Shown: positions 1 through 64,000 of the stretch, piece by piece
How the letters are laid out: every line of letters begins with the position of its first letter
Position numbering within the stretch: the first letter of the stretch is position 1
NCBI GenBank assembly: GCA_017499595.2
Contig: CM039000.1
Coordinates: 372,001 to 436,000, forward strand
Origin: Psilocybe cubensis
Lineage: Eukaryota
DNA: 64,000 nucleotides
Direction: 5' to 3'
Made by a program: the position numbers and the translations under genes
Notes under the pieces: generated by a model
Seen by the model: the letters and a program-made list of their open reading frames with translations, nothing else
Told to the model about the DNA's origin: nothing
Database searches by the model: none

Positions 1-1467
1 GTCAAAAGCCAAGTGCGGCACCGGAGAATTGTACAGTAAGAGTACCTGCAGTTTGATCTGCACCAGACATTGATTCCACCGCGAAAAACAGTCCATGTCA
101 ACAAACACACCTCCAAATATACCAACGCGGCGATTGATTATACGTTTTTGTCGACACTGAACTCGTATTTAACTTACACATCCCCAGCTGACATTCAAAA
201 CCTGGATAAAGGCCATGAAAGCAACACGTAGGATCATGAAACTTCTCGACTCCGATTGAGACTTGTTGGTTGTCAGGACCTTTGTAACAGTATCGTTTGA
301 CTAACATGCCTGCACTGGGGCTTGAGGTATAAGTAATGGAACAACGACGAGCGAAACCAACAGCTTGAAAAACTACTTGTCAAGGCAATCAAGGGTATGA
401 GGGACGAATCAGGTCAAGCAGGTTGGGGTCAGGAGAAATTGGCATGGAGGGAGACGAGCAGCATGATAGCTGCTTGTTAACGCGTTGAGAAGGGTGAGGA
501 AGGCTTCGAATCTATATTCCAAAGTTCCCAAGTCAGGGTGCTAAGCCTCTAGCGAAAGTTGCGAGTCCACAATCTCGAGGTCTTTAAGCCTGGGCTTGCG
601 ACGATTGATGGAGGAAAGACGAGTAATAATCTTCCCTATGGTAAATTTTACACACGACGACTGAGGGTATCGGAGAATTCCTCAGGAAAATTAGATCCTG
701 CTAAAAGTTTTATAACTTGAATGGATGACAAACTGAAAATAACTTTTGTCAAAAGATCATCAGTATGCAAATGTAAGCCTGCCCCGCCTCAGACTTACCT
801 CTTTGACTGGTTATATCTAGACGCGTAGATGACGCTTTACCGCACACCTTCCCGCACCTTCGTTCCTTGTCTCTTACCCCACGGAACGAAGTTACGTAGT
901 TATACTCATTGCATCTATTGTACGGTCTCTTACCACTCGGAACAAAGACATTGTTGTCCTGTCTTTCCAGATTTCCTGAGTCCAACCTACTGCTAGTGAG
1001 GCTGCCTTTACCATGAGTTATCAGCCAAGAAAATGAATGATTGTTTTCACTTTTGATATACTACAAAGTAATCGCTTCTTAAAGTCCATTTTTAACATCT
1101 ACTTGCGATAAATTTAGATTAGGGGCCAGTTGGGGCTGGCACTGTCTTCGAAGAATAAAAGCTCAAAGAATCTCACAGTCAACAATTATCCAATGACGCA
1201 CGTTCTAGTGCCTAGAACGAGCCTTTCGGCCGGTTTAATGTAAAATTTGATCAAACAATTGACTTGTAAAGAACCCGAACGGCATCAATGTGTTATCACG
1301 ATGATATACTAATAGGTCACAATGGCGGGAATTCGGGGGGTACCTTGTATGACGATCAGATCAAGCCAAAAGCTTTGGGATTGCGTGAGGTTGCCAATCC
1401 TTTATCAAGGCCATCTTCCAAGTCATTGTTCATTCCCCCAAACCAACTTGGAACACCATCCAACACA

Positions 1468-2181
1468 ATGCCCGAAAGCACACACGTACCCAAGCTACGA
1501 CTCCACCATGGCTCCTCTGCAATGGCCATCGCTCAATTAGAAGCGACAGAATGCGCCAAAAAGTTGTCATACGAGCCTGTCACAATCCATGCTCATCCTG
1601 GTACCGACCTTTGGCGTAAACCACCTCACACAGACATCGACAACGCCCCTATCTGTCTAATTTCAGCCCCTATCGACCTACACAAGTTCCACACCGCGCG
1701 TGTCACCGTCAGCGCCAACTGGAGCTCTCTCTACGACCAGGGAGGGCTTGCTTTGTTCATTCCTGATGAAGATCTTACCAAGTGGGTCAAAACCGGCATC
1801 GAGTACGTCTGGGGGAAACCCTTCGTGGGCACCGTCGCCACGAGCCGATGGAGCGATTGGTCGCTCGTGCCTCTCCCTGAGAGCGCTGGAGGAAAAATCA
1901 CCATCCAGGTTGAACGCGAGACGAAGGGCAACGATAGAGTCGAGAGCTTGTGGGTGTACCTTGTCAACGATGAAACCGGGGAGAAATTGGGTATCAGGGA
2001 AATTACGTGGTTCTTCAGACACGATGTCGAGGGAGATGAGGCCGTCCAAGAGGATACGGGTAGAACGCTGCTCGTTGGTGTTTATGCTGCCCGACCCAAG
2101 GTACCTGAAGGAGAGGGGCGCGAGCATGAGGAATTGGAGGTCAAGCTTGAAGGGTTTGAAGTTACTCTATTCGACGACTAA
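1468..2181 (+). CDS. DUF1349 (Ree1-like, concanavalin-fold) protein
   Basis: Intronless ORF with TDLWRKP, YDQGGL, WVKTGIEY and VAT..WSDWS motifs typical of DUF1349. Start placed at ATG 1468; the ORF is open from 1288. Confidence 0.8.
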   Translation: MPESTHVPKLRLHHGSSAMAIAQLEATECAKKLSYEPVTIHAHPGTDLWRKPPHTDIDNAPICLISAPIDLHKFHTARVTVSANWSSLYDQGGLALFIPDEDLTKWVKTGIEYVWGKPFVGTVATSRWSDWSLVPLPESAGGKITIQVERETKGNDRVESLWVYLVNDETGEKLGIREITWFFRHDVEGDEAVQEDTGRTLLVGVYAARPKVPEGEGREHEELEVKLEGFEVTLFDD

Positions 2182-3248
2182 CCAAAATGGACTTTTAAAT
2201 GGTTATTTAACTGTGATGTAAACCTGTTTACGCTCTTGGAACAATGAACTGAATTTATCATAATCTTCTTCAGTCGTCTTATCCCAGAAGCAGTTGATTT
2301 GACCAAGTCTTTCAATCTCGCAATTAGTTCTGGTGTAGGTTACGGCCAACAATAATACAATATTTACCCCTCTGAACAGGACTAAAGGCGGGTGGAGACG
2401 CCTGTAACCTTCCAAGTACGTAGAGGAAGCACAGTATCAAGCACTCGCAAGTTTATGATCAGTGATTGTCCGACTCGGACAGAATCAGTAGATAAGTATC
2501 TAAAGCTACTATAGTATCTGGTAATCATACAAATTATACACATGGTGAATTCAATTTAGTTGGCAATATAATCTTCTGGTCCTACGCGTTATCTTTTATT
2601 GTATCCAGTCGATCTTCAGGTTGAATTAGGCGCCCATGAGGGCAGACTGAGAAGTTTACCGGCGGCACAGGTCATCGTCATCGGCCGTGACGTTAACGTT
2701 GTTGGCTAAACTACCTTGCAACGCAACTTTACCCTCCCCAATGTCACCTATAACCGCAGAAAGAGGTAACCAGTAATCGAGACAAACAGAATGACGGCTT
2801 TCTGTCTAACGGGACGATAAGGCACATAGAATTGGGAGGAATCCATGACCTCGGAAGCCGGCATACGCTTAACCGAATCGTGAAATATATTTTTTTCTCC
2901 CTGATCTCCCGAGGCACAATTTCGAGCTCAAACTTCAATGATCATCTCAACCACTACGACGCCCAACTTTTAATCCACGCTAGGATATATGGAACCAGAT
3001 TTTGCCAGCCTTAAAACGGAAAATCAACATCATGCGGTATATCGGTTGATATTGGGCCATGCACAACGATCTACAACGATACCTTGATTGTCATCTTGCA
3101 TCCCACGCAGCAGCCTGTCAGAATTAGACCAGAGTACTTGCTATATGCGAGGGAAACATCAAGAAATGGGGCATAAAATGAAAACTATCTAGTTTTGTCG
3201 CCTTTTGACTTTCGACGACAAAGCCTTGCTAACGCCCAGAACCAAAGG

Positions 3249-5665
3249 ATGTCCTCGAATTCACTTTATTTGTTGACTTCTGGACTTGCTCTGCGGCCTG
3301 CAGACCACTTTGGACGAGGATCAGTGGAAGTTACAAGCCCCGCGCCCGGGAATGGAGAGGGCGCAGTCCGCCGGCTCGCTGTTACCTCTACACAGCTACT
3401 CGAGCGCCCCCATCCATCTGTTTCCACCATCCCTGACGTGGTAGCGTACGCTGCTCGTACGTTCGGCACGAAATACAACGCTGTGGGATGGCGCGATACG
3501 ATCAAGGTACACGAAGAGATCCGCGAGGTCGTTAGCGTCGTCGACGGCGAGGAGGTCAAGCAGCAGAAAACATGGAAGCTGCTCGAGCTGAGCGACTACA
3601 AGTTCATGAATTTTATTCAGTTTGCAGAGTCGGTGAGCGAGGTGCGCAATGGGCTGCTGAGGCTTGGGATCACAAAGGACGACGTGGTCAATGTGTACTC
3701 GCAGACGAGGTACGTCGCATTGATCGCTATACCTTGACATCCGAACCCGATATCATGATGGCAGTGTAAATTGGCAGCTTGTTTCTCATGCGTGTGCTGC
3801 TATTTCGACGGCTATAGCGACGGCCTATGACACTTTGGGTGTGGATGGTTTGACCCACTCATTGAACGAGCCGGACTGTGTTGCGATATTCACCAATGCT
3901 GACCTCCTACCAACTCTTGCCCGCGTTATCCCCAACACCCCGAAACTAGAAGTGGTACTGTATGATGGAACAGCCAGCGTTGCGGTCCTAGCTCAACTGC
4001 AAACCGCGCGGCCCGACATCAAACTAATGCATCTCGACGAGCTGCGCGATCTGGGGCACAGCACCGATCAACAACTCATCACGGTCCTCGAGGAGCGCAA
4101 GCCGTCACCATCGACGCTCGCGTGCATCATGTACACCAGCGGCTCGACGGGACCTCCAAAGGGTGTATGCATTACGCACGCCAACCTAGTCGCGTCCATC
4201 AGCTCCGTCACGATCGTCTTCGGGCCCCATGTCCCCGCGGGAGACATCTACCTCGCATACCTGCCGCTCGCGCACGTCCTGGAGTATATCGTTGAGCTGT
4301 GTGCGATGTTTGTTGGCGTGACGAGCGGGTATGCGAGACCGAAGACGCTGACGGATGCAGGCGTGAAAGGATGTAGGGGAGATTTGATAGCGCTGAAGCC
4401 GCAGATTATGTTTGGGGTGCCTAGTGTTTGGGAGACGATCAGAAAGGGTGTGATAGGAAAGTTGAACGATGGTGGTGCGCTTAAAAAGGCGCTGTTCTAC
4501 GGTGCTCTGAACTCGAGGAGGAGGGGTACACCAGTACTTTCTGGACTAGGTGAGCGAATTGTGTTGAGCAAAGTCAGGGAGGCTACTGGAGGCAAGTTGA
4601 AGTTTGCAATGAACGGGGGCGCAGCAATAAGTAAAGAAACTCAAGAATTCTTGAGTGTTGCGATAATGCCCATGATGCAAGGTACGTACCATCCTTGTTA
4701 GAAGGTTAGAACATAATACATCTTTCTTAGGCTATGGGATGACGGAGTCTTGTGGAATGTGCACGCTTCTCCCACCCGAGTGCATCCAGTTTGGCACAGT
4801 TGGTCTCCCCGTGCCTTCAATTGAAATTAAACTTCTCGATGTTCCTCACCTGGGATATTTCTCCACAAATTCACCGCCTCAAGGAGAGGTCTGCATCCGC
4901 GGTCCTTCTGTTTTCAAGAGTTATTATAAACGCCCCGACCTTGATGCCGACGAGAGTATTTGGGCGCCAGACGGTTGGTTTAGGACAGGTGATGTAGGGA
5001 CCTGGAATGAGGATGGGACTTTGAGCTTGATAGACAGGTAAGTTGCCCATCCCCCACATCTTTCGGCACTCACTTGATGGCCCTTCGTAGAATAAAAAAT
5101 CTCGTCAAGATGCCAAATGGAGAGGTTAGTTCCTATAACACAGACAAAATTTTTATAAATTTTGCTTACATCGGCAATATAGTACATCGCCCTAGAGAAA
5201 TTAGAATCGTTATACAAATCCTGCGACTACGTCTCCAATATCTGCGTACACGTCATTCCAGGAGCCACGCACCCTGTAGCTGTACTATTCCCCCACGAAG
5301 TTAACCTCCGACATGCACTCTCGCTATCTCATGATCCTGCATTAGACCGTCTCAAGGGCGCGGACCTTCCCACTCTGTGCCAAGATCCTTATGTCCAACA
5401 CATCGTCTTGAAAGCCTGTAACGAAGTTGGTGCAAAGAACGGATTGAAAGGGTCAGAAGTTCTATGTGGAGTGGTGTTGACTCCCGACGAATGGACGCCC
5501 GAGACTGGGCTGGTTAGTGCCGCCATGAAGGTAAAGAGAGCGGTCATTGCAAGTACCTTTGCAAAGGAGATTGAGGTATGCCTTCGATTAATGTACGATA
5601 TTGCTCCGGTGGCTTCTAACACGTTCATCTGAAAGGTTGTCCATTCGTCTTTAGTTCGAGGTTGA
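3249..5665 (+). CDS. Long-chain fatty acyl-CoA synthetase (Faa1/Faa4-like)
   Basis: Six exons (introns ~3710-3764, 4682-4730, 5038-5090, 5125-5181, 5576-5635). Motifs: IMYTSGSTGPPKG, YLPLAHVLE, GYGMTE, GWFRTGDVG and IDRIKNLVK..GEYIALEKLE. Confidence 0.93.
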
Positions 5666-5829
5666 AACAAGGGAAGAACTTAGCATGTAAACATTGTAAA
5701 GTGATTTTGTATATTATTTATTTTTCGAATGAAGTTAGGCTCAATTCTCAGATTTAAGCGCCAGTTCGATCGGCTTTGAGATCCGCTTTAATGAATAATG
5801 CAACTATATATTTCCGAAGTCACACAAAC

Positions 5830-6703
5830 TAGTGCTGCCGCCACAGTGCAGTGCAGTGACAGTGCAGCGTATTTTTAGCAGTGTGACACGCTTCACAGTT
5901 ATCACAGTGTGCTGTGAAGTGCTGTGAAGTGTCCAATGACGTCACACATAATCACGCAGTTCCTCGCCCACATACCTAGCGCTTGTTACAGAAGATGGAT
6001 ATGTCCGATACTATTGTCTGATATTTTGTTACCTACAATTCAGAATTTATTTCTGAACATCATGTACCCTTGTTAGACGGTGAACGACCCATAAATGTAG
6101 GAGAAAAACTGTTATCATGCAATGGATCCGACAAGATCATGAGATTCTGGTAGAAAGGGTGATAAGATTAGATACACTCTGCAGATAAGATCAGATACGA
6201 AAACCAGTGTTTGCACATAAATAAAACCGCGTTTCGTAACACCTAAGCAACACTCTCAGGTCTCATTGTGAAAGCGTAGACACATCGCTACATGTTTTTA
6301 TTCAGTTTAAGTATAATATTACATTCTCGCCACCCAGATTGAGATGTTTCTTTCCAATTGCAGGAAGTTTTATCGAAATTGCACATTGTTGAGGGAAAAA
6401 AATCTATTTAAGCTTGTATCAAGCTTGTGTAGGTCACTTAAAAAGTAATCTAGAAGAGAATGTATGTTTCCAATTGTAATATTCCTTCATTCTAAGGTCA
6501 TACTAAGGCATAATGTTGAACAGAAAGGGCGGGAATTGCATAAATGTCCTCGCAACCATGGCTTGACGAAATAACATAAATTTACGGCACACTGTGCACA
6601 GTCTTCACAGTGACTGTGGTACGCTGTGCAGTGTGTCGGAGTGTGAAAAATCACAGTGCAGTCACAGTCACTGCACAGTGGCTGCGCTGTGGCGGCAGCA
6701 CTA
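5830..6703. mobile_element. Non-autonomous hAT-type DNA transposon (MITE), 874 bp
   Basis: 22-bp TIR TAGTGCTGCCGCCACAG(T/C)GCAG with 1 mismatch. Perfect 8-bp TSD ACACAAAC at 5822-5829 and 6704-6711. Many subterminal CACAGT repeats and an AT-rich non-coding core. Confidence 0.92.
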
Positions 6704-7276
6704 ACACAAACTCTCCTTGCTTCGGAACTTGAAACGAGATGCAATTTGCAAGATAGAAGGAACTCTGCTCTTTCTAACTCTTTCTAACTTTGTCCAATGT
6801 CTACAGGTGATCATTTATTCCTAGCTCTGCACAGAAACAATAATGCCTTTGCAACTTGCAAGCTTTTCGTTTGTCTGCTAGAGCCAAATGACGCAGTACC
6901 AGTATAGTGGTACATGTGCCATCACGGAGGTGTTCAACGTCAAATTCTAAAATTTCCCTAATCCCGACAAGGTTAGGAATAATTTCGTCAGTTCCTGCTG
7001 TCAAAATTTCGATCATACTTTTGCGCTCCCTGTTCCCCGCAGCCCCACAGTATCAAAAACAAAGGCATGTAATACAAGGAGCCCAAAATACAAAGCCATT
7101 TTAATACACCATAACAGTGAGCCATTACAAAGAAAACTCCAAACTTGTAAATTATTGAAAGCTTTCAAACGGCCTTGTTAGCAAGCCCTAAGGACCTTCC
7201 ATGAACGTTCCTAACAAAAATCGACCTCTTACTGGTCAAGAAACCAACGGAAATGTGGCGTTCTCTCATGTGACTG

Positions 7277-7301
7277 ACGCGTCGACCCTTTATCGACGCG
7301 T
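7277..7301. promoter_or_regulatory. Palindromic pair of ACGCGT (MCB-like) boxes upstream of the orphan ORF at 7574
   Basis: ACGCGTCGA-N7-TCGACGCGT perfect inverted repeat, with an additional ACGCGA near 7354. Function is inferred only. Confidence 0.35.
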
Positions 7302-7573
7302 TTCCGGCCATTGAGTTGAGCGGGCCGAAGGGTGTTTGTTTGTTGCAACAACGACGCGATCACCAGGCACAAATTAACAACAAGCCAAATTGAACTCGAA
7401 CCCAATTCTAGATTTTTATAAAGAGTGGGCTAGATAGCGCCGTTTCGCCTACTATCTCACCAATTTTCCCGTTCTCGATTTTTGGACGCTCTCGTGCTTA
7501 CTTGGTGCCCAGAATCGACCTCAACCTACGGGATTGAATCTGTGACCTGTGTTTTTCCAACTGATAACCTGCG

Positions 7574-8845
7574 ATGCGCTACCACCAGGCCCCTGTGTCT
7601 CTACGCTCCCCTAATTTCCTACTCGAACTCTCTGCGCAGCGATCCACACCTACTTGTTCACTGTCTCTCGCCAATATCTCTGCGTCCGGTAGCGCATCGT
7701 CGGATAGCTCATCGCAATCAGTTGAAATGCAAACAGACTCGTCCAGTATTCTGGTGGTGTCCGTCCAGTCGACGGACAATCGGTGTACTATTCCGTTTCC
7801 GAAGAGGCCACATTCTCGTCTTCGGAATACGTCGCCAAGATCGTCTGTTGCAGAAGGCACTTGTAATGTGGAAACCAACGAGGATGGGTCTCCTCAGGAC
7901 CAGGATCCCCCACGCAAACGAACACGCACATCGGCCCTTTCGACATCAACTAGAAGTCGACCCCGTCGCACTGCCTCACTCCACATTCGTAATAGTTCAA
8001 CATCAGCTACATCACCACGGTCAATTGCTCCACTTTCCATCTCCCCTCCGACTGCGTCGCTTTCCATCACCTTTCCCCTTGTAACTTCTTCATCACATGA
8101 TCCTGAACCGCAAAGCGAGCTAGTTCCATTTCCATCAATTTCATCTTCTATTTCTTGTGCTGCGTCCGAATCTGAGGTATATTCGGTGCCACCTTCCTCG
8201 TCTGCCACAGAATCAACGTCGTCATCATCGTCACCGACATTTTCTTTGCTGGCATGCCAAAGCACCAAATGGTACCGCAGGCGGACATCAATAGCTGAGA
8301 TGAGGACGTGTCTTTGCCTGTACAGAACTTTGGTATACGGTCTGGAGATCAGATACCATCAATACGGGCCTAGGCAATCAGCGACATTGTCTGAGGAAAA
8401 AGGTGATAAACACCGCTTTTACATTAACCCCTTTCATTGCTTATCAGTATCTTCAGCGACCTCATGTACGCGAAACCTAGTATCCCGGTCGTGTTTTGAT
8501 GTACAAGACGCGATTCTCGCTCAGCATTTAAAAAATTTCCTTTTGCTCCACGGAGCCGACGTGCACCATATGATTGTCAATGTCGAAGACATCGCTCGAG
8601 AGGGCATTCACGATGGCCATCATCCGTCGTGCTTTGACGGCGCGATGATTGTAGACACGGACTCCAGCAGCAGCGATACCTTTCTGCATCCACATTTATA
8701 CCCTTCTACACACCATTCCATTGTCTCGTATCAACAGCTGGTGGCTACCTTGCTTATGCGCCACACCTCGAGTCGTTCGCGATCAAAGGTGGATAGACAG
8801 CTGGGGAGACGTTCTCTGCTGGCGGAATGCATATCCGTGGACTGA
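7574..8845 (+). CDS. Hypothetical Ser/Thr-rich protein (423 aa)
   Basis: Long uninterrupted ORF with a low-complexity N-terminal half and a basic patch PRKRTR. No recognisable domain. Confidence 0.65.
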   Translation: MRYHQAPVSLRSPNFLLELSAQRSTPTCSLSLANISASGSASSDSSSQSVEMQTDSSSILVVSVQSTDNRCTIPFPKRPHSRLRNTSPRSSVAEGTCNVETNEDGSPQDQDPPRKRTRTSALSTSTRSRPRRTASLHIRNSSTSATSPRSIAPLSISPPTASLSITFPLVTSSSHDPEPQSELVPFPSISSSISCAASESEVYSVPPSSSATESTSSSSSPTFSLLACQSTKWYRRRTSIAEMRTCLCLYRTLVYGLEIRYHQYGPRQSATLSEEKGDKHRFYINPFHCLSVSSATSCTRNLVSRSCFDVQDAILAQHLKNFLLLHGADVHHMIVNVEDIAREGIHDGHHPSCFDGAMIVDTDSSSSDTFLHPHLYPSTHHSIVSYQQLVATLLMRHTSSRSRSKVDRQLGRRSLLAECISVD

Positions 8846-9176
8846 GCCGATGCTCGTCTTTTGTTCTTTTACTTTGCACGAAAACTCACGACACAAATTT
8901 ATTATGACATCCACACTCATTTTATCCCTAGTACACACTGTCATAACACAGCACATTTCCACATTCGTTTTAAGAATATAATCATAAATTTCTAACCTCA
9001 CATAGATAATTTACAAAGCTGCGAAACTAGGTATGAATACACAGAATTACAAGTTTACAATATAGCGTCCGACACATAACTAATGAACTTAGATGATCAC
9101 TTCGAAGCGCTAGGGAATGGAGTCAATGCTTCTTCATCTATATCATCCCCTCGCCCTTTGAATTCTTTCTCCTATA

Positions 9177-10687
9177 CTAGCGGTTAGCAATTTTCAACCG
9201 TACAACCCCAGCAAAGGAACGCACCTCCGCCACCCCTCTGGAAAACCTCGAGCGAGCAGGCGAGCCATCTCCCACGCGGGAATCCAACACATCATGCGCC
9301 GTCGAATCTCGGGTAATCTCTATATCCACAGCTATCTCCCGCGTTCTCGTCGTCTGGGATAGCGGGATGGGGATATGCACCTCGTGCGCGGTGGACGTCG
9401 CGTTGGCTGAGCCTATTACGATCCGGCTGTTGAAAGCGACCATCATCGAGTTGGCGTATATCTTGCCCAGAACGCTGATGCTCGCTTGGTAGTACGTCGG
9501 CCGCCCAGGGAGGAATGTGAGGATTAGTGTGATAATGGCTAGGATAGCTGGTGGTGGTCATGAGCATTGGTGAACAGCGTGCTACTGCATAAAGTTATAC
9601 CTGATATTGTCCCTGTTTCGACAGTCATTCGGATGATTTTGGTGAGGAGCGCGCTGGTTTTCTTAGTGACACTGTCTTGCTTCCATAGCTTTCGATAGGC
9701 AAAGTGAAATGAGCGGATGAAATATTTGGGGATTACGACTGAAAATATTCGTACATAATAAGTCATGCCGATGGCAATTACAACGTTACAAGCCGCACTT
9801 CCTCCTTCCCAGATCTAAGAGAAAAAAAGGTCAACTATGTTCTAAAACGGTCCTCGCAGACTCACTCCTGCTGTGATATACGAGTCCCTCTTCAAAAAAT
9901 GGCTAAAGAAAACAGCTTTCTTAGTGTCAACTCCATTTGCAATAGATCCCCCAAGCTGAAGAAGCGATAGCTGACACGTAGGGATAAGTAATAGAATCCA
10001 CCAAAACCGACGTAACTCCTACCAGCATGATCAGCCCTGCCAAATACATAGTTCGAGAATACACAGTAATACGATACGCGTAGAACACCTGCGCGATGAA
10101 AGCAACTGGAGGACGACATATCATTGACGGCACACCAAGATCTGCAAACACACAACGACGTACCTAGTCCACTCATGATGGGAACAGAGAACCATAGTGT
10201 GTCAACTTCATCTAAGACTGCGGGATTCCCGAACCCTGTAGCAAACGTTTTGAAGGCACTGCTTGTGAATAAAAACGTCTGTGCAGCCTCCAACAGGAAT
10301 GCGCCATAAACGAGTGTCTTGTGCGTTACACTGTCTTTGGGGAAAGCCAAATAATATACATCTGTAGAAAGAAATAGAAGCCAGTGGGATAAAAGTGGAT
10401 AGTTAGAATAAGAAGTCTTTTCTGGACTACCCGGCTGGAACGCTGAAGGGCCGAAAGAACTCACAGACTTGCATCGACAGGACACCGAACAGGCCCCAAT
10501 TCAGGATATAGCCGATAAGCTAGTCGATCATCGGTGAGAGATGGTTGGATTAACCTTCAATTTACGCAGACATACCAATGGGCCTGCACTGAGAGGTGAT
10601 AAGCCACGTAGAATTGAATGCAGGTAGCCAATAAACCACTCACAGTCTCCCAAGCTCGGCGGGGGTCAGTGGTGGAACATCAGACAT
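9177..10687 (-). CDS. DUF6534-type multi-pass (about 7 TM) membrane protein
   Basis: Multi-exon model MSDVPPLTPAELGRL..GYILNWGLFGVLSMQV..YYLAFPKD..QVFYAYRI..IIRMTVETG..LGKIYANSMMVAFNSR. These are family hallmark motifs. Confidence 0.85.
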
Positions 10688-11105
10688 CGCCAGCGATGAA
10701 ATACTAGTCACGATAAAGGGTATTCAATGCAGCAGAATGAAACGGCTATTGAACTGCGACGTCAACAGGATCTGAAGCTGGAAGGGTAAGGAAATGCTGG
10801 AAAAGAACAAGGTCTGAAAGCTCCAAAGCACAGCGCCCTAGAGGTGGTAAACCCACGTATCATCAGACAACTCTGTGATTGGTGTTGTCGCCATTCGAAC
10901 ATTGACATGGGTATATTTGTTGATTTAGGTTCTGTCATGGTTTCTCGGCTGCAGTGTATGGGAACTTGAAAGCTCCGACGCCGTAGCCGTGAGCGGATCA
11001 GTGCGGCGTAAAGACTTGACTTCGGTTTTAACTTGGTTTTAAGTGCTGGATCCTTGAAAGCATAAAGCGAACTCACAACAAAATATTACAAGAATAAATA
11101 AAATA

Positions 11106-12027
11106 TCATAATGAATAACCATTTACATTCAATCTGAATGCGTAAATTTTCCACTTTTGCATTTGAATGGTCATTTCTCTCTTCCCTTCCAAATGGAACC
11201 CAAGCTTCTTGTAGAGATTGATCGCAGGTTGCTGGTACGACGAGGTTGTGAGGTAGATGGTCTCAATTTGGTGCTCCCGCGCAAAATGCACGACCGTTTG
11301 TATCAGTTTCCGTCCGATGCCTTTATGGCGATAGCGGGGAGAAATAACTAGACGCCGAAGCTCAGCGCTTGTTTCGTCTTCGCTGCTGTAAGCGTCTATG
11401 TGAAGATGAACATCAGGGTTGGTACACCAATAATTCAGACATGACTTGCCTAATCCAACACATCCAACTATCACAGGGCGCTTCGCGTCTTCGACAACCT
11501 CAGCTACCCAAAAACCACTTCTCCAATTGCGAGAAGGAACGCCTTCACCGTCCGCTTTCTCGTCGACGACATCAAGCTTACAATAGTGCTTCCCGATGTC
11601 CGCCAAGTCCCCCGTGAGGCTTTTCTCGATATGACGGTCAAAGGCGGAGCGCAGCGAGAAGCGAGAGTAGCAGAATATCGAGGTTCCCAATATTGGTAGC
11701 ACAATGCCTGCGCTCCGAACTAGGCCATGCGTTAGAATTAGCAACGCAAGACCAAAGATAATTATCAAGTAAGAGGCCAGAGATATCGGTGTTGTGTATT
11801 GCTTTCGCATAGCCAGAGTAAAAGGGGATTCATCTATGATGTATTATTTCTTTGGTTGAATGCATTTGTGGAGTTTTAGGGACATTTATCGACGTACCCC
11901 CAACCAGAATATTCAGAAATATTTGTCTAGTTTCCTCGAAGTCTGAATTGCTGTACGGGCGAACATGAATCTGGGGCTCAGTTACAGTCCCTTTAACTTG
12001 CACAGACTGGATAGACTGGGATGACAT
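11106..12027 (-). CDS. GNAT-family N-acetyltransferase (NAT8/camello-like, with a hydrophobic insert)
   Basis: Motif A ELRRLVISPRYRHKGIGRKL and motif B LTTSSYQQPAINLYKKLGF. N-terminal exon with VRPY, intron ~11835-11895 and a probable GC-AG intron 11396-11449. Confidence 0.88.
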
Positions 12028-13070
12028 AGTAAAATGATTCTTTTGTTGTAGTATGAGTGTGTATAGGACGAAATAAAAGGTTTCATAACAGACATGTCAC
12101 CAATTGAGACAATGCACCTGTATGTTATCTATCATGTTATCTGCCTGGCAAAACCCGAGCTCACTCTTTCAGTTTTTTCACCATCAATTCCAGGGTAGAT
12201 TGGAGAACAAAAATGTGTTTAAGGATATAGAATGTGTGTATACATGCTACTGCTTTTAAATTTTGCACAAATGCTATCAAATCGGTAGAATCCCTCAATG
12301 TTATTTTCCTGCCGAGATGCCGCAACACAGCCACATATATTGTTGCCATTAAATCACTTCGGGGTTGCTAAATTGGGGAACCCCGAGGACTATATTCGAC
12401 AAAAATATGTGAAAGGAAAACATACGAGCGCCAACAGTCTGTAGTAAAATTTTTTAAAATGTTTTTACAAGTGACTGTGAAGCGTTTGTTTGGTTGTTCG
12501 GCTGGCCGTCTCCTAACTAAATAGCTTGTCGAGGTGATTGGGTTCGTCCAAAGGTTCCGGGCGAGATCCCATACTATCCTCTCCATCTCTTGTGCTCGGG
12601 TTATGTAGTGTAGCGTGTCATGCCACCCATTATTTGTGGGATCAGTCATCCTCTTTCCATGATGGTTGGCTTTGTTTCACTGTTCTAAGGTCGCATCCAT
12701 TTTCTCGAGGAATCCATATTTCTGGGGCAGTAACTTTGTTTCCCACCCATGCGCCCAATATTTTCGTTGCTTAGCCACCTTCGGACTTCAGTTAAGTCTA
12801 CTGTGTTAGGGCCTTCCTCCTATAATATATGCCAGTGGAATCTTATATCATTAACGTGAATCGAAACATTACTCGTGGGATGATGAAAATACAACCTATA
12901 ATTCTACAAAAAGAAAAAAAATACAATGAGACGACAAACACATGCTGGGAGTGATGAATCAATGCTCATAAATCAAAAAAAAAAGTGAAAACGGTGAAGC
13001 AGCATGGAAATATGGTTTCTAGAACGGAAAGTGGGAACACACTGGCCAAGTAATGTCCCGGAATCATAGA

Positions 13071-16000
13071 TCACCGAGAAGGAGTGGACGACCCTGATCC
13101 TGATGCACGGTTGTCCTTGTTGTCTAAGACCCCATTGAGTTGACTATTCCTCTTCTGAGCCAGTTCAAGTTGTCTTTGTAGACGACTAAACAGATGGATA
13201 TGAAGCAAGTCAGTTCTGACGCCACGAGCAACAACAGAAAAAACCGTTACGCACCTGACGCTAGCCTCCAACTCTGCAACACGTTCCTTCCCGCCTTGCC
13301 TCTCCCGTTTAATTCGCTCTTCTGCTGCCTTCAATCTGGCCTCATATTCCTTCACACGAGCCTCCCATTTACTGTCGGCAGCCGCGTTCTTTTGATTGAT
13401 CGCAGCGATTTTCTCCTCGGTCGTGATGAGTTGGTTTTGCGCATTGTTCAACCTACGCTCTGCGTTGGCTGCCCGAGTCGCTAGTGAGCGCAACTCCATT
13501 GCGTCACCGCCGCCTGGCCGCTTCATGCTCGCAAGTTGCGAAGCCATCTCGGCGTTGGTTGTCTATGCATACAAACCTGAATACATTGCCCAGAAATAAT
13601 GGACACTGGAAAATCATACCTTGATAGCCTCAAGCTCACCCTCCTTTTGCGCAAACTTGCGCTTCCAGCCAGCCTTCGTCTCAGCGTACGTCTTGAGACT
13701 ACTCTCGAACTTGTCGATCTGCTTCCAGCGCTGGTCAAGCTGCTTGCGCATGTCGTTCAATTTATCGCTGAATTTGCCTTCAATTTCTTTGCATCGCTTG
13801 TCGAAGTCCAGCTGGATCTGGCTAAGGGCTTTCAGGCGGGTAATGAGATTGTCGTGGAATACACCAAAGTTGGTGAATGGTTTTGTTTCAGCCTGGTTTC
13901 CCTTTTTCTGTACGATACAAATGATGTTAGTATTCCCCGGGTCATAGAAGGCAGGAACGACTCACAGGAGTTTTGTCAACACCCAGAATCTTATCAAGAT
14001 ATTGATAAATAGTTAGTAGTAGAGTATTCCTCTCGGTGAGTTGGTCCCGATACTGGACCTCAGCGTTCAACAATGACCGCTGGTCCTTGTTCAACCGTTG
14101 CTCGAGGTCAGCAATCTTTGCTTTATACCCAACAATCTCTGCCTCGGAAGCCTTTAAGTTTGCAATCGACCCGTCGAGCTTCTCGGATAGATTCAATCGC
14201 GCCTGGGTCTGCGCGGCGAGCTGACTCTCCAAATCGCGTTTCTCTGCATGCAAACGGTCTACGACAGAGTCCCGATCACGGTTCTTCGCCTCCCTGTCAT
14301 CGAGTTCCTTTCGTGCACGCGTCAGCTCATCCTCTAGCCGCTCAAGGTCTCGTTTGAGTCGGTCAGTCTCGAGCTGCAGCGAGAAGCGTGTCGTCGTGTG
14401 CGTCTCGCCCAAGCGCTTGCTCTCCGCTTCGAGAGCCTGCAGCGCGCTCTGCACAGCCTGCAGATCGGCCTCCCGTTGTGAAAGTAGACTCTGAGTCCGT
14501 GCGAGGTCGTTCAAAGCAGATTGCAAGGCGGATTCTTTGGCTTCGAGGACGCGTTTTTCGCGCCGCATCGCGGCGTCGTGCTCTTTGTCTGCGGCTTCCA
14601 GATCACCTTCGGCGCGTTCGCGCGCGGTACGTTCTCGCTGGACTTCATCGACGAGATCTTCGATATGCTGAGCCAGTTCCTCCTGCCGTGTGCGATGTGC
14701 GTGAATCTCCTGGCTACACGTCTCGTAATTCTCTGTCATCTGAGCGAGTTCCTCTTTTAGACTGGCAATTTTCTGTTCGTTAATTATTGTCAGCATATGA
14801 AAATCACCTGCGAAAAGGACGTGTTTATACCTCTTTCAAGGCAGCAGACAGTGCCTCCAGCCGTTCCCGCTCCGCCGCCTCATCCTCACGTATCCGCTCG
14901 TGCTCTTCCTTCATACGATCATTTTCATCCTCCAGCTGGTATATCTGCTCCCCGAGCTTGTCAATGGTTTCCTGCAAAGACTCTAGCTCTGAATCCTTCT
15001 GATCAGACTCTTGCTCTAAGTGGGCAAGTGCCGTTTCGAATTTGGCGTGTAGATCATTGGTATTAGCTTCCAGTTCCGAGATATTCACCCGTAGGTCTTT
15101 CGACTCTGCCTCTCGTTCCGCTAGGACCTATGAACTGATGTCAGGCATGTTCCTATGAGTGTGAAAAAGATACTTACATCTCGTAGTTCCTCTACCTGTC
15201 CCCTCGCTTCTTCAACTTCCCCCCGCCATTCATCCTCAACGACCTCCACTATACGCTGATGCTCGCCAACAAGCTCCTCAATTTCTTTATTCTTGAGGTC
15301 GATCTCGTCTTCCTTCTGCTGAAGCTCGATGATCAATGCCGCCAGCTTGTCACGTAAGGCATTCAAATCGTCCTCGACAGCCTCCCTTTCCTCTCGTTCC
15401 TCCAGGATCTGCGCCCTACTTTCGCTACGCTCGATAGACTCTGCCTCTCTACGTCGTTGCACGTCTTCCAGTTCTAGCCTCAGCGCATCCACCTCATCTG
15501 CCAGGTCTTCTTTCTCCTCCTCCCGTTGTGCGAGTGCATCGACGTGTTCTTGCAATTTTGCTCGGAGATCGTCGTTATCCATCTCGAGCTCCTCGATTCT
15601 GCGCTTCATCCGTTCTCTTCGGCTCTCTCCTCCGACGCTACTCTCGTTCGCAGAATCATCCCCTCGCCGCTCGATGACATCCTTCAGTCTGTCGATCTCA
15701 TCCATATTCTCCTCCAGTAGTCCACGCGTGTTCTCGAGCTCATCCTCAAGCTCCGCGTTGCGTGCCTCGAGCTCTCGAAGCACTGAATCGTCGTGTCCTG
15801 ATGTCTTCCGCCTCAACTCCTGTAGCTCCCGCTCCCGCTCCTCGAGTCGTTCCTCCAACTCACGCTCGCGGCCTCTGTTCGATCCTCCACCGCCACTCCG
15901 CTGCAGGCGCTCAAGCTCATGCTCCAGTGACAACACAAGCTTCTTGAGCTTCTTGATCTCCATCCCGCGCTGCTGGACTTCGATCTTGAGATTGATATTC

Positions 16001-16601
16001 TGTTTCAGGGCGGCATCGATCTGGTCTGGCGCCAGCCGCGCTAGCTGCTCCTCCAAAAAGTGCACCCGCAGCTTGATGTTGAAGTTCTCCTTCTTCAAGT
16101 TGTCGATGTGCTGCGGGTCGCCAAAGTAGTTGTTAGTGAGTATGAATGTGTAGGTCATAGTTGAAGTGGAAGCATAAGGGCACGGACCTTTTCCTGGTCT
16201 CGTAGAGTCAGCGGTGCCCCTTTCCCTTCTCCTTTCGAGCGTTTCGAGCGAGAGACAGCCCCTGGTGTCTCAGGTGCGTCGGTCCACCGCTTCTTCTCTG
16301 CACTTGGGGTGTCCAGCACATCGCCGTCCCCTCCCATCGGTTCGTCCCCGTCGTCGTTGAGCATATCCAGGCGTGAAGATAGCGAGGTGGCCGGGTCGTC
16401 CCCTTTTCGTCGAAAAGCTGATGCATTGGGCGGCGAGGGTGTTGAAAGTGGTGCTGAAGACTGCGCCGTCGTTCGAGAAGATGTTGAAGGAACTCGTAGA
16501 CCAGTTCGCCCGGGAATCGATGAGAAGCTGGCGAATGATCCCAGTGACAATTCATGCTGCGAGCTCGACAAGTCTGGGTGTACTGTCAACGCCGCAGACA
16601 T
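13071..16601 (-). CDS. apsB: ApsB/Mto1 (centrosomin-like gamma-tubulin complex recruiter)
   Basis: CM1/Cnn_1N motif LTLRDQEK|HIDNLKKENFNIKLRVHFLEE, a long coiled coil, and a C-terminal Mto2-binding-like segment KWEARVKEYEARLKAAEERIKRERQGGKERVAELE. Multi-exon. Confidence 0.85.
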
Positions 16602-17849
16602 TTCCGAACTTTAATAGGAGGTCTTGTTCTAAACCAGCCTAGTTTCGATATGACAAGTAGAAGTTTATCGTAAATTCGTGGGGTAATTTGTATAACTGTG
16701 ATTTCAGGGATGTAACAAAAGACCACTGAAGTTCTGCCTGTTTTCAGAACAATGGAAATTAGTATGTTTTCGCTATGTTGTGCAAGCAAAGTTTTAAACA
16801 GTGATTTTCATACCTTATTGGCGACCTAGATTGAAGAAAATTTATCCTCTTGTTGGATTACACGGACTGGGATTTCTCTATGACCTATCTGAGCATTCCA
16901 ACGACTCAGACGAAACAATTTCGAACGTCAAGAGCCCAAACGCAGTGAACCGTAGTGAACACAACAAACGAGGTATGTGAGCTCGTGACCGTCGCGTGTT
17001 TGCGATTATCAGCGTCACGTGCTCGGCATCATATTTGATTCATTCATAGACTCCGTCAACTTTTTTCTTAAGCCTCCCTCTGTTCCAACTCCAACTCTGT
17101 TCCATCGCTCATTTTGAAAGCCGTATTCATCGAAACCTTCTTGGATCTTCTATCACTGCTTTGGTACTGATATCTCTAATCATGCTGAGATCTAAAACTG
17201 GTAGATACCTCACGTTCTGTTCAAGTTGAATTGAATCTAAATGCCTGCGATGAACGACGTTGAACTCAAGGCTATTCTCTTGCAATGATTTACGAAATCG
17301 GATGTTGAATTCGTATCGTGTGGTTGGTAGGATGATGGCTATTGTTTAGATTCTGTAACTATCCAGTCACCACAACCCCCATGACAAACTTGGATTCTGC
17401 ATAACTCTCTGTCTACCTGTGCATGCCGGGTCAGCGTTTACTGTTTCCAATCTCCTATGTTTATTCTCATCTATGTCTTCTATATCTCCTCTGACCCCTC
17501 GGAACGAGTCATCAAGTTTTTCAAAGCACTTTGGACTGAAAATACTGCCCCCGTCAATTGGAAGCGACATTCAAATAAAAATGTATGTGTAAGTTTATAC
17601 CCTTGAACGTCAAATGTTCGATATTCAATCTACCATCGCGCCCAACCCTCATTTTACTCAAGTTCGGCGAACCGACACTGGCAATTGATCGTGTTTTTAA
17701 AACGATTATGATATGTCAAGGTACATAAACTATATATACAACCCTCTCCCTTTGAAGTGCGAATCTCCTGATGTTTCGTACTTTGTGATTAGTAAGTCAG
17801 AATGACCTTGCATTCGATGCAAATGTTGAACAACGTACAACACTCACTT

Positions 17850-18838
17850 CTGCCGACATCATTAGCATCAGCATCTCGTTTCCATCTTGTCGTCACTTTG
17901 TCGACCCATAGCTATCCTATACTGACGCATAGCTTTCCTGCTATATCCAGGAGCTGGGTCCATTTCCAGTATTTTCTTCCAAAGCTTAGACCGAGTTAAT
18001 GAGACTGGGGCATATATACATATGCTAAGGTACGCACCTGGGCAAACGATATCCCCGGATTATCTTTGAGGAATTCGTGAACAGCTGGTGGGACGTCAAT
18101 GCACCGATAGGGTACATGCTTTTCCTTATGTTGCACACTGACTTCAACCACATGCAATTCCTGATAAACGGTCATAAAAAGCCATCCGTGACATTGAAAA
18201 GTTTGCATAGAGGGCTTTCTGCGTTCTTTTATACTCTCGCAATCCTTATTGGTTCGCTGGCGTGAGTACATCTGTGCGCAGTAGTATCGGAACTTCGAGG
18301 ACAACGACAGTTTGTGCATGTAGAAGCTGTGGTAACTATTTTCGGGTTAATGTCTGTTCAATTAAAAAGGTAATGGGACGTACATGAACCGATACCCGGA
18401 GCATTCCCAAATCGCCTTCGCAACTTTGTCGGCCATGTCGCGAGAACTTGACGCTTCCGTCCCAGATACGTTCACTTTCGCGGTGACTACGTCGATTTTG
18501 CCTCCAGTTTTCAACAACGTTTGAACGAAGGCATCAAGCTTGACAATTTTCATGCCTTGGAACAAAGCACTGTCCTCATATTCGAGTGGGGGACTCAGTA
18601 TCCGGTCATCTGAGCCTTCTTCTGAAGCCTGCGTAAGATTCTCCTTATTTGCATTCCTGAGTCTAAGTTTGTTCAAACGAGCTTTCTTTTTCTTGTCCAG
18701 GCATTCGCCACATGTCTTGAATAAATTTCCATCGGCACGAGCCTTGAAGTGTTCTTCTCCAACTGATTTCATGGTGTGGCACGAATTGCATCTTTGAAAC
18801 TCCGAAATCGGCACCTGGGCAGTTGAGGACGCGTCCAT
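17850..18838 (-). pseudogene. Truncated or degenerate Mutator-like (MULE) transposase-related ORF, N-terminal Zn-finger part
   Basis: CxxC...CxxC, then AKAIWECSGYRF|Y..YYCAQ..FQCHGWL..H...HVPY..IDVP..|LWKKIL. WKRD appears after an apparent frameshift and no DDE domain follows. The family assignment is from recall of similar Agaricomycete proteins, not from a search. Confidence 0.45.
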
Positions 18839-19237
18839 GATGGATTTTGGGAGGCTTTGACGCGTGTTGTAAGGACATAGACGCGGTTTCTTCGCGAGGT
18901 TGACAGTGAGAGAAATAAAGAAAGGATTTGCTGCACCGGCGTGACATTCCGTCCTTTGTATTCTGTGGCCCTGTTTCATGATTATCTTTCAATGCTGGAG
19001 AGTAGAGATTAGATTCTCCCTCAAGCTCAAGTGCCCAGGGGGAGTCTTGGCATCATAGCTGAAAAACGAACATTCTGTGCGGCCACCGAAATTGCCGAAA
19101 TCACACTTAGAAGAATAGTCCAGACCATTTATTCAGCAGGCAAAATTCATTTAGATAGAAATTTCTACCATCAAGAGTAAAAGTGAGATAAAAATTTATC
19201 TATTGGTAGGTACAACTACAAGCCCACTAGAATCTAT

Positions 19238-20427
19238 TTAATTATGCAGCAAGTTTCGAGTACAGCAGAAGAATGTATTAGAATATGGTACGCTCCCATC
19301 CCGCAAAGTAGTGATCTGTTCAGAAAGAATTTTCATCTCATCGCGAAGCTCTCGCAACCTCTCTTCGAGCTCGCCTGCATTTTCTTCCTCAGTTGTAGCC
19401 ATGGCGCATGTCATGTCCAGTACGGTTGACTGTAGCGCAAGAACCTGCTGAAGAGTCGTCTTCAAATGCTTTCCGGCTTCTGTAGCCGGAAGGAGTTTTT
19501 TCTGTATCACCAACTCTTTTTGAAGTTGGAGAATGAACTTCCTTGTTAAGCCTCGAAGGACGTGGTCGATTATTGATCGAGCAGATCGATAATTTCGCTT
19601 GAAACCCAGAACTGTAGCCCCGGCGTCAATGAGGTCTCTCCAGTGTTCCGATCTTAGTTCATACTCGTATTTGCTGGCAATTTGAGGATGGAGCTTTTCT
19701 CCCTTGGTCATAACGATAACCACCTGTGAGAATGCTTCTCTACCACATAGACGCCTAAATAGCTCAAGGTTTTTTCGAACGCTGCCGGTGAAGCGGTCCT
19801 GGGAAATATCATGAAGATAAAGAACACCAGCAACTGTCTTCCTCTCTTCATACCTTCAGTAATGTCTGCGTTTTAGCTGAAAGAACACCTCAGTATTAGA
19901 AATAGCATGCTTACGATTTCTTTAACCAGGTTGCAATCTTTCTTAACACCTGCACGTCCTCGGTACATGTGTCATCGAAGCCAGGTGTGTCAACAACCAT
20001 TACAGAGCGGTCCTTTATAGCCATGGGGTATAGTATGCGGGGGTCATCCAGGGATTTTATTTTGACCGGCGTAATTTCACGAGTGCAGGAGCGTAGACCT
20101 TTCCCAACACCCAAAAGACCCTGGCCGTTTGCTTCCGCCCCCGAACGCTCAACTTCTAGAATAGTGTTGATAAACTAAACTCGATAGATTGGCGGTTAGC
20201 TATACAGCTCAGTCTCTTGGTACATACAGTACTTTTTCCTGTTCCCGTAGGGCCTATCACTCTGAAATACCATTTAAATGTTATGAATTTCATCAGAGGA
20301 TGTCCAGTACATACGGTATTACGATATCTCCAGCAGTGAAAAATCTGTGCGGCTCCACTCCCTCATTCGTAGACCTTGGGCTGGCGCTCGCCACTCGGGG
20401 GTGCAAAAATCTCTCCAGTAGGCGCAT
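19238..20427 (-). CDS. P-loop GTPase (MMR_HSR1/AIG1-like G domain) with C-terminal coiled coil, paralog 1
   Basis: Spliced G1 GPTGTGKST, G2 region GKGLRSCT, G3 DTPGFDD, GVLYLHDIS and G4-like TKG. Four exons; start codon uncertain. Confidence 0.85.
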
Positions 20428-21649
20428 TAAAGAAGAAGGGAAGTCAGGGCCTCGAGTCAGCAAAACTAGCCAGATAAAGGTCAGCTTCATGGGAACTGTA
20501 TAAAGCACGCTGCTTCCATTAGTCAGAGAAAATTTGTATATCATTTCAAAATCTTATATTTGTACCTATGCCCATTAAGTTTCAGGGAACTTCAAAGTGC
20601 CAAAATGGCGTTACAATAAATTGTAAGGCTTGACTAGTATTTCTGAGAATCAGCCATCATGTAAACAAAGTCCAAAGATTGTCTACGTATTCAATGTGGT
20701 TGTCGTTTGTGGAGCGACTGAAAACTCAACGGTCGCTGTACTTCCTTCATGAACGTGCTATTAATGAGCTTATACGCCTGCTGTACGTCTGGATCAAATG
20801 GTTTGATGCAGTTCTGCTCACACGTGGCAAACATGTGCACTGAATGCAGCGGGGAGAAGCCGAATACGTGGCCTTCATTATCGCACGCAGTCATAATCAC
20901 AATCATTATCTTCCCAACACGTCATGGCCGCTCAGGAGCCCAAACGTTACACGGCCGTTCACTTCAGATTCTACCTTCGATTGGACTCGTATATAGGGGA
21001 GGGCTTTCACCAAATAATAAGTAGACTACGTGGAGTAAGAAGGTTCTCCTTACAACGATGTATAATAAAATTTCTATTATTGTTAATTGTGCTACTGTCT
21101 AGATGCATAGCAATAGGATGAGTAAAATATTGGGATCCCGTCGACTGCGGCGATTATAAATTGGACTATACAGAAGGCCAATTGACCTACTATCATTGAC
21201 CAGACGTTCGGTTTGACCACTGATTCGGTTTACCCACCTTTCCGTGCTCCGTTTCTTCTGGAAATTGAAATTTAAGCTTTAGTGTATGGGTTATACATAA
21301 TCCTACTTTTTTTTGACCAGAAACAATGCAGAAATGAGCAAAATGAATGAGTGCTAAAAAATTGATTGTTTTGCAACGCCGACAATGCCATCAAAACGAA
21401 TGAAAGGGCGGCATGTCGGCGCATTGCGTTTCACGTGCAATCAACAGGGTTGTGTTCGGAGTTGAAAATATTACTGATGATCAGTCATCAAAACGAATCA
21501 GTGGTCAAACCGAACGTCTGTGTTTCATGCGCTATTCCAGCATGGGTTGTATTACTATCTAAAATTGGCTTTATACAGTAAACTCAATTGGATTCGCGGT
21601 AGATCCGTCGAGAAGACAATGAATCTATTCAATTACTCTTTTGAAACTG

Positions 21650-22785
21650 CTAGAACAAATTTGACAAGCGCTGGAAAAAAGCTTTGAGTGGGGAGGGTTT
21701 GCGCAATGCAGCAACTTGGGCTGAGAGTAGCTTGACCGTCTCCTCCATAACTTTGAGCGTCTCTGGGTCGACGTTATATACACTGGACTTCGAAAGCAAA
21801 TCTTGCGAGCGCTCCAATACGTCTTTCAACGCCAACTTCAGCTTCCTGCCCGCATCGGTGTCTGGGAGAAGCTTGTGGTCCTCTGCAACTTCTTTTTGAA
21901 GCTGGAGTATGAATTTCTGCGTGAACTCCGTGAGGATGTAATCCACGACTGAGCGAGCGGATTCATAGTCGTTGTCAAAACTTCGGATGGTCACTCCCGC
22001 CTCCACCAAATCTTTCCAAAAACTATTTCGCATCTCTTGATCGTATCGCTCAACCCTGTCAGGAAACGCCTTCTCTCCTTTGGTCTCTACCATCACTATA
22101 CTTGAGAACGCTTGTCGCCCGCATAAGCTTTTGAACACATCGAGATTCTTGGCTGCGCTTCCGGGGAAGCGGTCCAAGGATATGTCGTGAAGGTAAATAA
22201 CTCCTGCGATTACATGTTGGTCATTGTATCTTGCGATAAGATTAGCCTCGATCTATCTGAGAGTGTTTATTGATAATGCTTACGATTCCTTGAGCCAATC
22301 AGCAATTTTTTGCAATATTTCAAAATCATCCCGATAGGTATCGTCAAAACCTGGAGTGTCGACAAGAACGACCGAGTGATCTAGCATCTGCTGCATGCGA
22401 ACGAGGTCCATAGGGGATTTGATACAAGACGCCTGTACATCCTTTGTGCAGGAAACAAGGCCATGTCCAACCTCCATAAGACAAGGTTTCATCGATGAGC
22501 TGTCTATCTCATCGAACTCTTTTGCAACAATGGCGTTGATAAACTGAAGTTGCGCATAGTAATTAAAATCGTTTAAGCATCTGGTGATAAAAACATCTAC
22601 TCACAGTACTCTTTCCAACTCCTGTGGGACCCATTACCCTTAAATCTATCGTTAGAATTTCCAGGCCAGATTGAAACGAAATCAACACACGGTATAACAA
22701 TGTTTCTAATATTCAAAAGCTTCTCCAATTCCCCTTGGTCCCTGATGGTAGAAGCGATCTTCGGTTTGCTGAACACTTTTTGCAT
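21650..22785 (-). CDS. P-loop GTPase (MMR_HSR1/AIG1-like), paralog 2
   Basis: G1 MGPTGVGKST, GHGLVSCT, DTPGFDD, GVIYLHDIS and TKG. Same three intron positions as paralog 1. Confidence 0.87.
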
Positions 22786-23343
22786 GATTGGAAGCGAGGT
22801 GCGCTTTAAGTGTGCCGAAACAAAATGTACCAGTCGCGACCTTACACAAGTATTTGGTGACTTATAAGTATTCACGGTCATTAACACGTCGATGTAGAAT
22901 GTGTTTGACATGAGGCAAATGAATGCCGCACATGCCCCGACTAAAATAGTTCCAGACACACTATACAGTGTTATTATCATTGGCTGATAATCTGGTGTGA
23001 GTATAGCCCATTGCCAGTGACGGTACTGCTTCATTGAACTTTGCTAAATATTGTGTCGTTAGTCACTATATCACATTTTCAAAACCTCCGCATGCAGCAA
23101 TCTCGGTGGCTTTAAAAGCTACCCAAAGTCTTGTCCGCTTTGTGAATGCCCTTGTCGAGTGGGGCACATTGAGAAGTCACTGTCTGGTAAGTTGGAATAA
23201 TCCAATAAGTCACAACTTAACAACTAAAAGTGGTTGTACATCAAGGTGCAGACATAAAAAACGAGTGTAAGTCATAAAAGTAAAAGATGATTATGTATGC
23301 TAAAAATTGCTACCCTTGGGCTTTGGATTAACTTCTTCGGACT

Positions 23344-23943
23344 CAAACAGCGGTGCGAGTTCTCAAGTCCTAGCAATCTCCGGGCCGGTCCAAGCGGCAG
23401 AACCTTGATCGAGAAGACCTTGACCGATGACCGGGTTGACATGCTGGCAGCTCTCTCACTGTCAGTACCAAAAATCAGTGCTTGATGCCCTTTGCGAACT
23501 ATGTTATTTATAAATTAACACGAGTGTAAACACGTTTGCGCTGCTGTCACCTTCTTATCACTGTGCATTGCCTTTAATTCACACTCGTACCGTTCAAGTA
23601 CGGACCTAAACAGGTTTTCCCATTCACCGCTCCCCACAAGGAACCCAGCTACCCTTAACTTCTCCGGACTCTTTACGTCTGGTGACAAACAGCGGTGCAA
23701 CTATACAAATCCTAGCAATCTCCGGGCCGGTCCAAGCAACAGAACCTTGATCGGGAAGACCTTGATCGTTGATGGGGTTGACATGCTGGCAGCTCTCTCA
23801 GCACCGCTTGATGCCCTTAGCGAACTATGTTACGAACACGAGTGTAACACGTTTGCGCTGCTGTCACCTTTGCCTTTAATTCACACTCGTACCCTTCAAG
23901 TACGGACCTAACAGCTTTTCCCATTCACCGCTCCCCACAAGGA
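23344..23943. repeat. Imperfect tandem duplication (copies ~23344-23642 and ~23686-23943)
   Basis: Shared blocks such as TCCTAGCAATCTCCGGGCCGGTCCAAGC, GGGTTGACATGCTGGCAGCTCTCTCA and TTTTCCCATTCACCGCTCCCCACAAGG. Copy 2 carries small deletions. Confidence 0.92.
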
Positions 23944-24054
23944 CCAAACGATTGCTTACAAGTTTGTAAATAAGCACTTGAGGTATACACGGCTGTAATG
24001 CTTTTTTAGTATCGTACTTTGGGCTAATGGACAGAAATATACTCCTCTAGGTCC

Positions 24055-25063
24055 ATGGGTACATCAGTCAATGGGAGTGGCCCCATTCTAGCTGAAGATG
24101 AGAACATTCGAAATTTTCTGCAGAAATATCCAGAAAATGTCGATGTTCATGTTGTGTACGTATATTGTAAATTCCCCAATACTTTGTCTCATGGTAATTC
24201 ATAGCATAATGGGTCGATCGGGGGTTGGAAAAAGCGAAGTATGTCCTGGGTGACGAGGTTTTAAAGCTGTCCTTGTCTAACTTGAAGTGCGCTGCACCAG
24301 TTCATCAACGAGGTTTTGAGAGAGGAGTATGGTCACAACCTCAAGCCCGAACAACTCATGAAAGTAGAGCACACTCTAAGAAGATGCACTACCGAAGTTC
24401 GGACAGCAGGTCTTCGAAAGACCTCTGAAGGACGGCGTATAGTCCTCGTCGACACCCCTGGGTTGGATGGCGTCATTAATGGCAATGAAGATCAAGCTCC
24501 GCCCATTGAGACGGTAGCCAATTGGCTCAGAGACATGTACGTGGGGATTACCATAATGTCATGGAATCATGTTAATATTCAACTTCCTTTCAAGTCACAC
24601 GGCCAATCTCTTACTAGCTGGGATTATCTGGCTCTTCGATATATCTCAGAACGCATTATGCCTTGAAGACTATGAATGTCTTCGCACTCTGCAGGAATTG
24701 TGCGGAGCTGATTCGCTCAGCAGGATACTCATCGCGACAACAAAATGGGAAAAAGAACGCGGCGAACAAACGGAGAAAATCATGTCACTGGAGAAGTTCC
24801 TCGAGCCAATAACAAAAGCTGGAGCGAAATTTGTCCAGGGAAAGTGCCCTGCCAGGGATATCATTGCTAAATCCCTCGCAGGGCATAACTCCGGTGCAGT
24901 TCTTCAAATTCAGGACGAAATGGGTGTAAAACGGAAACCATTTTCGAAAACTATCGTCGGGGCCTCTTATCTTCGAACCCACAAACCAGCCAGTTCAGAC
25001 AGAGCGAGTGGTGCTTACGCTTGGTTTCGTAGATTGTTTACCATGGGAAGGTTTGGAAAATGA
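24055..25063 (+). CDS. P-loop GTPase (MMR_HSR1/AIG1-like), paralog 3 (divergent, inverted)
   Basis: G1 IMGRSGVGKS, HTLRRCT, G3 DTPGLD, GIIWLFDIS and G4 TTKW. Same intron layout as paralogs 1 and 2. Confidence 0.85.
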
Positions 25064-25167
25064 TCTATATAAACACATCTCCGTGCTGTCTCATCTCGGG
25101 GAATACTATTATTTGGTTGGTACAGTGTCAAAAACGTATTAGAGAATAACACGCTCCGTATTTGAAA

Positions 25168-25821
25168 CTAAGAGTCACTAAGTGGTCGAGGATTTAAGAT
25201 GGCAGTACCGCAGAAGAAATGGCGGCGGGGTTCCCGGGCATCAATCTATCGAATTCCAACCAGGTCAAATAAGCACTGCGCATAATGGGAAGTTCAAAAA
25301 ATACTAACTTCAGATTGTTCCAATTCCCGAGCATTCACATCATCAGCATCAAACATGCCAATGTCGAATCTTTCCTCTAGCTCGTCGTAGTATCGAGCAT
25401 CCAACTCCTCGAGCCAATCGTAGTAATCCCTCGCCTCATAAGCATCCGCTTCGTCCAGGTAGATCGGCTCCGGCTCTCGTCGCTTTTGATCCTGAGCATC
25501 GTCTCCGTACCGGGTGACAAACTCAAGCGCCGCATCGTCGAAGTATTCTCGCTCGTAAAGGTCCTCCTCGTCAAAGAGTTCCCTGAGATGGACGTTCATG
25601 TCACCCGCGCCACGCGCCTCCACGCCGCCGGGTCCTTCAAATTTGGACAGCGCACTGCGAGACTCAAGGGCTAAGAATCCTTCGGTGGTCTTATGTCGTT
25701 GGTATTAGGATGATGCTTCCAAACGGACTAAACAGCAATGTGGTGCAATGCTTACCATGGCGGTGACCAACCCTCCATAGACTGCAATAGCCAAAAACAC
25801 AGATATGGGTGAGAAGAGCAT
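25168..25821 (-). CDS. Secreted acidic-repeat prepropeptide (Kex2-processed-repeat-like), 174 aa
   Basis: Exons 25756-25821, 25309-25689 and 25168-25245 with phase-0 GT-AG introns. Signal peptide MLFSPISVFLAIAVYGGLVTA, Arg-terminated acidic repeats and C-terminal RR-HFFCGTAILNPRPLSDS. Confidence 0.82.
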
Positions 25822-27854
25822 TTGTCTTTATGATATGGTATGATAGGTCCAGCCTAGTGTCGACAGTAACTGTCAGTGTCACGGTAGTGCTTGATGTTGG
25901 ATCAATTAGGTCGTGAACTGCAACAACAAACAGAAAGAATGGCTTACTTGTAGTGGATACAATGCGCCCGGCGTTGAAAAGAAGACTCCAGGAATGAGGG
26001 TTATATACATTATATGGCACCCGGATACACCGCCTTGTCCGTGGGCTGTGGCATGATAGTGATGAGCAGGAGAGCGTGTTTCATTACGGTTCCACCGCCG
26101 GTTGTCGGGGATGTCTATTAATAGAACATTTATAACATTGCTTCACTATTTGGACTTATGCTCCGCAAACAAAAGTGGGATTAGTGGATCACGCTGAGTC
26201 ATTATTAATTTGCAACAAGATTACGAGTGATAGCGCATAATTAACGCTTCCATCTTTACAGTCACTCGGACCCACAGTTCTGAAAGCGCTTCCTCTACTA
26301 CAATTTGTGGTATTCTGTTTTGGACCATTAATCATTGTGGAACGACAGATGTCCATTAATTCATAAAGCTTTGAAAATTCCTTTAATTTAGAAAACAGGC
26401 TTGCACTCGTCTCAGTTATGGAGATAAGCTGCAATAGAATCTATAAATTATGTACTGCTAATAGCTTTAATATAAATATATGATAATTCATAATTCTGTA
26501 AGAACTTAGGAAACAACCTGGAAACAACGCAAACCAGCCTCGATGGGACAAAAATAGATTTCTGTCACCACGTGGTGGCTGTGTACTCAGTTTTTTTTTG
26601 GTTCCGTCCGGACGCATTTGGGCATGTTCTCGAAATAGAAGACATACGTCATCGAGCCCCGCACAGACGCAATGGTTATTTCGTCGCCCAAAAAGGCTTC
26701 CTTATGACTGAATTTGTGGGTGCTTTCGAAAATCTTTTGATTAAAACTCCGATTCATCCCGGTATAAAGCATCGATGGTATTTTGAAAAGCCAATTTTCG
26801 TTTTTCCTTCCCCTGTTTCCCCTCCCCTGTTTCCCTCTCCTCTCGTCTTCCTGCTTTGACAATTTCTTCCCTCGCTGCCGGTCGGTTTCTTGCCTTCGAT
26901 TCAAACAATATCTACATACAGGAAAGGACTAGCCGTAATAGCGGCCTTTACATAAGTGCTTATGCCGGGGAACGTTATCGTGTTTCGGTAAAGGCTCGCT
27001 TTTTTGTTTTTGTTCATCAAAAGGCGCATATAATTAACACTTAATTACAGAAACAATGAATTTTCAACCATGCGACTTCAAGCTCGCGCATATATTAACA
27101 CTTTTTGCTTCCATTATTTATGGAACTTGTTACTTACCTCCTATGGCCATTTGGTTCCCACCTATTGGCAAGTTATATGCGCTTACTTATCCCTATACAC
27201 TATGAGGCTGACAGTCCATGTGCACTCTGATTGGTCACTGGCTTCCAATAATGCGTTTGTAGGAAAAGCTATGTGTCAAGTGGATTTGAATCAAGAAAGT
27301 TTTTTGTCTTATACTTTGATTTGCATGAATTCACTCAGGTCATCCCCCTAGATAAACCATGATATCCATGCTCCGCACTTCGAGGTCCTTATGACTAGCA
27401 CTTTACATCATTTCACTCTCCAGCATTGACTCCGAAAACTCCAGTTCGTTGGCCGAATCTCACCTTGATGTTATCGTCTATGGATTTATTTGTCTAAGAC
27501 TGGATGTGTCCGATAACTGTTTGCCGTGAGTTTTTTTCCAGAGGATGCCCATTCTTGTTTTCTCTTTGTTTGCTCACCATTTAAGGTCGGCCGGTTACTA
27601 TTTCGGTAATTAAGGCACGCATGTCACATGTGAGCTTCATATTCCCACGTCTTTGACGCGAGAGCCGGCACAACAGCTAAATGCGGATGCCGCCTTTGAT
27701 TGTGCTTATTTGTACACCCGAGAAACAATAGGCTTATTGTCCTGGACATTGTCGACTCTAGCATTGTCTGCTATAATTGATTGTATGAGCGAAGTGATAA
27801 TGGTTTCTTTCTTCCCTTTCCTTTCTTTATTCCTTTCTCTTCATTTCCTTCACC

Positions 27855-30800
27855 ATGTCCGCTTACGACCTTCATGACCATTCACCCCGTTCGTCTCTTG
27901 ACTCGAACGACGACATCAAACTAAACACAGTCGACGCGACATCCATGCCCCCGCAACCTTCACCTCCTGCGATCCCCCCCTCCATTCGACTTCTATTTTC
28001 CTTCGTTCCACGACGGAAGCTTCTACTCTTGGTCCTTCCGGCTATTCTCACTTCAATCATCGCTGGCGGCGTTGCTCCCTTTATGACATATGTTGTCGGG
28101 CAAGCATTCGACGCCTTCGCCAAATTCCCCCTCACTCCTAATCCTCCACAATCTGCAAAAGACGAACTTCTTCGAGGTGTAGGGATTGCTGCCCTCGAAC
28201 TCATTGGCTTGGCTGTTGGTGCTTTGGCCTTGAGCAGCATTACATCAAGTCTGTGGATTTGGATTGGCGAAACCAATGTGATGGGTCTGCGCAAGACTAT
28301 CTACACCTCCGTCTCTCAGAAAGATCTCTCATGGTTTGATGGCCATATGGGATCTGAAGAAGACGCTGGTGCTGGAGGTCTTATGGCAAAATTCTCTCGG
28401 TATGGCACTCTTTTTCCTTTCGTACTTCCATTATTCACGCCTTTTTTTCAGAGAAACTGACGAAGTTCGAATGGCTTCGTCCCTTGCATCAGGGATGCTC
28501 ATTCAATATCTTACCACATGCGTTACCTGCCTCATCCTCGCATTCATGCGATCCTGGGCGCTCACTCTGGTCATCCTCTCCGCCCTACCCATCCTTGTCA
28601 TTGTGCAAGGCCTTTCGCAAGGCCTGGCCGCCCCTCGGCTGGCTCACGAGCGCGAACAAACTGCTGTTGCCGCAACAATTATCGACCGCGCTGTTGCTGC
28701 GATATCGACAGTCAAAGCTTTCAATGCTGCAAGCCTCGAACAGTCCCGCGCGAACGACCTCTTTGTGTCCCTTCGTCTGGCAGCGAAGAGTCTAAACAAG
28801 CTATGGGCAATCACATCTGGTATATCACAGTTTGTGATGATGGCTATGTTTGTGCAGGGGTTTTGGTTCGGCGCAAAGCTCGTTAGAGAAGGCAGGATCA
28901 GTGCTGGAGACGTGATGGCTGTCTTCTGGGCTTGCCTGATTGCTTCGAGTAACCTTCAGATGTGCGTTCCTCAATTTATTGTTCTTGCTAAGGGTAAGAT
29001 CGGCATGGCCGCTCTTCTTACTCTTATCGACTACAACCCCTCCGCTCCCCCTTCCCCTCGTAAAATCATTCCTACCAAGTTTTCCGGCGGCCTCGCTCTT
29101 TACAATGTCACCTTCGCCTATCCTTCCAGACCAACTGTACCCGTTCTTTCCGATGTATCATTATTCCTTCCCGCCAACGACACGACGTTCATCGTTGGCT
29201 CCTCAGGATCTGGGAAATCCACCGTCACACATCTTCTTTTGAAGATGTACGAACCCCAGCAGGGTCTCATGAACTTCGATGAATGGGATATGGGCCTTTT
29301 GGATCAAACTTGGCTTCGTTCACACGTTGCGTGTGTTGGTCAACAAGGAGCCGCAGGCGTTGTCATTTTCGATGAGAAGAGCGTTTACGAAAACATCGCA
29401 ATGGCGATGCACGATCATCCGAACGGACCTCCAAGCCGGAGACAAGTGGAAGGTGCCTGCCGTGCTGCATTGCTGCATGAGTTCGTGCGAGATCTACCTC
29501 AAGGCTACGATACCCTTCTCGGTGGAGGTGCAGGCGTTGGTCTCAGTGGTGGGCAGAAGCAGAGGCTTGCGATTGCACGGGCGTTGTTGCGGAATCCAGC
29601 TGTTCTGATTCTCGGTGAGTCCTTTCGCTTTCATACCATGATTCTTTCAGACTTATAGTTCACAGACGAGGCCACTTCCGCCCTCGACGCTACGTCACGC
29701 ATTCTCGTCTTCGAAGCTATCAAGCGTTGGCGACACAACAAAACGACCATTGTTATCACCCACGACCTCTCCCAAATCACCGCTCAGGATTTCGTTTATG
29801 TGCTTAAGGATGGCCGCGTCGTCGAACAGGGGTATAGGTCCGACCTTGAGGAAGTCAAGGCCGATTATGGTAGCGACCAGGGCGAGTTCAAAAAGTTGAT
29901 GGATGCTCAACGCGAGACTGGTGGTTTCCTCCCCGAGAAAGACGACGAGGAGAAGCCTGTGCCTGCTTTGGATCTACAGGAAGAGGCCGATGAGAACAAA
30001 GACAAGGAAATGCCACCGTACCTCAAGCACCAGAGCCTCGCCCTGCGACCAATGACATTCGGCGCGTGGATGTTCGACGTTCTTGACGACCTCATCGGTA
30101 CTAAGCCCGCCATCGCTGCCTCTGCCACCGTCCATCCATCCAACGAAACTCAGGAAAGTCTCGAAAATCAACCACGACGCAAAAGGCGCCCATCTTCGGC
30201 CATGTTTCCTTCGGGTCTTCAGCTTCCAACTTCTCCTGATTCCGCCCATACGGTCAACACAAGACGATACAGCCTCCCTCCTACTCCTACTTCCGCAACT
30301 TTTACTGCTTCCACCTATCGGATGTCGACGGCGACGGCGGCGACAGATAGTGTGGAGGAACTCGAATTCAATTTGCAGAAGAAGACGATGGAGAGGAGTG
30401 CTACCACCGCCCGACAAGTGAGGACTACACGGCTCACCCGCACACGGACCAAGTGGAACGGCAGCGACGCGAATGCTCTCTCCCATATCAAGGTCGAGAA
30501 GTCTGCGGTGTCCGGCGGACCAGAAGATCAAGACGCGGAGAGCGAAGAACCCCTCCCACCGTTCTGGGCGCTCATGCGTATTGCATACAGGTCCATCTCG
30601 CGCAAGCCTCTCCTGTTCTTCGGTCTCGTCGTTTGCGTAATGAACGGAGCCATGACCCCCATCTTCTCCTACCTTCTCTCCCGCCTCTTGTACGAGGTCT
30701 CCATTGGCGCTCAGGACCTCAACGCCATCAACACTTACGGTGGACTCGTGCTAGGCGCAGCGGGTATGGAGGGGTTCCTCCTCGGTCTGAAGTACTTTGT

Positions 30801-32410
30801 CATGGAGACCGTCGGAATCTCGTGGGTCACGTCGCTACGCAAGCGCGCATTCGGAAAGATCATGTCGCAAGATCGTGCATGGTTCGACCTGTCCAAACAC
30901 TCCCCCGCGCGCCTCGTGCAGATTCTCGTCAAGGATGGGGACGACGCGCGGGACCTCGTCGCTGTTGTGTGGGGTCAGATGGTGGTTGTGGTCGCGATGT
31001 TGAGCGTGGGTCTGGTGTGGGCGTTGGTCGCGGGGTGGCAGCTTACTTTGGCGGGCATGGCGATTGCACCGATTTTTGCGGGTGTGATGGCTATCCAGAC
31101 CAAGCTTGTGGCGAGGTGCGAGGTCAGGAACAAAAGAGCGAGGGAGGAAGTCGCGAGGGGATACTACGACGTGAGTAATGGTTATAGTTGTCCAGACACT
31201 GTAACTGATCCATCTTTTGCCAGACGGTTATCAACATTCGAGGCATTCGCTCCATGTCTTTCGATGGCGTGTTCAAGGCCCAATTCGATGCATCCGCTGA
31301 CAAGACTCTGGCGACTGGCATTCGCGGCGGCTTTGTGGAAGGATGCACGTATGGTGTTGCGAGCGGCCTGATCTACTTTGCTGAGGCAGCGTTGTTCTAC
31401 GTTGGCGCTGTGCTCATCGCAAACGGCACATACTCTTACCTGCAAATGGTTCAAGTCCTCAACTTGGTTGTGTTCACTGTTACAATCGGCTCGCAGCTTA
31501 TGGGTTTCAGTAAGTGATCATTTAGTCTGGATAATAATTACATCGTTGACATTTGTATAAAGCTCAAAAGATCGCGAAAGCCGTGCAAGCTACTGCCGAC
31601 TTCAACAAACTCTCCAACCTCGATACGGTTACTCATGAATCGTACGGCACGCTTTGCACTGACCTCTCCGGCAACATCAACCTCAACGCTGTTAGCTTCA
31701 CCTACCCATCCCGCCCTCTGGCTCCCATCCTCAAGAACGTCGATCTCCGCATTCGCGCAGGCGAGTGTGTCGCCATCGTCGGTCCTTCAGGAAGCGGCAA
31801 GTCGACCGTCGCCTCACTCCTTCAACGCCTCTACGAGCCAACTTCCGGTTCGGTCACCATCGGCGGCGTCGACACGCGTTTCATGGACGTTGGATACCTT
31901 AGAGATCACGTCTCGGTCGTCAGTCAGCAACCTCACCTGTTCGACGCGAGCATCTCGGATAACATCCGCTACGGCCACCCGACGATTTCAGAGGTCGACA
32001 TCCGATATGCTGCAAAGAAGGCAAATATCCACGAGTTTATTATGGGTCTGCCGCAAGGGTACGATACCCACGTTGGAGAGAACGCGTCTCTTATCTCGGG
32101 TGGTCAAGCCCAACGACTGCAAATTGCCAGGGCGTTGGTACGGCCATCGAACATTTTGATTTTGGACGAGTGCACGTCGTCGCTGGATACCGAGAACCAG
32201 GCGGCGGTGCTCGAGGCTATCTACAGCGTCAAAGAAGAAGGCGGGCGGACGACGATCATGATCACGCACAATTTAGAGGCGATGATGATGTGCGACCGCA
32301 TTGTTGTCGTGCAAGACGGCGAGGTTGTGGAAGAAGGTTCCTATGACTGGCTCATGGAACGCAAAGGCGTGTTTGCTAGTCTTGCACGCGGCGGCGAGTG
32401 GATTGGGTGA
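27855..32410 (+). CDS. STE6: Full-size ABCB transporter, Ste6/Hst6-like lipopeptide pheromone exporter
   Basis: TMD-NBD-TMD-NBD layout. NBD1 GSSGSGKS, LSGGQKQR, ILDE; NBD2 GPSGSGKS, ISGGQAQR, LDECTS. Long Ser/Thr-rich linker and four introns. Confidence 0.85.
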
Positions 32411-32661
32411 TTCGCCAACGCTCCCCATTCCCCCAACTCTTTATCACTGTATCTTTATCAATTCCGTTATGATTTGTATTTTTTTCATCTGGAGGATTCC
32501 CGCATATTCTTTGTTCTGATTCGTTTTATGATTTTTACTCATCCCAACTCATTTCGCATCACTCGTATCTTTACATGATCACGACACAATTTTTGGAAAC
32601 AATTACATACTACATATGCATATTGTACAACAACTACATAGCACGAATAGAATTACTATTA

Positions 32662-33325
32662 CAGTTGAACCCCTCTTAACCCATACCTCTCAAACCCATA
32701 ACCCCTGGTAACCCATAGCATCAGCTGTCCACCAACTTGGTTTGCAGGGAATTGCACACCATAACCCATAAGTCCGCAATAACCCATAACCCATACCCCT
32801 TCACTCTCAAAACCCATAGGTTTTACCTACCATATATAGGCTGGGACCTTTACTTTTGTGTCAAAATTTAGTACCCCGGTGGCTTATTTGGGTAATGTAC
32901 CACTGAAACCTCCTCGTAGCTACAAAAACGGAGGCTCAACACACTGGCTTGGAAACTTCGGCAATCATTCGGCAAAGAATTTTTTAACCCCGCTCTGTTC
33001 TTACCAAATACATCAGCGACATGGACAATCCTACTGCCCGTACAATTGAAACACTTTTGGACTCATTAAACAGAAAACTGCACCTTGAAGAGCCAGAACA
33101 ATGAAAGATACTGTAGTAACTGATTATTTTAGATCATAGCTAGTAGTACCTTGAATGTATCTAATTGGTATCCGTCTTATCATCGAGGAATTTTTTGTGT
33201 ATTTTTAACGATTTTTTCGCGAATTTTCAGGCCTGTTTTTAGCATACCTCCTGAAACCCATAACCCCTGATAACCCATACCCTGAGCCGTCCACCGAGAG
33301 GTATGGGTTAAGAGGGGTTCAACTG
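32662..33325. mobile_element. Tc1/mariner (pogo-like) MITE, 664 bp
   Basis: Perfect 30-bp TIR CAGTTGAACCCCTCTTAACCCATACCTCTC (32662-32691 and 33296-33325), flanked by TA on both sides. Repeated AACCCATA motifs inside. Confidence 0.93.
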
Positions 33326-34847
33326 TATAAATATAATCAACTGTTTAATTCCTATACGCTAGCATCTCTAATGCAAGTCATATATAGTGCCAATGAAACT
33401 CAAAAAACCCATTCAGTGATCATGAACTTTCGAGTCGTTTAATGGTTGTTTCTTTGAAGGCATATCATATTTGATGTTTATGAACACCGAGGTAGGGCAT
33501 TGAGAATACTATAAGATACAAGAGATAGTACTAGAGAGTGTAGTAGTGGTAGTAGGTACAAAGAACTACATCATACAGAGGTTTCTAGGCTTTAACTTGT
33601 TCATTTACTGCTGATACGCAGTGCAGCTCGCTAACCACGGAAATCGCGCGCACCACCAAGTCCACTTTTCCACGCTTCACATGACACCGGAACATCAATA
33701 CACCACCGACATCCCCCACCGACACCGATACTCCTCGCTCCCGGTTCCATTACTCATCTGTTTCTAATCGCCATTTCATTTTATATAAGCCGTCGTAATA
33801 TATTTCTTCATTTTAGAATCGGACTTTCGGATACTGCACAGCATTTCATTTTGCCCACACATTCCGAGTAGACACAATAGGCGCCCGGCTTCGCATCCTC
33901 GCCGTTTCCTCCCAATCCGAGAAATTTTTACATTTTAATTAATCTCCTTCTTCTGTAGACTTACTCATAGTGTCTTGGCCTTCATGTTTCGTGTTCGCTT
34001 CGCTTATTTCTTTACAAATTTTGTTTTACACACACACACACCACCTTAGTATTATAAAACCTAGCTAGAAAATTAACTACACAATAACAGATCGTTCACC
34101 TTCGTTTCTATCGCATTCTCGTCGTATTCAACTGGTTAGAGGACCAAAGAGACCCTCAGACGCCTCTCATAGCGGTACTCCAGGCTTTGTCACTTATTTT
34201 ATTCATTTTGTTTGCTCGACGCACCTAGGACGCCGCTGGCCCATCACTGCTTTTATCATTTTCGAGCAAAGTTGCATCTACGCACCCGAGTGTCCACTTG
34301 AAACGGCCCGCATGAGAATACAAGCTCCTACCTAATCCGCCGAAGCGGCATTCTGAACATTCATCATACCTTCCATTGAATTGTCCTTTTACCTTCAGCA
34401 TGACACTCGCGCTTCACTGAACGCCCCTGCACTTCCCAACAGGTAAATATTTCTATGCACGTCCAGCGCATGTCCCACGCACTTTCCTGCATTTCCCCCG
34501 GCTTCCTATTTAAAATCAAGTGTAACAACATATTATTCCTGTTAGACGCAACCTCACAGCTATTTTTTAGTGTTTGGGATCAGTTGGGCCTCATATGCCT
34601 CCGCAAATGCAAGTTTGTCCACCATATTCTTCCGTTTTATCGATGAATATCGATGAAATAGCAACAAAAAGTAGTCCTCTTATTCTAAATCAAGTATAGG
34701 TGCATTGAATAAGTGCTTAGATGTCGTGCGTGGCCGTCGTCATCAATTGCTTTCAAAGGCGTTGTGAAAAGTTTGGAAACTTGTGATTATTCAATAAAAT
34801 TATAAATTACTTGGTATACCATACAATCAAAGCATCAATAATACATG

Positions 34848-36386
34848 CTACACCCTACTAACGCAATGTCCTGGATCGTATAAGCTCCCATCCTGATGGG
34901 AACCTATACTTGAAACGAAATCACTATTCCTCTCTTCCTCCCTCTCTCCCGGGGCCATCCCCGACACCGACCCCGACCCCGGTGAAGCTCCCGAAGATCT
35001 CCCCCTGCTCCCCCTCCTCCCTTGCTGCTGCTGCTGCTGCTCAAAGCCAGGCAAGTCCCGAAACTCGATTGACGACATTACATACCTCTCCCTCCAAGCA
35101 GCATCGCCACCAAACTCGGACATGGACATGCGCGAGTTGAGGAGGACGAGCATGGAGTTTGAGTAGAGTTTTCCGAGGATGGCGGTGCTTGTTTGGTAGT
35201 AGGCTGGTTTGGAAGGGATAAAGTTGAGGACGCAGCAGAGGATTGCTGTTGTTGCTGTTTGTGTGTAGATTAAGAGAATATTCGGGGTAGATGCAATGTA
35301 ATCGATGGGAAGGGACGAACCGGTTAATGCGCCCGTACCGATTGTGATCCGTGCAATCTTCTGGATTGTTAGTTTGTTTCTAGCGTCTTTTGGTGTTTGT
35401 TTGCGGAAGAACTGGGGAGGGGTGTGTATGTGTGAGTTAGAGCCATTCAATGCGTGGTTGTTTTGTTAAAGCTATAAAGCTACGGCGTATATGTAGCTAT
35501 AACATGCGGAATCTGCAACTCACGTAGTAGGTCAGAGATAGGGCGATAACGACGTCACATATCGCGGAGCTGCTGTACCAGATCTGTCCGTGGAAAATAT
35601 ATTTGGATATTCAAGGTTAGTTGGATTTTGGAAAATGAGCACCCTTGGAAAGCGTACCCCGGATATAAGGACCAAGTTAGGAGAGAAGAGTTCACTCAGC
35701 CGGGTGTTCTTCTGGCACTCGACGCTGAGGATGATGGAGGTGATGAGTTGCACAAAACATCCCTACGGTAGACCGGCCGTTGTCATCAGAGCGTGTATGT
35801 TGAGGCATTGTCACTTACTAGGACGACTACGCCTGCTAATATTCTTTTTGCGAAGAGGATGTGGATGCGATACGCGTATAACCCTTGACAGATGAATGTG
35901 ACTGTAATTGTATATGTACATGTCCATTACTTAAGTCAGAACACGGTAAAAGGTATATATCCACATACCTATTCCATTTATTAGCGGTATGCTGACCCAT
36001 AGTAGTCCAATTTGGTCGAGGGACTCGGGGTCCGCGAAGCCTTCGGCAAAGTTGCGGAATAGGTCGCGGATGAGCAGGACGGTTTGTAGAGATTCGAGGA
36101 TGTATACACTGTAAATTAGGACGCGGATGACAAGGCGGTCATGGTGGAATACGGTGTGGTATATGACTTGTTACGAATGAAGACTAGGGTTAGATGGATC
36201 CAAACTGTGATAAATCCTGGATGTGCGACACTCACAGACTTGTACCGTCAGAACTCCGAGCAGGAATATGTTGCCAAAACCAGAGAGAAGCTATGAAGCA
36301 GTCAATACGTTGTCGAAATATTGGAAAGAGGCAAAGATACGTACTTGAGGTCCTGCCCTGTTCGTAAACGATTGCACGCTCTGCAT
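34848..36386 (-). CDS. DUF6534-type multi-pass membrane protein, paralog 2
   Basis: Multi-exon model MQSVQSFTNRAGPQ..LLGVLTVQV..QGLYAYRI..ICDVVIALSLTYY..IARITIGTG..LGKLYSNSMLVLLNSR, with poly-Q in the C-terminal tail. Confidence 0.85.
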
Positions 36387-38498
36387 GAAAAATCTCTAAT
36401 GGTAGAAAATAAAAGATGCGTGTGCATTGAACCTACACTTTTACCAGATTTGCGGACTTGTTATTGTCAAGAACTTGAAGATCCGCAGGGGAACGGGGAA
36501 CAACATGAACAGGGTCATGATGGAGCAGGAACAATTCCATACCGCGGTGCCCGCATGGGAGGACGTCGCTTTATGTATCCACGCGTATATTTACTGTGTG
36601 GCTTCAGAGCTGTGTATCCTTCTTTTTCCTGCTCTGATGAGATGCACCGTCTTGCTCTGATTCAGAGATGGATGATTGGCCGGTCACCGAGTGTGGCAAT
36701 TGGTGGGATACCTAAGACGCGTTTCCCCCTGGACCCTGAGACGTTGTATAGTTGGCTAGTAGCCATCCGATGTGGAAATTTGTACCGGTTTGAACAATTC
36801 ACTGAGAAGCCGTGGTAGAGATTAGGAAAATAGGATTTCTAGTGAGAATCTGCGTGAGAGGCGAATTTCAAAGTGTCCATATATAAACTTAAACTAAACC
36901 AGCGATACGGCTGTTGCCGTGAGCTTTGTTCGAGTATGACTTGGCCGGCGATTAATGTCCTTACTATGATAGATCGGGCAGAGTCACCGAACGATCCTCG
37001 AGGAGGAGTTCATTTTCGTTTACGAGCAGGACTGCATCTTGCCGCCGCTGCAAATTCTCTGAACTTGGGACAGGGGTTGACGGAGTCCATCCAAGCACCT
37101 ATTTTAGGCAGCTTTCAGAAGTTTAATCAACCAGTTCGATCGATTTTGACATGTGCCTGCAGTGGCATTAGGATTAAATGAACTGAGTAGGAGAAATCGC
37201 ACTGACTGAAAAGAGAGTACCCTGTGTAGCATATACCAAACAATAAAACATATTTAGAGGCCTGAGGTTCGCGGAATATAGGCGCTGACCCGTAGCTGTG
37301 CGTAACTGTCAGCCTGGATCTGTTAAAACTTCCTACCGTGCTGAGATATGTACTGGGCTGCTGGGGCCATTGCGTCGTCCGATCCTCCGGTGGAGTGTAA
37401 TCGACAGCCTTTTCAACCCGTCTCGGTCAGTGATTGCCCCACTGCCGCTACGCACTTTGGTACGCACTCTCAAAAAGATAGTATAGTAAATTTGGCCTCC
37501 GCAGGGTTGATTTTAGAATTTGATAACCCGTAAAAAAATAAACGGATGGTAAATCAGGAGATAGAGAATTTTCTGTCATACCACGTCTTCGGAGACTCCA
37601 CGATGATCAAGAACATCGTGGTAGCGAAAAAAGTTGGTTCAAAGTCAGAGTCGAGTCGAGTGCACATGTGTGCTGACAAAGTTTGTCAGCAACTGGATTT
37701 CGGCATTTCCCGTGCCCAGAAAACTTCGCCATAACACCGCCAAATACACAGAAAGTCCCGCAGACTGTAATGTTCAGGCGAACCGCGAGCCTTGGGCACA
37801 AACATTGAACGTGGCACAAAGATATTTGTCATTGAGACTGGGTGGACGGCAAGAACCAAAGAAAGCACCATCACCGCCGTCGGTAACCAGGCTCCCGCAT
37901 TGTCTTACTCAAAATCAAAAAAACATTTGGATATAATTGCGAGCCAGGCGTTATACCTACTGGCTCCCGAGTCTAGGCTAGGTATCATTGAAGTATCATG
38001 AAGCAAATCAGAATTTACCGATAGAGTCCAGATCCTAGCGCAAACAGGTTCGTGGTTCGTGATTCGCGGTTCAGCGAACCGATAAGTCTGCCGACGAGAT
38101 GCCCTCCAAATAGAATACCCAACCCGATAATAATTAGAGACTAGTATTGCGTCCTTTCGTAGTTTCCTTCATCCACCCATTGTCCGCCACGCAGATGAAT
38201 GAAGATCATTGATTCGGATTCTTAGTAAGCGCCCGTCTTGTACCTTTTCACATGTATCTTTAAGTGTTGAACACAAGTGAAGGAATGGTTCCCCGCCAAG
38301 TCCAACGTACAGCAGCGCATGGTTCACAGCAATGAAACATGATGGATGACAGCACTAAGAGCTGAGCCATGCCGTTCTTATCTCCTCTCAATGGATACCT
38401 TCAGATATTGCCTTTTCAATAAGTACCAGTCTGAGCGACGGAAGACATCCCCTTAGACTGGTCCCACCATCTCTCTGCTTCTTGACCGATTCAGAAGA

Positions 38499-40367
38499 AT
38501 GATGCTTTTAACAGGCGCAGCTCTTGTTATTGGAGCTCTGTCTTTCGCTCATGTCGCTAGTGCTGAGCCTACAGTCGACCGGTTGGTTTCAAAGCGCTAT
38601 CTCGAGAAGAGAGGTTCTGGGTTTGCGAATGGTGGCAATCGGTTTAATAGTGGCAAGGGGCCTAATGGGAAACCGGTCAACAAGGCCAACTACGAACTAT
38701 CCTTCTACCATCTAAACGATGTTCACGCGTATGTCTCCTTTGTACTCCGTGTTTGATAATAACCTCACTCCTGCTTTTCTATAGTCATCTTGACGAGTTT
38801 CGTTCCAGCGGTTCTTCATGTACAGACACCACAAAAGGTGAGTGCAATATGACCGATCACTATTTATGGCATCTAATCAGCACATAAGGCTGCGTCGGAG
38901 GATACTCTAGGGTCAAGACTGTCATCGATTCGAAGAGAAAAACGAAAAAGAACTCCCTCTTCCTTAATGCCGGCGACGAATTTCAGGCGAGTAAAGTTCA
39001 CCAATTGCTTATCTTGCTCTCTCATATTGTTTTAACTTCAGGGAACGCTCTTCTATACCTTGTTCAAGGGGGAGAAGATAGCTCAGACCTTGAATCAGCT
39101 TGGTTTTGACGCGATGACCCTTGGAAATCACGAATTCGACGATGGAGACGACCTTCTCGCAGCTTTCTTGCGCAACCTCACGTTCCCAGTTATCTCTAGT
39201 AACATTCATTCAAAGAACCGGAAACTCGCAGCAGCTCTGACGCCGTTCAAAATTTTCAACAAGCACAACCTGGCCTTGATCGCTGTTACTACAGAAACCA
39301 CCTCGACTATCTCTAGTCCCAGCAATCTAACCACGTTCGAGGACCCAGTGATCGCCGCCAAGAACACGGTCAAATTCATCAAGAGGTACTATCCTTATAT
39401 CAACCGCATTGTCGCGTTGACCCATATCGGATACGACAAAGATATCGAGCTTGCGAAATCGACCAGGGACATCTCTTTGATTATTGGTGGACACTCGCAT
39501 ACTTTGCTCGGAAATATGACTGGAGCACAAGGCGCGTACCCGACTATCGCCACTAACCTGGACGGTGACGAGGTCTTCGTCGTCACGTCGTACCGATGGG
39601 GAGAGTACCTTGGATACATCGACGTCGAGTATGATAGACGGGGAAAGATTGTCTCCTATGAGGGGGCACCTATTCACTTGACAAACGCTACCGCTGAATC
39701 GCCTAAGCTAAAGGCTCAGGTCAAGAAATGGTCGGGCGCATTTGCTGATTATGCTAACACAGTCCTCGGTTCCACAGAGTTTCCCCTCATTCAGACTACA
39801 TGCCAGCTAGAAGAATGCACCCTGGGATCTTTTACTGCTGACTCGATGGAGGACTACCGCCCCACTGTCGACGGCGCGATCATCAACGCCGGTGGCATCC
39901 GCGCTGAAATCGACGCGGGAAACATCACCCTGCAACAAGCACTCGAATGCTTCCCCTTTGGAAACAGTATCGCTGAGCTCGATTTCACCGGGGCGCAGCT
40001 GTGGGATATCTTCGAGGGCATCGTGTCGAAGAAGAACCTTGTTACCGACGCTCCGGTGACCAGCTTTGTGCAGATTTCAAGGAGCATCCGGTTCACATAC
40101 AACCCTGCCAATCCCGTTGGGAGCCGTCTCATCACCTTGAGCATCAAAGGCCAACCTATTGTCCTCACCAAGACGTACAGAATCAGCACACTGGACTACC
40201 TTGCGACTGGAGGTGACAATTTCTGGGCTGCACGCACGGATTTTGTCTCCCTCGACACTATGGACGAGGTGTGGGCGGATTATGTGAGGGCCGTTACGCC
40301 CATCTCATACAAGGTCGATGGCCGAATCGCGACGACCACTGAGACGGTTCCCCAGAAAGGGGTTTAA
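38499..40367 (+). CDS. Secreted 5'-nucleotidase (metallophosphoesterase plus 5'-NT C-terminal domain)
   Basis: Signal peptide, HLNDVHAH, NAGDEFQGTLFY, LGNHEFD, ALTHIG, GGHSH, NAGGIR, FPFGN and DYLATGGD. Three short 5' introns, one of them GC-AG. Confidence 0.93.
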
Positions 40368-40669
40368 GGTATTTATGAGATGATGTATTGTATTCCTATT
40401 TAACTCATCGCTACCCTTGGGGTATTCCACTCTTTACCATATACCGTTTTCGCTCATTAGAATACAACTATTATTAATAGTCCTGATTCTTCGTAGAGTT
40501 GCTCATGTGCTCCTTTGAATTGGAGGGCGGTGAGCTCGACCAGGCTTCACCGAGTGAAAAGTCGAAAACTACGAATGTACAATTGCACACGGAAGATTTT
40601 ACATTTTTTGAATTGTACGAGAGGTGATATAATGTTCGAGGCTCCTCTGCCATTGAACAAAGCAGCAAA

Positions 40670-43281
40670 CTACCAACCGATGATACCCAAAGGGGCCTTG
40701 AAATCTCTCCTGGGGAGGAACACACCCTGTTTTCCGTGATCTGCAGAGCTGTTATCTGGATCTGGAATGCCCAATGCGCGACGCAGGGCAGGAGGCGCGT
40801 CGTCTCTGCCCACATCGATTTCGACCAGCTGCAGGCAGTTGTTGTTGCGGATCTTTTGGACATCCAAAAGTTTTCCGAGCTCAGTCTCTTTGGATACCTT
40901 GTACGTTTTCGTCTCTATTGGGTTTGTTGTACTGGCGAGAACCTTTAACAAGTCGCCGTAGCTCCATGTGACGATGTTGTGGTATTCGCTGTGGTAAATT
41001 AAACGTGCGTAAGCCTCACGGTAGTCTATTGGTTCGTCAATTTTAAATGTTAAAACTGACCCTTCCACATTATGCTGCAGTCGCTCAATCGTGTATCCTC
41101 CATTAGTAATGACGAAGATGATTGGGTTAATACCCGAACGCATAAAGCCCGAAATTTCTTGCACCGTCATTTGGCTGCCGAGTCATCATCAGTGGGGATG
41201 GATGTGAGCAAATTAAAGTTTGGTAGAAAGAGAAGGTGCACGCACAAACTACCGTCTCCGATAAATAGAATTGTCTTTGGGGCTTGGGCACCTTCGATTT
41301 CTCTGCGTGCAAGCATAGCACCATGCGTCGCGCCTGTGTTTAACATTTTAGTGTGTATTATTCGAGCATCGCATTATACATAAACTGACCCATAGACCAT
41401 CCTATACTGGCCCATAGCTTCTGGGCAAGAAGAGAGGATCCTGATGGAAGAGGGAGGTCGAGAACACCGTAACTAACGCTACCTATTAGGCCACAAACAA
41501 AATTTAATGTGTGTACATTGTATGAGAGCTATAAGCGTACCTGCTTCTGTGATAATCAAGTCGTTCTTCTCAAACCATGCTCCGAGGCGCCACCACAGCC
41601 AATCATGAGTGATTTGCTTGTCGGAATCCGTGACTGGCTTAAGTTCAAATTTGGGAACAGTGAGCTTGCTAGCCCGGTTCTTAAAGTCCTTAAGACGCTC
41701 TCCAAGTTTTGGTAAAAGTTCCTTCATCCCCACTCGAGCGTAACTTGCGAATCCAACTTCGGTGTGGTCGTAGTGAATCTGTTGAAGGGAGGCCGGTCCA
41801 TCAGTAAATGCCGCCAAGGTGGATATTGGGGATGTACATACCTTGATAGCGTTTTCGTCTTTAATTTTATAGGAGAATTTTCCAGAGTTGAAGTCGGTTG
41901 TGAGAGGACCAATCAAGACAACAAGCCTCGCTGACTCGACCTTCTTCTTTACCTCAGCATCACTCAGATCACCAATGTATACCTATAGAAAAACCTATTA
42001 AGTTGATGTCATCAGTTTATCAATGTGAAGAAAAACTAACCCCTCCGTATCTAGGAGACGTTTCGTCGACGACAGTCTTCCCAAGAGGCGTTCCGTAAAC
42101 TGGGAGATCTGTCGCCGCTAAAAAGTCGGCTACCTCTTTCTTGCAATGATGGCGACTAATGCTGACGTCCGCAATTACTAGGACATTGTTATCCTGCCAT
42201 CCCGCAAAGGCTTCAGTGAAGCGTTGGTATATGTGGGTGATTGCGGTGCTCTCAGCGTCCTTGTTGTTTGGGATTTCTTCCTTCTTCAGAGGCTCATGAA
42301 GCCGGGTTGTGACAATTTTGGTATCGACGAGGTCGGCCGGAAGGGCTATGTAAGCGGGGCGGGACTAAAAGGACGTCAGCTCTGTTACAATTAATGAATG
42401 TTGCTTGTGAGCAAAATACCTTGCTAATGCAGTCGACGATGACTTTGTCAATACTTTGGTCTACGACGCCCAGGCCAATTTCCTTCTTCGACAACAAAAA
42501 TTGGGAACATATATATGGAGTGGTGGATTTCGCAAATGTATCGTATCTGGTTAATTTGAAAGTAGCGTTCGAGATTAATGGTTGTTATGTATGAGCAAAA
42601 GAGCCGTTCAATGACGTACTTTCCGTCTCCCAAGGTGTGTATAACATTGAGCCCTTCTTCTTGATCAATACTGGGCTGTTGCCCAACGATGTGGAGGATA
42701 GGTAGCTCCTCTGCAAAAGCTTTGCGCTAAGAGTCAGAAGCGAAATTCAAACAGTCAGTCGAGTAATGCTCACATCCTGCGACGCCATTGATGGCAGAAA
42801 GCTCACCAACGCCAACACTACATTCAAATGTTTTAAGATGTGGCATGAGGGAGATAGACAGAGTAATGAACATACGTGGTAGCTAGCACACCGAGTCCTC
42901 CTCGGTAGCGAGCATATCCATCAGCAGCATAGGCCGCAATTAGCTCATTGCTGTAAACATTCGAGGCGTCAATAAATTAGAGTTGCTCGACATCGAGCGC
43001 CTAAATGATGTCACCATTCTCCGACCCATTTGATGCTGGAACTCTCTACATTATCCTGAATATTAATGACTGTATTAAGTATCTGACCTAGAGCAGTTCG
43101 TTGATGACACACATACCAGGAAATTTGCAAGGTACGATCCGGGAACTCCGAATATAGACTTTGCCAATGTTCTGTCAAATGACCAATCATCACGAGAAGG
43201 GGAATAAGTACTTACCCTAATGTTCTGCTCTTCGAGCCTACGAACGATATAGTTGCCAATTGTAATTTCTTCTGCAGCCAT
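40670..43281 (-). CDS. Pyruvate/indolepyruvate decarboxylase-family ThDP-dependent enzyme with atypical active site
   Basis: Many exons splice in frame: FGVPG, CNELIAAYAADGYAR, GVGELSAINGVAG, HTLGDG, LWASIGWS, and the ThDP/Mg motif GDGSLQMTVQE...TNGGYTIER. Confidence 0.92.
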
Positions 43282-44531
43282 AGATCAAGAAAATTGGATG
43301 AGGACTGAAGTACTGAGGGGGAAAGTCTGGGTGACGTTGGAATATAAATGCAAATGGTCAAGCTAATTTATCAAAGTGGACGCACTCACCTTTGGTTAGA
43401 AGTCCTTACGTAAAAGCAACCCCAGAACCACAAAAGAATGAATCGATGGTGGATAATGTCTATCTATCTTTGACGACTGGCCGTGAACAATGAAGTGACA
43501 TGTTCCTTGTACCCCTGTACATGGGCTTAAGCACATGTTCCAGCTTCTCCGGTGAGATTATAACACCGGCACTGCATCTCCTCAACTTAGAAGCAACAGT
43601 GCAAGTTAATTTGGGTCTTCTTTGACATCATGGCCCTAAAAAGGTCAATGGAACTCCACATTTGTTGGAGATATATGTGTCGAATGTAAAGCTGCACGAA
43701 AATTAGTTATGTGCTAAGATAAATGTGAGATTGGAAGAAGGAAACTTGACAGGGTCAAGGGCCCTGACGAGGTACATCGACAAGCTAATTTGCGGTGAAC
43801 GAACGAATGGATGAATAGGAGCTCGAACTTATTACAACTAGTACGGATGGTCCCCTTCATTGAATACAAACTTCTATTGTAACGCCGCTGGGTATTACTG
43901 GACAATTGACAGTTAAAGAATGTAGTAAATGAGATGTTGGAGATATTGGGGAGGTCAGATTAGCACCGGAAAGAAGCCATCGGTGACTCGGAAGCAAAAT
44001 TCATTTCGATGTGATCATAACGCGGTCCAGGGGTCGCCAGTTTCTCTCCAAATTCCCAAGAAACTTATCAATTAAAAACAAGGGATACAGGTTATTAACT
44101 GTATATGATCTCAGGCGTTTTAAGACCCCCGATTATACGATAATCATTATGATGAAAGATAATGTCATTTTCTCCGCAGCTGAGACTCCAATGTATTCTG
44201 ATGATCCAAACACGAGGTGGGGTTGAACATTCTAGCTCTCAAATTTTGGCAGCTAGGGAGAAAACGCAAAGACGACAGCTGGAATTGTGGCGATATGAGG
44301 AGCAAGAAATTGATAACGTCCCGCCACAATAAACGAAGAAGTCTTGTGGACCTGTTGTGGCTAAAATACGAAAATAACTTGGTGACTTGCGCTGTAGAAA
44401 GAAGAATGACGCCGGAAGTCACTTTCCTGAACTACAGACGAAAAATTTCATGAACATTGGAAAGGTATAAAAGCTCCAGCCTCAAACACGAAGACCGCAG
44501 TCCGACTTTCGAATCGTCTGATATTGCTACC

Positions 44532-46659
44532 ATGGCCAATACCGCTGGGAAATCAGATCCGTCCTCTGTGTATATCAAAGCTACGCAGTACTTCGTCAAC
44601 CAGAAATTGGAGGACCTAAAAAACAAGACCTTCGACTTCAAGGAGATTTCACAGGGAGACAAGCTTACTTCTGGATCGCTCTCCTGGAATGAACTGCGCT
44701 CTGACTTCCAGGAAGATGTCATCACTTCATCTCGCGTCGCTATCATAGGTGCTGGTGTGGCGGGCCTCAGGACTGCCATGCTTCTGGACAAGCTCCAAAT
44801 ACCCTACAAGATTTTCGAGGCCAACGATGGTCCGGGTGGTCGCCTTTTCACCTACCACTTCCCATCCGATGACAAGAGTCCGGCTGGGAAGCATGACTAC
44901 TATGAAGTTGGAGGAATGCGCTTCCCTGATAACGCTGCCAACAAGCCCACTTTCGATCTGTTCAAAGAACTCGGATTCCACTTCCGAAATGACCAGAATC
45001 CAAACGGGGAACTTATCCCTTTTGTGTACGGCCTCGACGACAACATTAGGTACTTCAATAGTAAGTGGTTTTATCAATTGAAAGTATTATTTGCATAGTG
45101 ACTCACATATTTTGTTTAGACATCACGTCCACGGCGAGACAGGTGGCGGATGGCTTCAACCTTTTCCAAGAAGCCACTCCAATCGGAAATGTACGCTTTG
45201 ATGTTTTCGAAATCCATGTACTGTTAACAAGTCTCTGCAGGTCCCGCAAGACTTTACAGATATGATCGACACCGATGAACAGGGAAATGTGTACCGCGGA
45301 GTGGATGCTTGTTTCTATAAAGCCTTTAACGGACTTCGTGCCAAGCTTCTCGCCAATTTTGACGAAGAGTGGCCAAAGCTTTTAAAAGAATGGGACTGGG
45401 CATCAACGCGTTCGTACCTTGCTCAGGGACCAGAGTTGAAATTCCCAACCACTGTCATCGATTGGATTGAGAAGCACAAGTCTGGAACTGGACGCTACTC
45501 AAGGGCTGTAGTCGAAGTGAGTGCAATTTCTATAGTTATTAATTTGAAGAGCCTGACCACGTACTTTAGGAAGTTCTGGAATCCATCACCTTTGATCACC
45601 CCAGGTCTGAACATTTCGACTGGTGGTGCATCGAAGGCGGCAGCGAAGGATTGATCAAAAAAATGCTCAGCACTCTGTCGACTCAGCCGACCTATAACAG
45701 CCGCGTCACAGCAATCTCTGAGCAAACCACCCTTGACCCATGCAAACGTATGAGGGTCAGCATTCATGGCCAAGGTGACGAATACTTCTCGCATGTCGTT
45801 TCCACCGTCACCTTCTCTGTCCTTCGCACCATCGACACCGATGGCGTGCAGATGAACTTTGGTCAACGTGAGGCCCTTCGAGCTCTGAACTACGGCCAGT
45901 CTATAAAAATTGCGATGAAGTTCAAGAACCGCTGGTGGGAGAACAAGAATGTTGTTAAATCGTCTCAAGCCGGAGGAGCGAGCCGAACCGACAGGCAAAG
46001 TCGCGTTGTCGTTTATCCCAGTTACGGTTTGAATGAAGATGGGCCTGGTGTTCTGATGGTCTCCTACAATTGGTTTGTTTTTGTCATTTACAGCTGAAAA
46101 ACGCTAAACGCACTGTTTCAGGGACCAAGATGCCGCGCGTTTCGGTTCGCTGATCAAGAACACCGAATCTCGCACTGAACATCCAACCCCTGGCCGAACT
46201 CCAACCAAATTCGAGCAGGTTCTCCTGGACCAGATCTATGAGGATCTCACCATATTGCACGCGCCTGACAAACAAAAGCGAGCTGAATTCAAGAAAAAGT
46301 TGATCGATGATACCCTCGATTTCCATGCATTCGACTGGTACCACAACCCATACACCATGGGCGCTTTTGCACAATTCACGCCGGGACAGTTCAGCACGCT
46401 GTACGCCGATATCTTGCAGCCTGCTGGACGTCATGGAAACTTCCACTTTGCCGGGGAGCTTGCCAGCCACCACCACGCGTGGGTTGCTGGTGCCATCGAC
46501 TCTGCTAATCGTGCCGTTGGCCACATCGAGCAAGATCATTTCACCAAGGCGAAGTGGTACAAGGCGGGCTCCAAAGTGCCCAGGAGTTTGGTGTTTGATT
46601 CTGATGATAGCATGGTCCTATATCACTTGCTTGGAAAGGTCACGGAGCAAGCTTCGTAG
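44532..46659 (+). CDS. L-amino acid oxidase / flavin amine oxidoreductase
   Basis: TATAAA near 44465. Rossmann VAIIGAGVAG, GGRL, EVGGMRFP, IEGG, VVVYPSYG, MGAFAQF and FAGE...HAWVAGA. Four introns. Confidence 0.92.
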
Positions 46660-47243
46660 GGAAAGATTGAGGTAGCGTGGTATGACACAACCTAAAGAGG
46701 CATTTACGGATATTGAGTTAAATCGAATGTAAACCATCAGTTTTGTCAATTCAAGATATGGTGAAGAACGTACAAAGATGTTTGGAGTTATTGTTAGGGC
46801 TTTCAACTAGTTTGAGACGCAGTTCGAGACGTTTGCTGCTGAAAATGCCACTGGAATGGAACGATAGGACTCGGACGGGGGTGTAGTATGAGGGTGGTAG
46901 GTTTCCCAGCGAGTCGGCAAATACATTTTTTCTGATTATCCCGGAATCTCTAGTGAGATCAATTACTCTTCGAAGAGGATAAGTTGGCTCAAGTGTTATG
47001 AAGAACTTGCGAAGAAAGGGCAAGAAATAATAGTAGTTGCATTATGTAAGTTCTACACGTGACCGTGTAACCATAACCCTATACCAACTGGTTCAACTTG
47101 GGTTGGGCAACACTGTCTCGTCTCGTCTTCCTTCTCTGGTCTTTTCTCTTGCTTTTCTCCCTTTCTATTCTCCCTGGCCTATGAATATTAAAGAAATATC
47201 TTTATAACCGGATCATTCGTACTATAGCAGAAAGCCTTCAGAG

Positions 47244-49688
47244 ATGTCTGTCAAATCACCTGCTAAAGCACAAGGCACCTCGAAGGATGTAGGCTTTATT
47301 CCCGTCGTCTTTCCTTTGGACCGAAATATGCCATTTTCGCCGTCAATTAAAGCTGGATCCTCAAGTAGAAAGGGATCCAGCAGTCTTTCATACATGGAAA
47401 GGCTCCAGCAGAAGCACAACGCAATGGCACGGATTGCACGAGACCAACCGCGATCCCTATCGCTCAGCGACCAGAACACAGAGGTCGACAATGAACGCGT
47501 CCTTTTGCTGAGCAAGAAAGTCCGCGAAGCATGGCTGAACACGGATGCAAACTCGGCGGATGGTAAATATACGTTTTTGGCACAATTACTGCGCCTGAAC
47601 TCAACCAGCGGTCTCGATGGCCGCTGGAGCGCCGTGCGCACCGATCTTCCACCTGCGGAACAGCTTCCTGGAGCGCGCTGGATTAACGCAAAGACTGAAG
47701 TGGAATGGAAGGAGTGGGAGAAGAGGTACGAGACGGAACGAAGGATCAAGGAAAAGGTGGAGAAGTGGAAGAAAACGGTGGAAACGCCCAGTACGCAGCC
47801 CAGTTTTCAAGACAGCTTGGTATCGAACTCGGCTTCTGCTCGCAAAGGCTCCAAGGCAGCGTCTGCCAGCATCCTTTCAGTCCCCGCAGATCCGTTGAAA
47901 AATTCCACACCCTTCGGATTCTCTGTCGTCAAACGTGTTCAGAAATCTGCTGTAGGCAAACCCTCTGGATCGGGGTCAGGTAAAGCAACAGTACCACCGG
48001 AGAAACCTGGAGATAGTGCCTCTAAACCTACAAAAAGTTCACATAATAAACACATAGCTGAGTTGGGAGAACATGTATGTATTTCCATTTTCAACACTTT
48101 TTACCAACTCAAACATGTATCTTAGTCTTTTATTCCTCCATCCTTCCCTCCATCTCAACTCCTAACATCGACACCTAAACATGCTGCGAAACCCTCCAAT
48201 CCCCGAAAACCTGATCCAATACCCCACATTGCCCCGCCATCAACTTCTGAGAATTCCATCTTACCCGATCAGCCTCTATCCTCGCCTCGAGTGACCAAGA
48301 CATATGGTCGTCAACACCCAAGTCCGAGCCAACCACTCGAGGCATCTGCCTCTTTACCTGCGATACCCGTCACCCCTACCCGCAAGAGAAACCCCCATAA
48401 TGACATTAATGACGACCTAAATGACGACGACAGTGTCTTCAATCTTAACAAGAAGCGACTCCTTGCTTCACCTGCGACACCCGATAGCAATACTAACAAG
48501 GAAAGGGCATTGAAGAGAGCGCGCACCCTTTCTGAACTTCAATCTTCTCCTGTGATACCTCCTCCAAGCAATAGAAGGGACAACGCCAATGTGCTTCGAA
48601 GTCCTCGCACTCCTATCACCTCGAAACGCTCTGTGCTCCCTCCCGTTGCTAACCCTCCTGTAGCAGCTACATCCGAGTCAAGCCCTGATCCATTGTTGGA
48701 AGCGTCCCCATATCATCTTGGGAATAGTCCCAAGAAACAACCTGCCATTGAGGTACCCACTCTCATTAATCTTCTGGCAAGCGCGAAGAAAGGAAAGAAG
48801 ACCAGCTCTTCCAAGCCTCCCAGTGCATCCAAGGGTAAGGGAAAAGCCAAGGAGACCACAACCCTGGATGCGGAAGATGGAGTACAAGGCAAAGAATTAC
48901 ACTCCGATGTCGGAGATGATGTGCATGAAAAACCGCCTGCTGCACCGTTCCTTTTCCCCGAAGCTGTAGTTGAAGATGCAGTGATGACAATAGCGAAGGA
49001 TACAGCAGAACAAGAACCGGTGCATGCAGACGTCAATGATCTCCCCGAGAGGGAGAAGGACCACCACTTGTTCGAACCTTACGGCAATTCTGTTGTAATG
49101 GCGTATGAAGACCCCAATCTTCTCCCTGTTGATGATGCTGCGTCCCCGGCCAAGTCTCTCTCGTCGCTGGCAGGCTCTGACTCAGAAGATGATGAAATTG
49201 AAAACGTCGACGATGGGAACAACTTCCTGCTTTCTTTCAACCCGGTGGCTACATCCACCCAGCAGCATCGAGGTCCATTCGCCAGCTCGGCTTTGAGAAA
49301 TGAACTTGGCGCAAACAATGTCTCAGCGGAAAAGGAGAGTCAGCCCCCACCAAATTTGAGTCAAATGACCAAAGATAGCTGGGAGAGCATTTACGCGCCG
49401 ACGTCGATGCCCAAGTCGAAATCAAAAGCATCCTCCAGCAAGTCCAAGTCGCCCGTGCCGCAGCCACAGCCGCGACATTATCAGATACCAAAAACGGATC
49501 CGGTTACGAGCTCCAATCCATTTGCGTATAGCTCGCAGCTCACATCCGGTGTGGCGAAGAATGTTTATGATGTTGACCGGCTTCTAGAGCAGGATGTTGA
49601 GCTTGCGTACTCGGGATGGATCAGGGATCCTTATGCGGATGAGATCGAGGACGCGGATGGGTTCAAGGATCCTGAGTCTAGTCCTTGA
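47244..49688 (+). CDS. Hypothetical Ser/Pro/Lys-rich, largely disordered protein
   Basis: Two long ORFs joined by a GT-AG intron (~48074-48125). Many S/T-P sites and basic clusters; no recognisable domain. Confidence 0.75.
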
Positions 49689-50070
49689 TCTGTATTGAGA
49701 CTTCGTAGGTCATCTTGATGATATCGGCCATGTCATGCTGTATATACGTAGGAGGATCTTATGAATGATACACTCCGATTACACCATTGTGCGTTACAAC
49801 TTGTTTTTACATTAGTTTGCAGTATATATTTGCCTTATAGCATCAAATGTGTATAACAGCGCGTTTCATTGATGCACTTGAAATATTTTTTCGTTATCCC
49901 TGATGAACTTGGTGTGATTTCTCTTGATACCTTCAACTTGGAAGCTTCACAAGCACAACGCGACGGGAGCACGCACGTGACACCGCTCGTTGTTCGATTC
50001 CAATGTCAGCCGAAAAACAAATGCTCTTGTTCTCGTACTTATCGTTCTCAGCGGGATCCTTATTGTCAAG

Positions 50071-52140
50071 ATGAGTAGAAGGGAGTCGCGCTCCTCACTG
50101 GGTGCAAGACAGAACGATGCGCTGGTAGAATTTGAAAACTGTGAGTATGCGACACGTTTAGGCGGTCGGAACACGAGTTTTGATACACTGGTGGCATATC
50201 CCAGTCAAGAAGAAGTTCCTGTTGGCAAATAAGCATATTACAAAGTATGTACTATATAACCGATACCAATTCCTTAAACTGATCGTTATCTAGGCTTAAT
50301 TCAACACTAAGCGTTCGCATCGAGGAACTAAACGCACAGATATCTACGCTCTACGTTGAAAACCTTCGGTTGCGGGCATCCGAGATCGCGCTGACAGCGC
50401 AGCTCAAGAAGGAGCGGGAAAAGTCCCAGAAAGTGATAGCTGATGCAGAGACTGCGGTGAGTCCCATGTCAAGTCCTGTGCCACCTGGTCAGATAGTTTG
50501 ACTGTACACCCCCAGGCCCAAAACCTCGCCAAACATCTGATATATCTCCGCGAGACCCACAATATACCCACTGTTTCAAACGACCCTCCTTCCCCTCCTT
50601 CACCCCGCGCGCGACGTCCGGCGCTCGATGTCAGCCCGAGTTCACCTCAGTTGAACCGTATCTCGCGACCCCCCAACGTGCCCGGAATATACGAAGAAGA
50701 CGAGCCATCTGGATCCTCAGAGGAACGTGCAACACCCCCGCGAAAGAAGACCAAGTCGAAACCGAGGCTATCAGCATCAAAGTTACCCTTACCCACCCGA
50801 GCACCCTCACCCACGCCTACCGGATCGAACGATGTATCAAAACCTAAGAAAACTATTCGCAGGCAGAGCGGTTTGTTGAGTGTAAATACGGAGGTTTTAT
50901 CGGTGCCTCGGTCGGGGAGTCCTGCTTTTGGATCACCGATTCGTCTGGAGGCTGGCCGAGCTGAGGAAGCCGAGGAACTTGCTGCTGTGCACGGAGAGTT
51001 GGAAATCACCATAACACCAAAGAAGGAGAGACGGAAGGCTAAATCTAAGGAAGAGCCGGAAGGTGAAGTTGTTTCGAAGCCACCAAAGGAGAAGAAAAAA
51101 CCCAGAGAAGAGGTAGATTCCTCCGACATTTTGAAGCCAAAGGTGAAGGATACTACTGCCCCCCGAACTGCTCTGCAGCCAATTGATAGCAACGGTGCGT
51201 GTTCTGGTATTTTGATGTATCAAATCTCATGGTTTTCTGTAGTCTATGAACAGACAAATACAGATGGAAAAACATTCCTACGCCCAGGATCTCCCAGTGG
51301 GTCAGCGCCCACATCGCGTGGTTCGACGAGTCCTGTACCAACCGGTTCTTCCGAACTAGACGGTACGCAGAACGCCAACGGTAATCGGGAGAGGCGGACG
51401 AGGAAGAGTGTTAATTATGCTGAACCAAAGCTTAATACGTACGTTCTATTTATATACCTGGCACATTCGTCATTTCTGTGCAAACTGACATCGAGCCGAC
51501 CACACAATCCAGGAAAATGCGGAAACCTGACAATGTTCCGGGGCTAACAGAACCAGTACGCAAAAAGCGGTCCTCCGCAGCCGCTGTTATGACAAGCACT
51601 TCGTACAAGCCTCCATCATCATCGTCGTCTACTGGTAATGATGTTGACCAGGATGATATTGATGAAGAAAACATTTTAGTATCATCGAGCGTCGGTGTTC
51701 ATCCGGCACCTATTCCCCTACCGCTGCGAGGCACCAGCGGCAACTATATCAATCCCGAACATTTCCCTCTCCCTCCGTCTCGCCCTGGATCAGCTGCAGC
51801 AATGTATTCTCCGGGACCTCCGACACGGACAACAGGATCAACGACTTCTGGGGTGTCTGTCACATCGTCTTGCTCAATATCAACATCTTCTTCAAATGCC
51901 ACTAACATCACGGTGAAGAAGAAAAGGTCACGGCCGCAGATCTCGGCTCTTAGTGACGAAGAAAGTGATGGTGCAGAAGCAGACGAAGAGTATTTGGGCA
52001 GCGGTGCAAGCTCAAAAGTCACGGGTTCAGGCGCGTGGGTCAATGTAGAAGGGCGCCGGAAAGCGCTTCCAAAGAGGAGCGCAGCTACTGCTGCTGTAGC
52101 TGCCATGGAGGATATCAGGCGGCATAGCATGATTATATGA
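50071..52140 (+). CDS. SGO1: Shugoshin
   Basis: N-terminal coiled coil FKKKFLLANKHITKLNSTLSVRIEELNAQISTLYVENLRLR and SGO motif RRTRKSVNYAEPKLNTKMRKP. Confidence 0.92.
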
Positions 52141-52788
52141 AAGCTGTGTCAACACCAGTGCCACTTTCTGCCATGTCCTGCCTTCTATCCAATTTTCTCA
52201 ATTGGATAGTTGGGCTCATCTCTGTTTATTCCTGATTGACGACCATTTCTCGTTGCCCTTGGATTCTCAAAGAATCGGGATAGTTTTATGTATAATTAAT
52301 GACGAAGAAATCTGCATCCGCGGCCTCGACAGACTCGTGCTACTACTGCCCTTGGATGATTCATCGATATAACGACTTTCACCACGATATTTCACGATTA
52401 TTGCATAACGCACATCGCCACTCGTTCTTCCTTTTCCATTCATTTCCATCCTTACTTTTTGGGTTCCCTGCATATATAATTTTCCCCTTTTGCTTGCTTA
52501 CCTGTGCATCATTTTTTACATTTTTTTCTTGGTAATTTTTTTTTGAGTCAACCCTCGCCCATTCTAACTTCAGGAATGATTGGGTACTTTTTTATGGTCT
52601 CATAGTTAATTGGATATCAATAACTTTTATAACTCGAGGCAGCTAGCAATAAAATATACAATTCTTTTCTGTAACGATCGTTGATCTGAAAACTTTGAGG
52701 GATCGCAAACAGTTGTTCGAGAGGTTGGCTCTTCTAAGCTGTAAAACACTAAAACTGGCGTAGTCGTTGACAAAACCTCTGATGCAAT

Positions 52789-55125
52789 CTAAAAGTATGC
52801 CTGTAGAATGAGAGAACAAATGTCAGAAGATGGCACATTCTTAGAAGAGGTCCTTACCGCCGCGTTGGGTGGACTAGCGCACCCCCCGATTCTATATAGG
52901 TAATGAGGTTTTTCATCCTTGTGACATACAGAAAGTAGTAAAGACAAACATGTTCAATGGCCACGATGAGAAGAAGAAAGTGTATCTCTTAGTCTCGGCG
53001 CACGTTTGGGATAGCTTTTCAAGATCGAAAAATTCCCCTGATGAATAATCGTAAGCGGAAATATACAAAAAGTTAGGCGGATGCATCATACCCAGCGGCA
53101 TACCCCAGAGTCTGACATAAACGTCGGTTATTTGTTTCTACACCTCATATTTCCTACAAGAGTGAAAGGGACGTACCCAAGAATAGTCTAAGCGCGCAAT
53201 GCCATGTTATCGGATGTCAAAGCTGCATCAAGGCAAGAAAACTAATCATCCTAACCTGGTGGAGCAAAGTTCCAGGAGGTGCCGGCCACCTCTAATTAAA
53301 TATTTAAAGAATAGCATAGGGGAACCTGTCAGCGATAATACATCAACAAGATGGACAACATGCCTCCAATGCGGGTTGATCTGAGGCGATAGCGGCGAAG
53401 TGGTTATTCCTATCGCGTGGTAGGAATCAGAACAATGCAAGACTATTTGTTGTCTCTGGATATCTACCACAAGAACCTCTTCATGTCTATAGATTGCTCT
53501 ATGCCTGCGCTGAGAAATTTTTGAAAAGATCTTGTTAGATTTATACACAGCGCGATGCGGGCAGAGACCACTTACAATGTTTCTGGCCTCTGAGCCAGAG
53601 CATGTTTATCTTCCGTGGACACGTTATAATATTTTTGGATAAATCCCACACGGAGAAGTAAGATATCTCCTTGACGGAAATTCACGCCCTGGTGTTTGGC
53701 TACAGCCTCAAGGTCGGATACCGATATGGCATAAGTGGTCCATGGATCATAAGGAAGCTTTCCGTTGTTTGTATCCTCGTAGTATCTAACAAGATCTAGA
53801 AGCACGCCTCGCCCGCATATCCCGTGCGCCGCCCAGTCTAGGAAGTTTGGTTTTAATGTCTTGTTTGGGCTCATTGGGAGGACACGGAACGCCGGGAAAA
53901 AATGACAGAACGTACTTTGCATCCCGATCCTGGACATTGCCGGATCGATGTCATTCGGATTAGATATAGGGATTATTCCACCAGGCAGAGATTTGGCATC
54001 CGTACTAGATTGCGACAGAGACGGCGATGGAACATCGGATAGGGAAAGGTCACAGAAATGTCGGTCAACTGTACAATCAACGTCAATGGAGCTCTGAACG
54101 TACTTGTTGTAAAAAACAGCATGTTCAATGAGTCCATAGTGTCGCATTCCATCCCATTGCGAACCAGATTGCGAATTCTGTGACCAAGACCAATGAATAG
54201 CCATATTAGGCACCAAAGTAAATAACGTCATGAAGACCAAAGTGTAACACGTTTAGGCGCCAATGTGTATGTATCATGTTTGCAACTCTTCATGTGCGCA
54301 CAACAAAAATAGAATGATTCGCTTACTATATGGATCTCATCATCTCTCGGCATGCCATTATCGCGTTTGATGATCATTTTAATCTCGGGGCTCTTGCGGT
54401 TGAACAATGGCTGCGGTGTATAAAGGAACGTTATCAGTAATGGCGACGATAAAAGAATGGGCGCTAGGGCGTGATAGCTCGGGTAATACCTTTTCTGGGA
54501 AGTTGATTGGCCTACCAAATGATTAGTGAGTTAGGGCATTCGTAAATCAGCACAGATAGCGTTGTGGGTGCGCCAGTGATATTTCAAAGTACCAGTAACG
54601 TTCAACCCATCTGAATCCCACAAATTCCACATCACTTGGCACATCAGAGATGGGGATCACGGAAAGGAATGATATATAGTGTCATGCGGAAAACCTGTGC
54701 GATCGAAGCTGATCAAAGTATAACAGAACGCGCCAACGATCTGCACGGAAAGACGGGAACTACCTAACGAAACCACAAACACCCGAAAAAAATGATATAA
54801 AATGGGATTTAAATCATTCTCACCAATTCAGTGACACAGTCCTTCCCAGTCTGTGTTTCAGTAGAAACTACTGTCAGAAAAACCATTTCACAAGACACAT
54901 TATGCTCAACTTGATTTCCTCTTTGGCCGCGCGCTGAACTACTTCTTCCGTCAAGAGATTCACCGTCCCCAGTTGGTCGTCAGCGCCCCATACACCCCAT
55001 GCGCAGCCGGGAAAGTTCTTGTAATGCGGCAACTCATCGAAGGTTGGTAAGGCCATTTCGGCCACGGAAGTACTAGGCAATGGAGAGATATGTGATGCGA
55101 TATCTTTCAACCGATTTGAGGTCAT
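52789..55125 (-). CDS. Cyclase-family (kynurenine formamidase-like) metal-dependent hydrolase
   Basis: AWGVWG.DDQLGTVNLL, SQSGSQWDGMRHY, GICGRGVLLD, GDILLLRVG, ASDQPALE, WGMPLGEFFDLEKL and GGCASPPNA. Many exons. Confidence 0.9.
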
Positions 55126-55515
55126 GCAGAGATTCGTACGGAGAGGTGGTGGGCCTGAGGAAGGAAAGAACCTGGGTTCAAGACGAATTATGGCTTATCA
55201 ATCACTACTAAAATTCACAGGTCAATTTCCTTCAACTCCGCTTTCCTCACCCAAGCCGAAGTTAGGAGAACCTACGCCGGGAGCTATCGGTCAGATGATA
55301 CCGCCCCATGGGAAAGTCGATGGTATTTCGTCCAAATAGAGACTACAGAATAGTTGGCGGACTCTCTTTTCGTTGCTAGCAAACACTAGGGAAGAAATCA
55401 TCATAAGGATAGTAGCAGCAGATAAAATATAACGCAAATACGATATTCGAGGGGCGCGCTCAAGCACTAGTCATACAAACACAAGCATAATACATGTAAA
55501 AGGTTCATTGCAAAT

Positions 55516-58109
<2,594 letters not shown>

Positions 58110-59904
58110 CTTTACAGGTATATTTGGTTTACGGGGCACCGCACGATAAAACGAAGAAAGATAAGAAAATTTTTGAAGGGTGCTGGCAGAAAGATGGATG
58201 TAATGTCCAAGTCTACGTTACCCGCAATTCGAAGCAATCCATTTGCTTGCAATTGTTTGGTACATCACATGACACGGCGTAAGAAGAAGACTCCGACCTG
58301 ACTCCGACTGACTCATGGATGCATAAGTAGGTGCCATGGCAGTGAAAAGCCGTTCCCGACTCTGGCAGTTCCGATGGTTAATTATTTACTGTCAGTCTTA
58401 ACAACCTCCGTGTTACAGTATTTGACATTTTGTTATGCATCTGTGGGTGTTCGTCTCTGTAGTACTTGAATATCCGAGTCTGTAACTTGATGAGTTCCAT
58501 CAGTCGTGCCAGGTCAGGTCATTGCCCCATGTTCCCGACAGTTACACGCCCCGATTCTGGCGTGGACTCGTTGGAAGGCTGTGATGTCTAATTTACTAAC
58601 AATGCCAAAATATTCGTTGTTTGGAAATTGTCTGCACAAAGAGGAAAGATGTCGAAATTGTAAATAAGCTCAAAATGTCGAAACGAGGGAGCAGAAATCC
58701 AGTATTATGCTGGGATGGGTCACCTAATTTAATTAGCTCTGAGATGAATTTCGGTGTGGCAATGTATACGGGTTCTCTGTCAAACTTGTTTGCAGTGAGT
58801 TTGCGCATGGTGAGAGTGTAGAGAATTGAAACTATATAAAAATCACCTATGTTCCTTCTGCATATTGTTCACAACGGGCACTGCATGTCAGCACTGAGAA
58901 TCATCCTGATTACTTGCCTCTTCCGGTGGTCGAAGACCTCGAACAAAAAAATTTTGAGCCACCGACGCGGCCAAATAGCCATTTTTAGCTTTAATGTCAA
59001 TCGATACATTCCTGGAATATTACATACATGCATTAGGGCGCATCACACTGCACTTCAACTTGAAGATGTTTTGTGTCAAGGCGAATGCATGGGAAACATT
59101 ACAAAGTTGGCAACTAATCGGATTAAAGGTGAGTGAACCAGCAAAGTGCCTCAGTCGCTGATGTCACTCAGCAAGGTTCTACGCGTTAAACAAGGTCAGG
59201 GCGGCTAGTTCATGATGTACCGTTATTCAGTGCAGAACTATACCATAAGACGTATACTACAATCTCACAGTGAGAACCAATAGGTTGATGGTAGGAGGGT
59301 GGTACTCCGATTATAGAGCCTTGCATCAATGCAGTTCCCATCATAGCCCTACACCAGAATATCGCTTCTGATGTTAACCCTCGAACTACTGGACCCATCA
59401 CCCGACACAGACACACTTGCGCACGAGGGTAATACTCACCTCAGTTACACGCATATCGGATCGTAAATTTGAAACTCATCGCAGGCACTATCAAGTAACA
59501 AGTCTAAAAAATCCATGTAAACCGACCTCAAAGTCGATTGAAACAATTTCGAGCAAAATTAGCGAGAGAGGGGAATAGTTCCATGTAGAATCGAAGGCAT
59601 AAAATAACCTAGTCAAAATTAATTTCTGAATAGTCTGGGCTATACAGGTCAGCGCTCATATCGGGGATTCTGCCCCACTTTATGCGGAGCACGAAAAAAA
59701 TCTCCACCTGTCATGCAACATGCAGCATGGAACCTGATGCCTTGGAGAAAAATATCGGAACATTGCAGATGCGGGAAGCGTTCCAAGAATCGCTCTGAAT
59801 GTAGCCGTCGAACACGAAACAAAACCGCTGAAGCGATTGGTGCGAGGACTCGAGGTGTCCAAAAAGTGGGAAAAGCACAGGTCGAAAAGTCCGAGCAGAT
59901 CCCG

Positions 59905-60473
59905 TCAGGCAAATGACACTGTTTTGCGGACCTTGCCAGATGCATGCTTGTTTACGCCCACATCAACATCAACTTTCGGTTTCAATCGCTCTTTCCGTGA
60001 CTTTGCTCTTTCTCTTTTCGCGTTGACTTGTTTGGCTTTCAAAGCCGCCTTGGTCTCTTTCTGGTTATTCGTCAATCAATGTTATGCATAGAGAAGTAAA
60101 ATGTAGATCTTACTAATTTTGCTTTAGTACTCATTGAATGCTTTCGTTCCTGTTTAGCCAGTGATTCATCCTGGAGAATACAAAAAAATTGATGATGTGA
60201 TCTGTCAAGCTAACAATGTTTTCATAGGTACCCTGGGTTTGTGGTGCCTTTCCGCTTTCGTAATGGATATTTTCTCTTGAGTATCGGCTATTGAGGCAGC
60301 CAACGCAAGAGCGTCCTAAAGCAAAGTTCTGATGAGCATCTCCCGTGGGCGGTCCCGACCAAACAGAAATCAGGGATGACGTTTACGTTCTTCTCCAAAA
60401 ATTGCTTGCGTTGTTTTCCTTTCCCTCTCGGAGCTACCGCTTTAGTACTAATTATATTTGAGGTTGTAGCCAT
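59905..60473 (-). CDS. Small basic Lys-rich protein, possibly Loc1-like nucleolar factor
   Basis: Four-exon model MATTSNII..KQFLEK|DALALAASIADTQE..|..|KETKAALKAK..RKTVSFA. The family call is tentative. Confidence 0.6.
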
Positions 60474-63400
60474 CGGTGATATGCAATGAAGGAGAATTGC
60501 CTATGGAGAGAAGATAGACAATTGACAGACGATTAAGATGAATGAACAAGTTGCTTAGAATTTGAGTTCAGTCCAGGTTTCTCAATTCCATGTTTGGTCG
60601 TGTTTATTTTAGACCAGGCGGGAACTTGGTGCCGAGTTTCCGGAGCCTTGATTGGTAATAGTCAGTAGACGAGGTTGTAGAGAACCTGTAACTTCGAATC
60701 TGAGATATGTTGACTTATAGGTATTCCGTTTAGCTCGCTCCACATAGTGATTTCGACGCGTTATTACTTATTGTATATTTTATAGCGAGTTCGAAAAACC
60801 CCAGCCAAGACTCATGGGAACAAGTAACAAGCCATCATGCATCAGGTCTCAACCAAATCTCAACTTAAAATCGATTCTTCATCAAGTTCAATTCAGGCGT
60901 AGTTACAAGAAAGGATACCGTGTGCTCCGAGATCCTTGATAGTAGCATGATCTTCATGGGCACCACGGCTCTGGGCTCATTTCAACAATAGTGTGAACGT
61001 AATCCTGTGCTTGAAGGCATTTGAAAGCGCGATACATTCCCAGACTTCCTGATCGCATTCTATTTCCGATAAAGGTAATAGTTGCTGCGCCAAATGCGCT
61101 GGATTCTGCGATTTGAGATCTTTCCATAGACTAGGTTGCAAATCTTGTCCAAGTGGGCAGGGCGGTTAACGGTCACCATTGAATCAAGGAGACAGTTGAG
61201 GAGCTACTCGTCCCCGAATAGAGAGCAAAAAATAAACGCCCGGTGGGGAACGGTCAGCCAGCGCAATCTTCCCTGTAGTAGAATCTCTATAAGAGGTCAC
61301 TAGATTCTTGGAATGAAACCAACCAGCTCTCTTCTCTTCAAGGCACTCGACAGTTACCTTCCAACCTAGACTAGTAAACTCGACAATCAATAGCTTCGAG
61401 ATGTGTCACTATCGCCAGTGAGAATATTGTCATTCGATTTATGGACTCCCTCATAGACAATACCATTCTTCCCTAGAGTTTGCAACTTCTACAAATGCGG
61501 TCATAGCCAACCACTGGTGCATATAGTTCGTTTAGTTATTTGATCAATTGCTGACTACAATTTTGCAGCCCGATCAATTGGTTTGTATCTTTGGCGGTTT
61601 GTAGTTCCATTCTTCTAAAATTTCTGTTCAAGATTCCTTGCAACAAAGCACATTGCAAATTCAGCCCGTATCACGACCCAAACTGTGTTTTGCCCAAATG
61701 CAGGCAAACTTGCGCACAATAGTGAGTCCACATTTTCTCTTAGTGTAATGCATAAACCTGAGTATTCTGAAACTTTATCAGCCGTGGATATCCCGAGAGT
61801 TACTGTATGTGTATTTTATTGTTATGGACGCTTGTCAAATGTTCAAAGCTGTTGTAGCTCCTCATATCAACAGTACCTGTCCTACTTGCCAACAGCATGG
61901 GATATTCTGAATATCCCTGCCGGCGTGCCTGGCGCAATGTAGACAAACGACGGCTTAAAGATTGTCTTCTCATCCTATACACGATTGAAACTAGTTGTTG
62001 CATTCGTGATTTAATTTCTGAAGTTTTTATTCTCATCTAATAGATTTTTCTGTATTATTTAAGATTTGTACGGCAGCGATAGTTTTACATAGATTCCGTG
62101 TGCAGTACTGGATCTTTTTTTAACAACTCAACACCCTCAGCTTTACGATATGACAAGTTGTTTCCATCGCATTCCGTTATGATTTTGATTTTGTCCCATT
62201 AATTACCATTAGACTTTCTGACTCCAATGTATTCGGTTATTTATCCTTGTTGAACCCATAGGTGCATGTACTCTGATCCCTGTAAATAGTAACGACAATC
62301 GGGCAATGGTGCCGTCGTGAGTCCACAGCTATGCGGCTAATAAAGAATGATCCGCTCACAGCCACGTCATTATCAAAGTAAGTTTACCAAGACTCCTTAG
62401 CCGTCTATGACTCCAATATGAGTCAGTACTAAAAACAAAAGAAGTTGAATATTCATTTATCTCTAATCCATCAGTACGAATTCAGAAACTGCCGGCGTCC
62501 GGCTGTCAATCTGTGTGGGCGGCGGCACTGCTATGTACCTTTGTTTCAAGTTGACCCGCCCCAAATGAATATACTGCTAGTATCTGTGTATCATGTTCCC
62601 ACTGTATACATATCTGAGCCGAAGTCTAACTTCGAGCTACTGGACTTTTGTTTATGCACCAATATTTATGTAGATTTCACTTCATCTAAGAGCAACTTGA
62701 ATGCTAGAAATCAACATCAGACCTTGACCATGTTGTGTGCAAAATTCGTCGCCGATGATGCTCCGCTTCAATGTTTCATTCCAGCATACCTTGAATACAC
62801 ATTCGTTTGTCTCGCTTCGCGGATCACAATGAAGTGCCTTTGCTGTTGTGAAGCAAAATTAACGTTCACACAAAAGATACTAGCTACGTGATGCATTCCG
62901 AGTCCTTCCCATGATCATCAATACCTTAAGACTTCTCCCTTTTGGGACTAGTCTAAAGCTCTCTTATCCCTCAAAAGTGTATGCAATTAAGTATGTGATT
63001 TCTACCCGTGACGAAGCTTAACGAAGCTTAGTTGAGAGATACTCCGGTTAGGAGGCTCAGTCACTGGTTATCTAAACTTCCTTCCTATCTTCACCTTTTA
63101 GAGGTGGAAGAAAGCAGGCGTTGATCAACTAGTGCTTATATGTAGACTCAGAGCTATCAGAAGATGAGCCTGCCTTATCTCATAACGTATCACGCTTAAG
63201 ATCGCTAAGATACGCGAGAAGATTACAACCTAAGTGCTAAACTCTGCACGCCTGCAGTTGCTAGAACGGTATCCGTAGTAGCTTCATTGCCAGAAGTTTC
63301 TATCACTGGGCCGCACTATATTTTGAGAAACTATGGTTCTCTATCACCTATCACAATTTTCCCTGACCTTGTTCACCCATGTAAATTGCGTTTGGGTATG

Positions 63401-63792
63401 TCTATAAATAGACAAGATATCCATCGATTTCACAGGTGTAATGTTCTGACACTTAGGTTGTTACTTCAATACAATACTTACAAGCCATCCATACTTACAG
63501 TCATTTCTCTTACTCCCCACCTTGACGTAGAATTGTGGCAAATTGTGGTTGATTGCAAACCCCCTGTATCCGCGGATAATTTAACGTCACGTGGCTCCGG
63601 GTGTGCACCCGAATTTCAGAATCAAAACGCCTTCTCTTCCATTGTGCACGCAACTTGTTCCAATTCTTATACCACCGCGGGATATCCAAGCGGGTAATCA
63701 AACCTTTTTTGCTTCCTTTCTTCAGCGTTCAACAACTAATACGGTACCCTGAAGTTTGGGACTTCAAGAAAACGTCCAATCGTTCAAGGTCC

Positions 63793-63951
63793 ATGTCGGA
63801 GCAAGATCCTCTACTTGGAGAGCGAGGTTCAGAAGGATACGACGGAGATCGATCTGTCGGAAAGGCTGTACGAACAGTTGGACCTTTGGATATATCACGC
63901 TCGACACGTTATGGGATATTGGCAGGCCTTTGGAGTGCGACGTTTCTCTCA
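63793..63951 (+). CDS. MFS transporter (Vba/DHA2-like), first exon only, truncated by the window end
   Basis: MSEQDPLL (acidic dileucine-like) ...PLDISRSTRYGILAGLWSATFLS, followed by donor GTGCGT at 63952. Confidence 0.7.
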
Positions 63952-64000
63952 GTGCGTTCTCATGGATTTTGTGCAATGTAATTAGCTTCTGATTTGCATT

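What the first reader, a model, noticed from the sequence alone, without database searches (positions are those of the whole stretch)
40670..46659. Head-to-head L-amino acid oxidase and non-canonical ThDP enzyme: candidate two-gene amino-acid conversion module
Seen: an intact LAAO (+) and an intact PDC-family gene (-) diverge from a shared 1.25-kb spacer. Known: LAAOs make 2-keto acids, NH3 and H2O2, and 2-keto acids are the substrate class of PDC/IPDC-family enzymes. The usual fungal Ehrlich route uses a transaminase instead, and a deamination plus ThDP acyloin-ligase pair (ScyB/ScyA) starts scytonemin biosynthesis. Inference: this is a co-regulated mini-cluster that turns one amino acid into an aldehyde (for example the Trp-to-auxin or Phe-to-volatile routes). 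Given the altered active site, it may instead make an acyloin or acetohydroxy-acid metabolite. The substrate cannot be read from sequence.
Basis: partly seen in the sequence, partly recalled or inferred. Interest (0 to 1): 0.85.

Follow-up and report, generated by a model that had tools for sequence, protein, structure and literature searches.

The report
Conserved amino-acid oxidase / odd decarboxylase pair

Summary
The window is Psilocybe cubensis. A 603-aa PDC-family gene (40670-43281, minus strand, 13 introns) and a 638-aa LAO1-type L-amino acid oxidase gene (44532-46659, plus strand, 4 introns) diverge from a 1250-bp spacer. Both are intact. Both occur as fully spliced contigs in run X1.

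The oxidase is 70% identical to HcLAO1 of Hebeloma cylindrosporum, which a cited paper title describes as preferring glutamate.

The ThDP enzyme keeps Glu51, His115, Glu477 and the GDG...N motif. It has Ser for Asp28, Ile for His114, Gln for Ile480 and Ser for Cys221. All 7 full-length members of a narrow clade share this signature. None of the 149 other nearest cluster representatives aligned has it.

The two genes carry consecutive GenBank accessions on one contig in 4 of 4 species where both were found. A sister PDC-like clade (Glu28/Asp114/Thr476) is likewise consecutive with a different LAAO paralogue in Galerina.

Best reading (0.5): a conserved, oxidase-initiated, Ehrlich-like module, LAAO to 2-oxo acid to ThDP-dependent decarboxylation. 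The substrate and the choice between aldehyde and acyloin product remain open. No chemistry was tested. Orientation in other species and proper co-expression could not be checked.

The parts
40670..43281 (-). PDC-family ThDP enzyme gene ('clade A'), 603 aa, 14 exons: 43281-43216, 43158-43117, 43055-43015, 42950-42876, 42817-42774, 42719-42620, 42546-42420, 42364-42041, 41982-41842, 41778-41541, 41482-41390, 41333-41246, 41174-41061, 40988-40670.
   Evidence: The splice joints come from a 1736-nt spliced contig in run X1. Pfam TPP_enzyme_M and TPP_enzyme_C match the exon ORFs. The best solved relative is K. lactis PDC, 2vjy, E 2.8e-118.
43135..43137 (-). Codon TCG for Ser30, at the position of the catalytic Asp28 of yeast PDC.
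   Evidence: Ser in 7 of 7 clade members that have a residue here. Among 112 other Agaricomycete PDCs the column reads 107 Asp, 3 Glu, 1 Ser and 1 gap.
42640..42642 (-). Codon ATA for Ile116, at the position of His114, the first His of the PDC HH motif. The next codon, 42637-42639, keeps His (His115).
   Evidence: Ile in 8 of 8 clade members with a residue. The 112 others have 109 His and 3 Asp.
41075..41077 (-). Codon CAG for Gln493, at the position of Ile480 of yeast PDC (Ile476 of Z. mobilis PDC, an active-site residue). Ile489 and Glu490 (Ile476/Glu477) are kept just upstream.
   Evidence: Gln in 8 of 8 clade members. The others have Leu or Ile in 112 of 112.
43282..44531 (.). Shared 1250-bp divergent spacer, a presumed bidirectional promoter region.
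   Evidence: It holds 8 HGATAR sites, against a mean of 4.1 per 1250-bp window; 6% of windows reach 8, so this is not significant. The LAAO contig of X1 already begins at 44457.
44532..46659 (+). LAO1-type L-amino acid oxidase gene, 638 aa, 5 exons: 44532-45060, 45120-45190, 45241-45516, 45570-46072, 46122-46659.
   Evidence: The joined exons translate exactly to P0009. A spliced 2344-nt contig covers the gene in X1. Pfam Amino_oxidase and NAD_binding_8 match the exon ORFs. It is 70% identical (451/646) to HcLAO1, P0012.

Best explanation
The locus is a conserved, divergently transcribed two-gene module of Agaricales.

Gene 1 is the orthologue of the LAO1 L-amino acid oxidase of Hebeloma cylindrosporum. 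It oxidatively deaminates L-amino acids to 2-oxo acids, ammonium and H2O2. This is inferred from 70% identity to an enzyme that was purified and characterised.

Gene 2 is a fast-evolved paralogue of the Agaricomycete pyruvate decarboxylase. It keeps everything needed to bind and activate ThDP: Glu51, the GDG...N motif, Ile415, plus Glu477 and His115. It has replaced Asp28 by Ser, His114 by Ile and Ile480 by Gln, and it has lost the allosteric Cys221. It is therefore probably not a pyruvate decarboxylase.

I infer that gene 2 takes the 2-oxo acids made by gene 1 and decarboxylates them to aldehydes. That would be an oxidase-initiated version of the Ehrlich pathway, used when amino acids serve as a nitrogen source. 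It would free ammonium irreversibly and dispose of the carbon skeleton.

Shown here: gene structures, spliced transcripts, residue changes, the restricted clade, and apparent conserved adjacency.

Inferred: metabolic coupling, decarboxylation as the reaction, and the physiological role.
For: 1. Anatomy. Both genes are intact and head-to-head across 1250 bp.

2. Conserved linkage.
- In P. cubensis the window itself shows that consecutive accessions mean direct neighbours.

3. A second, paralogous pair.
- In Galerina marginata a PDC-like protein of sister clade B (Glu28/Asp114/Thr476) is KDR71801. An LAAO paralogue is KDR71802, on the same contig.
- Clades A and B group together, with SH-aLRT 97 and 95.

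4. Directed change rather than decay.
- Ser28, Ile114 and Gln480 are invariant in the clade, while ThDP-binding and other catalytic residues are kept.
- The signature is found only in the query among 152 aligned sequences: the query, P0122, P0053 and 149 representatives of the nearest 50%-identity clusters of 1.84 billion.
- Differences between the X1 strain and the window are mostly synonymous: 10 of 14 listed in the PDC-like gene and 23 of 24 listed in the LAAO gene. A further 64 differences were not listed.

5. Expression.
- Run X1 holds one contig with all 13 PDC-like introns removed, and one spliced LAAO contig.
- Weak hint only, because the tool warns that contig depth is a poor measure. 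PDC-like contig depth is 604 in X1 against 6-7 in X2. LAAO is 104 against about 5. The downstream gene is 148 against 69 and the upstream 5'-nucleotidase about 6-9 in both.

6. Same compartment is plausible. Neither protein has a hydrophobic N-terminus or a membrane-span-like segment; the maximum 19-residue hydropathy is 1.34 and 1.38.

7. The oxidase orthologue HcLAO1 (ADM80414/5 = P0012) was characterised as an LAAO. Its paper title and citing passages were seen.
Against: - No enzymology exists for any clade-A protein.
- Adjacency in the other species rests on accession order and contig length only. Their DNA, orientation and spacers could not be fetched.
- All the species belong to related families of Agaricales, so inherited microsynteny could explain part of the conservation. 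No control with the flanking genes was possible.
- In Phlegmacium the neighbouring LAAO (P0017) is only 43% identical and falls outside the LAO1 clade.
- For Hypholoma sublateritium the PDC-like gene was found, but no LAAO partner appeared in the one search made.
- LAO1-clade or related LAAOs exist in species where no clade-A protein was listed (Leucoagaricus, Mycena, Panaeolus, Russula). The oxidase therefore does not need the partner.
- Mutating Asp28 or His114 cripples yeast PDC, so the enzyme could be slow, a carboligase, or non-catalytic. I recall this; the study's title (Liu et al. 2001) was seen only in a reference list.
- The expression comparison has n = 2 runs of one study and uses contig depth.
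Confidence: 0.5

Rival explanations
1. Same coupled module, but the ThDP enzyme is a carboligase. With Asp28 and His114 gone, the enamine intermediate is not protonated and released as an aldehyde. Instead it attacks a second carbonyl, giving an acyloin or acetohydroxy acid, that is, a small specialised metabolite.
For: - Position 28 influences decarboxylase activity. It is Ser in benzoylformate decarboxylase and Ala in benzaldehyde lyase, both used as carboligases (passages of PMC3534367).
- Yeast PDC D28A/E477Q variants accumulate carboligation products. I recall this; only the reference titles were seen.
- Gln replaces Ile480, which equals Z. mobilis Ile476, a residue named in the title of an active-site mutagenesis study.
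- The signature is strictly conserved.
- LAAO plus a ThDP acyloin synthase works as an artificial cascade (abstract and passages of PMC9822442).
Against: - Glu477 and His115 are retained.
- No tailoring, transporter or regulator genes typical of fungal clusters were found in the 37 ORFs scanned around the pair.
- As far as I recall, no acyloin natural product is known that is shared by Psilocybe, Hebeloma, Gymnopilus and Cortinarius.
- The oxidase orthologue is described as a broad nitrogen-mineralising enzyme.
Confidence: 0.17
2. The two genes are neighbours by inherited synteny and perhaps share nitrogen-regulated promoters, but they are not metabolically coupled. The PDC-like enzyme would act on an unrelated 2-oxo acid pool.
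For: - All species with the pair are fairly close relatives.
- The Phlegmacium partner is a different LAAO subclade.
- LAO1-type oxidases occur without a listed clade-A protein in other species.
- No control for background synteny could be run.
Against: - Two different paralogue pairs, A and B, both show LAAO/PDC-like adjacency.
- Canonical PDCs and LAAO-family hits lie on contigs of different length in Mycena pura, M. sanguinolenta, Panaeolus cyanescens and P. papilionaceus. Adjacency therefore tracks the non-canonical clades.
- The product of one enzyme class is the substrate class of the other, which is established biochemistry.
Confidence: 0.23
3. The PDC-like protein is non-catalytic, for example a ThDP-sensing or regulatory protein in the manner proposed for yeast Thi3, or an enzyme on its way to decay.
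For: Two residues that I recall as important for yeast and Z. mobilis PDC catalysis are lost, and so is the allosteric Cys221.
Against: - Glu51, Glu477, His115, Ile415, GDG...N and Asn471 are invariant in the clade.
- Mean column identity is 80% over 7 sequences.
- Strain differences are mostly synonymous.
- A fully spliced, high-depth contig is present in X1.
Confidence: 0.1

Closest known systems
HcLAO1, L-amino acid oxidase 1 of Hebeloma cylindrosporum (Nuutinen et al. 2012, Microbiology 158:272; the paper is not held, so only its title and citing passages were seen)
   Same: P0009 is 70% identical over the full length and sits in the same strongly supported clade. The domains and length match and neither has a signal peptide. 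In Hebeloma its accession is also consecutive with a clade-A PDC-like protein.
   Different: No activity data exist for the Psilocybe protein. The linkage to a ThDP enzyme was not found in print in the searches. The two original papers could not be read.
Yeast pyruvate decarboxylases (K. lactis 2vjy, S. cerevisiae PDC1 1qpb/2vk1)
   Same: The closest solved relatives, E 2.8e-118 and 3e-115 over residues 4-568. They share the three domains, Glu51, His115, Ile415, Ile476, Glu477, GDG...N and Asn471.
   Different: Asp28 is Ser, His114 is Ile, Ile480 is Gln and Cys221 is Ser. There is also a roughly 35-residue C-terminal extension ending in an invariant Gly-Trp. It fails the catalytic-residue test for a true PDC.
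Benzoylformate decarboxylase of Pseudomonas putida (PpBFD)
   Same: Ser at standard position 28 (Ser26 of PpBFD) and no His at position 114 (PMC3534367 passages).
   Different: Not a close relative. BFD did not appear among the 33 solved sequences matched at E up to 1e-10. The resemblance is limited to one or two active-site positions.
Ehrlich pathway of yeasts (transaminase, then Aro10/Pdc 2-oxo acid decarboxylase, then alcohol or aldehyde dehydrogenase); established knowledge
   Same: The same logic: amino acid to 2-oxo acid to aldehyde, with a PDC-family decarboxylase as step 2.
   Different: Step 1 would be an irreversible, H2O2-forming flavin oxidase rather than a transaminase. Here the genes are physically paired. 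No dehydrogenase lies beside them.
The lao cluster of Gluconacetobacter diazotrophicus for IAA via indole-3-pyruvate (PMC5053998, abstract read)
   Same: A natural case in which an LAAO, not a transaminase, feeds a 2-oxo acid pathway.
   Different: It is bacterial. The cluster partners are a cytochrome c and RidA, not a ThDP enzyme.
ScyB/ScyA (scytonemin) and NzsH-type ThDP acyloin synthases (PMC9822442, abstract and passages)
   Same: Deamination of an amino acid followed by a ThDP enzyme acting on the 2-oxo acid.
   Different: As I recall, those ThDP enzymes are acetolactate-synthase-like, not PDC-like. For P0001, acetolactate synthase matches only residues 10-112 at E 5.5e-11. The chemistry here is untested.

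Membership tests
Pyruvate decarboxylase sensu stricto (EC 4.1.1.1) | Three-domain ThDP fold (PYR, TH3, PP) | tested here: met
   PF02776, PF00205 and PF02775 are recorded for P0001. It aligns with PDC structures over residues 4-568.
Pyruvate decarboxylase sensu stricto (EC 4.1.1.1) | Cofactor-activating Glu51 and the GDG...N Mg/ThDP motif | tested here: met
   Glu52, Asp457 and Asn484 are present and invariant in the clade.
Pyruvate decarboxylase sensu stricto (EC 4.1.1.1) | Catalytic Asp28 | tested here: not met
   Ser30 in P0001. Ser in 7 of 7 clade members with a residue, against Asp in 107 of 112 other Agaricomycete PDCs.
Pyruvate decarboxylase sensu stricto (EC 4.1.1.1) | HH motif (His114, His115) | tested here: not met
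   The pair reads Ile116-His117. Ile in 8 of 8 clade members, against His in 109 of 112 others at position 114. His115 is kept. The motif is defined in PMC3534367.
Pyruvate decarboxylase sensu stricto (EC 4.1.1.1) | Catalytic Glu477 | tested here: met
   Glu490, present in 8 of 8 clade members.
Pyruvate decarboxylase sensu stricto (EC 4.1.1.1) | Decarboxylates pyruvate to acetaldehyde | not testable with these tools
   This needs an enzyme assay.
LAO1-type fungal L-amino acid oxidase | Flavin amine-oxidase fold with an N-terminal dinucleotide-binding motif | tested here: met
   PF01593 and PF13450 match the exon ORFs. The GAGVAG motif is visible in P0009. Solved L-lysine oxidase matches at E 4.6e-83 and hcLAAO4 at 1.3e-79.
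LAO1-type fungal L-amino acid oxidase | Orthology to the purified HcLAO1 | tested here: met
   70% identity over 646 aligned positions. It falls in a 7-row clade with support 100 that includes both Hebeloma copies.
LAO1-type fungal L-amino acid oxidase | Oxidises L-amino acids, releasing a 2-oxo acid, NH4+ and H2O2; substrate range | not testable with these tools
   Known only for the Hebeloma orthologue, and that paper is not held.
Ehrlich pathway | Transaminase as the first step | tested here: not met
   The paired gene is a flavin oxidase. No aminotransferase was found among the 37 ORFs scanned.
Ehrlich pathway | PDC-family 2-oxo acid decarboxylase as the second step | tested here: inconclusive
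   Family membership holds, but the catalytic residues are altered.
ScyA/NzsH-type ThDP acyloin synthase pathways | Acetolactate-synthase-like ThDP carboligase | tested here: not met
   The nearest solved relatives are PDC, KdcA and IPDC. Acetolactate synthase and benzaldehyde lyase match only the N-terminal ~100 residues, at E about 1e-11.
Fungal secondary-metabolite gene cluster | Core synthase (PKS, NRPS, terpene synthase) or tailoring enzymes nearby | tested here: not met
   Pfam scans of 10 + 27 stop-to-stop ORFs between 24 and 64 kb found an ABC transporter, DUF6534, a 5'-nucleotidase, Shugoshin_C, a cyclase and a kinase only. ORFs under 110 aa outside the finding were not scanned.

The most novel reading that the evidence does not exclude
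LAAO plus a neofunctionalised PDC paralogue may be an old, twice-retained two-enzyme pathway of agaric mushrooms: pair A with a Ser/Ile/Gln active site and pair B with Glu/Asp/Thr.

On this reading the ThDP partners have new catalytic sets and carry out chemistry that no PDC-family enzyme is known for. One option is dedicated decarboxylation of 2-oxoglutarate to succinate semialdehyde. That would fit the glutamate preference in the title of the HcLAO1 paper and the clade-specific gain of Lys421, His434, His501 and Gln493. The other option is a stereoselective carboligation making an unknown acyloin metabolite.

Whether those four residues lie near the active site was not tested.
Probability: 0.2. 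Interest if true: 0.8.

Novelty: new variant of a known kind. Interest (0 to 1): 0.6.

Why it matters
If the coupling is real, it defines a natural oxidase-driven alternative to the transaminase-initiated Ehrlich pathway in litter- and soil-dwelling mushrooms. Such a route releases ammonium irreversibly, so it bears on how these fungi mine nitrogen from amino acids.

It also singles out an uncharacterised subfamily of PDC-type ThDP enzymes, and a sister subfamily, whose catalytic acid-base residues have been rewritten and then conserved. ThDP decarboxylases with changed residues at positions 28, 114 and 476-480 are what biocatalysis groups engineer for new substrates and carboligations. LAAO plus ThDP-enzyme cascades are already assembled artificially (PMC9822442).

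The locus offers a directly testable pair of genes for both questions.

Tried and rejected
- Whole genome of the window: none is held. I could not check whether P. cubensis has a separate canonical PDC. None was among the 120 listed of 3060 hits, and that truncated list proves nothing.
- RNA runs: no RNA holder is listed on record. Two runs guessed to be RNA nevertheless held spliced contigs when laid.
- Metagenome scan with the clade-A alignment: 80 loci were kept, the best 45% identical and the rest 31-40%. They are mostly intron-less, bacterial or yeast-like PDC/IPDC genes. No clade-A locus was found, so there is no extra synteny evidence. Four of these loci served only as tree outgroups.
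- ESM Atlas: only generic PDC clusters.
- Fusion proteins as a 'Rosetta stone': five long PDC-family representatives (P0153, P0224, P0246, P0178, P0276) carry no amine-oxidase domain, and two long LAAOs (P0019, P0027) carry no ThDP domain.
- Promoter motifs: HGATAR gives 8 against a mean of 4.1, with 6% of windows reaching that. CGG..CCG and Gcn4-type sites give 0. Nothing is significant.
- Literature: no paper linking a fungal LAAO to a neighbouring PDC-like gene was found. Nuutinen et al. 2012 is not held, and I did not try to open Nuutinen & Timonen 2008. Either may describe gene neighbours.
- Table S1 of PMC3534367 is a PDF and could not be read.
- No complex prediction was sent. I make no claim that the two proteins bind, and together they exceed the size limit.

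Full report
**What is there**

The window is fungal DNA with short introns. Exon-sized ORFs on the minus strand between 40670 and 43284 match the ThDP-enzyme domains. ORFs on the plus strand between 44454 and 46659 match flavin amine oxidases.

A search with one exon of each gene returned database proteins from Psilocybe cubensis:
- P0001, 'Pyruvate decarboxylase', 603 aa, 100% identical.
- P0009, 'Putative bifunctional amine oxidase', 638 aa, 99% over 98% of the exon query.

I laid the contigs of four public runs on 38500-48500. Two runs that the finder only guessed to be RNA hold spliced contigs. In X1 a 1736-nt contig crosses the PDC-like gene with 13 joints, all CT..AC on the plus strand. 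A 2344-nt contig crosses the oxidase gene with GT..AG joints.

Exons joined at those joints translate exactly to P0001. My exon model of the oxidase translates exactly to P0009. The PDC-like CDS is 43281-40670 and the oxidase CDS is 44532-46659, so the start codons are 1250 bp apart.

**The oxidase**

P0009 is 70% identical (451/646) to P0012. P0012 carries the accessions ADM80414/ADM80415, 'L-amino acid oxidase 1 [Hebeloma cylindrosporum]'.

That enzyme is the subject of Nuutinen et al. [quoted passage not shown] The paper is not held. I saw only its title in reference lists, plus passages of two citing papers:
- PMC7568252 links LAAO ammonia formation to nitrogen supply and notes a narrower substrate scope than hcLAAO4.
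- PMC7248570 describes a 67-kDa monomer, a dimer, a pH optimum of 8 and broad specificity.

In a 22-row tree the Psilocybe, Gymnopilus and two Hebeloma proteins, two run-derived sequences and a partial Leucoagaricus protein form one clade with support 100. The closest solved structures are Trichoderma L-lysine oxidase (E 4.6e-83) and hcLAAO4 (E 1.3e-79). Neither the oxidase nor the ThDP enzyme has a signal-peptide-like or membrane-span-like segment.

**The ThDP enzyme**

Its best solved relatives are K. lactis and S. cerevisiae PDC (E 2.8e-118 and about 3e-115), followed by KdcA and IPDC. The printed alignment, numbered on the PDC chain, gives these correspondences:

| Query residue | Yeast PDC residue | Status |
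|---|---|---|
| Ser30 | Asp28 | changed |
| Glu52 | Glu51 | kept |
| Ile116 | His114 | changed |
| His117 | His115 | kept |
| Ser233 | Cys221 | changed |
| Ile426 | Ile415 | kept |
| Asp457 | Asp444 | kept |
| Asn484 | Asn471 | kept |
| Ile489 | Ile476 | kept |
| Glu490 | Glu477 | kept |
| Gln493 | Ile480 | changed |

The standard-numbering paper for this superfamily (PMC3534367, passages) supports the meaning of these positions:
- Position 28 influences decarboxylase activity in ScPDC, ZmPDC and benzaldehyde lyase, and corresponds to Ser26 of benzoylformate decarboxylase.
- His114/His115 are the HH motif of PDCs.
- Positions 476 and 477 shape the S-pocket.

From memory, Asp28, His114, His115 and Glu477 are the catalytic acid-base groups of yeast PDC, and Cys221 is its substrate-activation site. 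I saw only the titles of the primary studies in a reference list.

**A narrow clade with a fixed new signature**

A full-length search listed six full-length proteins at 63-71% identity, from Hypholoma, Gymnopilus, Phlegmacium, Hebeloma and two environmental sources, plus one partial. The next hits drop to 47% or below and are canonical Agaricomycete PDCs. In all, 3060 hits reached E 1e-20 or better, and 120 were listed.

I aligned 121 sequences.

| Position | Clade A | The 112 others |
|---|---|---|
| 28 | Ser in 7 of 7 with a residue | 107 Asp, 3 Glu, 1 Ser, 1 gap |
| 114 | Ile in 8 of 8 | 109 His, 3 Asp |
| 480 | Gln in 8 of 8 | Leu or Ile in 112 of 112 |

Twenty-three positions are fixed in the clade and differ from an 85% or greater majority elsewhere. 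They include Cys221Ser, Val410Lys, Leu423His, Asn488His and a C-terminal extension ending Gly-Trp.

An exhaustive HMMER search of 1.84 billion cluster representatives found the clade as a single 50%-identity cluster, represented by P0004. The next representative is at 44%. Among 152 aligned sequences (the query, P0122, P0053 and 149 representatives) the Ser/Ile/Gln signature occurs only in the query.

The ThDP-binding residues and the other catalytic residues are invariant in the 7-sequence alignment, whose mean column identity is 80%. Differences between the X1 strain and the window are mostly synonymous: 10 of 14 listed for this gene and 23 of 24 listed for the oxidase, with 64 further differences not listed.

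This is the pattern of a changed function under selection, not of decay.

**Linkage in other species**

I could not fetch fungal DNA, so I used the accession numbers and contig lengths attached to the database proteins.

| Species | PDC-like | LAAO | Contig length |
|---|---|---|---|
| P. cubensis | KAH9483490 | KAH9483491 | 4186456 |
| H. cylindrosporum | KIM41681 | KIM41682 | 1068939 |
| G. junonius | KAF8880218 | KAF8880219 | 103452 |
| P. glaucopus | KAF8810967 | KAF8810968 | 404115 |
| G. marginata (clade B) | KDR71801 | KDR71802 | 714093 |

Consecutive accessions mean direct neighbours in P. cubensis, as the window shows. For the other species this is an inference. Hebeloma has a second oxidase copy, KIM41688, 94% identical and six accessions away.

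The alignment also exposed a second non-canonical group, clade B: P0053 (Gymnopilus), P0106 (environmental) and P0122 (Galerina). It has Glu28, Asp114 and Thr476. P0122 is the Galerina PDC-like protein in the table. Its neighbour P0028 is an LAAO paralogue that is 75% identical to a second P. cubensis oxidase, P0027, which lies on another contig.

In the trees, clades A and B group together with SH-aLRT 97 and 95. When rooted with yeast-like and bacterial PDCs they nest inside the Agaricomycete PDC radiation, on long stems of 1.0-1.3 for A and about 0.5 for B. These are quick trees, and long-branch attraction between A and B cannot be excluded.

By contrast, the canonical PDCs and the LAAO-family hits of Mycena pura, M. 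sanguinolenta, Panaeolus cyanescens and P. papilionaceus sit on contigs of different lengths.

Results against the reading:
- The Phlegmacium partner P0017 is only 43% identical to P0009 and lies outside the LAO1 clade, in an unresolved part of the tree.
- No oxidase partner was seen for Hypholoma.
- LAO1-like oxidases exist in species where no clade-A protein was listed.
- All pair-bearing species are related, and I had no control for background synteny.

**Expression**

Spliced contigs show that both genes are transcribed in X1. As a weak lead only, I compared contig depths between the two runs.

| Gene | X1 | X2 |
|---|---|---|
| PDC-like | 604 | 6-7 |
| Oxidase | 104 | about 5 |
| Downstream gene (47.1-48.5 kb) | 148 | 69 |
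| Upstream 5'-nucleotidase | about 6-9 | about 7-9 |

The tool warns that contig depth is a poor measure of expression. There are only two runs, both from one study.

**Surroundings**

Pfam scans of 37 ORFs gave the following:
- an ABC transporter at 27.8-32.4 kb
- DUF6534 at 34.8-35.5 kb
- a 5'-nucleotidase at 39.0-40.4 kb
- a Ser/Pro-rich gene with a Shugoshin C-terminus at 47.2-51.5 kb
- a putative cyclase at 53.6-54.3 kb
- a kinase fragment at 55.7-56.1 kb

No dehydrogenase, aminotransferase, catalase, P450 or core synthase was found. The unit is just the two genes.

**Interpretation**

The most economical reading has three steps:
1. The LAO1-type oxidase makes 2-oxo acids.
2. The adjacent PDC paralogue has been retuned away from pyruvate and takes those 2-oxo acids.
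3. It most likely decarboxylates them.

This would be an oxidase-initiated, Ehrlich-like route suited to using amino acids as a nitrogen source. I put it at 0.5.

The retained Glu477 and His115, together with a BFD-like Ser at position 28, are compatible with decarboxylation. The loss of Asp28 and His114 is equally compatible with a carboligase (0.17). Uncoupled neighbours stand at 0.23 and a non-catalytic protein at 0.10.

A specific sub-hypothesis worth testing is 2-oxoglutarate as the substrate. It rests on the glutamate preference in the HcLAO1 paper title and on the basic or polar residues gained in the clade. Their position relative to the active site was not tested.

**Comparison and novelty**

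The oxidase is a member of a known, characterised family. The ThDP enzyme is a member of the PDC family by fold and cofactor site, but it fails two catalytic-residue tests for a true pyruvate decarboxylase. It should not be annotated as one.

The module works like an Ehrlich pathway with the first enzyme swapped. It also resembles bacterial LAAO-fed 2-oxo acid routes (PMC5053998, abstract) and artificial LAAO plus ThDP cascades (PMC9822442).

I found no description of the fungal pair in six literature searches. The two original LAO1 papers could not be read.

I rate it a new variant of a known kind, with interest 0.6. It gives a concrete and cheap experiment on an unstudied ThDP-enzyme subfamily, but no chemistry has yet been shown.

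Noticed in passing
Protein ids P0053, P0106, P0122 and P0028 (not in the window): A second non-canonical PDC-like clade (Glu28, Asp114, Thr476) exists in Gymnopilus, Galerina and an environmental sample. In Galerina its accession is consecutive with that of an LAAO paralogue. P. cubensis has the matching LAAO paralogue (P0027) on another contig. Whether a clade-B PDC-like gene lies beside it is unknown.
   Followed up: partly
Protein ids P0012 and P0030 (Hebeloma cylindrosporum): Hebeloma has two LAO1 copies that are 94% identical, six accession numbers apart on one contig. This looks like a local duplication of the oxidase without a second listed PDC-like gene.
   Followed up: no
window 43884-44056: Run X2 holds an unspliced, low-depth (6.9) 173-nt contig inside the divergent spacer. 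It could be an upstream or non-coding transcript, or DNA carry-over.
   Followed up: no
window 40212-40324: In runs X3 and X4 (kind not on record; their contigs run unspliced through the introns), extra short contigs lie here. One is a 99-nt piece. Another is a 60-nt record that fits 40212-40241 and 40281-40310 on the opposite strand. Both runs also show loose ends at 40324. Depth rises from 90 to 142 in X3. This suggests a small inverted repeat or an allelic variant in the 3' part of the 5'-nucleotidase gene.
   Followed up: no
window 47186: Runs X3 and X4 lack 12 bases here relative to the window, just upstream of the long Ser/Pro-rich ORF.
   Followed up: no
window 27801-32410: A large ABC transporter gene (two ABC_membrane and two ABC_tran regions) lies in a stretch of raised G+C (0.52-0.56).
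   Followed up: no
window 14001-16000: A composition outlier: G+C 0.536, GC skew -0.20 and AT skew -0.27, unlike the rest of the window.
   Followed up: no
window 47208-51547: Long open frames rich in Ser and Pro, with a Shugoshin C-terminal motif at the end (E 7.7e-6). This is probably one large shugoshin-like gene. It is spliced at 48074/48126 in both RNA-like runs.
   Followed up: no
Protein id P0098 (Amanita thiersii): One otherwise canonical PDC (His114, His115, Ile476, Ile480) shows Ser at position 28. This may be a gene-model or alignment artefact, or an independent change.
   Followed up: no

What the first reader, a model, noticed from the sequence alone, without database searches (positions are those of the whole stretch)
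42637..43150. PDC-family enzyme has lost the catalytic Asp and the first His of the HH motif
Seen: FGVPG-S-YLANFLD (Ser codon 43135-43137) where PDC/IPDC have FG(V/L)PG-D-(F/Y)NL..LD, and NV-IH-TLG (Ile codon 42640-42642) instead of L-HH-TLG. The cofactor-activating Glu (CNEL), the GDG..N motif and the YTIE Glu are kept. Pocket segments also differ (EAGSVSYG vs ETGTSAFG; YTIERLQ vs YTIE.LI). Known: yeast Asp28/His114 (Zymomonas Asp27/His113) take part in acid-base catalysis. Yeast D28 variants shift toward carboligation (acetolactate), and benzoylformate decarboxylase has Ser at this position. Inference: a naturally re-purposed ThDP enzyme, either a carboligase or a decarboxylase with new specificity.
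Basis: partly seen in the sequence, partly recalled or inferred. Interest (0 to 1): 0.78.

Follow-up and report, generated by a model that had tools for sequence, protein, structure and literature searches.

The report
Rewired mushroom decarboxylase paired with amino-acid oxidase
A Psilocybe cubensis relative of pyruvate decarboxylase has swapped two of its catalytic residues, yet it is intact, transcribed, conserved in related mushrooms and always sits beside an L-amino-acid oxidase gene, so it is probably a re-purposed enzyme working on that oxidase's keto-acid products.

Summary
The minus-strand gene (14 exons, 40673-43281) encodes a 603-aa pyruvate decarboxylase (PDC)-family protein identical to the NCBI entry 'Pyruvate decarboxylase [Psilocybe cubensis]'. 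Ser30 replaces yeast Asp28 and Ile116 replaces His114. Glu51, His115, Glu477 and the cofactor-binding motif are kept.

It is not a splicing artefact: a spliced contig of a public run removes all 13 introns exactly as modelled. It is not decaying either. The S/IH pair is invariant in a seven-member clade (Psilocybe, Hypholoma, Gymnopilus, Hebeloma, Phlegmacium and two unnamed). These orthologs are as conserved as canonical PDC orthologs of the same species. No other close relative examined has the pair.

The clade sits on a long stem with further fixed active-site changes (Ile480 to Gln, Asn488 to His, Cys221 to Ser) and a new C-terminal tail ending in GW.

New here: in four genera the gene is next to an L-amino-acid oxidase (in Hebeloma, the characterised LAO1). 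A sister variant clade (Glu/Asp-His) is paired with such an oxidase in Galerina.

Best reading: a neofunctionalised ThDP (thiamine diphosphate) enzyme acting on oxidase-made 2-oxo acids. Whether it decarboxylates or ligates is untested.

The parts
40673..43281 (-). CDS of the PDC-family 'SIH' (Ser30/Ile116-His117) gene. It has 14 exons: 43281-43216, 43158-43117, 43055-43015, 42950-42876, 42817-42774, 42719-42620, 42546-42420, 42364-42041, 41982-41842, 41778-41541, 41482-41390, 41333-41246, 41174-41061, 40988-40673. The stop codon TAG is at 40670-40672. The product is 603 aa and equals P0001.
   Evidence: The spliced translation is identical to P0001. All 13 introns are removed at these junctions in a contig of run X1, and 3 of them also in run X2. 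Runs X3 and X4 hold the unspliced DNA. Pfam TPP_enzyme_N, M and C all score above their cut-offs.
43135..43137 (-). Ser30 codon, at the place of yeast PDC Asp28. Leu32 (43129-43131) and Ala33 (43126-43128) replace the family's Asn-Leu.
   Evidence: S is found in 7 of 7 clade members. D is found in 105 of 110 other agaricomycete PDC-family rows (3 of them the E/DH clade) and in 123 of 129 representatives.
42637..42642 (-). Ile116-His117 codons, at the place of the His114-His115 motif.
   Evidence: The X2 spliced contig over 42620-42719 has 0 differences.
42944..42946 (-). Glu52, the cofactor-activating Glu (yeast Glu51). It is kept.
   Evidence: The column is invariant in alignment A1.
42161..42163 (-). 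Ser233, at the place of yeast Cys221. The role of Cys221 as the regulatory substrate-activation site is recalled.
   Evidence: The residue is S in 7 of 7 SIH members, G in 3 of 3 E/DH members and C in 105 of 107 canonical agaricomycete PDCs.
41469..41544 (-). Pocket segment Ala399-Gly-Ser401-Val402-Ser403-Tyr404 (yeast Thr388-Gly-Thr390-Ser-Ala392-Phe393). It is split by an intron at 41483-41540.
41075..41104 (-). Asn484-Gly-Gly486-Tyr-Thr-Ile489-Glu490-Arg-Leu-Gln493. Mg-binding Asn and Gly, Ile476 and Glu477 are kept. Yeast Ile480 is replaced by Gln in 7 of 7 clade members.
41251..41259 (-). GDG motif (Gly456-Asp457-Gly458) that binds the cofactor diphosphate and Mg.
40979..40981 (-). His501, at the place of yeast Asn488 beside Glu477. 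It is a clade-specific new His.
   Evidence: H in 7 of 7 clade members, N in 106 of 107 canonical PDCs. Asn488 is named as close to Glu477 in preprint 10.1101/719906 (passages).
40673..40750 (-). C-terminal extension, residues 578-603. The linker is variable and the last two residues, Gly602-Trp603, are invariant.
   Evidence: pLDDT is under 50 over 578-603 in the AlphaFold2 model. Canonical PDCs have no such tail.
43282..44531 (.). Shared 1250-bp region between the two divergently transcribed start codons.
   Evidence: There are 8 HGATAR sites against a mean of 4.1 in same-size windows, and 6.4% of windows reach 8, so enrichment is weak.
44532..46656 (+). CDS of the L-amino-acid oxidase gene. 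It has 5 exons: 44532-45060, 45120-45190, 45241-45516, 45570-46072, 46122-46656. The stop codon TAG is at 46657-46659. The product is 638 aa and equals P0270.
   Evidence: The spliced translation is identical to P0270. A spliced contig is present in run X1. Pfam Amino_oxidase scores 124.5 bits. It is 71.6% identical to Hebeloma 'L-amino acid oxidase 1' and in one clade with it at 100* support.

Best explanation
The gene encodes a functional, neofunctionalised thiamine-diphosphate (ThDP) enzyme that arose by duplication of the agaricomycete pyruvate decarboxylase (PDC). After the duplication the active site was rebuilt in one burst:
- Asp28 to Ser, and Asn30-Leu31 to Leu-Ala
- His114 to Ile
- Thr388 to Ala and Thr390 to Ser
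- Ile480 to Gln
- Asn488 to His
- regulatory Cys221 to Ser
- a new tail ending in Gly-Trp

The new state was then held under purifying selection.

The enzyme works as the second step of a two-gene module with the divergently transcribed L-amino-acid oxidase (LAAO). The oxidase turns an L-amino acid into a 2-oxo acid, NH3 and H2O2. The ThDP enzyme then binds that 2-oxo acid, not pyruvate, and decarboxylates it. Most likely it releases the aldehyde. The retained Glu477 and His115, together with the new Gln493 and His501, would take over the acid-base and binding roles of the lost Asp28-His114 pair.

Shown: the gene model and its transcription, the substitutions, their conservation, the gene pairing, and the retention of the cofactor-binding residues.
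Inferred: the substrate, the coupling with the oxidase, the roles of Gln493 and His501, and aldehyde release.
For: Gene model and transcript:
- The exact 14-exon model equals P0001.
- All 13 introns are spliced out in a run X1 contig. The oxidase gene is also present there as a spliced contig.

Fold and cofactor site:
- AlphaFold2 gives pLDDT 91. The best Foldseek matches are yeast and K. lactis PDC, with TM-scores of 0.87-0.88 by query length and 0.92-0.95 by target length.
- Glu51, His115, Asp291, Phe292, Ile415, Ile476, Glu477, GDG and N..G are kept in 7 of 7 clade members.

Clade and selection:
- The S/IH pair occurs in 7 of the 120 best hits, and those seven form one clade (100*). Its stem is 1.01-1.23 changes per site and its tips are 0.1-0.33.
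- Mean column identity within the clade is 80%.
- Gymnopilus and Phlegmacium orthologs are 78.3% identical, against 71.7% for the canonical PDCs of the same species pair.
- 10 synonymous and 4 non-synonymous changes are among the 14 listed strain differences. The CDS has 415 synonymous and 1394 non-synonymous sites.
- A canonical D/HH PDC exists alongside the variant in Gymnopilus (P0093) and Phlegmacium (P0019).

Pairing with the oxidase:
- In the window the two genes are divergent neighbours 1250 bp apart.
- The protein accessions are consecutive, and the proteins come from scaffolds of the same recorded length, in P. cubensis (KAH9483490/91), Gymnopilus junonius (KAF8880218/19), Hebeloma cylindrosporum (KIM41681/82, the latter being 'L-amino acid oxidase 1' ADM80414) and Phlegmacium glaucopus (KAF8810967/68).
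- A Hypholoma fasciculare contig map lists 'Flavin-containing amine oxidase' directly before 'Pyruvate decarboxylase' (figure legend of PMC8181146).
- The sister E/DH variant (Glu at 28, Asp-His at 114-115) in Galerina (KDR71801) is next to an oxidase homologue (KDR71802).
- The oxidases beside SIH genes in Psilocybe, Gymnopilus and Hebeloma also form a 100* clade on a long stem of 1.12.

Precedent: BFDC, an active decarboxylase, has Ser where PDCs have acidic residues (PMC6028569 passages).
Against: - There are no biochemical data for any clade member.
- Asp28 and His114 are kept in nearly all relatives examined: 137 of 140 non-gap rows have D and 143 of 149 have HH.
- Yeast Asp28 mutants shift toward carboligation (PMC4701669 passage), so plain aldehyde release may be impaired.
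- The Hebeloma oxidase is reported to prefer glutamate. I saw only the title, in reference lists. Its product 2-oxoglutarate needs no special disposal.
- The Phlegmacium partner oxidase belongs to another oxidase lineage, so the pairing is not with one single oxidase type.
- Adjacency in the other species rests on consecutive accession numbers, not on DNA I could read.
- The roles of Gln493 and His501 rest on sequence position only. No model coordinates were available to measure distances.
- GATA-site enrichment in the shared region is weak.
Confidence: 0.5

Rival explanations
1. It is a natural carboligase (acyloin or alpha-hydroxyketone synthase). After decarboxylating the oxidase-made 2-oxo acid, the ThDP-bound enamine is not protonated. 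It attacks a second carbonyl compound and builds a C-C bond for an unknown mushroom metabolite.
For: - The Asp28-His114 pair is lost in 7 of 7 clade members.
- Yeast PDC mutated at Asp28 or Glu477 shifts toward carboligation, and Zymomonas Glu473Gln is an enantioselective carboligase (PMC4701669 passages).
- The pocket is remodelled, with small residues replacing large ones (Phe/Tyr to Val76, Thr388 to Ala).
- The gene has a dedicated partner enzyme that supplies a 2-oxo acid.
Against: - Glu477, whose loss gives the best engineered carboligases, is kept in 7 of 7 members.
- No other biosynthetic genes (PKS, NRPS, P450, methyltransferase) were found among the 35 long ORFs of the window that I scanned.
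- No candidate product is known.
- Scores against acetolactate-synthase models are far below their cut-offs.
Confidence: 0.25
2. It is still an ordinary pyruvate decarboxylase isoenzyme. The substitutions are tolerated, and the neighbourhood with the oxidase is a historical accident kept by synteny.
For: - The best sequence and fold matches are yeast PDCs.
- Public annotation calls it pyruvate decarboxylase.
- In BFDC the active-site residues tolerate many replacements (PMC6028569 passage).
Against: - The stem branch is long (1.01-1.23), with 47 clade-specific positions.
- 4 of the 9 literature-named active-site positions are among those 47. The hypergeometric p is 0.003, or 0.09 without the two sites that prompted the finding.
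- Canonical PDCs exist in the same genomes.
- The regulatory Cys221 is lost.
- A second variant clade is also paired with an oxidase.
Confidence: 0.08
3. It is a catalytically dead ThDP-binding protein with a sensor or scaffold role. This would be comparable to what is recalled for yeast Thi3. It might be tethered to the oxidase by the GW tail.
For: - Two catalytic residues are lost while the cofactor-binding residues are kept.
- The conserved terminal Gly-Trp sits on a disordered, variable linker.
Against: - Substrate-pocket residues that do not bind the cofactor are invariant in the clade (Ser30, Ile116, Gln493, His501, Ile489, Glu490). That fits catalysis better than mere cofactor sensing.
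- No evidence for binding was obtained.
Confidence: 0.07
4. It is a decaying pseudogene or a mis-spliced gene model.
For: Only the loss of residues that are conserved elsewhere.
Against: - The open 603-codon frame has 13 canonical introns.
- A spliced contig matches every junction.
- Seven conserved orthologs exist.
- Strain differences show a synonymous excess.
Confidence: 0.01

Closest known systems
Yeast-type pyruvate decarboxylase (S. cerevisiae Pdc1, K. lactis PDC; PDB 2vjy, 2vk1, 1qpb) and canonical agaricomycete PDCs
   Same: - Same three-domain ThDP fold. The match to 2vjy has E 2.8e-118 and 36-38% identity. TM-scores are 0.87-0.88 by query length and 0.92-0.95 by target length.
- Glu51, His115, Asp291, Phe292, Ile415, Ile476, Glu477 and the GDG..N..G motif are kept.
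   Different: - Asp28 to Ser, His114 to Ile, Asn30-Leu31 to Leu-Ala.
- Thr388 to Ala, Thr390 to Ser, Ile480 to Gln, Asn488 to His, Cys221 to Ser.
- Extra C-terminal tail ending in GW.
- Only 47% identical to the canonical PDC of the same species.
- Paired with an L-amino-acid oxidase gene.
Broad-range 2-oxo-acid decarboxylases of the same family (Lactococcus KdcA/KivD, Enterobacter indolepyruvate decarboxylase; PDB 2vbf, 6vgs, 1ovm)
   Same: - Homologous over the full length (E 1e-81 to 1e-89).
- They act on amino-acid-derived 2-oxo acids, which is the role proposed here.
   Different: - Nearly all relatives examined keep the Asp and HH residues; that KdcA/KivD and IPDC themselves do is recalled, since their residues were not read here.
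- NCBIfam indolepyruvate decarboxylase scores 359 bits, against a cut-off of 946.
- In those systems the 2-oxo acid comes from transaminases (recalled), not from an adjacent oxidase gene.
Benzoylformate decarboxylase (Pseudomonas putida BFDC)
   Same: A ThDP decarboxylase with Ser after the Pro-Gly of the N-terminal domain, in place of the acidic residue of PDCs (PMC6028569 passages).
   Different: - It is a distant relative: the NCBIfam BFDC model scores 59.7 bits against a cut-off of 493.
- BFDC's two His residues (His70, His281) come from other parts of the chain, and no counterparts were identified here.
- The Ser arose independently inside the PDC lineage.
Engineered carboligase variants of PDC (yeast D28A/N and E477Q; Zymomonas E473Q)
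   Same: The Asp28 side chain is lost, as in the yeast variants that make acetolactate or acetoin (PMC4701669 passage).
   Different: - This is a natural, conserved state with compensating changes.
- Glu477 is retained.
Hebeloma cylindrosporum L-amino acid oxidase 1 (HcLAO1, ADM80414), for the partner gene
   Same: The window's oxidase is 71.6% identical to it and in one 100* clade with it. In Hebeloma, HcLAO1 carries the accession next to that of the SIH ortholog.
   Different: The substrate range of the Psilocybe enzyme is untested. For the Hebeloma paper I saw only the title ('substrate preference towards glutamate'), in reference lists. The paper itself is not held.

Membership tests
ThDP-dependent decarboxylase-type enzymes (Pfam TPP_enzyme_N / M / C architecture) | Three domains in the order PYR, middle, PP | tested here: met
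   PF02776 scores 101.2 bits (cut-off 26.8), PF00205 53.7 (30.4) and PF02775 50.3 (21.9). The AlphaFold2 model has pLDDT 91 and matches PDC structures.
ThDP-dependent decarboxylase-type enzymes | Cofactor-activating Glu in the PYR domain | tested here: met
   Glu52 aligns with yeast Glu51. The column is invariant in the 47-row alignment A1.
ThDP-dependent decarboxylase-type enzymes | GDG...N(N)xG motif that binds Mg and the diphosphate, and the Ile that holds the cofactor in its V shape | tested here: met
   Gly456-Asp457-Gly458, Asn484, Gly486 and Ile426 (yeast Ile415) are present in 7 of 7 clade members.
PDC / indolepyruvate decarboxylase 'HH-motif' subfamily | Closest sequence and fold relatives are PDC/IPDC/KdcA | tested here: met
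   The tree places the clade inside agaricomycete PDCs (99*).
PDC / indolepyruvate decarboxylase 'HH-motif' subfamily | Catalytic Asp (yeast Asp28) | tested here: not met
   Ser30 in 7 of 7 clade members.
PDC / indolepyruvate decarboxylase 'HH-motif' subfamily | His-His motif (yeast His114-His115) | tested here: not met
   Ile116-His117: the first His is lost and the second is kept, in 7 of 7 clade members.
PDC / indolepyruvate decarboxylase 'HH-motif' subfamily | Catalytic Glu of the PP domain (yeast Glu477) | tested here: met
   Glu490 in 7 of 7 clade members.
PDC / indolepyruvate decarboxylase 'HH-motif' subfamily | Decarboxylation of pyruvate or another 2-oxo acid to the aldehyde | not testable with these tools
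   This needs an enzyme assay.
Substrate-activated yeast-type PDC | Regulatory Cys221 (its role is recalled) | tested here: not met
   Ser233 in 7 of 7 clade members, against Cys in 105 of 107 canonical agaricomycete PDCs.
Benzoylformate decarboxylase | Ser26 together with His70 and His281, and family-level sequence score | tested here: not met
   The Ser is present by motif analogy only. The NCBIfam BFDC model scores 59.7 bits against a cut-off of 493. Counterparts of His70 and His281 were not identified.
Acetolactate synthase / acetohydroxyacid synthase | Family-level sequence score | tested here: not met
   The best ALS model scores 111 bits against a cut-off of 509.
Fungal L-amino-acid oxidase (partner gene) | Flavin amine-oxidase fold, and orthology to a characterised LAAO | tested here: met
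   PF01593 scores 124.5 bits. The best PDB matches are L-lysine alpha-oxidase and 'L-amino acid oxidase 4'. It forms a 100* clade with Hebeloma 'L-amino acid oxidase 1'.

The most novel reading that the evidence does not exclude
Dark-spored agarics carry co-evolving two-gene modules made of an L-amino-acid oxidase and a PDC-derived ThDP enzyme. At least two versions exist: S/IH and E/DH (Glu at 28, Asp-His at 114-115). In both, the classical Asp28-His114 dyad has been replaced. The S/IH enzyme would be a natural carboligase. Alternatively it would be a decarboxylase with a relocated acid-base set (Gln493, His501) and a GW tail that docks it to its oxidase. Either way it would turn amino acids into a still unknown aldehyde or acyloin metabolite. 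That would be the first natural PDC-lineage enzyme known to work without the canonical dyad.
Probability: 0.22. Interest if true: 0.8.

Novelty: new variant of a known kind. Interest (0 to 1): 0.6.

Why it matters
PDC-family enzymes are textbook models of ThDP catalysis. The Asp28/His114/His115/Glu477 quartet is treated as their defining catalytic set.

A natural clade that has done without two of the four for a long time would show how the acid-base work can be redistributed. This clade is expressed, is under purifying selection and has compensating pocket changes. It could also offer new scaffolds for biocatalytic decarboxylation or asymmetric C-C bond formation.

The conserved pairing with an L-amino-acid oxidase points to an unrecognised oxidase-dependent route of amino-acid breakdown or metabolite synthesis in mushrooms. 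It resembles an Ehrlich pathway that starts with an oxidase instead of a transaminase. The genera include Psilocybe and the mycorrhizal model Hebeloma, where LAO1 has been linked to nitrogen mineralisation (PMC7568252 passage).

The pairing also gives a concrete substrate hypothesis that makes the enzyme directly testable.

Tried and rejected
- Own genome: none is held for this window. I could therefore not search P. cubensis for its canonical PDC or for an E/DH paralogue.
- Synteny in other species: it could not be read as DNA. I used consecutive accession numbers and scaffold lengths as a proxy. In P. cubensis this proxy agrees with the true adjacency seen in the window.
- RNA runs: no RNA holder is listed. 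X1 and X2 are only guessed to be RNA. Their contigs lack the introns, and that is what I rely on. Contig depths were not used to rank expression.
- Docking test: a complex-prediction job (oxidase alignment A3 plus tail residues 556-603 of A2) was meant to ask whether the GW tail docks on the oxidase. There is no result either way.
- Nitrogen regulation: there are 8 HGATAR sites in the 1250-bp shared region, against a mean of 4.1. 6.4% of same-size windows reach 8, which is too weak to use.
- Careful tree: the search did not finish in time, so the quick tree stands in its place. The sister relation of the S/IH and E/DH clades has SH-aLRT 93, is not starred and joins two longish branches. It is only a lead.
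- Papers not held: Nuutinen et al. 2012 and Meyer et al. 2010.
- Literature searches for a description of this clade or of the gene pair found none. The only trace is a figure legend in PMC8181146. The Psilocybe natural-product survey PMC9400892 names neither gene (term search). A search for Zymomonas His113/Asp27/Glu473 found nothing.
- Earlier findings of this scan: nothing.
- Biosynthetic cluster reading (a beta-carboline or other pathway): no supporting genes were seen among the 35 long ORFs scanned, so I did not pursue it.
Full report
**What is at the coordinates**

Reading the minus strand of 41000-44000 shows a multi-intron fungal gene. An exon query found a 603-aa protein, P0001, named by NCBI 'Pyruvate decarboxylase [Psilocybe cubensis]'. 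A script then searched for GT..AG introns that make the window translate to P0001. It found one model of 14 exons (43281 down to 40673, stop TAG) that reproduces P0001 letter for letter. The Ser30 codon lies at 43135-43137, and the Ile116-His117 codons lie at 42637-42642.

**Equivalence to the catalytic residues**

The best solved relative is K. lactis PDC (2vjy, E 2.8e-118). Its printed alignment puts Ser30 on Asp28, Ile116 on His114, His117 on His115, Glu52 on Glu51 and Glu490 on Glu477. The Mg/diphosphate motif (Gly456-Asp457-Gly458, Asn484, Gly486), Ile426 (yeast Ile415), Asp303-Phe304 (Asp291-Phe292) and Ile489 (Ile476) are kept. Pfam finds all three ThDP domains above their cut-offs. An AlphaFold2 model has mean pLDDT 91. 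Its best structural matches are yeast and K. lactis PDC, with TM-scores of 0.87-0.88 by query length and 0.92-0.95 by target length.

**Not a splicing artefact**

Two public runs whose kind is only guessed as RNA hold contigs that lack the introns.
- One X1 contig of 1736 letters joins across all 13 predicted introns at exactly the modelled junctions.
- X2 contigs support three of those junctions.
- X2 also covers exon 6 (42620-42719, which holds the Ile-His codons) with no difference from the window.
- Runs X3 and X4 hold the unspliced genomic form.

**Not decaying**

The word-index search gave 120 best hits. A tight group stands at 63-71% identity to P0001:
- P0003, Hypholoma sublateritium
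- P0005, Gymnopilus junonius
- P0006, Phlegmacium glaucopus
- P0007, Hebeloma cylindrosporum
- P0002 and P0004, from unnamed sources

After these comes a drop to 47% or less for ordinary agaricomycete PDCs.

Residue counts:
- In these 120, position 30 is D 107, S 7, E 4, gap 2. Positions 116-117 are HH 109, IH 7, DH 3, gap 1. The S rows and the IH rows are the same seven proteins.
- In an exhaustive HMMER search of 1.84 billion representatives, the whole group collapses into one representative (P0005). The next hit is at 43-44% identity.
- Among P0001 plus the 150 best representatives, D is found in 137, S in 2, E in 1 and a gap in 11. HH is found in 143 and IH in 2.

Conservation within the group:
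- Mean column identity is 80%.
- Ser30, Ile116, His117, Glu52, Glu490, Gln493, His501, Gly602 and Trp603 are invariant.
- Gymnopilus and Phlegmacium orthologs are 78.3% identical, more than the canonical PDCs of the same two species (71.7%). Variant and canonical copies within one species are 47% identical.
- Of the 14 differences listed in this CDS between the window and the X1 contig, 10 are synonymous and 4 are not. The CDS has 415 synonymous and 1394 non-synonymous sites. That list is truncated by the tool, so this is only a rough sign.

**Shape of the change**

A maximum-likelihood tree of 52 rows makes the seven one clade (100*). The stem is 1.01 changes per site and the tips are 0.1-0.3. 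The clade lies inside the agaricomycete PDCs (99*). A 32-row tree agrees, with a stem of 1.23. That tree is the quick one, because the careful search did not finish.

Forty-seven positions are fixed in the clade (at least 6 of 7) and differ from a residue held by at least 85% of 110 other agaricomycete PDC-family rows (three of them the E/DH clade). In yeast numbering they include:
- Asp28 to Ser, Asn30-Leu31 to Leu-Ala
- Phe/Tyr to Val76
- His114 to Ile
- Thr388 to Ala, Thr390 to Ser, Phe393 to Tyr
- Asn488 to His
- Cys221 to Ser

Ile480 to Gln is fixed in 7 of 7 but missed that filter, because canonical rows split between Leu and Ile at this column.

A preprint on transketolase design names Asp28, His114, Phe292, Thr390, Ile415, Ile476, Glu477, Asn488 and Gln552 as residues around the cofactor and substrate in PDC (passages of 10.1101/719906). 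Four of these nine are among the 47 clade-specific positions. The hypergeometric p is 0.003. It is 0.09 if the two sites that prompted the finding are left out.

The clade also has a C-terminal extension of some 15-30 residues. Its sequence varies, but its end is always Gly-Trp. AlphaFold2 leaves residues 578-603 unstructured.

The picture is a burst of change focused on the active site and the regulatory site, followed by constraint. This is neofunctionalisation, not decay.

**The neighbour**

Upstream and divergent, 1250 bp away, lies a five-exon gene (44532-46656) that encodes P0270 exactly. It is a flavin amine oxidase by Pfam. Its best solved relatives are fungal L-lysine alpha-oxidase and 'L-amino acid oxidase 4'. 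It too appears as a spliced contig in X1. It is 74.3% identical to Gymnopilus 'L-amino acid oxidase 1' and 71.6% identical to Hebeloma 'L-amino acid oxidase 1'.

The exact-sequence look-up gave consecutive GenBank protein accessions, and scaffolds of the same recorded length, for the PDC variant and an oxidase in four species:
- P. cubensis, KAH9483490/91
- Gymnopilus junonius, KAF8880218/19
- Hebeloma cylindrosporum, KIM41681/82
- Phlegmacium glaucopus, KAF8810967/68

In P. cubensis this numbering corresponds to the adjacency I can see in the window, so I take it as a fair proxy elsewhere. It is not DNA-level proof.

Independently, a figure legend for a Hypholoma fasciculare contig lists 'Flavin-containing amine oxidase' and then 'Pyruvate decarboxylase' as genes 2 and 3 (PMC8181146).

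KIM41682 is the same sequence as ADM80414, the HcLAO1 protein. [quoted passage not shown] I saw only that title, in two reference lists. Elsewhere the enzyme is described as having broad specificity. The paper itself is not held.

**A second variant clade**

Three of the 120 hits carry Glu at position 28, Asp-His at 114-115, Thr at 476, Gly at 221 and Pro or Ala at 488. They are P0030 (Gymnopilus), P0099 (Galerina) and P0083 (unnamed). They form a clade (99-100*) that is the weakly supported sister of the S/IH clade (SH-aLRT 93). Long-branch attraction is not excluded.

The Galerina member (KDR71801) is again followed by an oxidase homologue (KDR71802).

In an oxidase tree of 19 rows:
- The partners of S/IH genes in Psilocybe, Gymnopilus and Hebeloma form a 100* clade on a long stem (1.12).
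- The Galerina partner groups with a second P. cubensis oxidase on another long stem (0.9).
- The Phlegmacium partner belongs to a different oxidase lineage.

So oxidase and PDC-variant pairs recur, and the Psilocybe, Gymnopilus and Hebeloma partners share a long stem (1.12), as the S/IH clade does. The pairing is not with one single oxidase type.

**How it most likely works**

The oxidase makes a 2-oxo acid, ammonia and hydrogen peroxide from an L-amino acid. This is established for the family and is stated in PMC7568252. The adjacent ThDP enzyme has an intact cofactor site and a remodelled pocket, so it most plausibly takes that 2-oxo acid.

Two points argue for a working decarboxylase rather than a dead one:
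- Glu477 is retained. The title of Meyer et al. 2010, seen in a reference list, assigns it both decarboxylation control and enamine protonation.
- BFDC is a good decarboxylase with Ser at the matching place.

I therefore favour non-oxidative decarboxylation of oxidase-derived 2-oxo acids to aldehydes. Gln493 and His501 would substitute for the lost dyad or bind a polar substrate side chain. This would be an Ehrlich-type route that starts with an oxidase. My confidence in this specific reading is about 0.5. For the general statement, a functional, re-purposed ThDP enzyme coupled to the oxidase, it is about 0.85.

The main rival is carboligation, because yeast Asp28 variants drift that way. I give it about 0.25. 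An ordinary PDC, a pseudoenzyme and a decaying gene are less likely, for the reasons given in the rival explanations.

**Comparison with what is known, and novelty**

By descent and fold it belongs to the PDC/indolepyruvate-decarboxylase lineage. It fails two of that subfamily's four catalytic-residue criteria, and it lacks the yeast-type regulatory Cys. It does not reach the curated scores of bacterial indolepyruvate decarboxylase, BFDC or acetolactate synthase models.

Six full-text searches found no description of the clade or of the oxidase pairing. A survey of Psilocybe natural-product genes names neither gene. The library lacks most subscription journals, and I opened no supplements, so a mention elsewhere cannot be excluded. 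In particular, the 2012 Hebeloma paper may describe the flanks of lao1.

I rate it a new variant of a known kind, of moderate to high interest. It is a natural, conserved departure from the textbook catalytic set, and it comes with a concrete and testable substrate hypothesis.

Noticed in passing
not in the window: P0030 (Gymnopilus), P0083 (unnamed), P0099 (Galerina), with P0289: A second non-canonical PDC clade. In yeast numbering it has Asp28 to Glu, His114 to Asp, Ile476 to Thr, Cys221 to Gly and Asn488 to Pro or Ala. In Galerina its accession (KDR71801) is directly followed by an L-amino-acid oxidase homologue (KDR71802). A close relative of that oxidase exists in P. cubensis on another scaffold (P0288).
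   Followed up: partly
not in the window: P0291 (Hebeloma cylindrosporum KIM41688): A second copy of LAO1, at least 90% identical, lies on the same Hebeloma scaffold six accession numbers after KIM41682. This suggests a local duplication of the oxidase.
   Followed up: no
window 47208-49685 (+): Two long open frames (305 and 520 aa) lie directly downstream of the oxidase gene. They have no Pfam match. This is probably one large gene of unknown family.
   Followed up: partly
window 44218-44531 (+): A contig of run X2 joins 44349 to 44421, upstream of the oxidase start codon. This suggests an intron in its 5' untranslated region. X1 and X2 also show one-letter indels at 44456 and 44505.
   Followed up: no
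window 27801-32407 (+): A full-size ABC transporter: two ABC_membrane and two ABC_tran regions spread over four long frames.
   Followed up: no
window 39036-40367 (+): A 5'-nucleotidase / metallophosphoesterase gene, convergent with the PDC-variant gene. I could not check whether it is a conserved neighbour in other species.
   Followed up: no
window 3724-4698 (+), 11109-11843 (-), 53575-54252 (-): An AMP-binding enzyme, a GNAT acetyltransferase and a 'putative cyclase' (PF04199) frame. No link to the finding was seen.
   Followed up: no
not in the window: P0065 (unnamed, 476 aa, N-terminally cut): A partial eighth relative of the S/IH clade, with the same pocket segment and an MVGW end. It reads LQDH after the catalytic Glu in place of LQH. 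Its positions 30 and 116 are missing.
   Followed up: no
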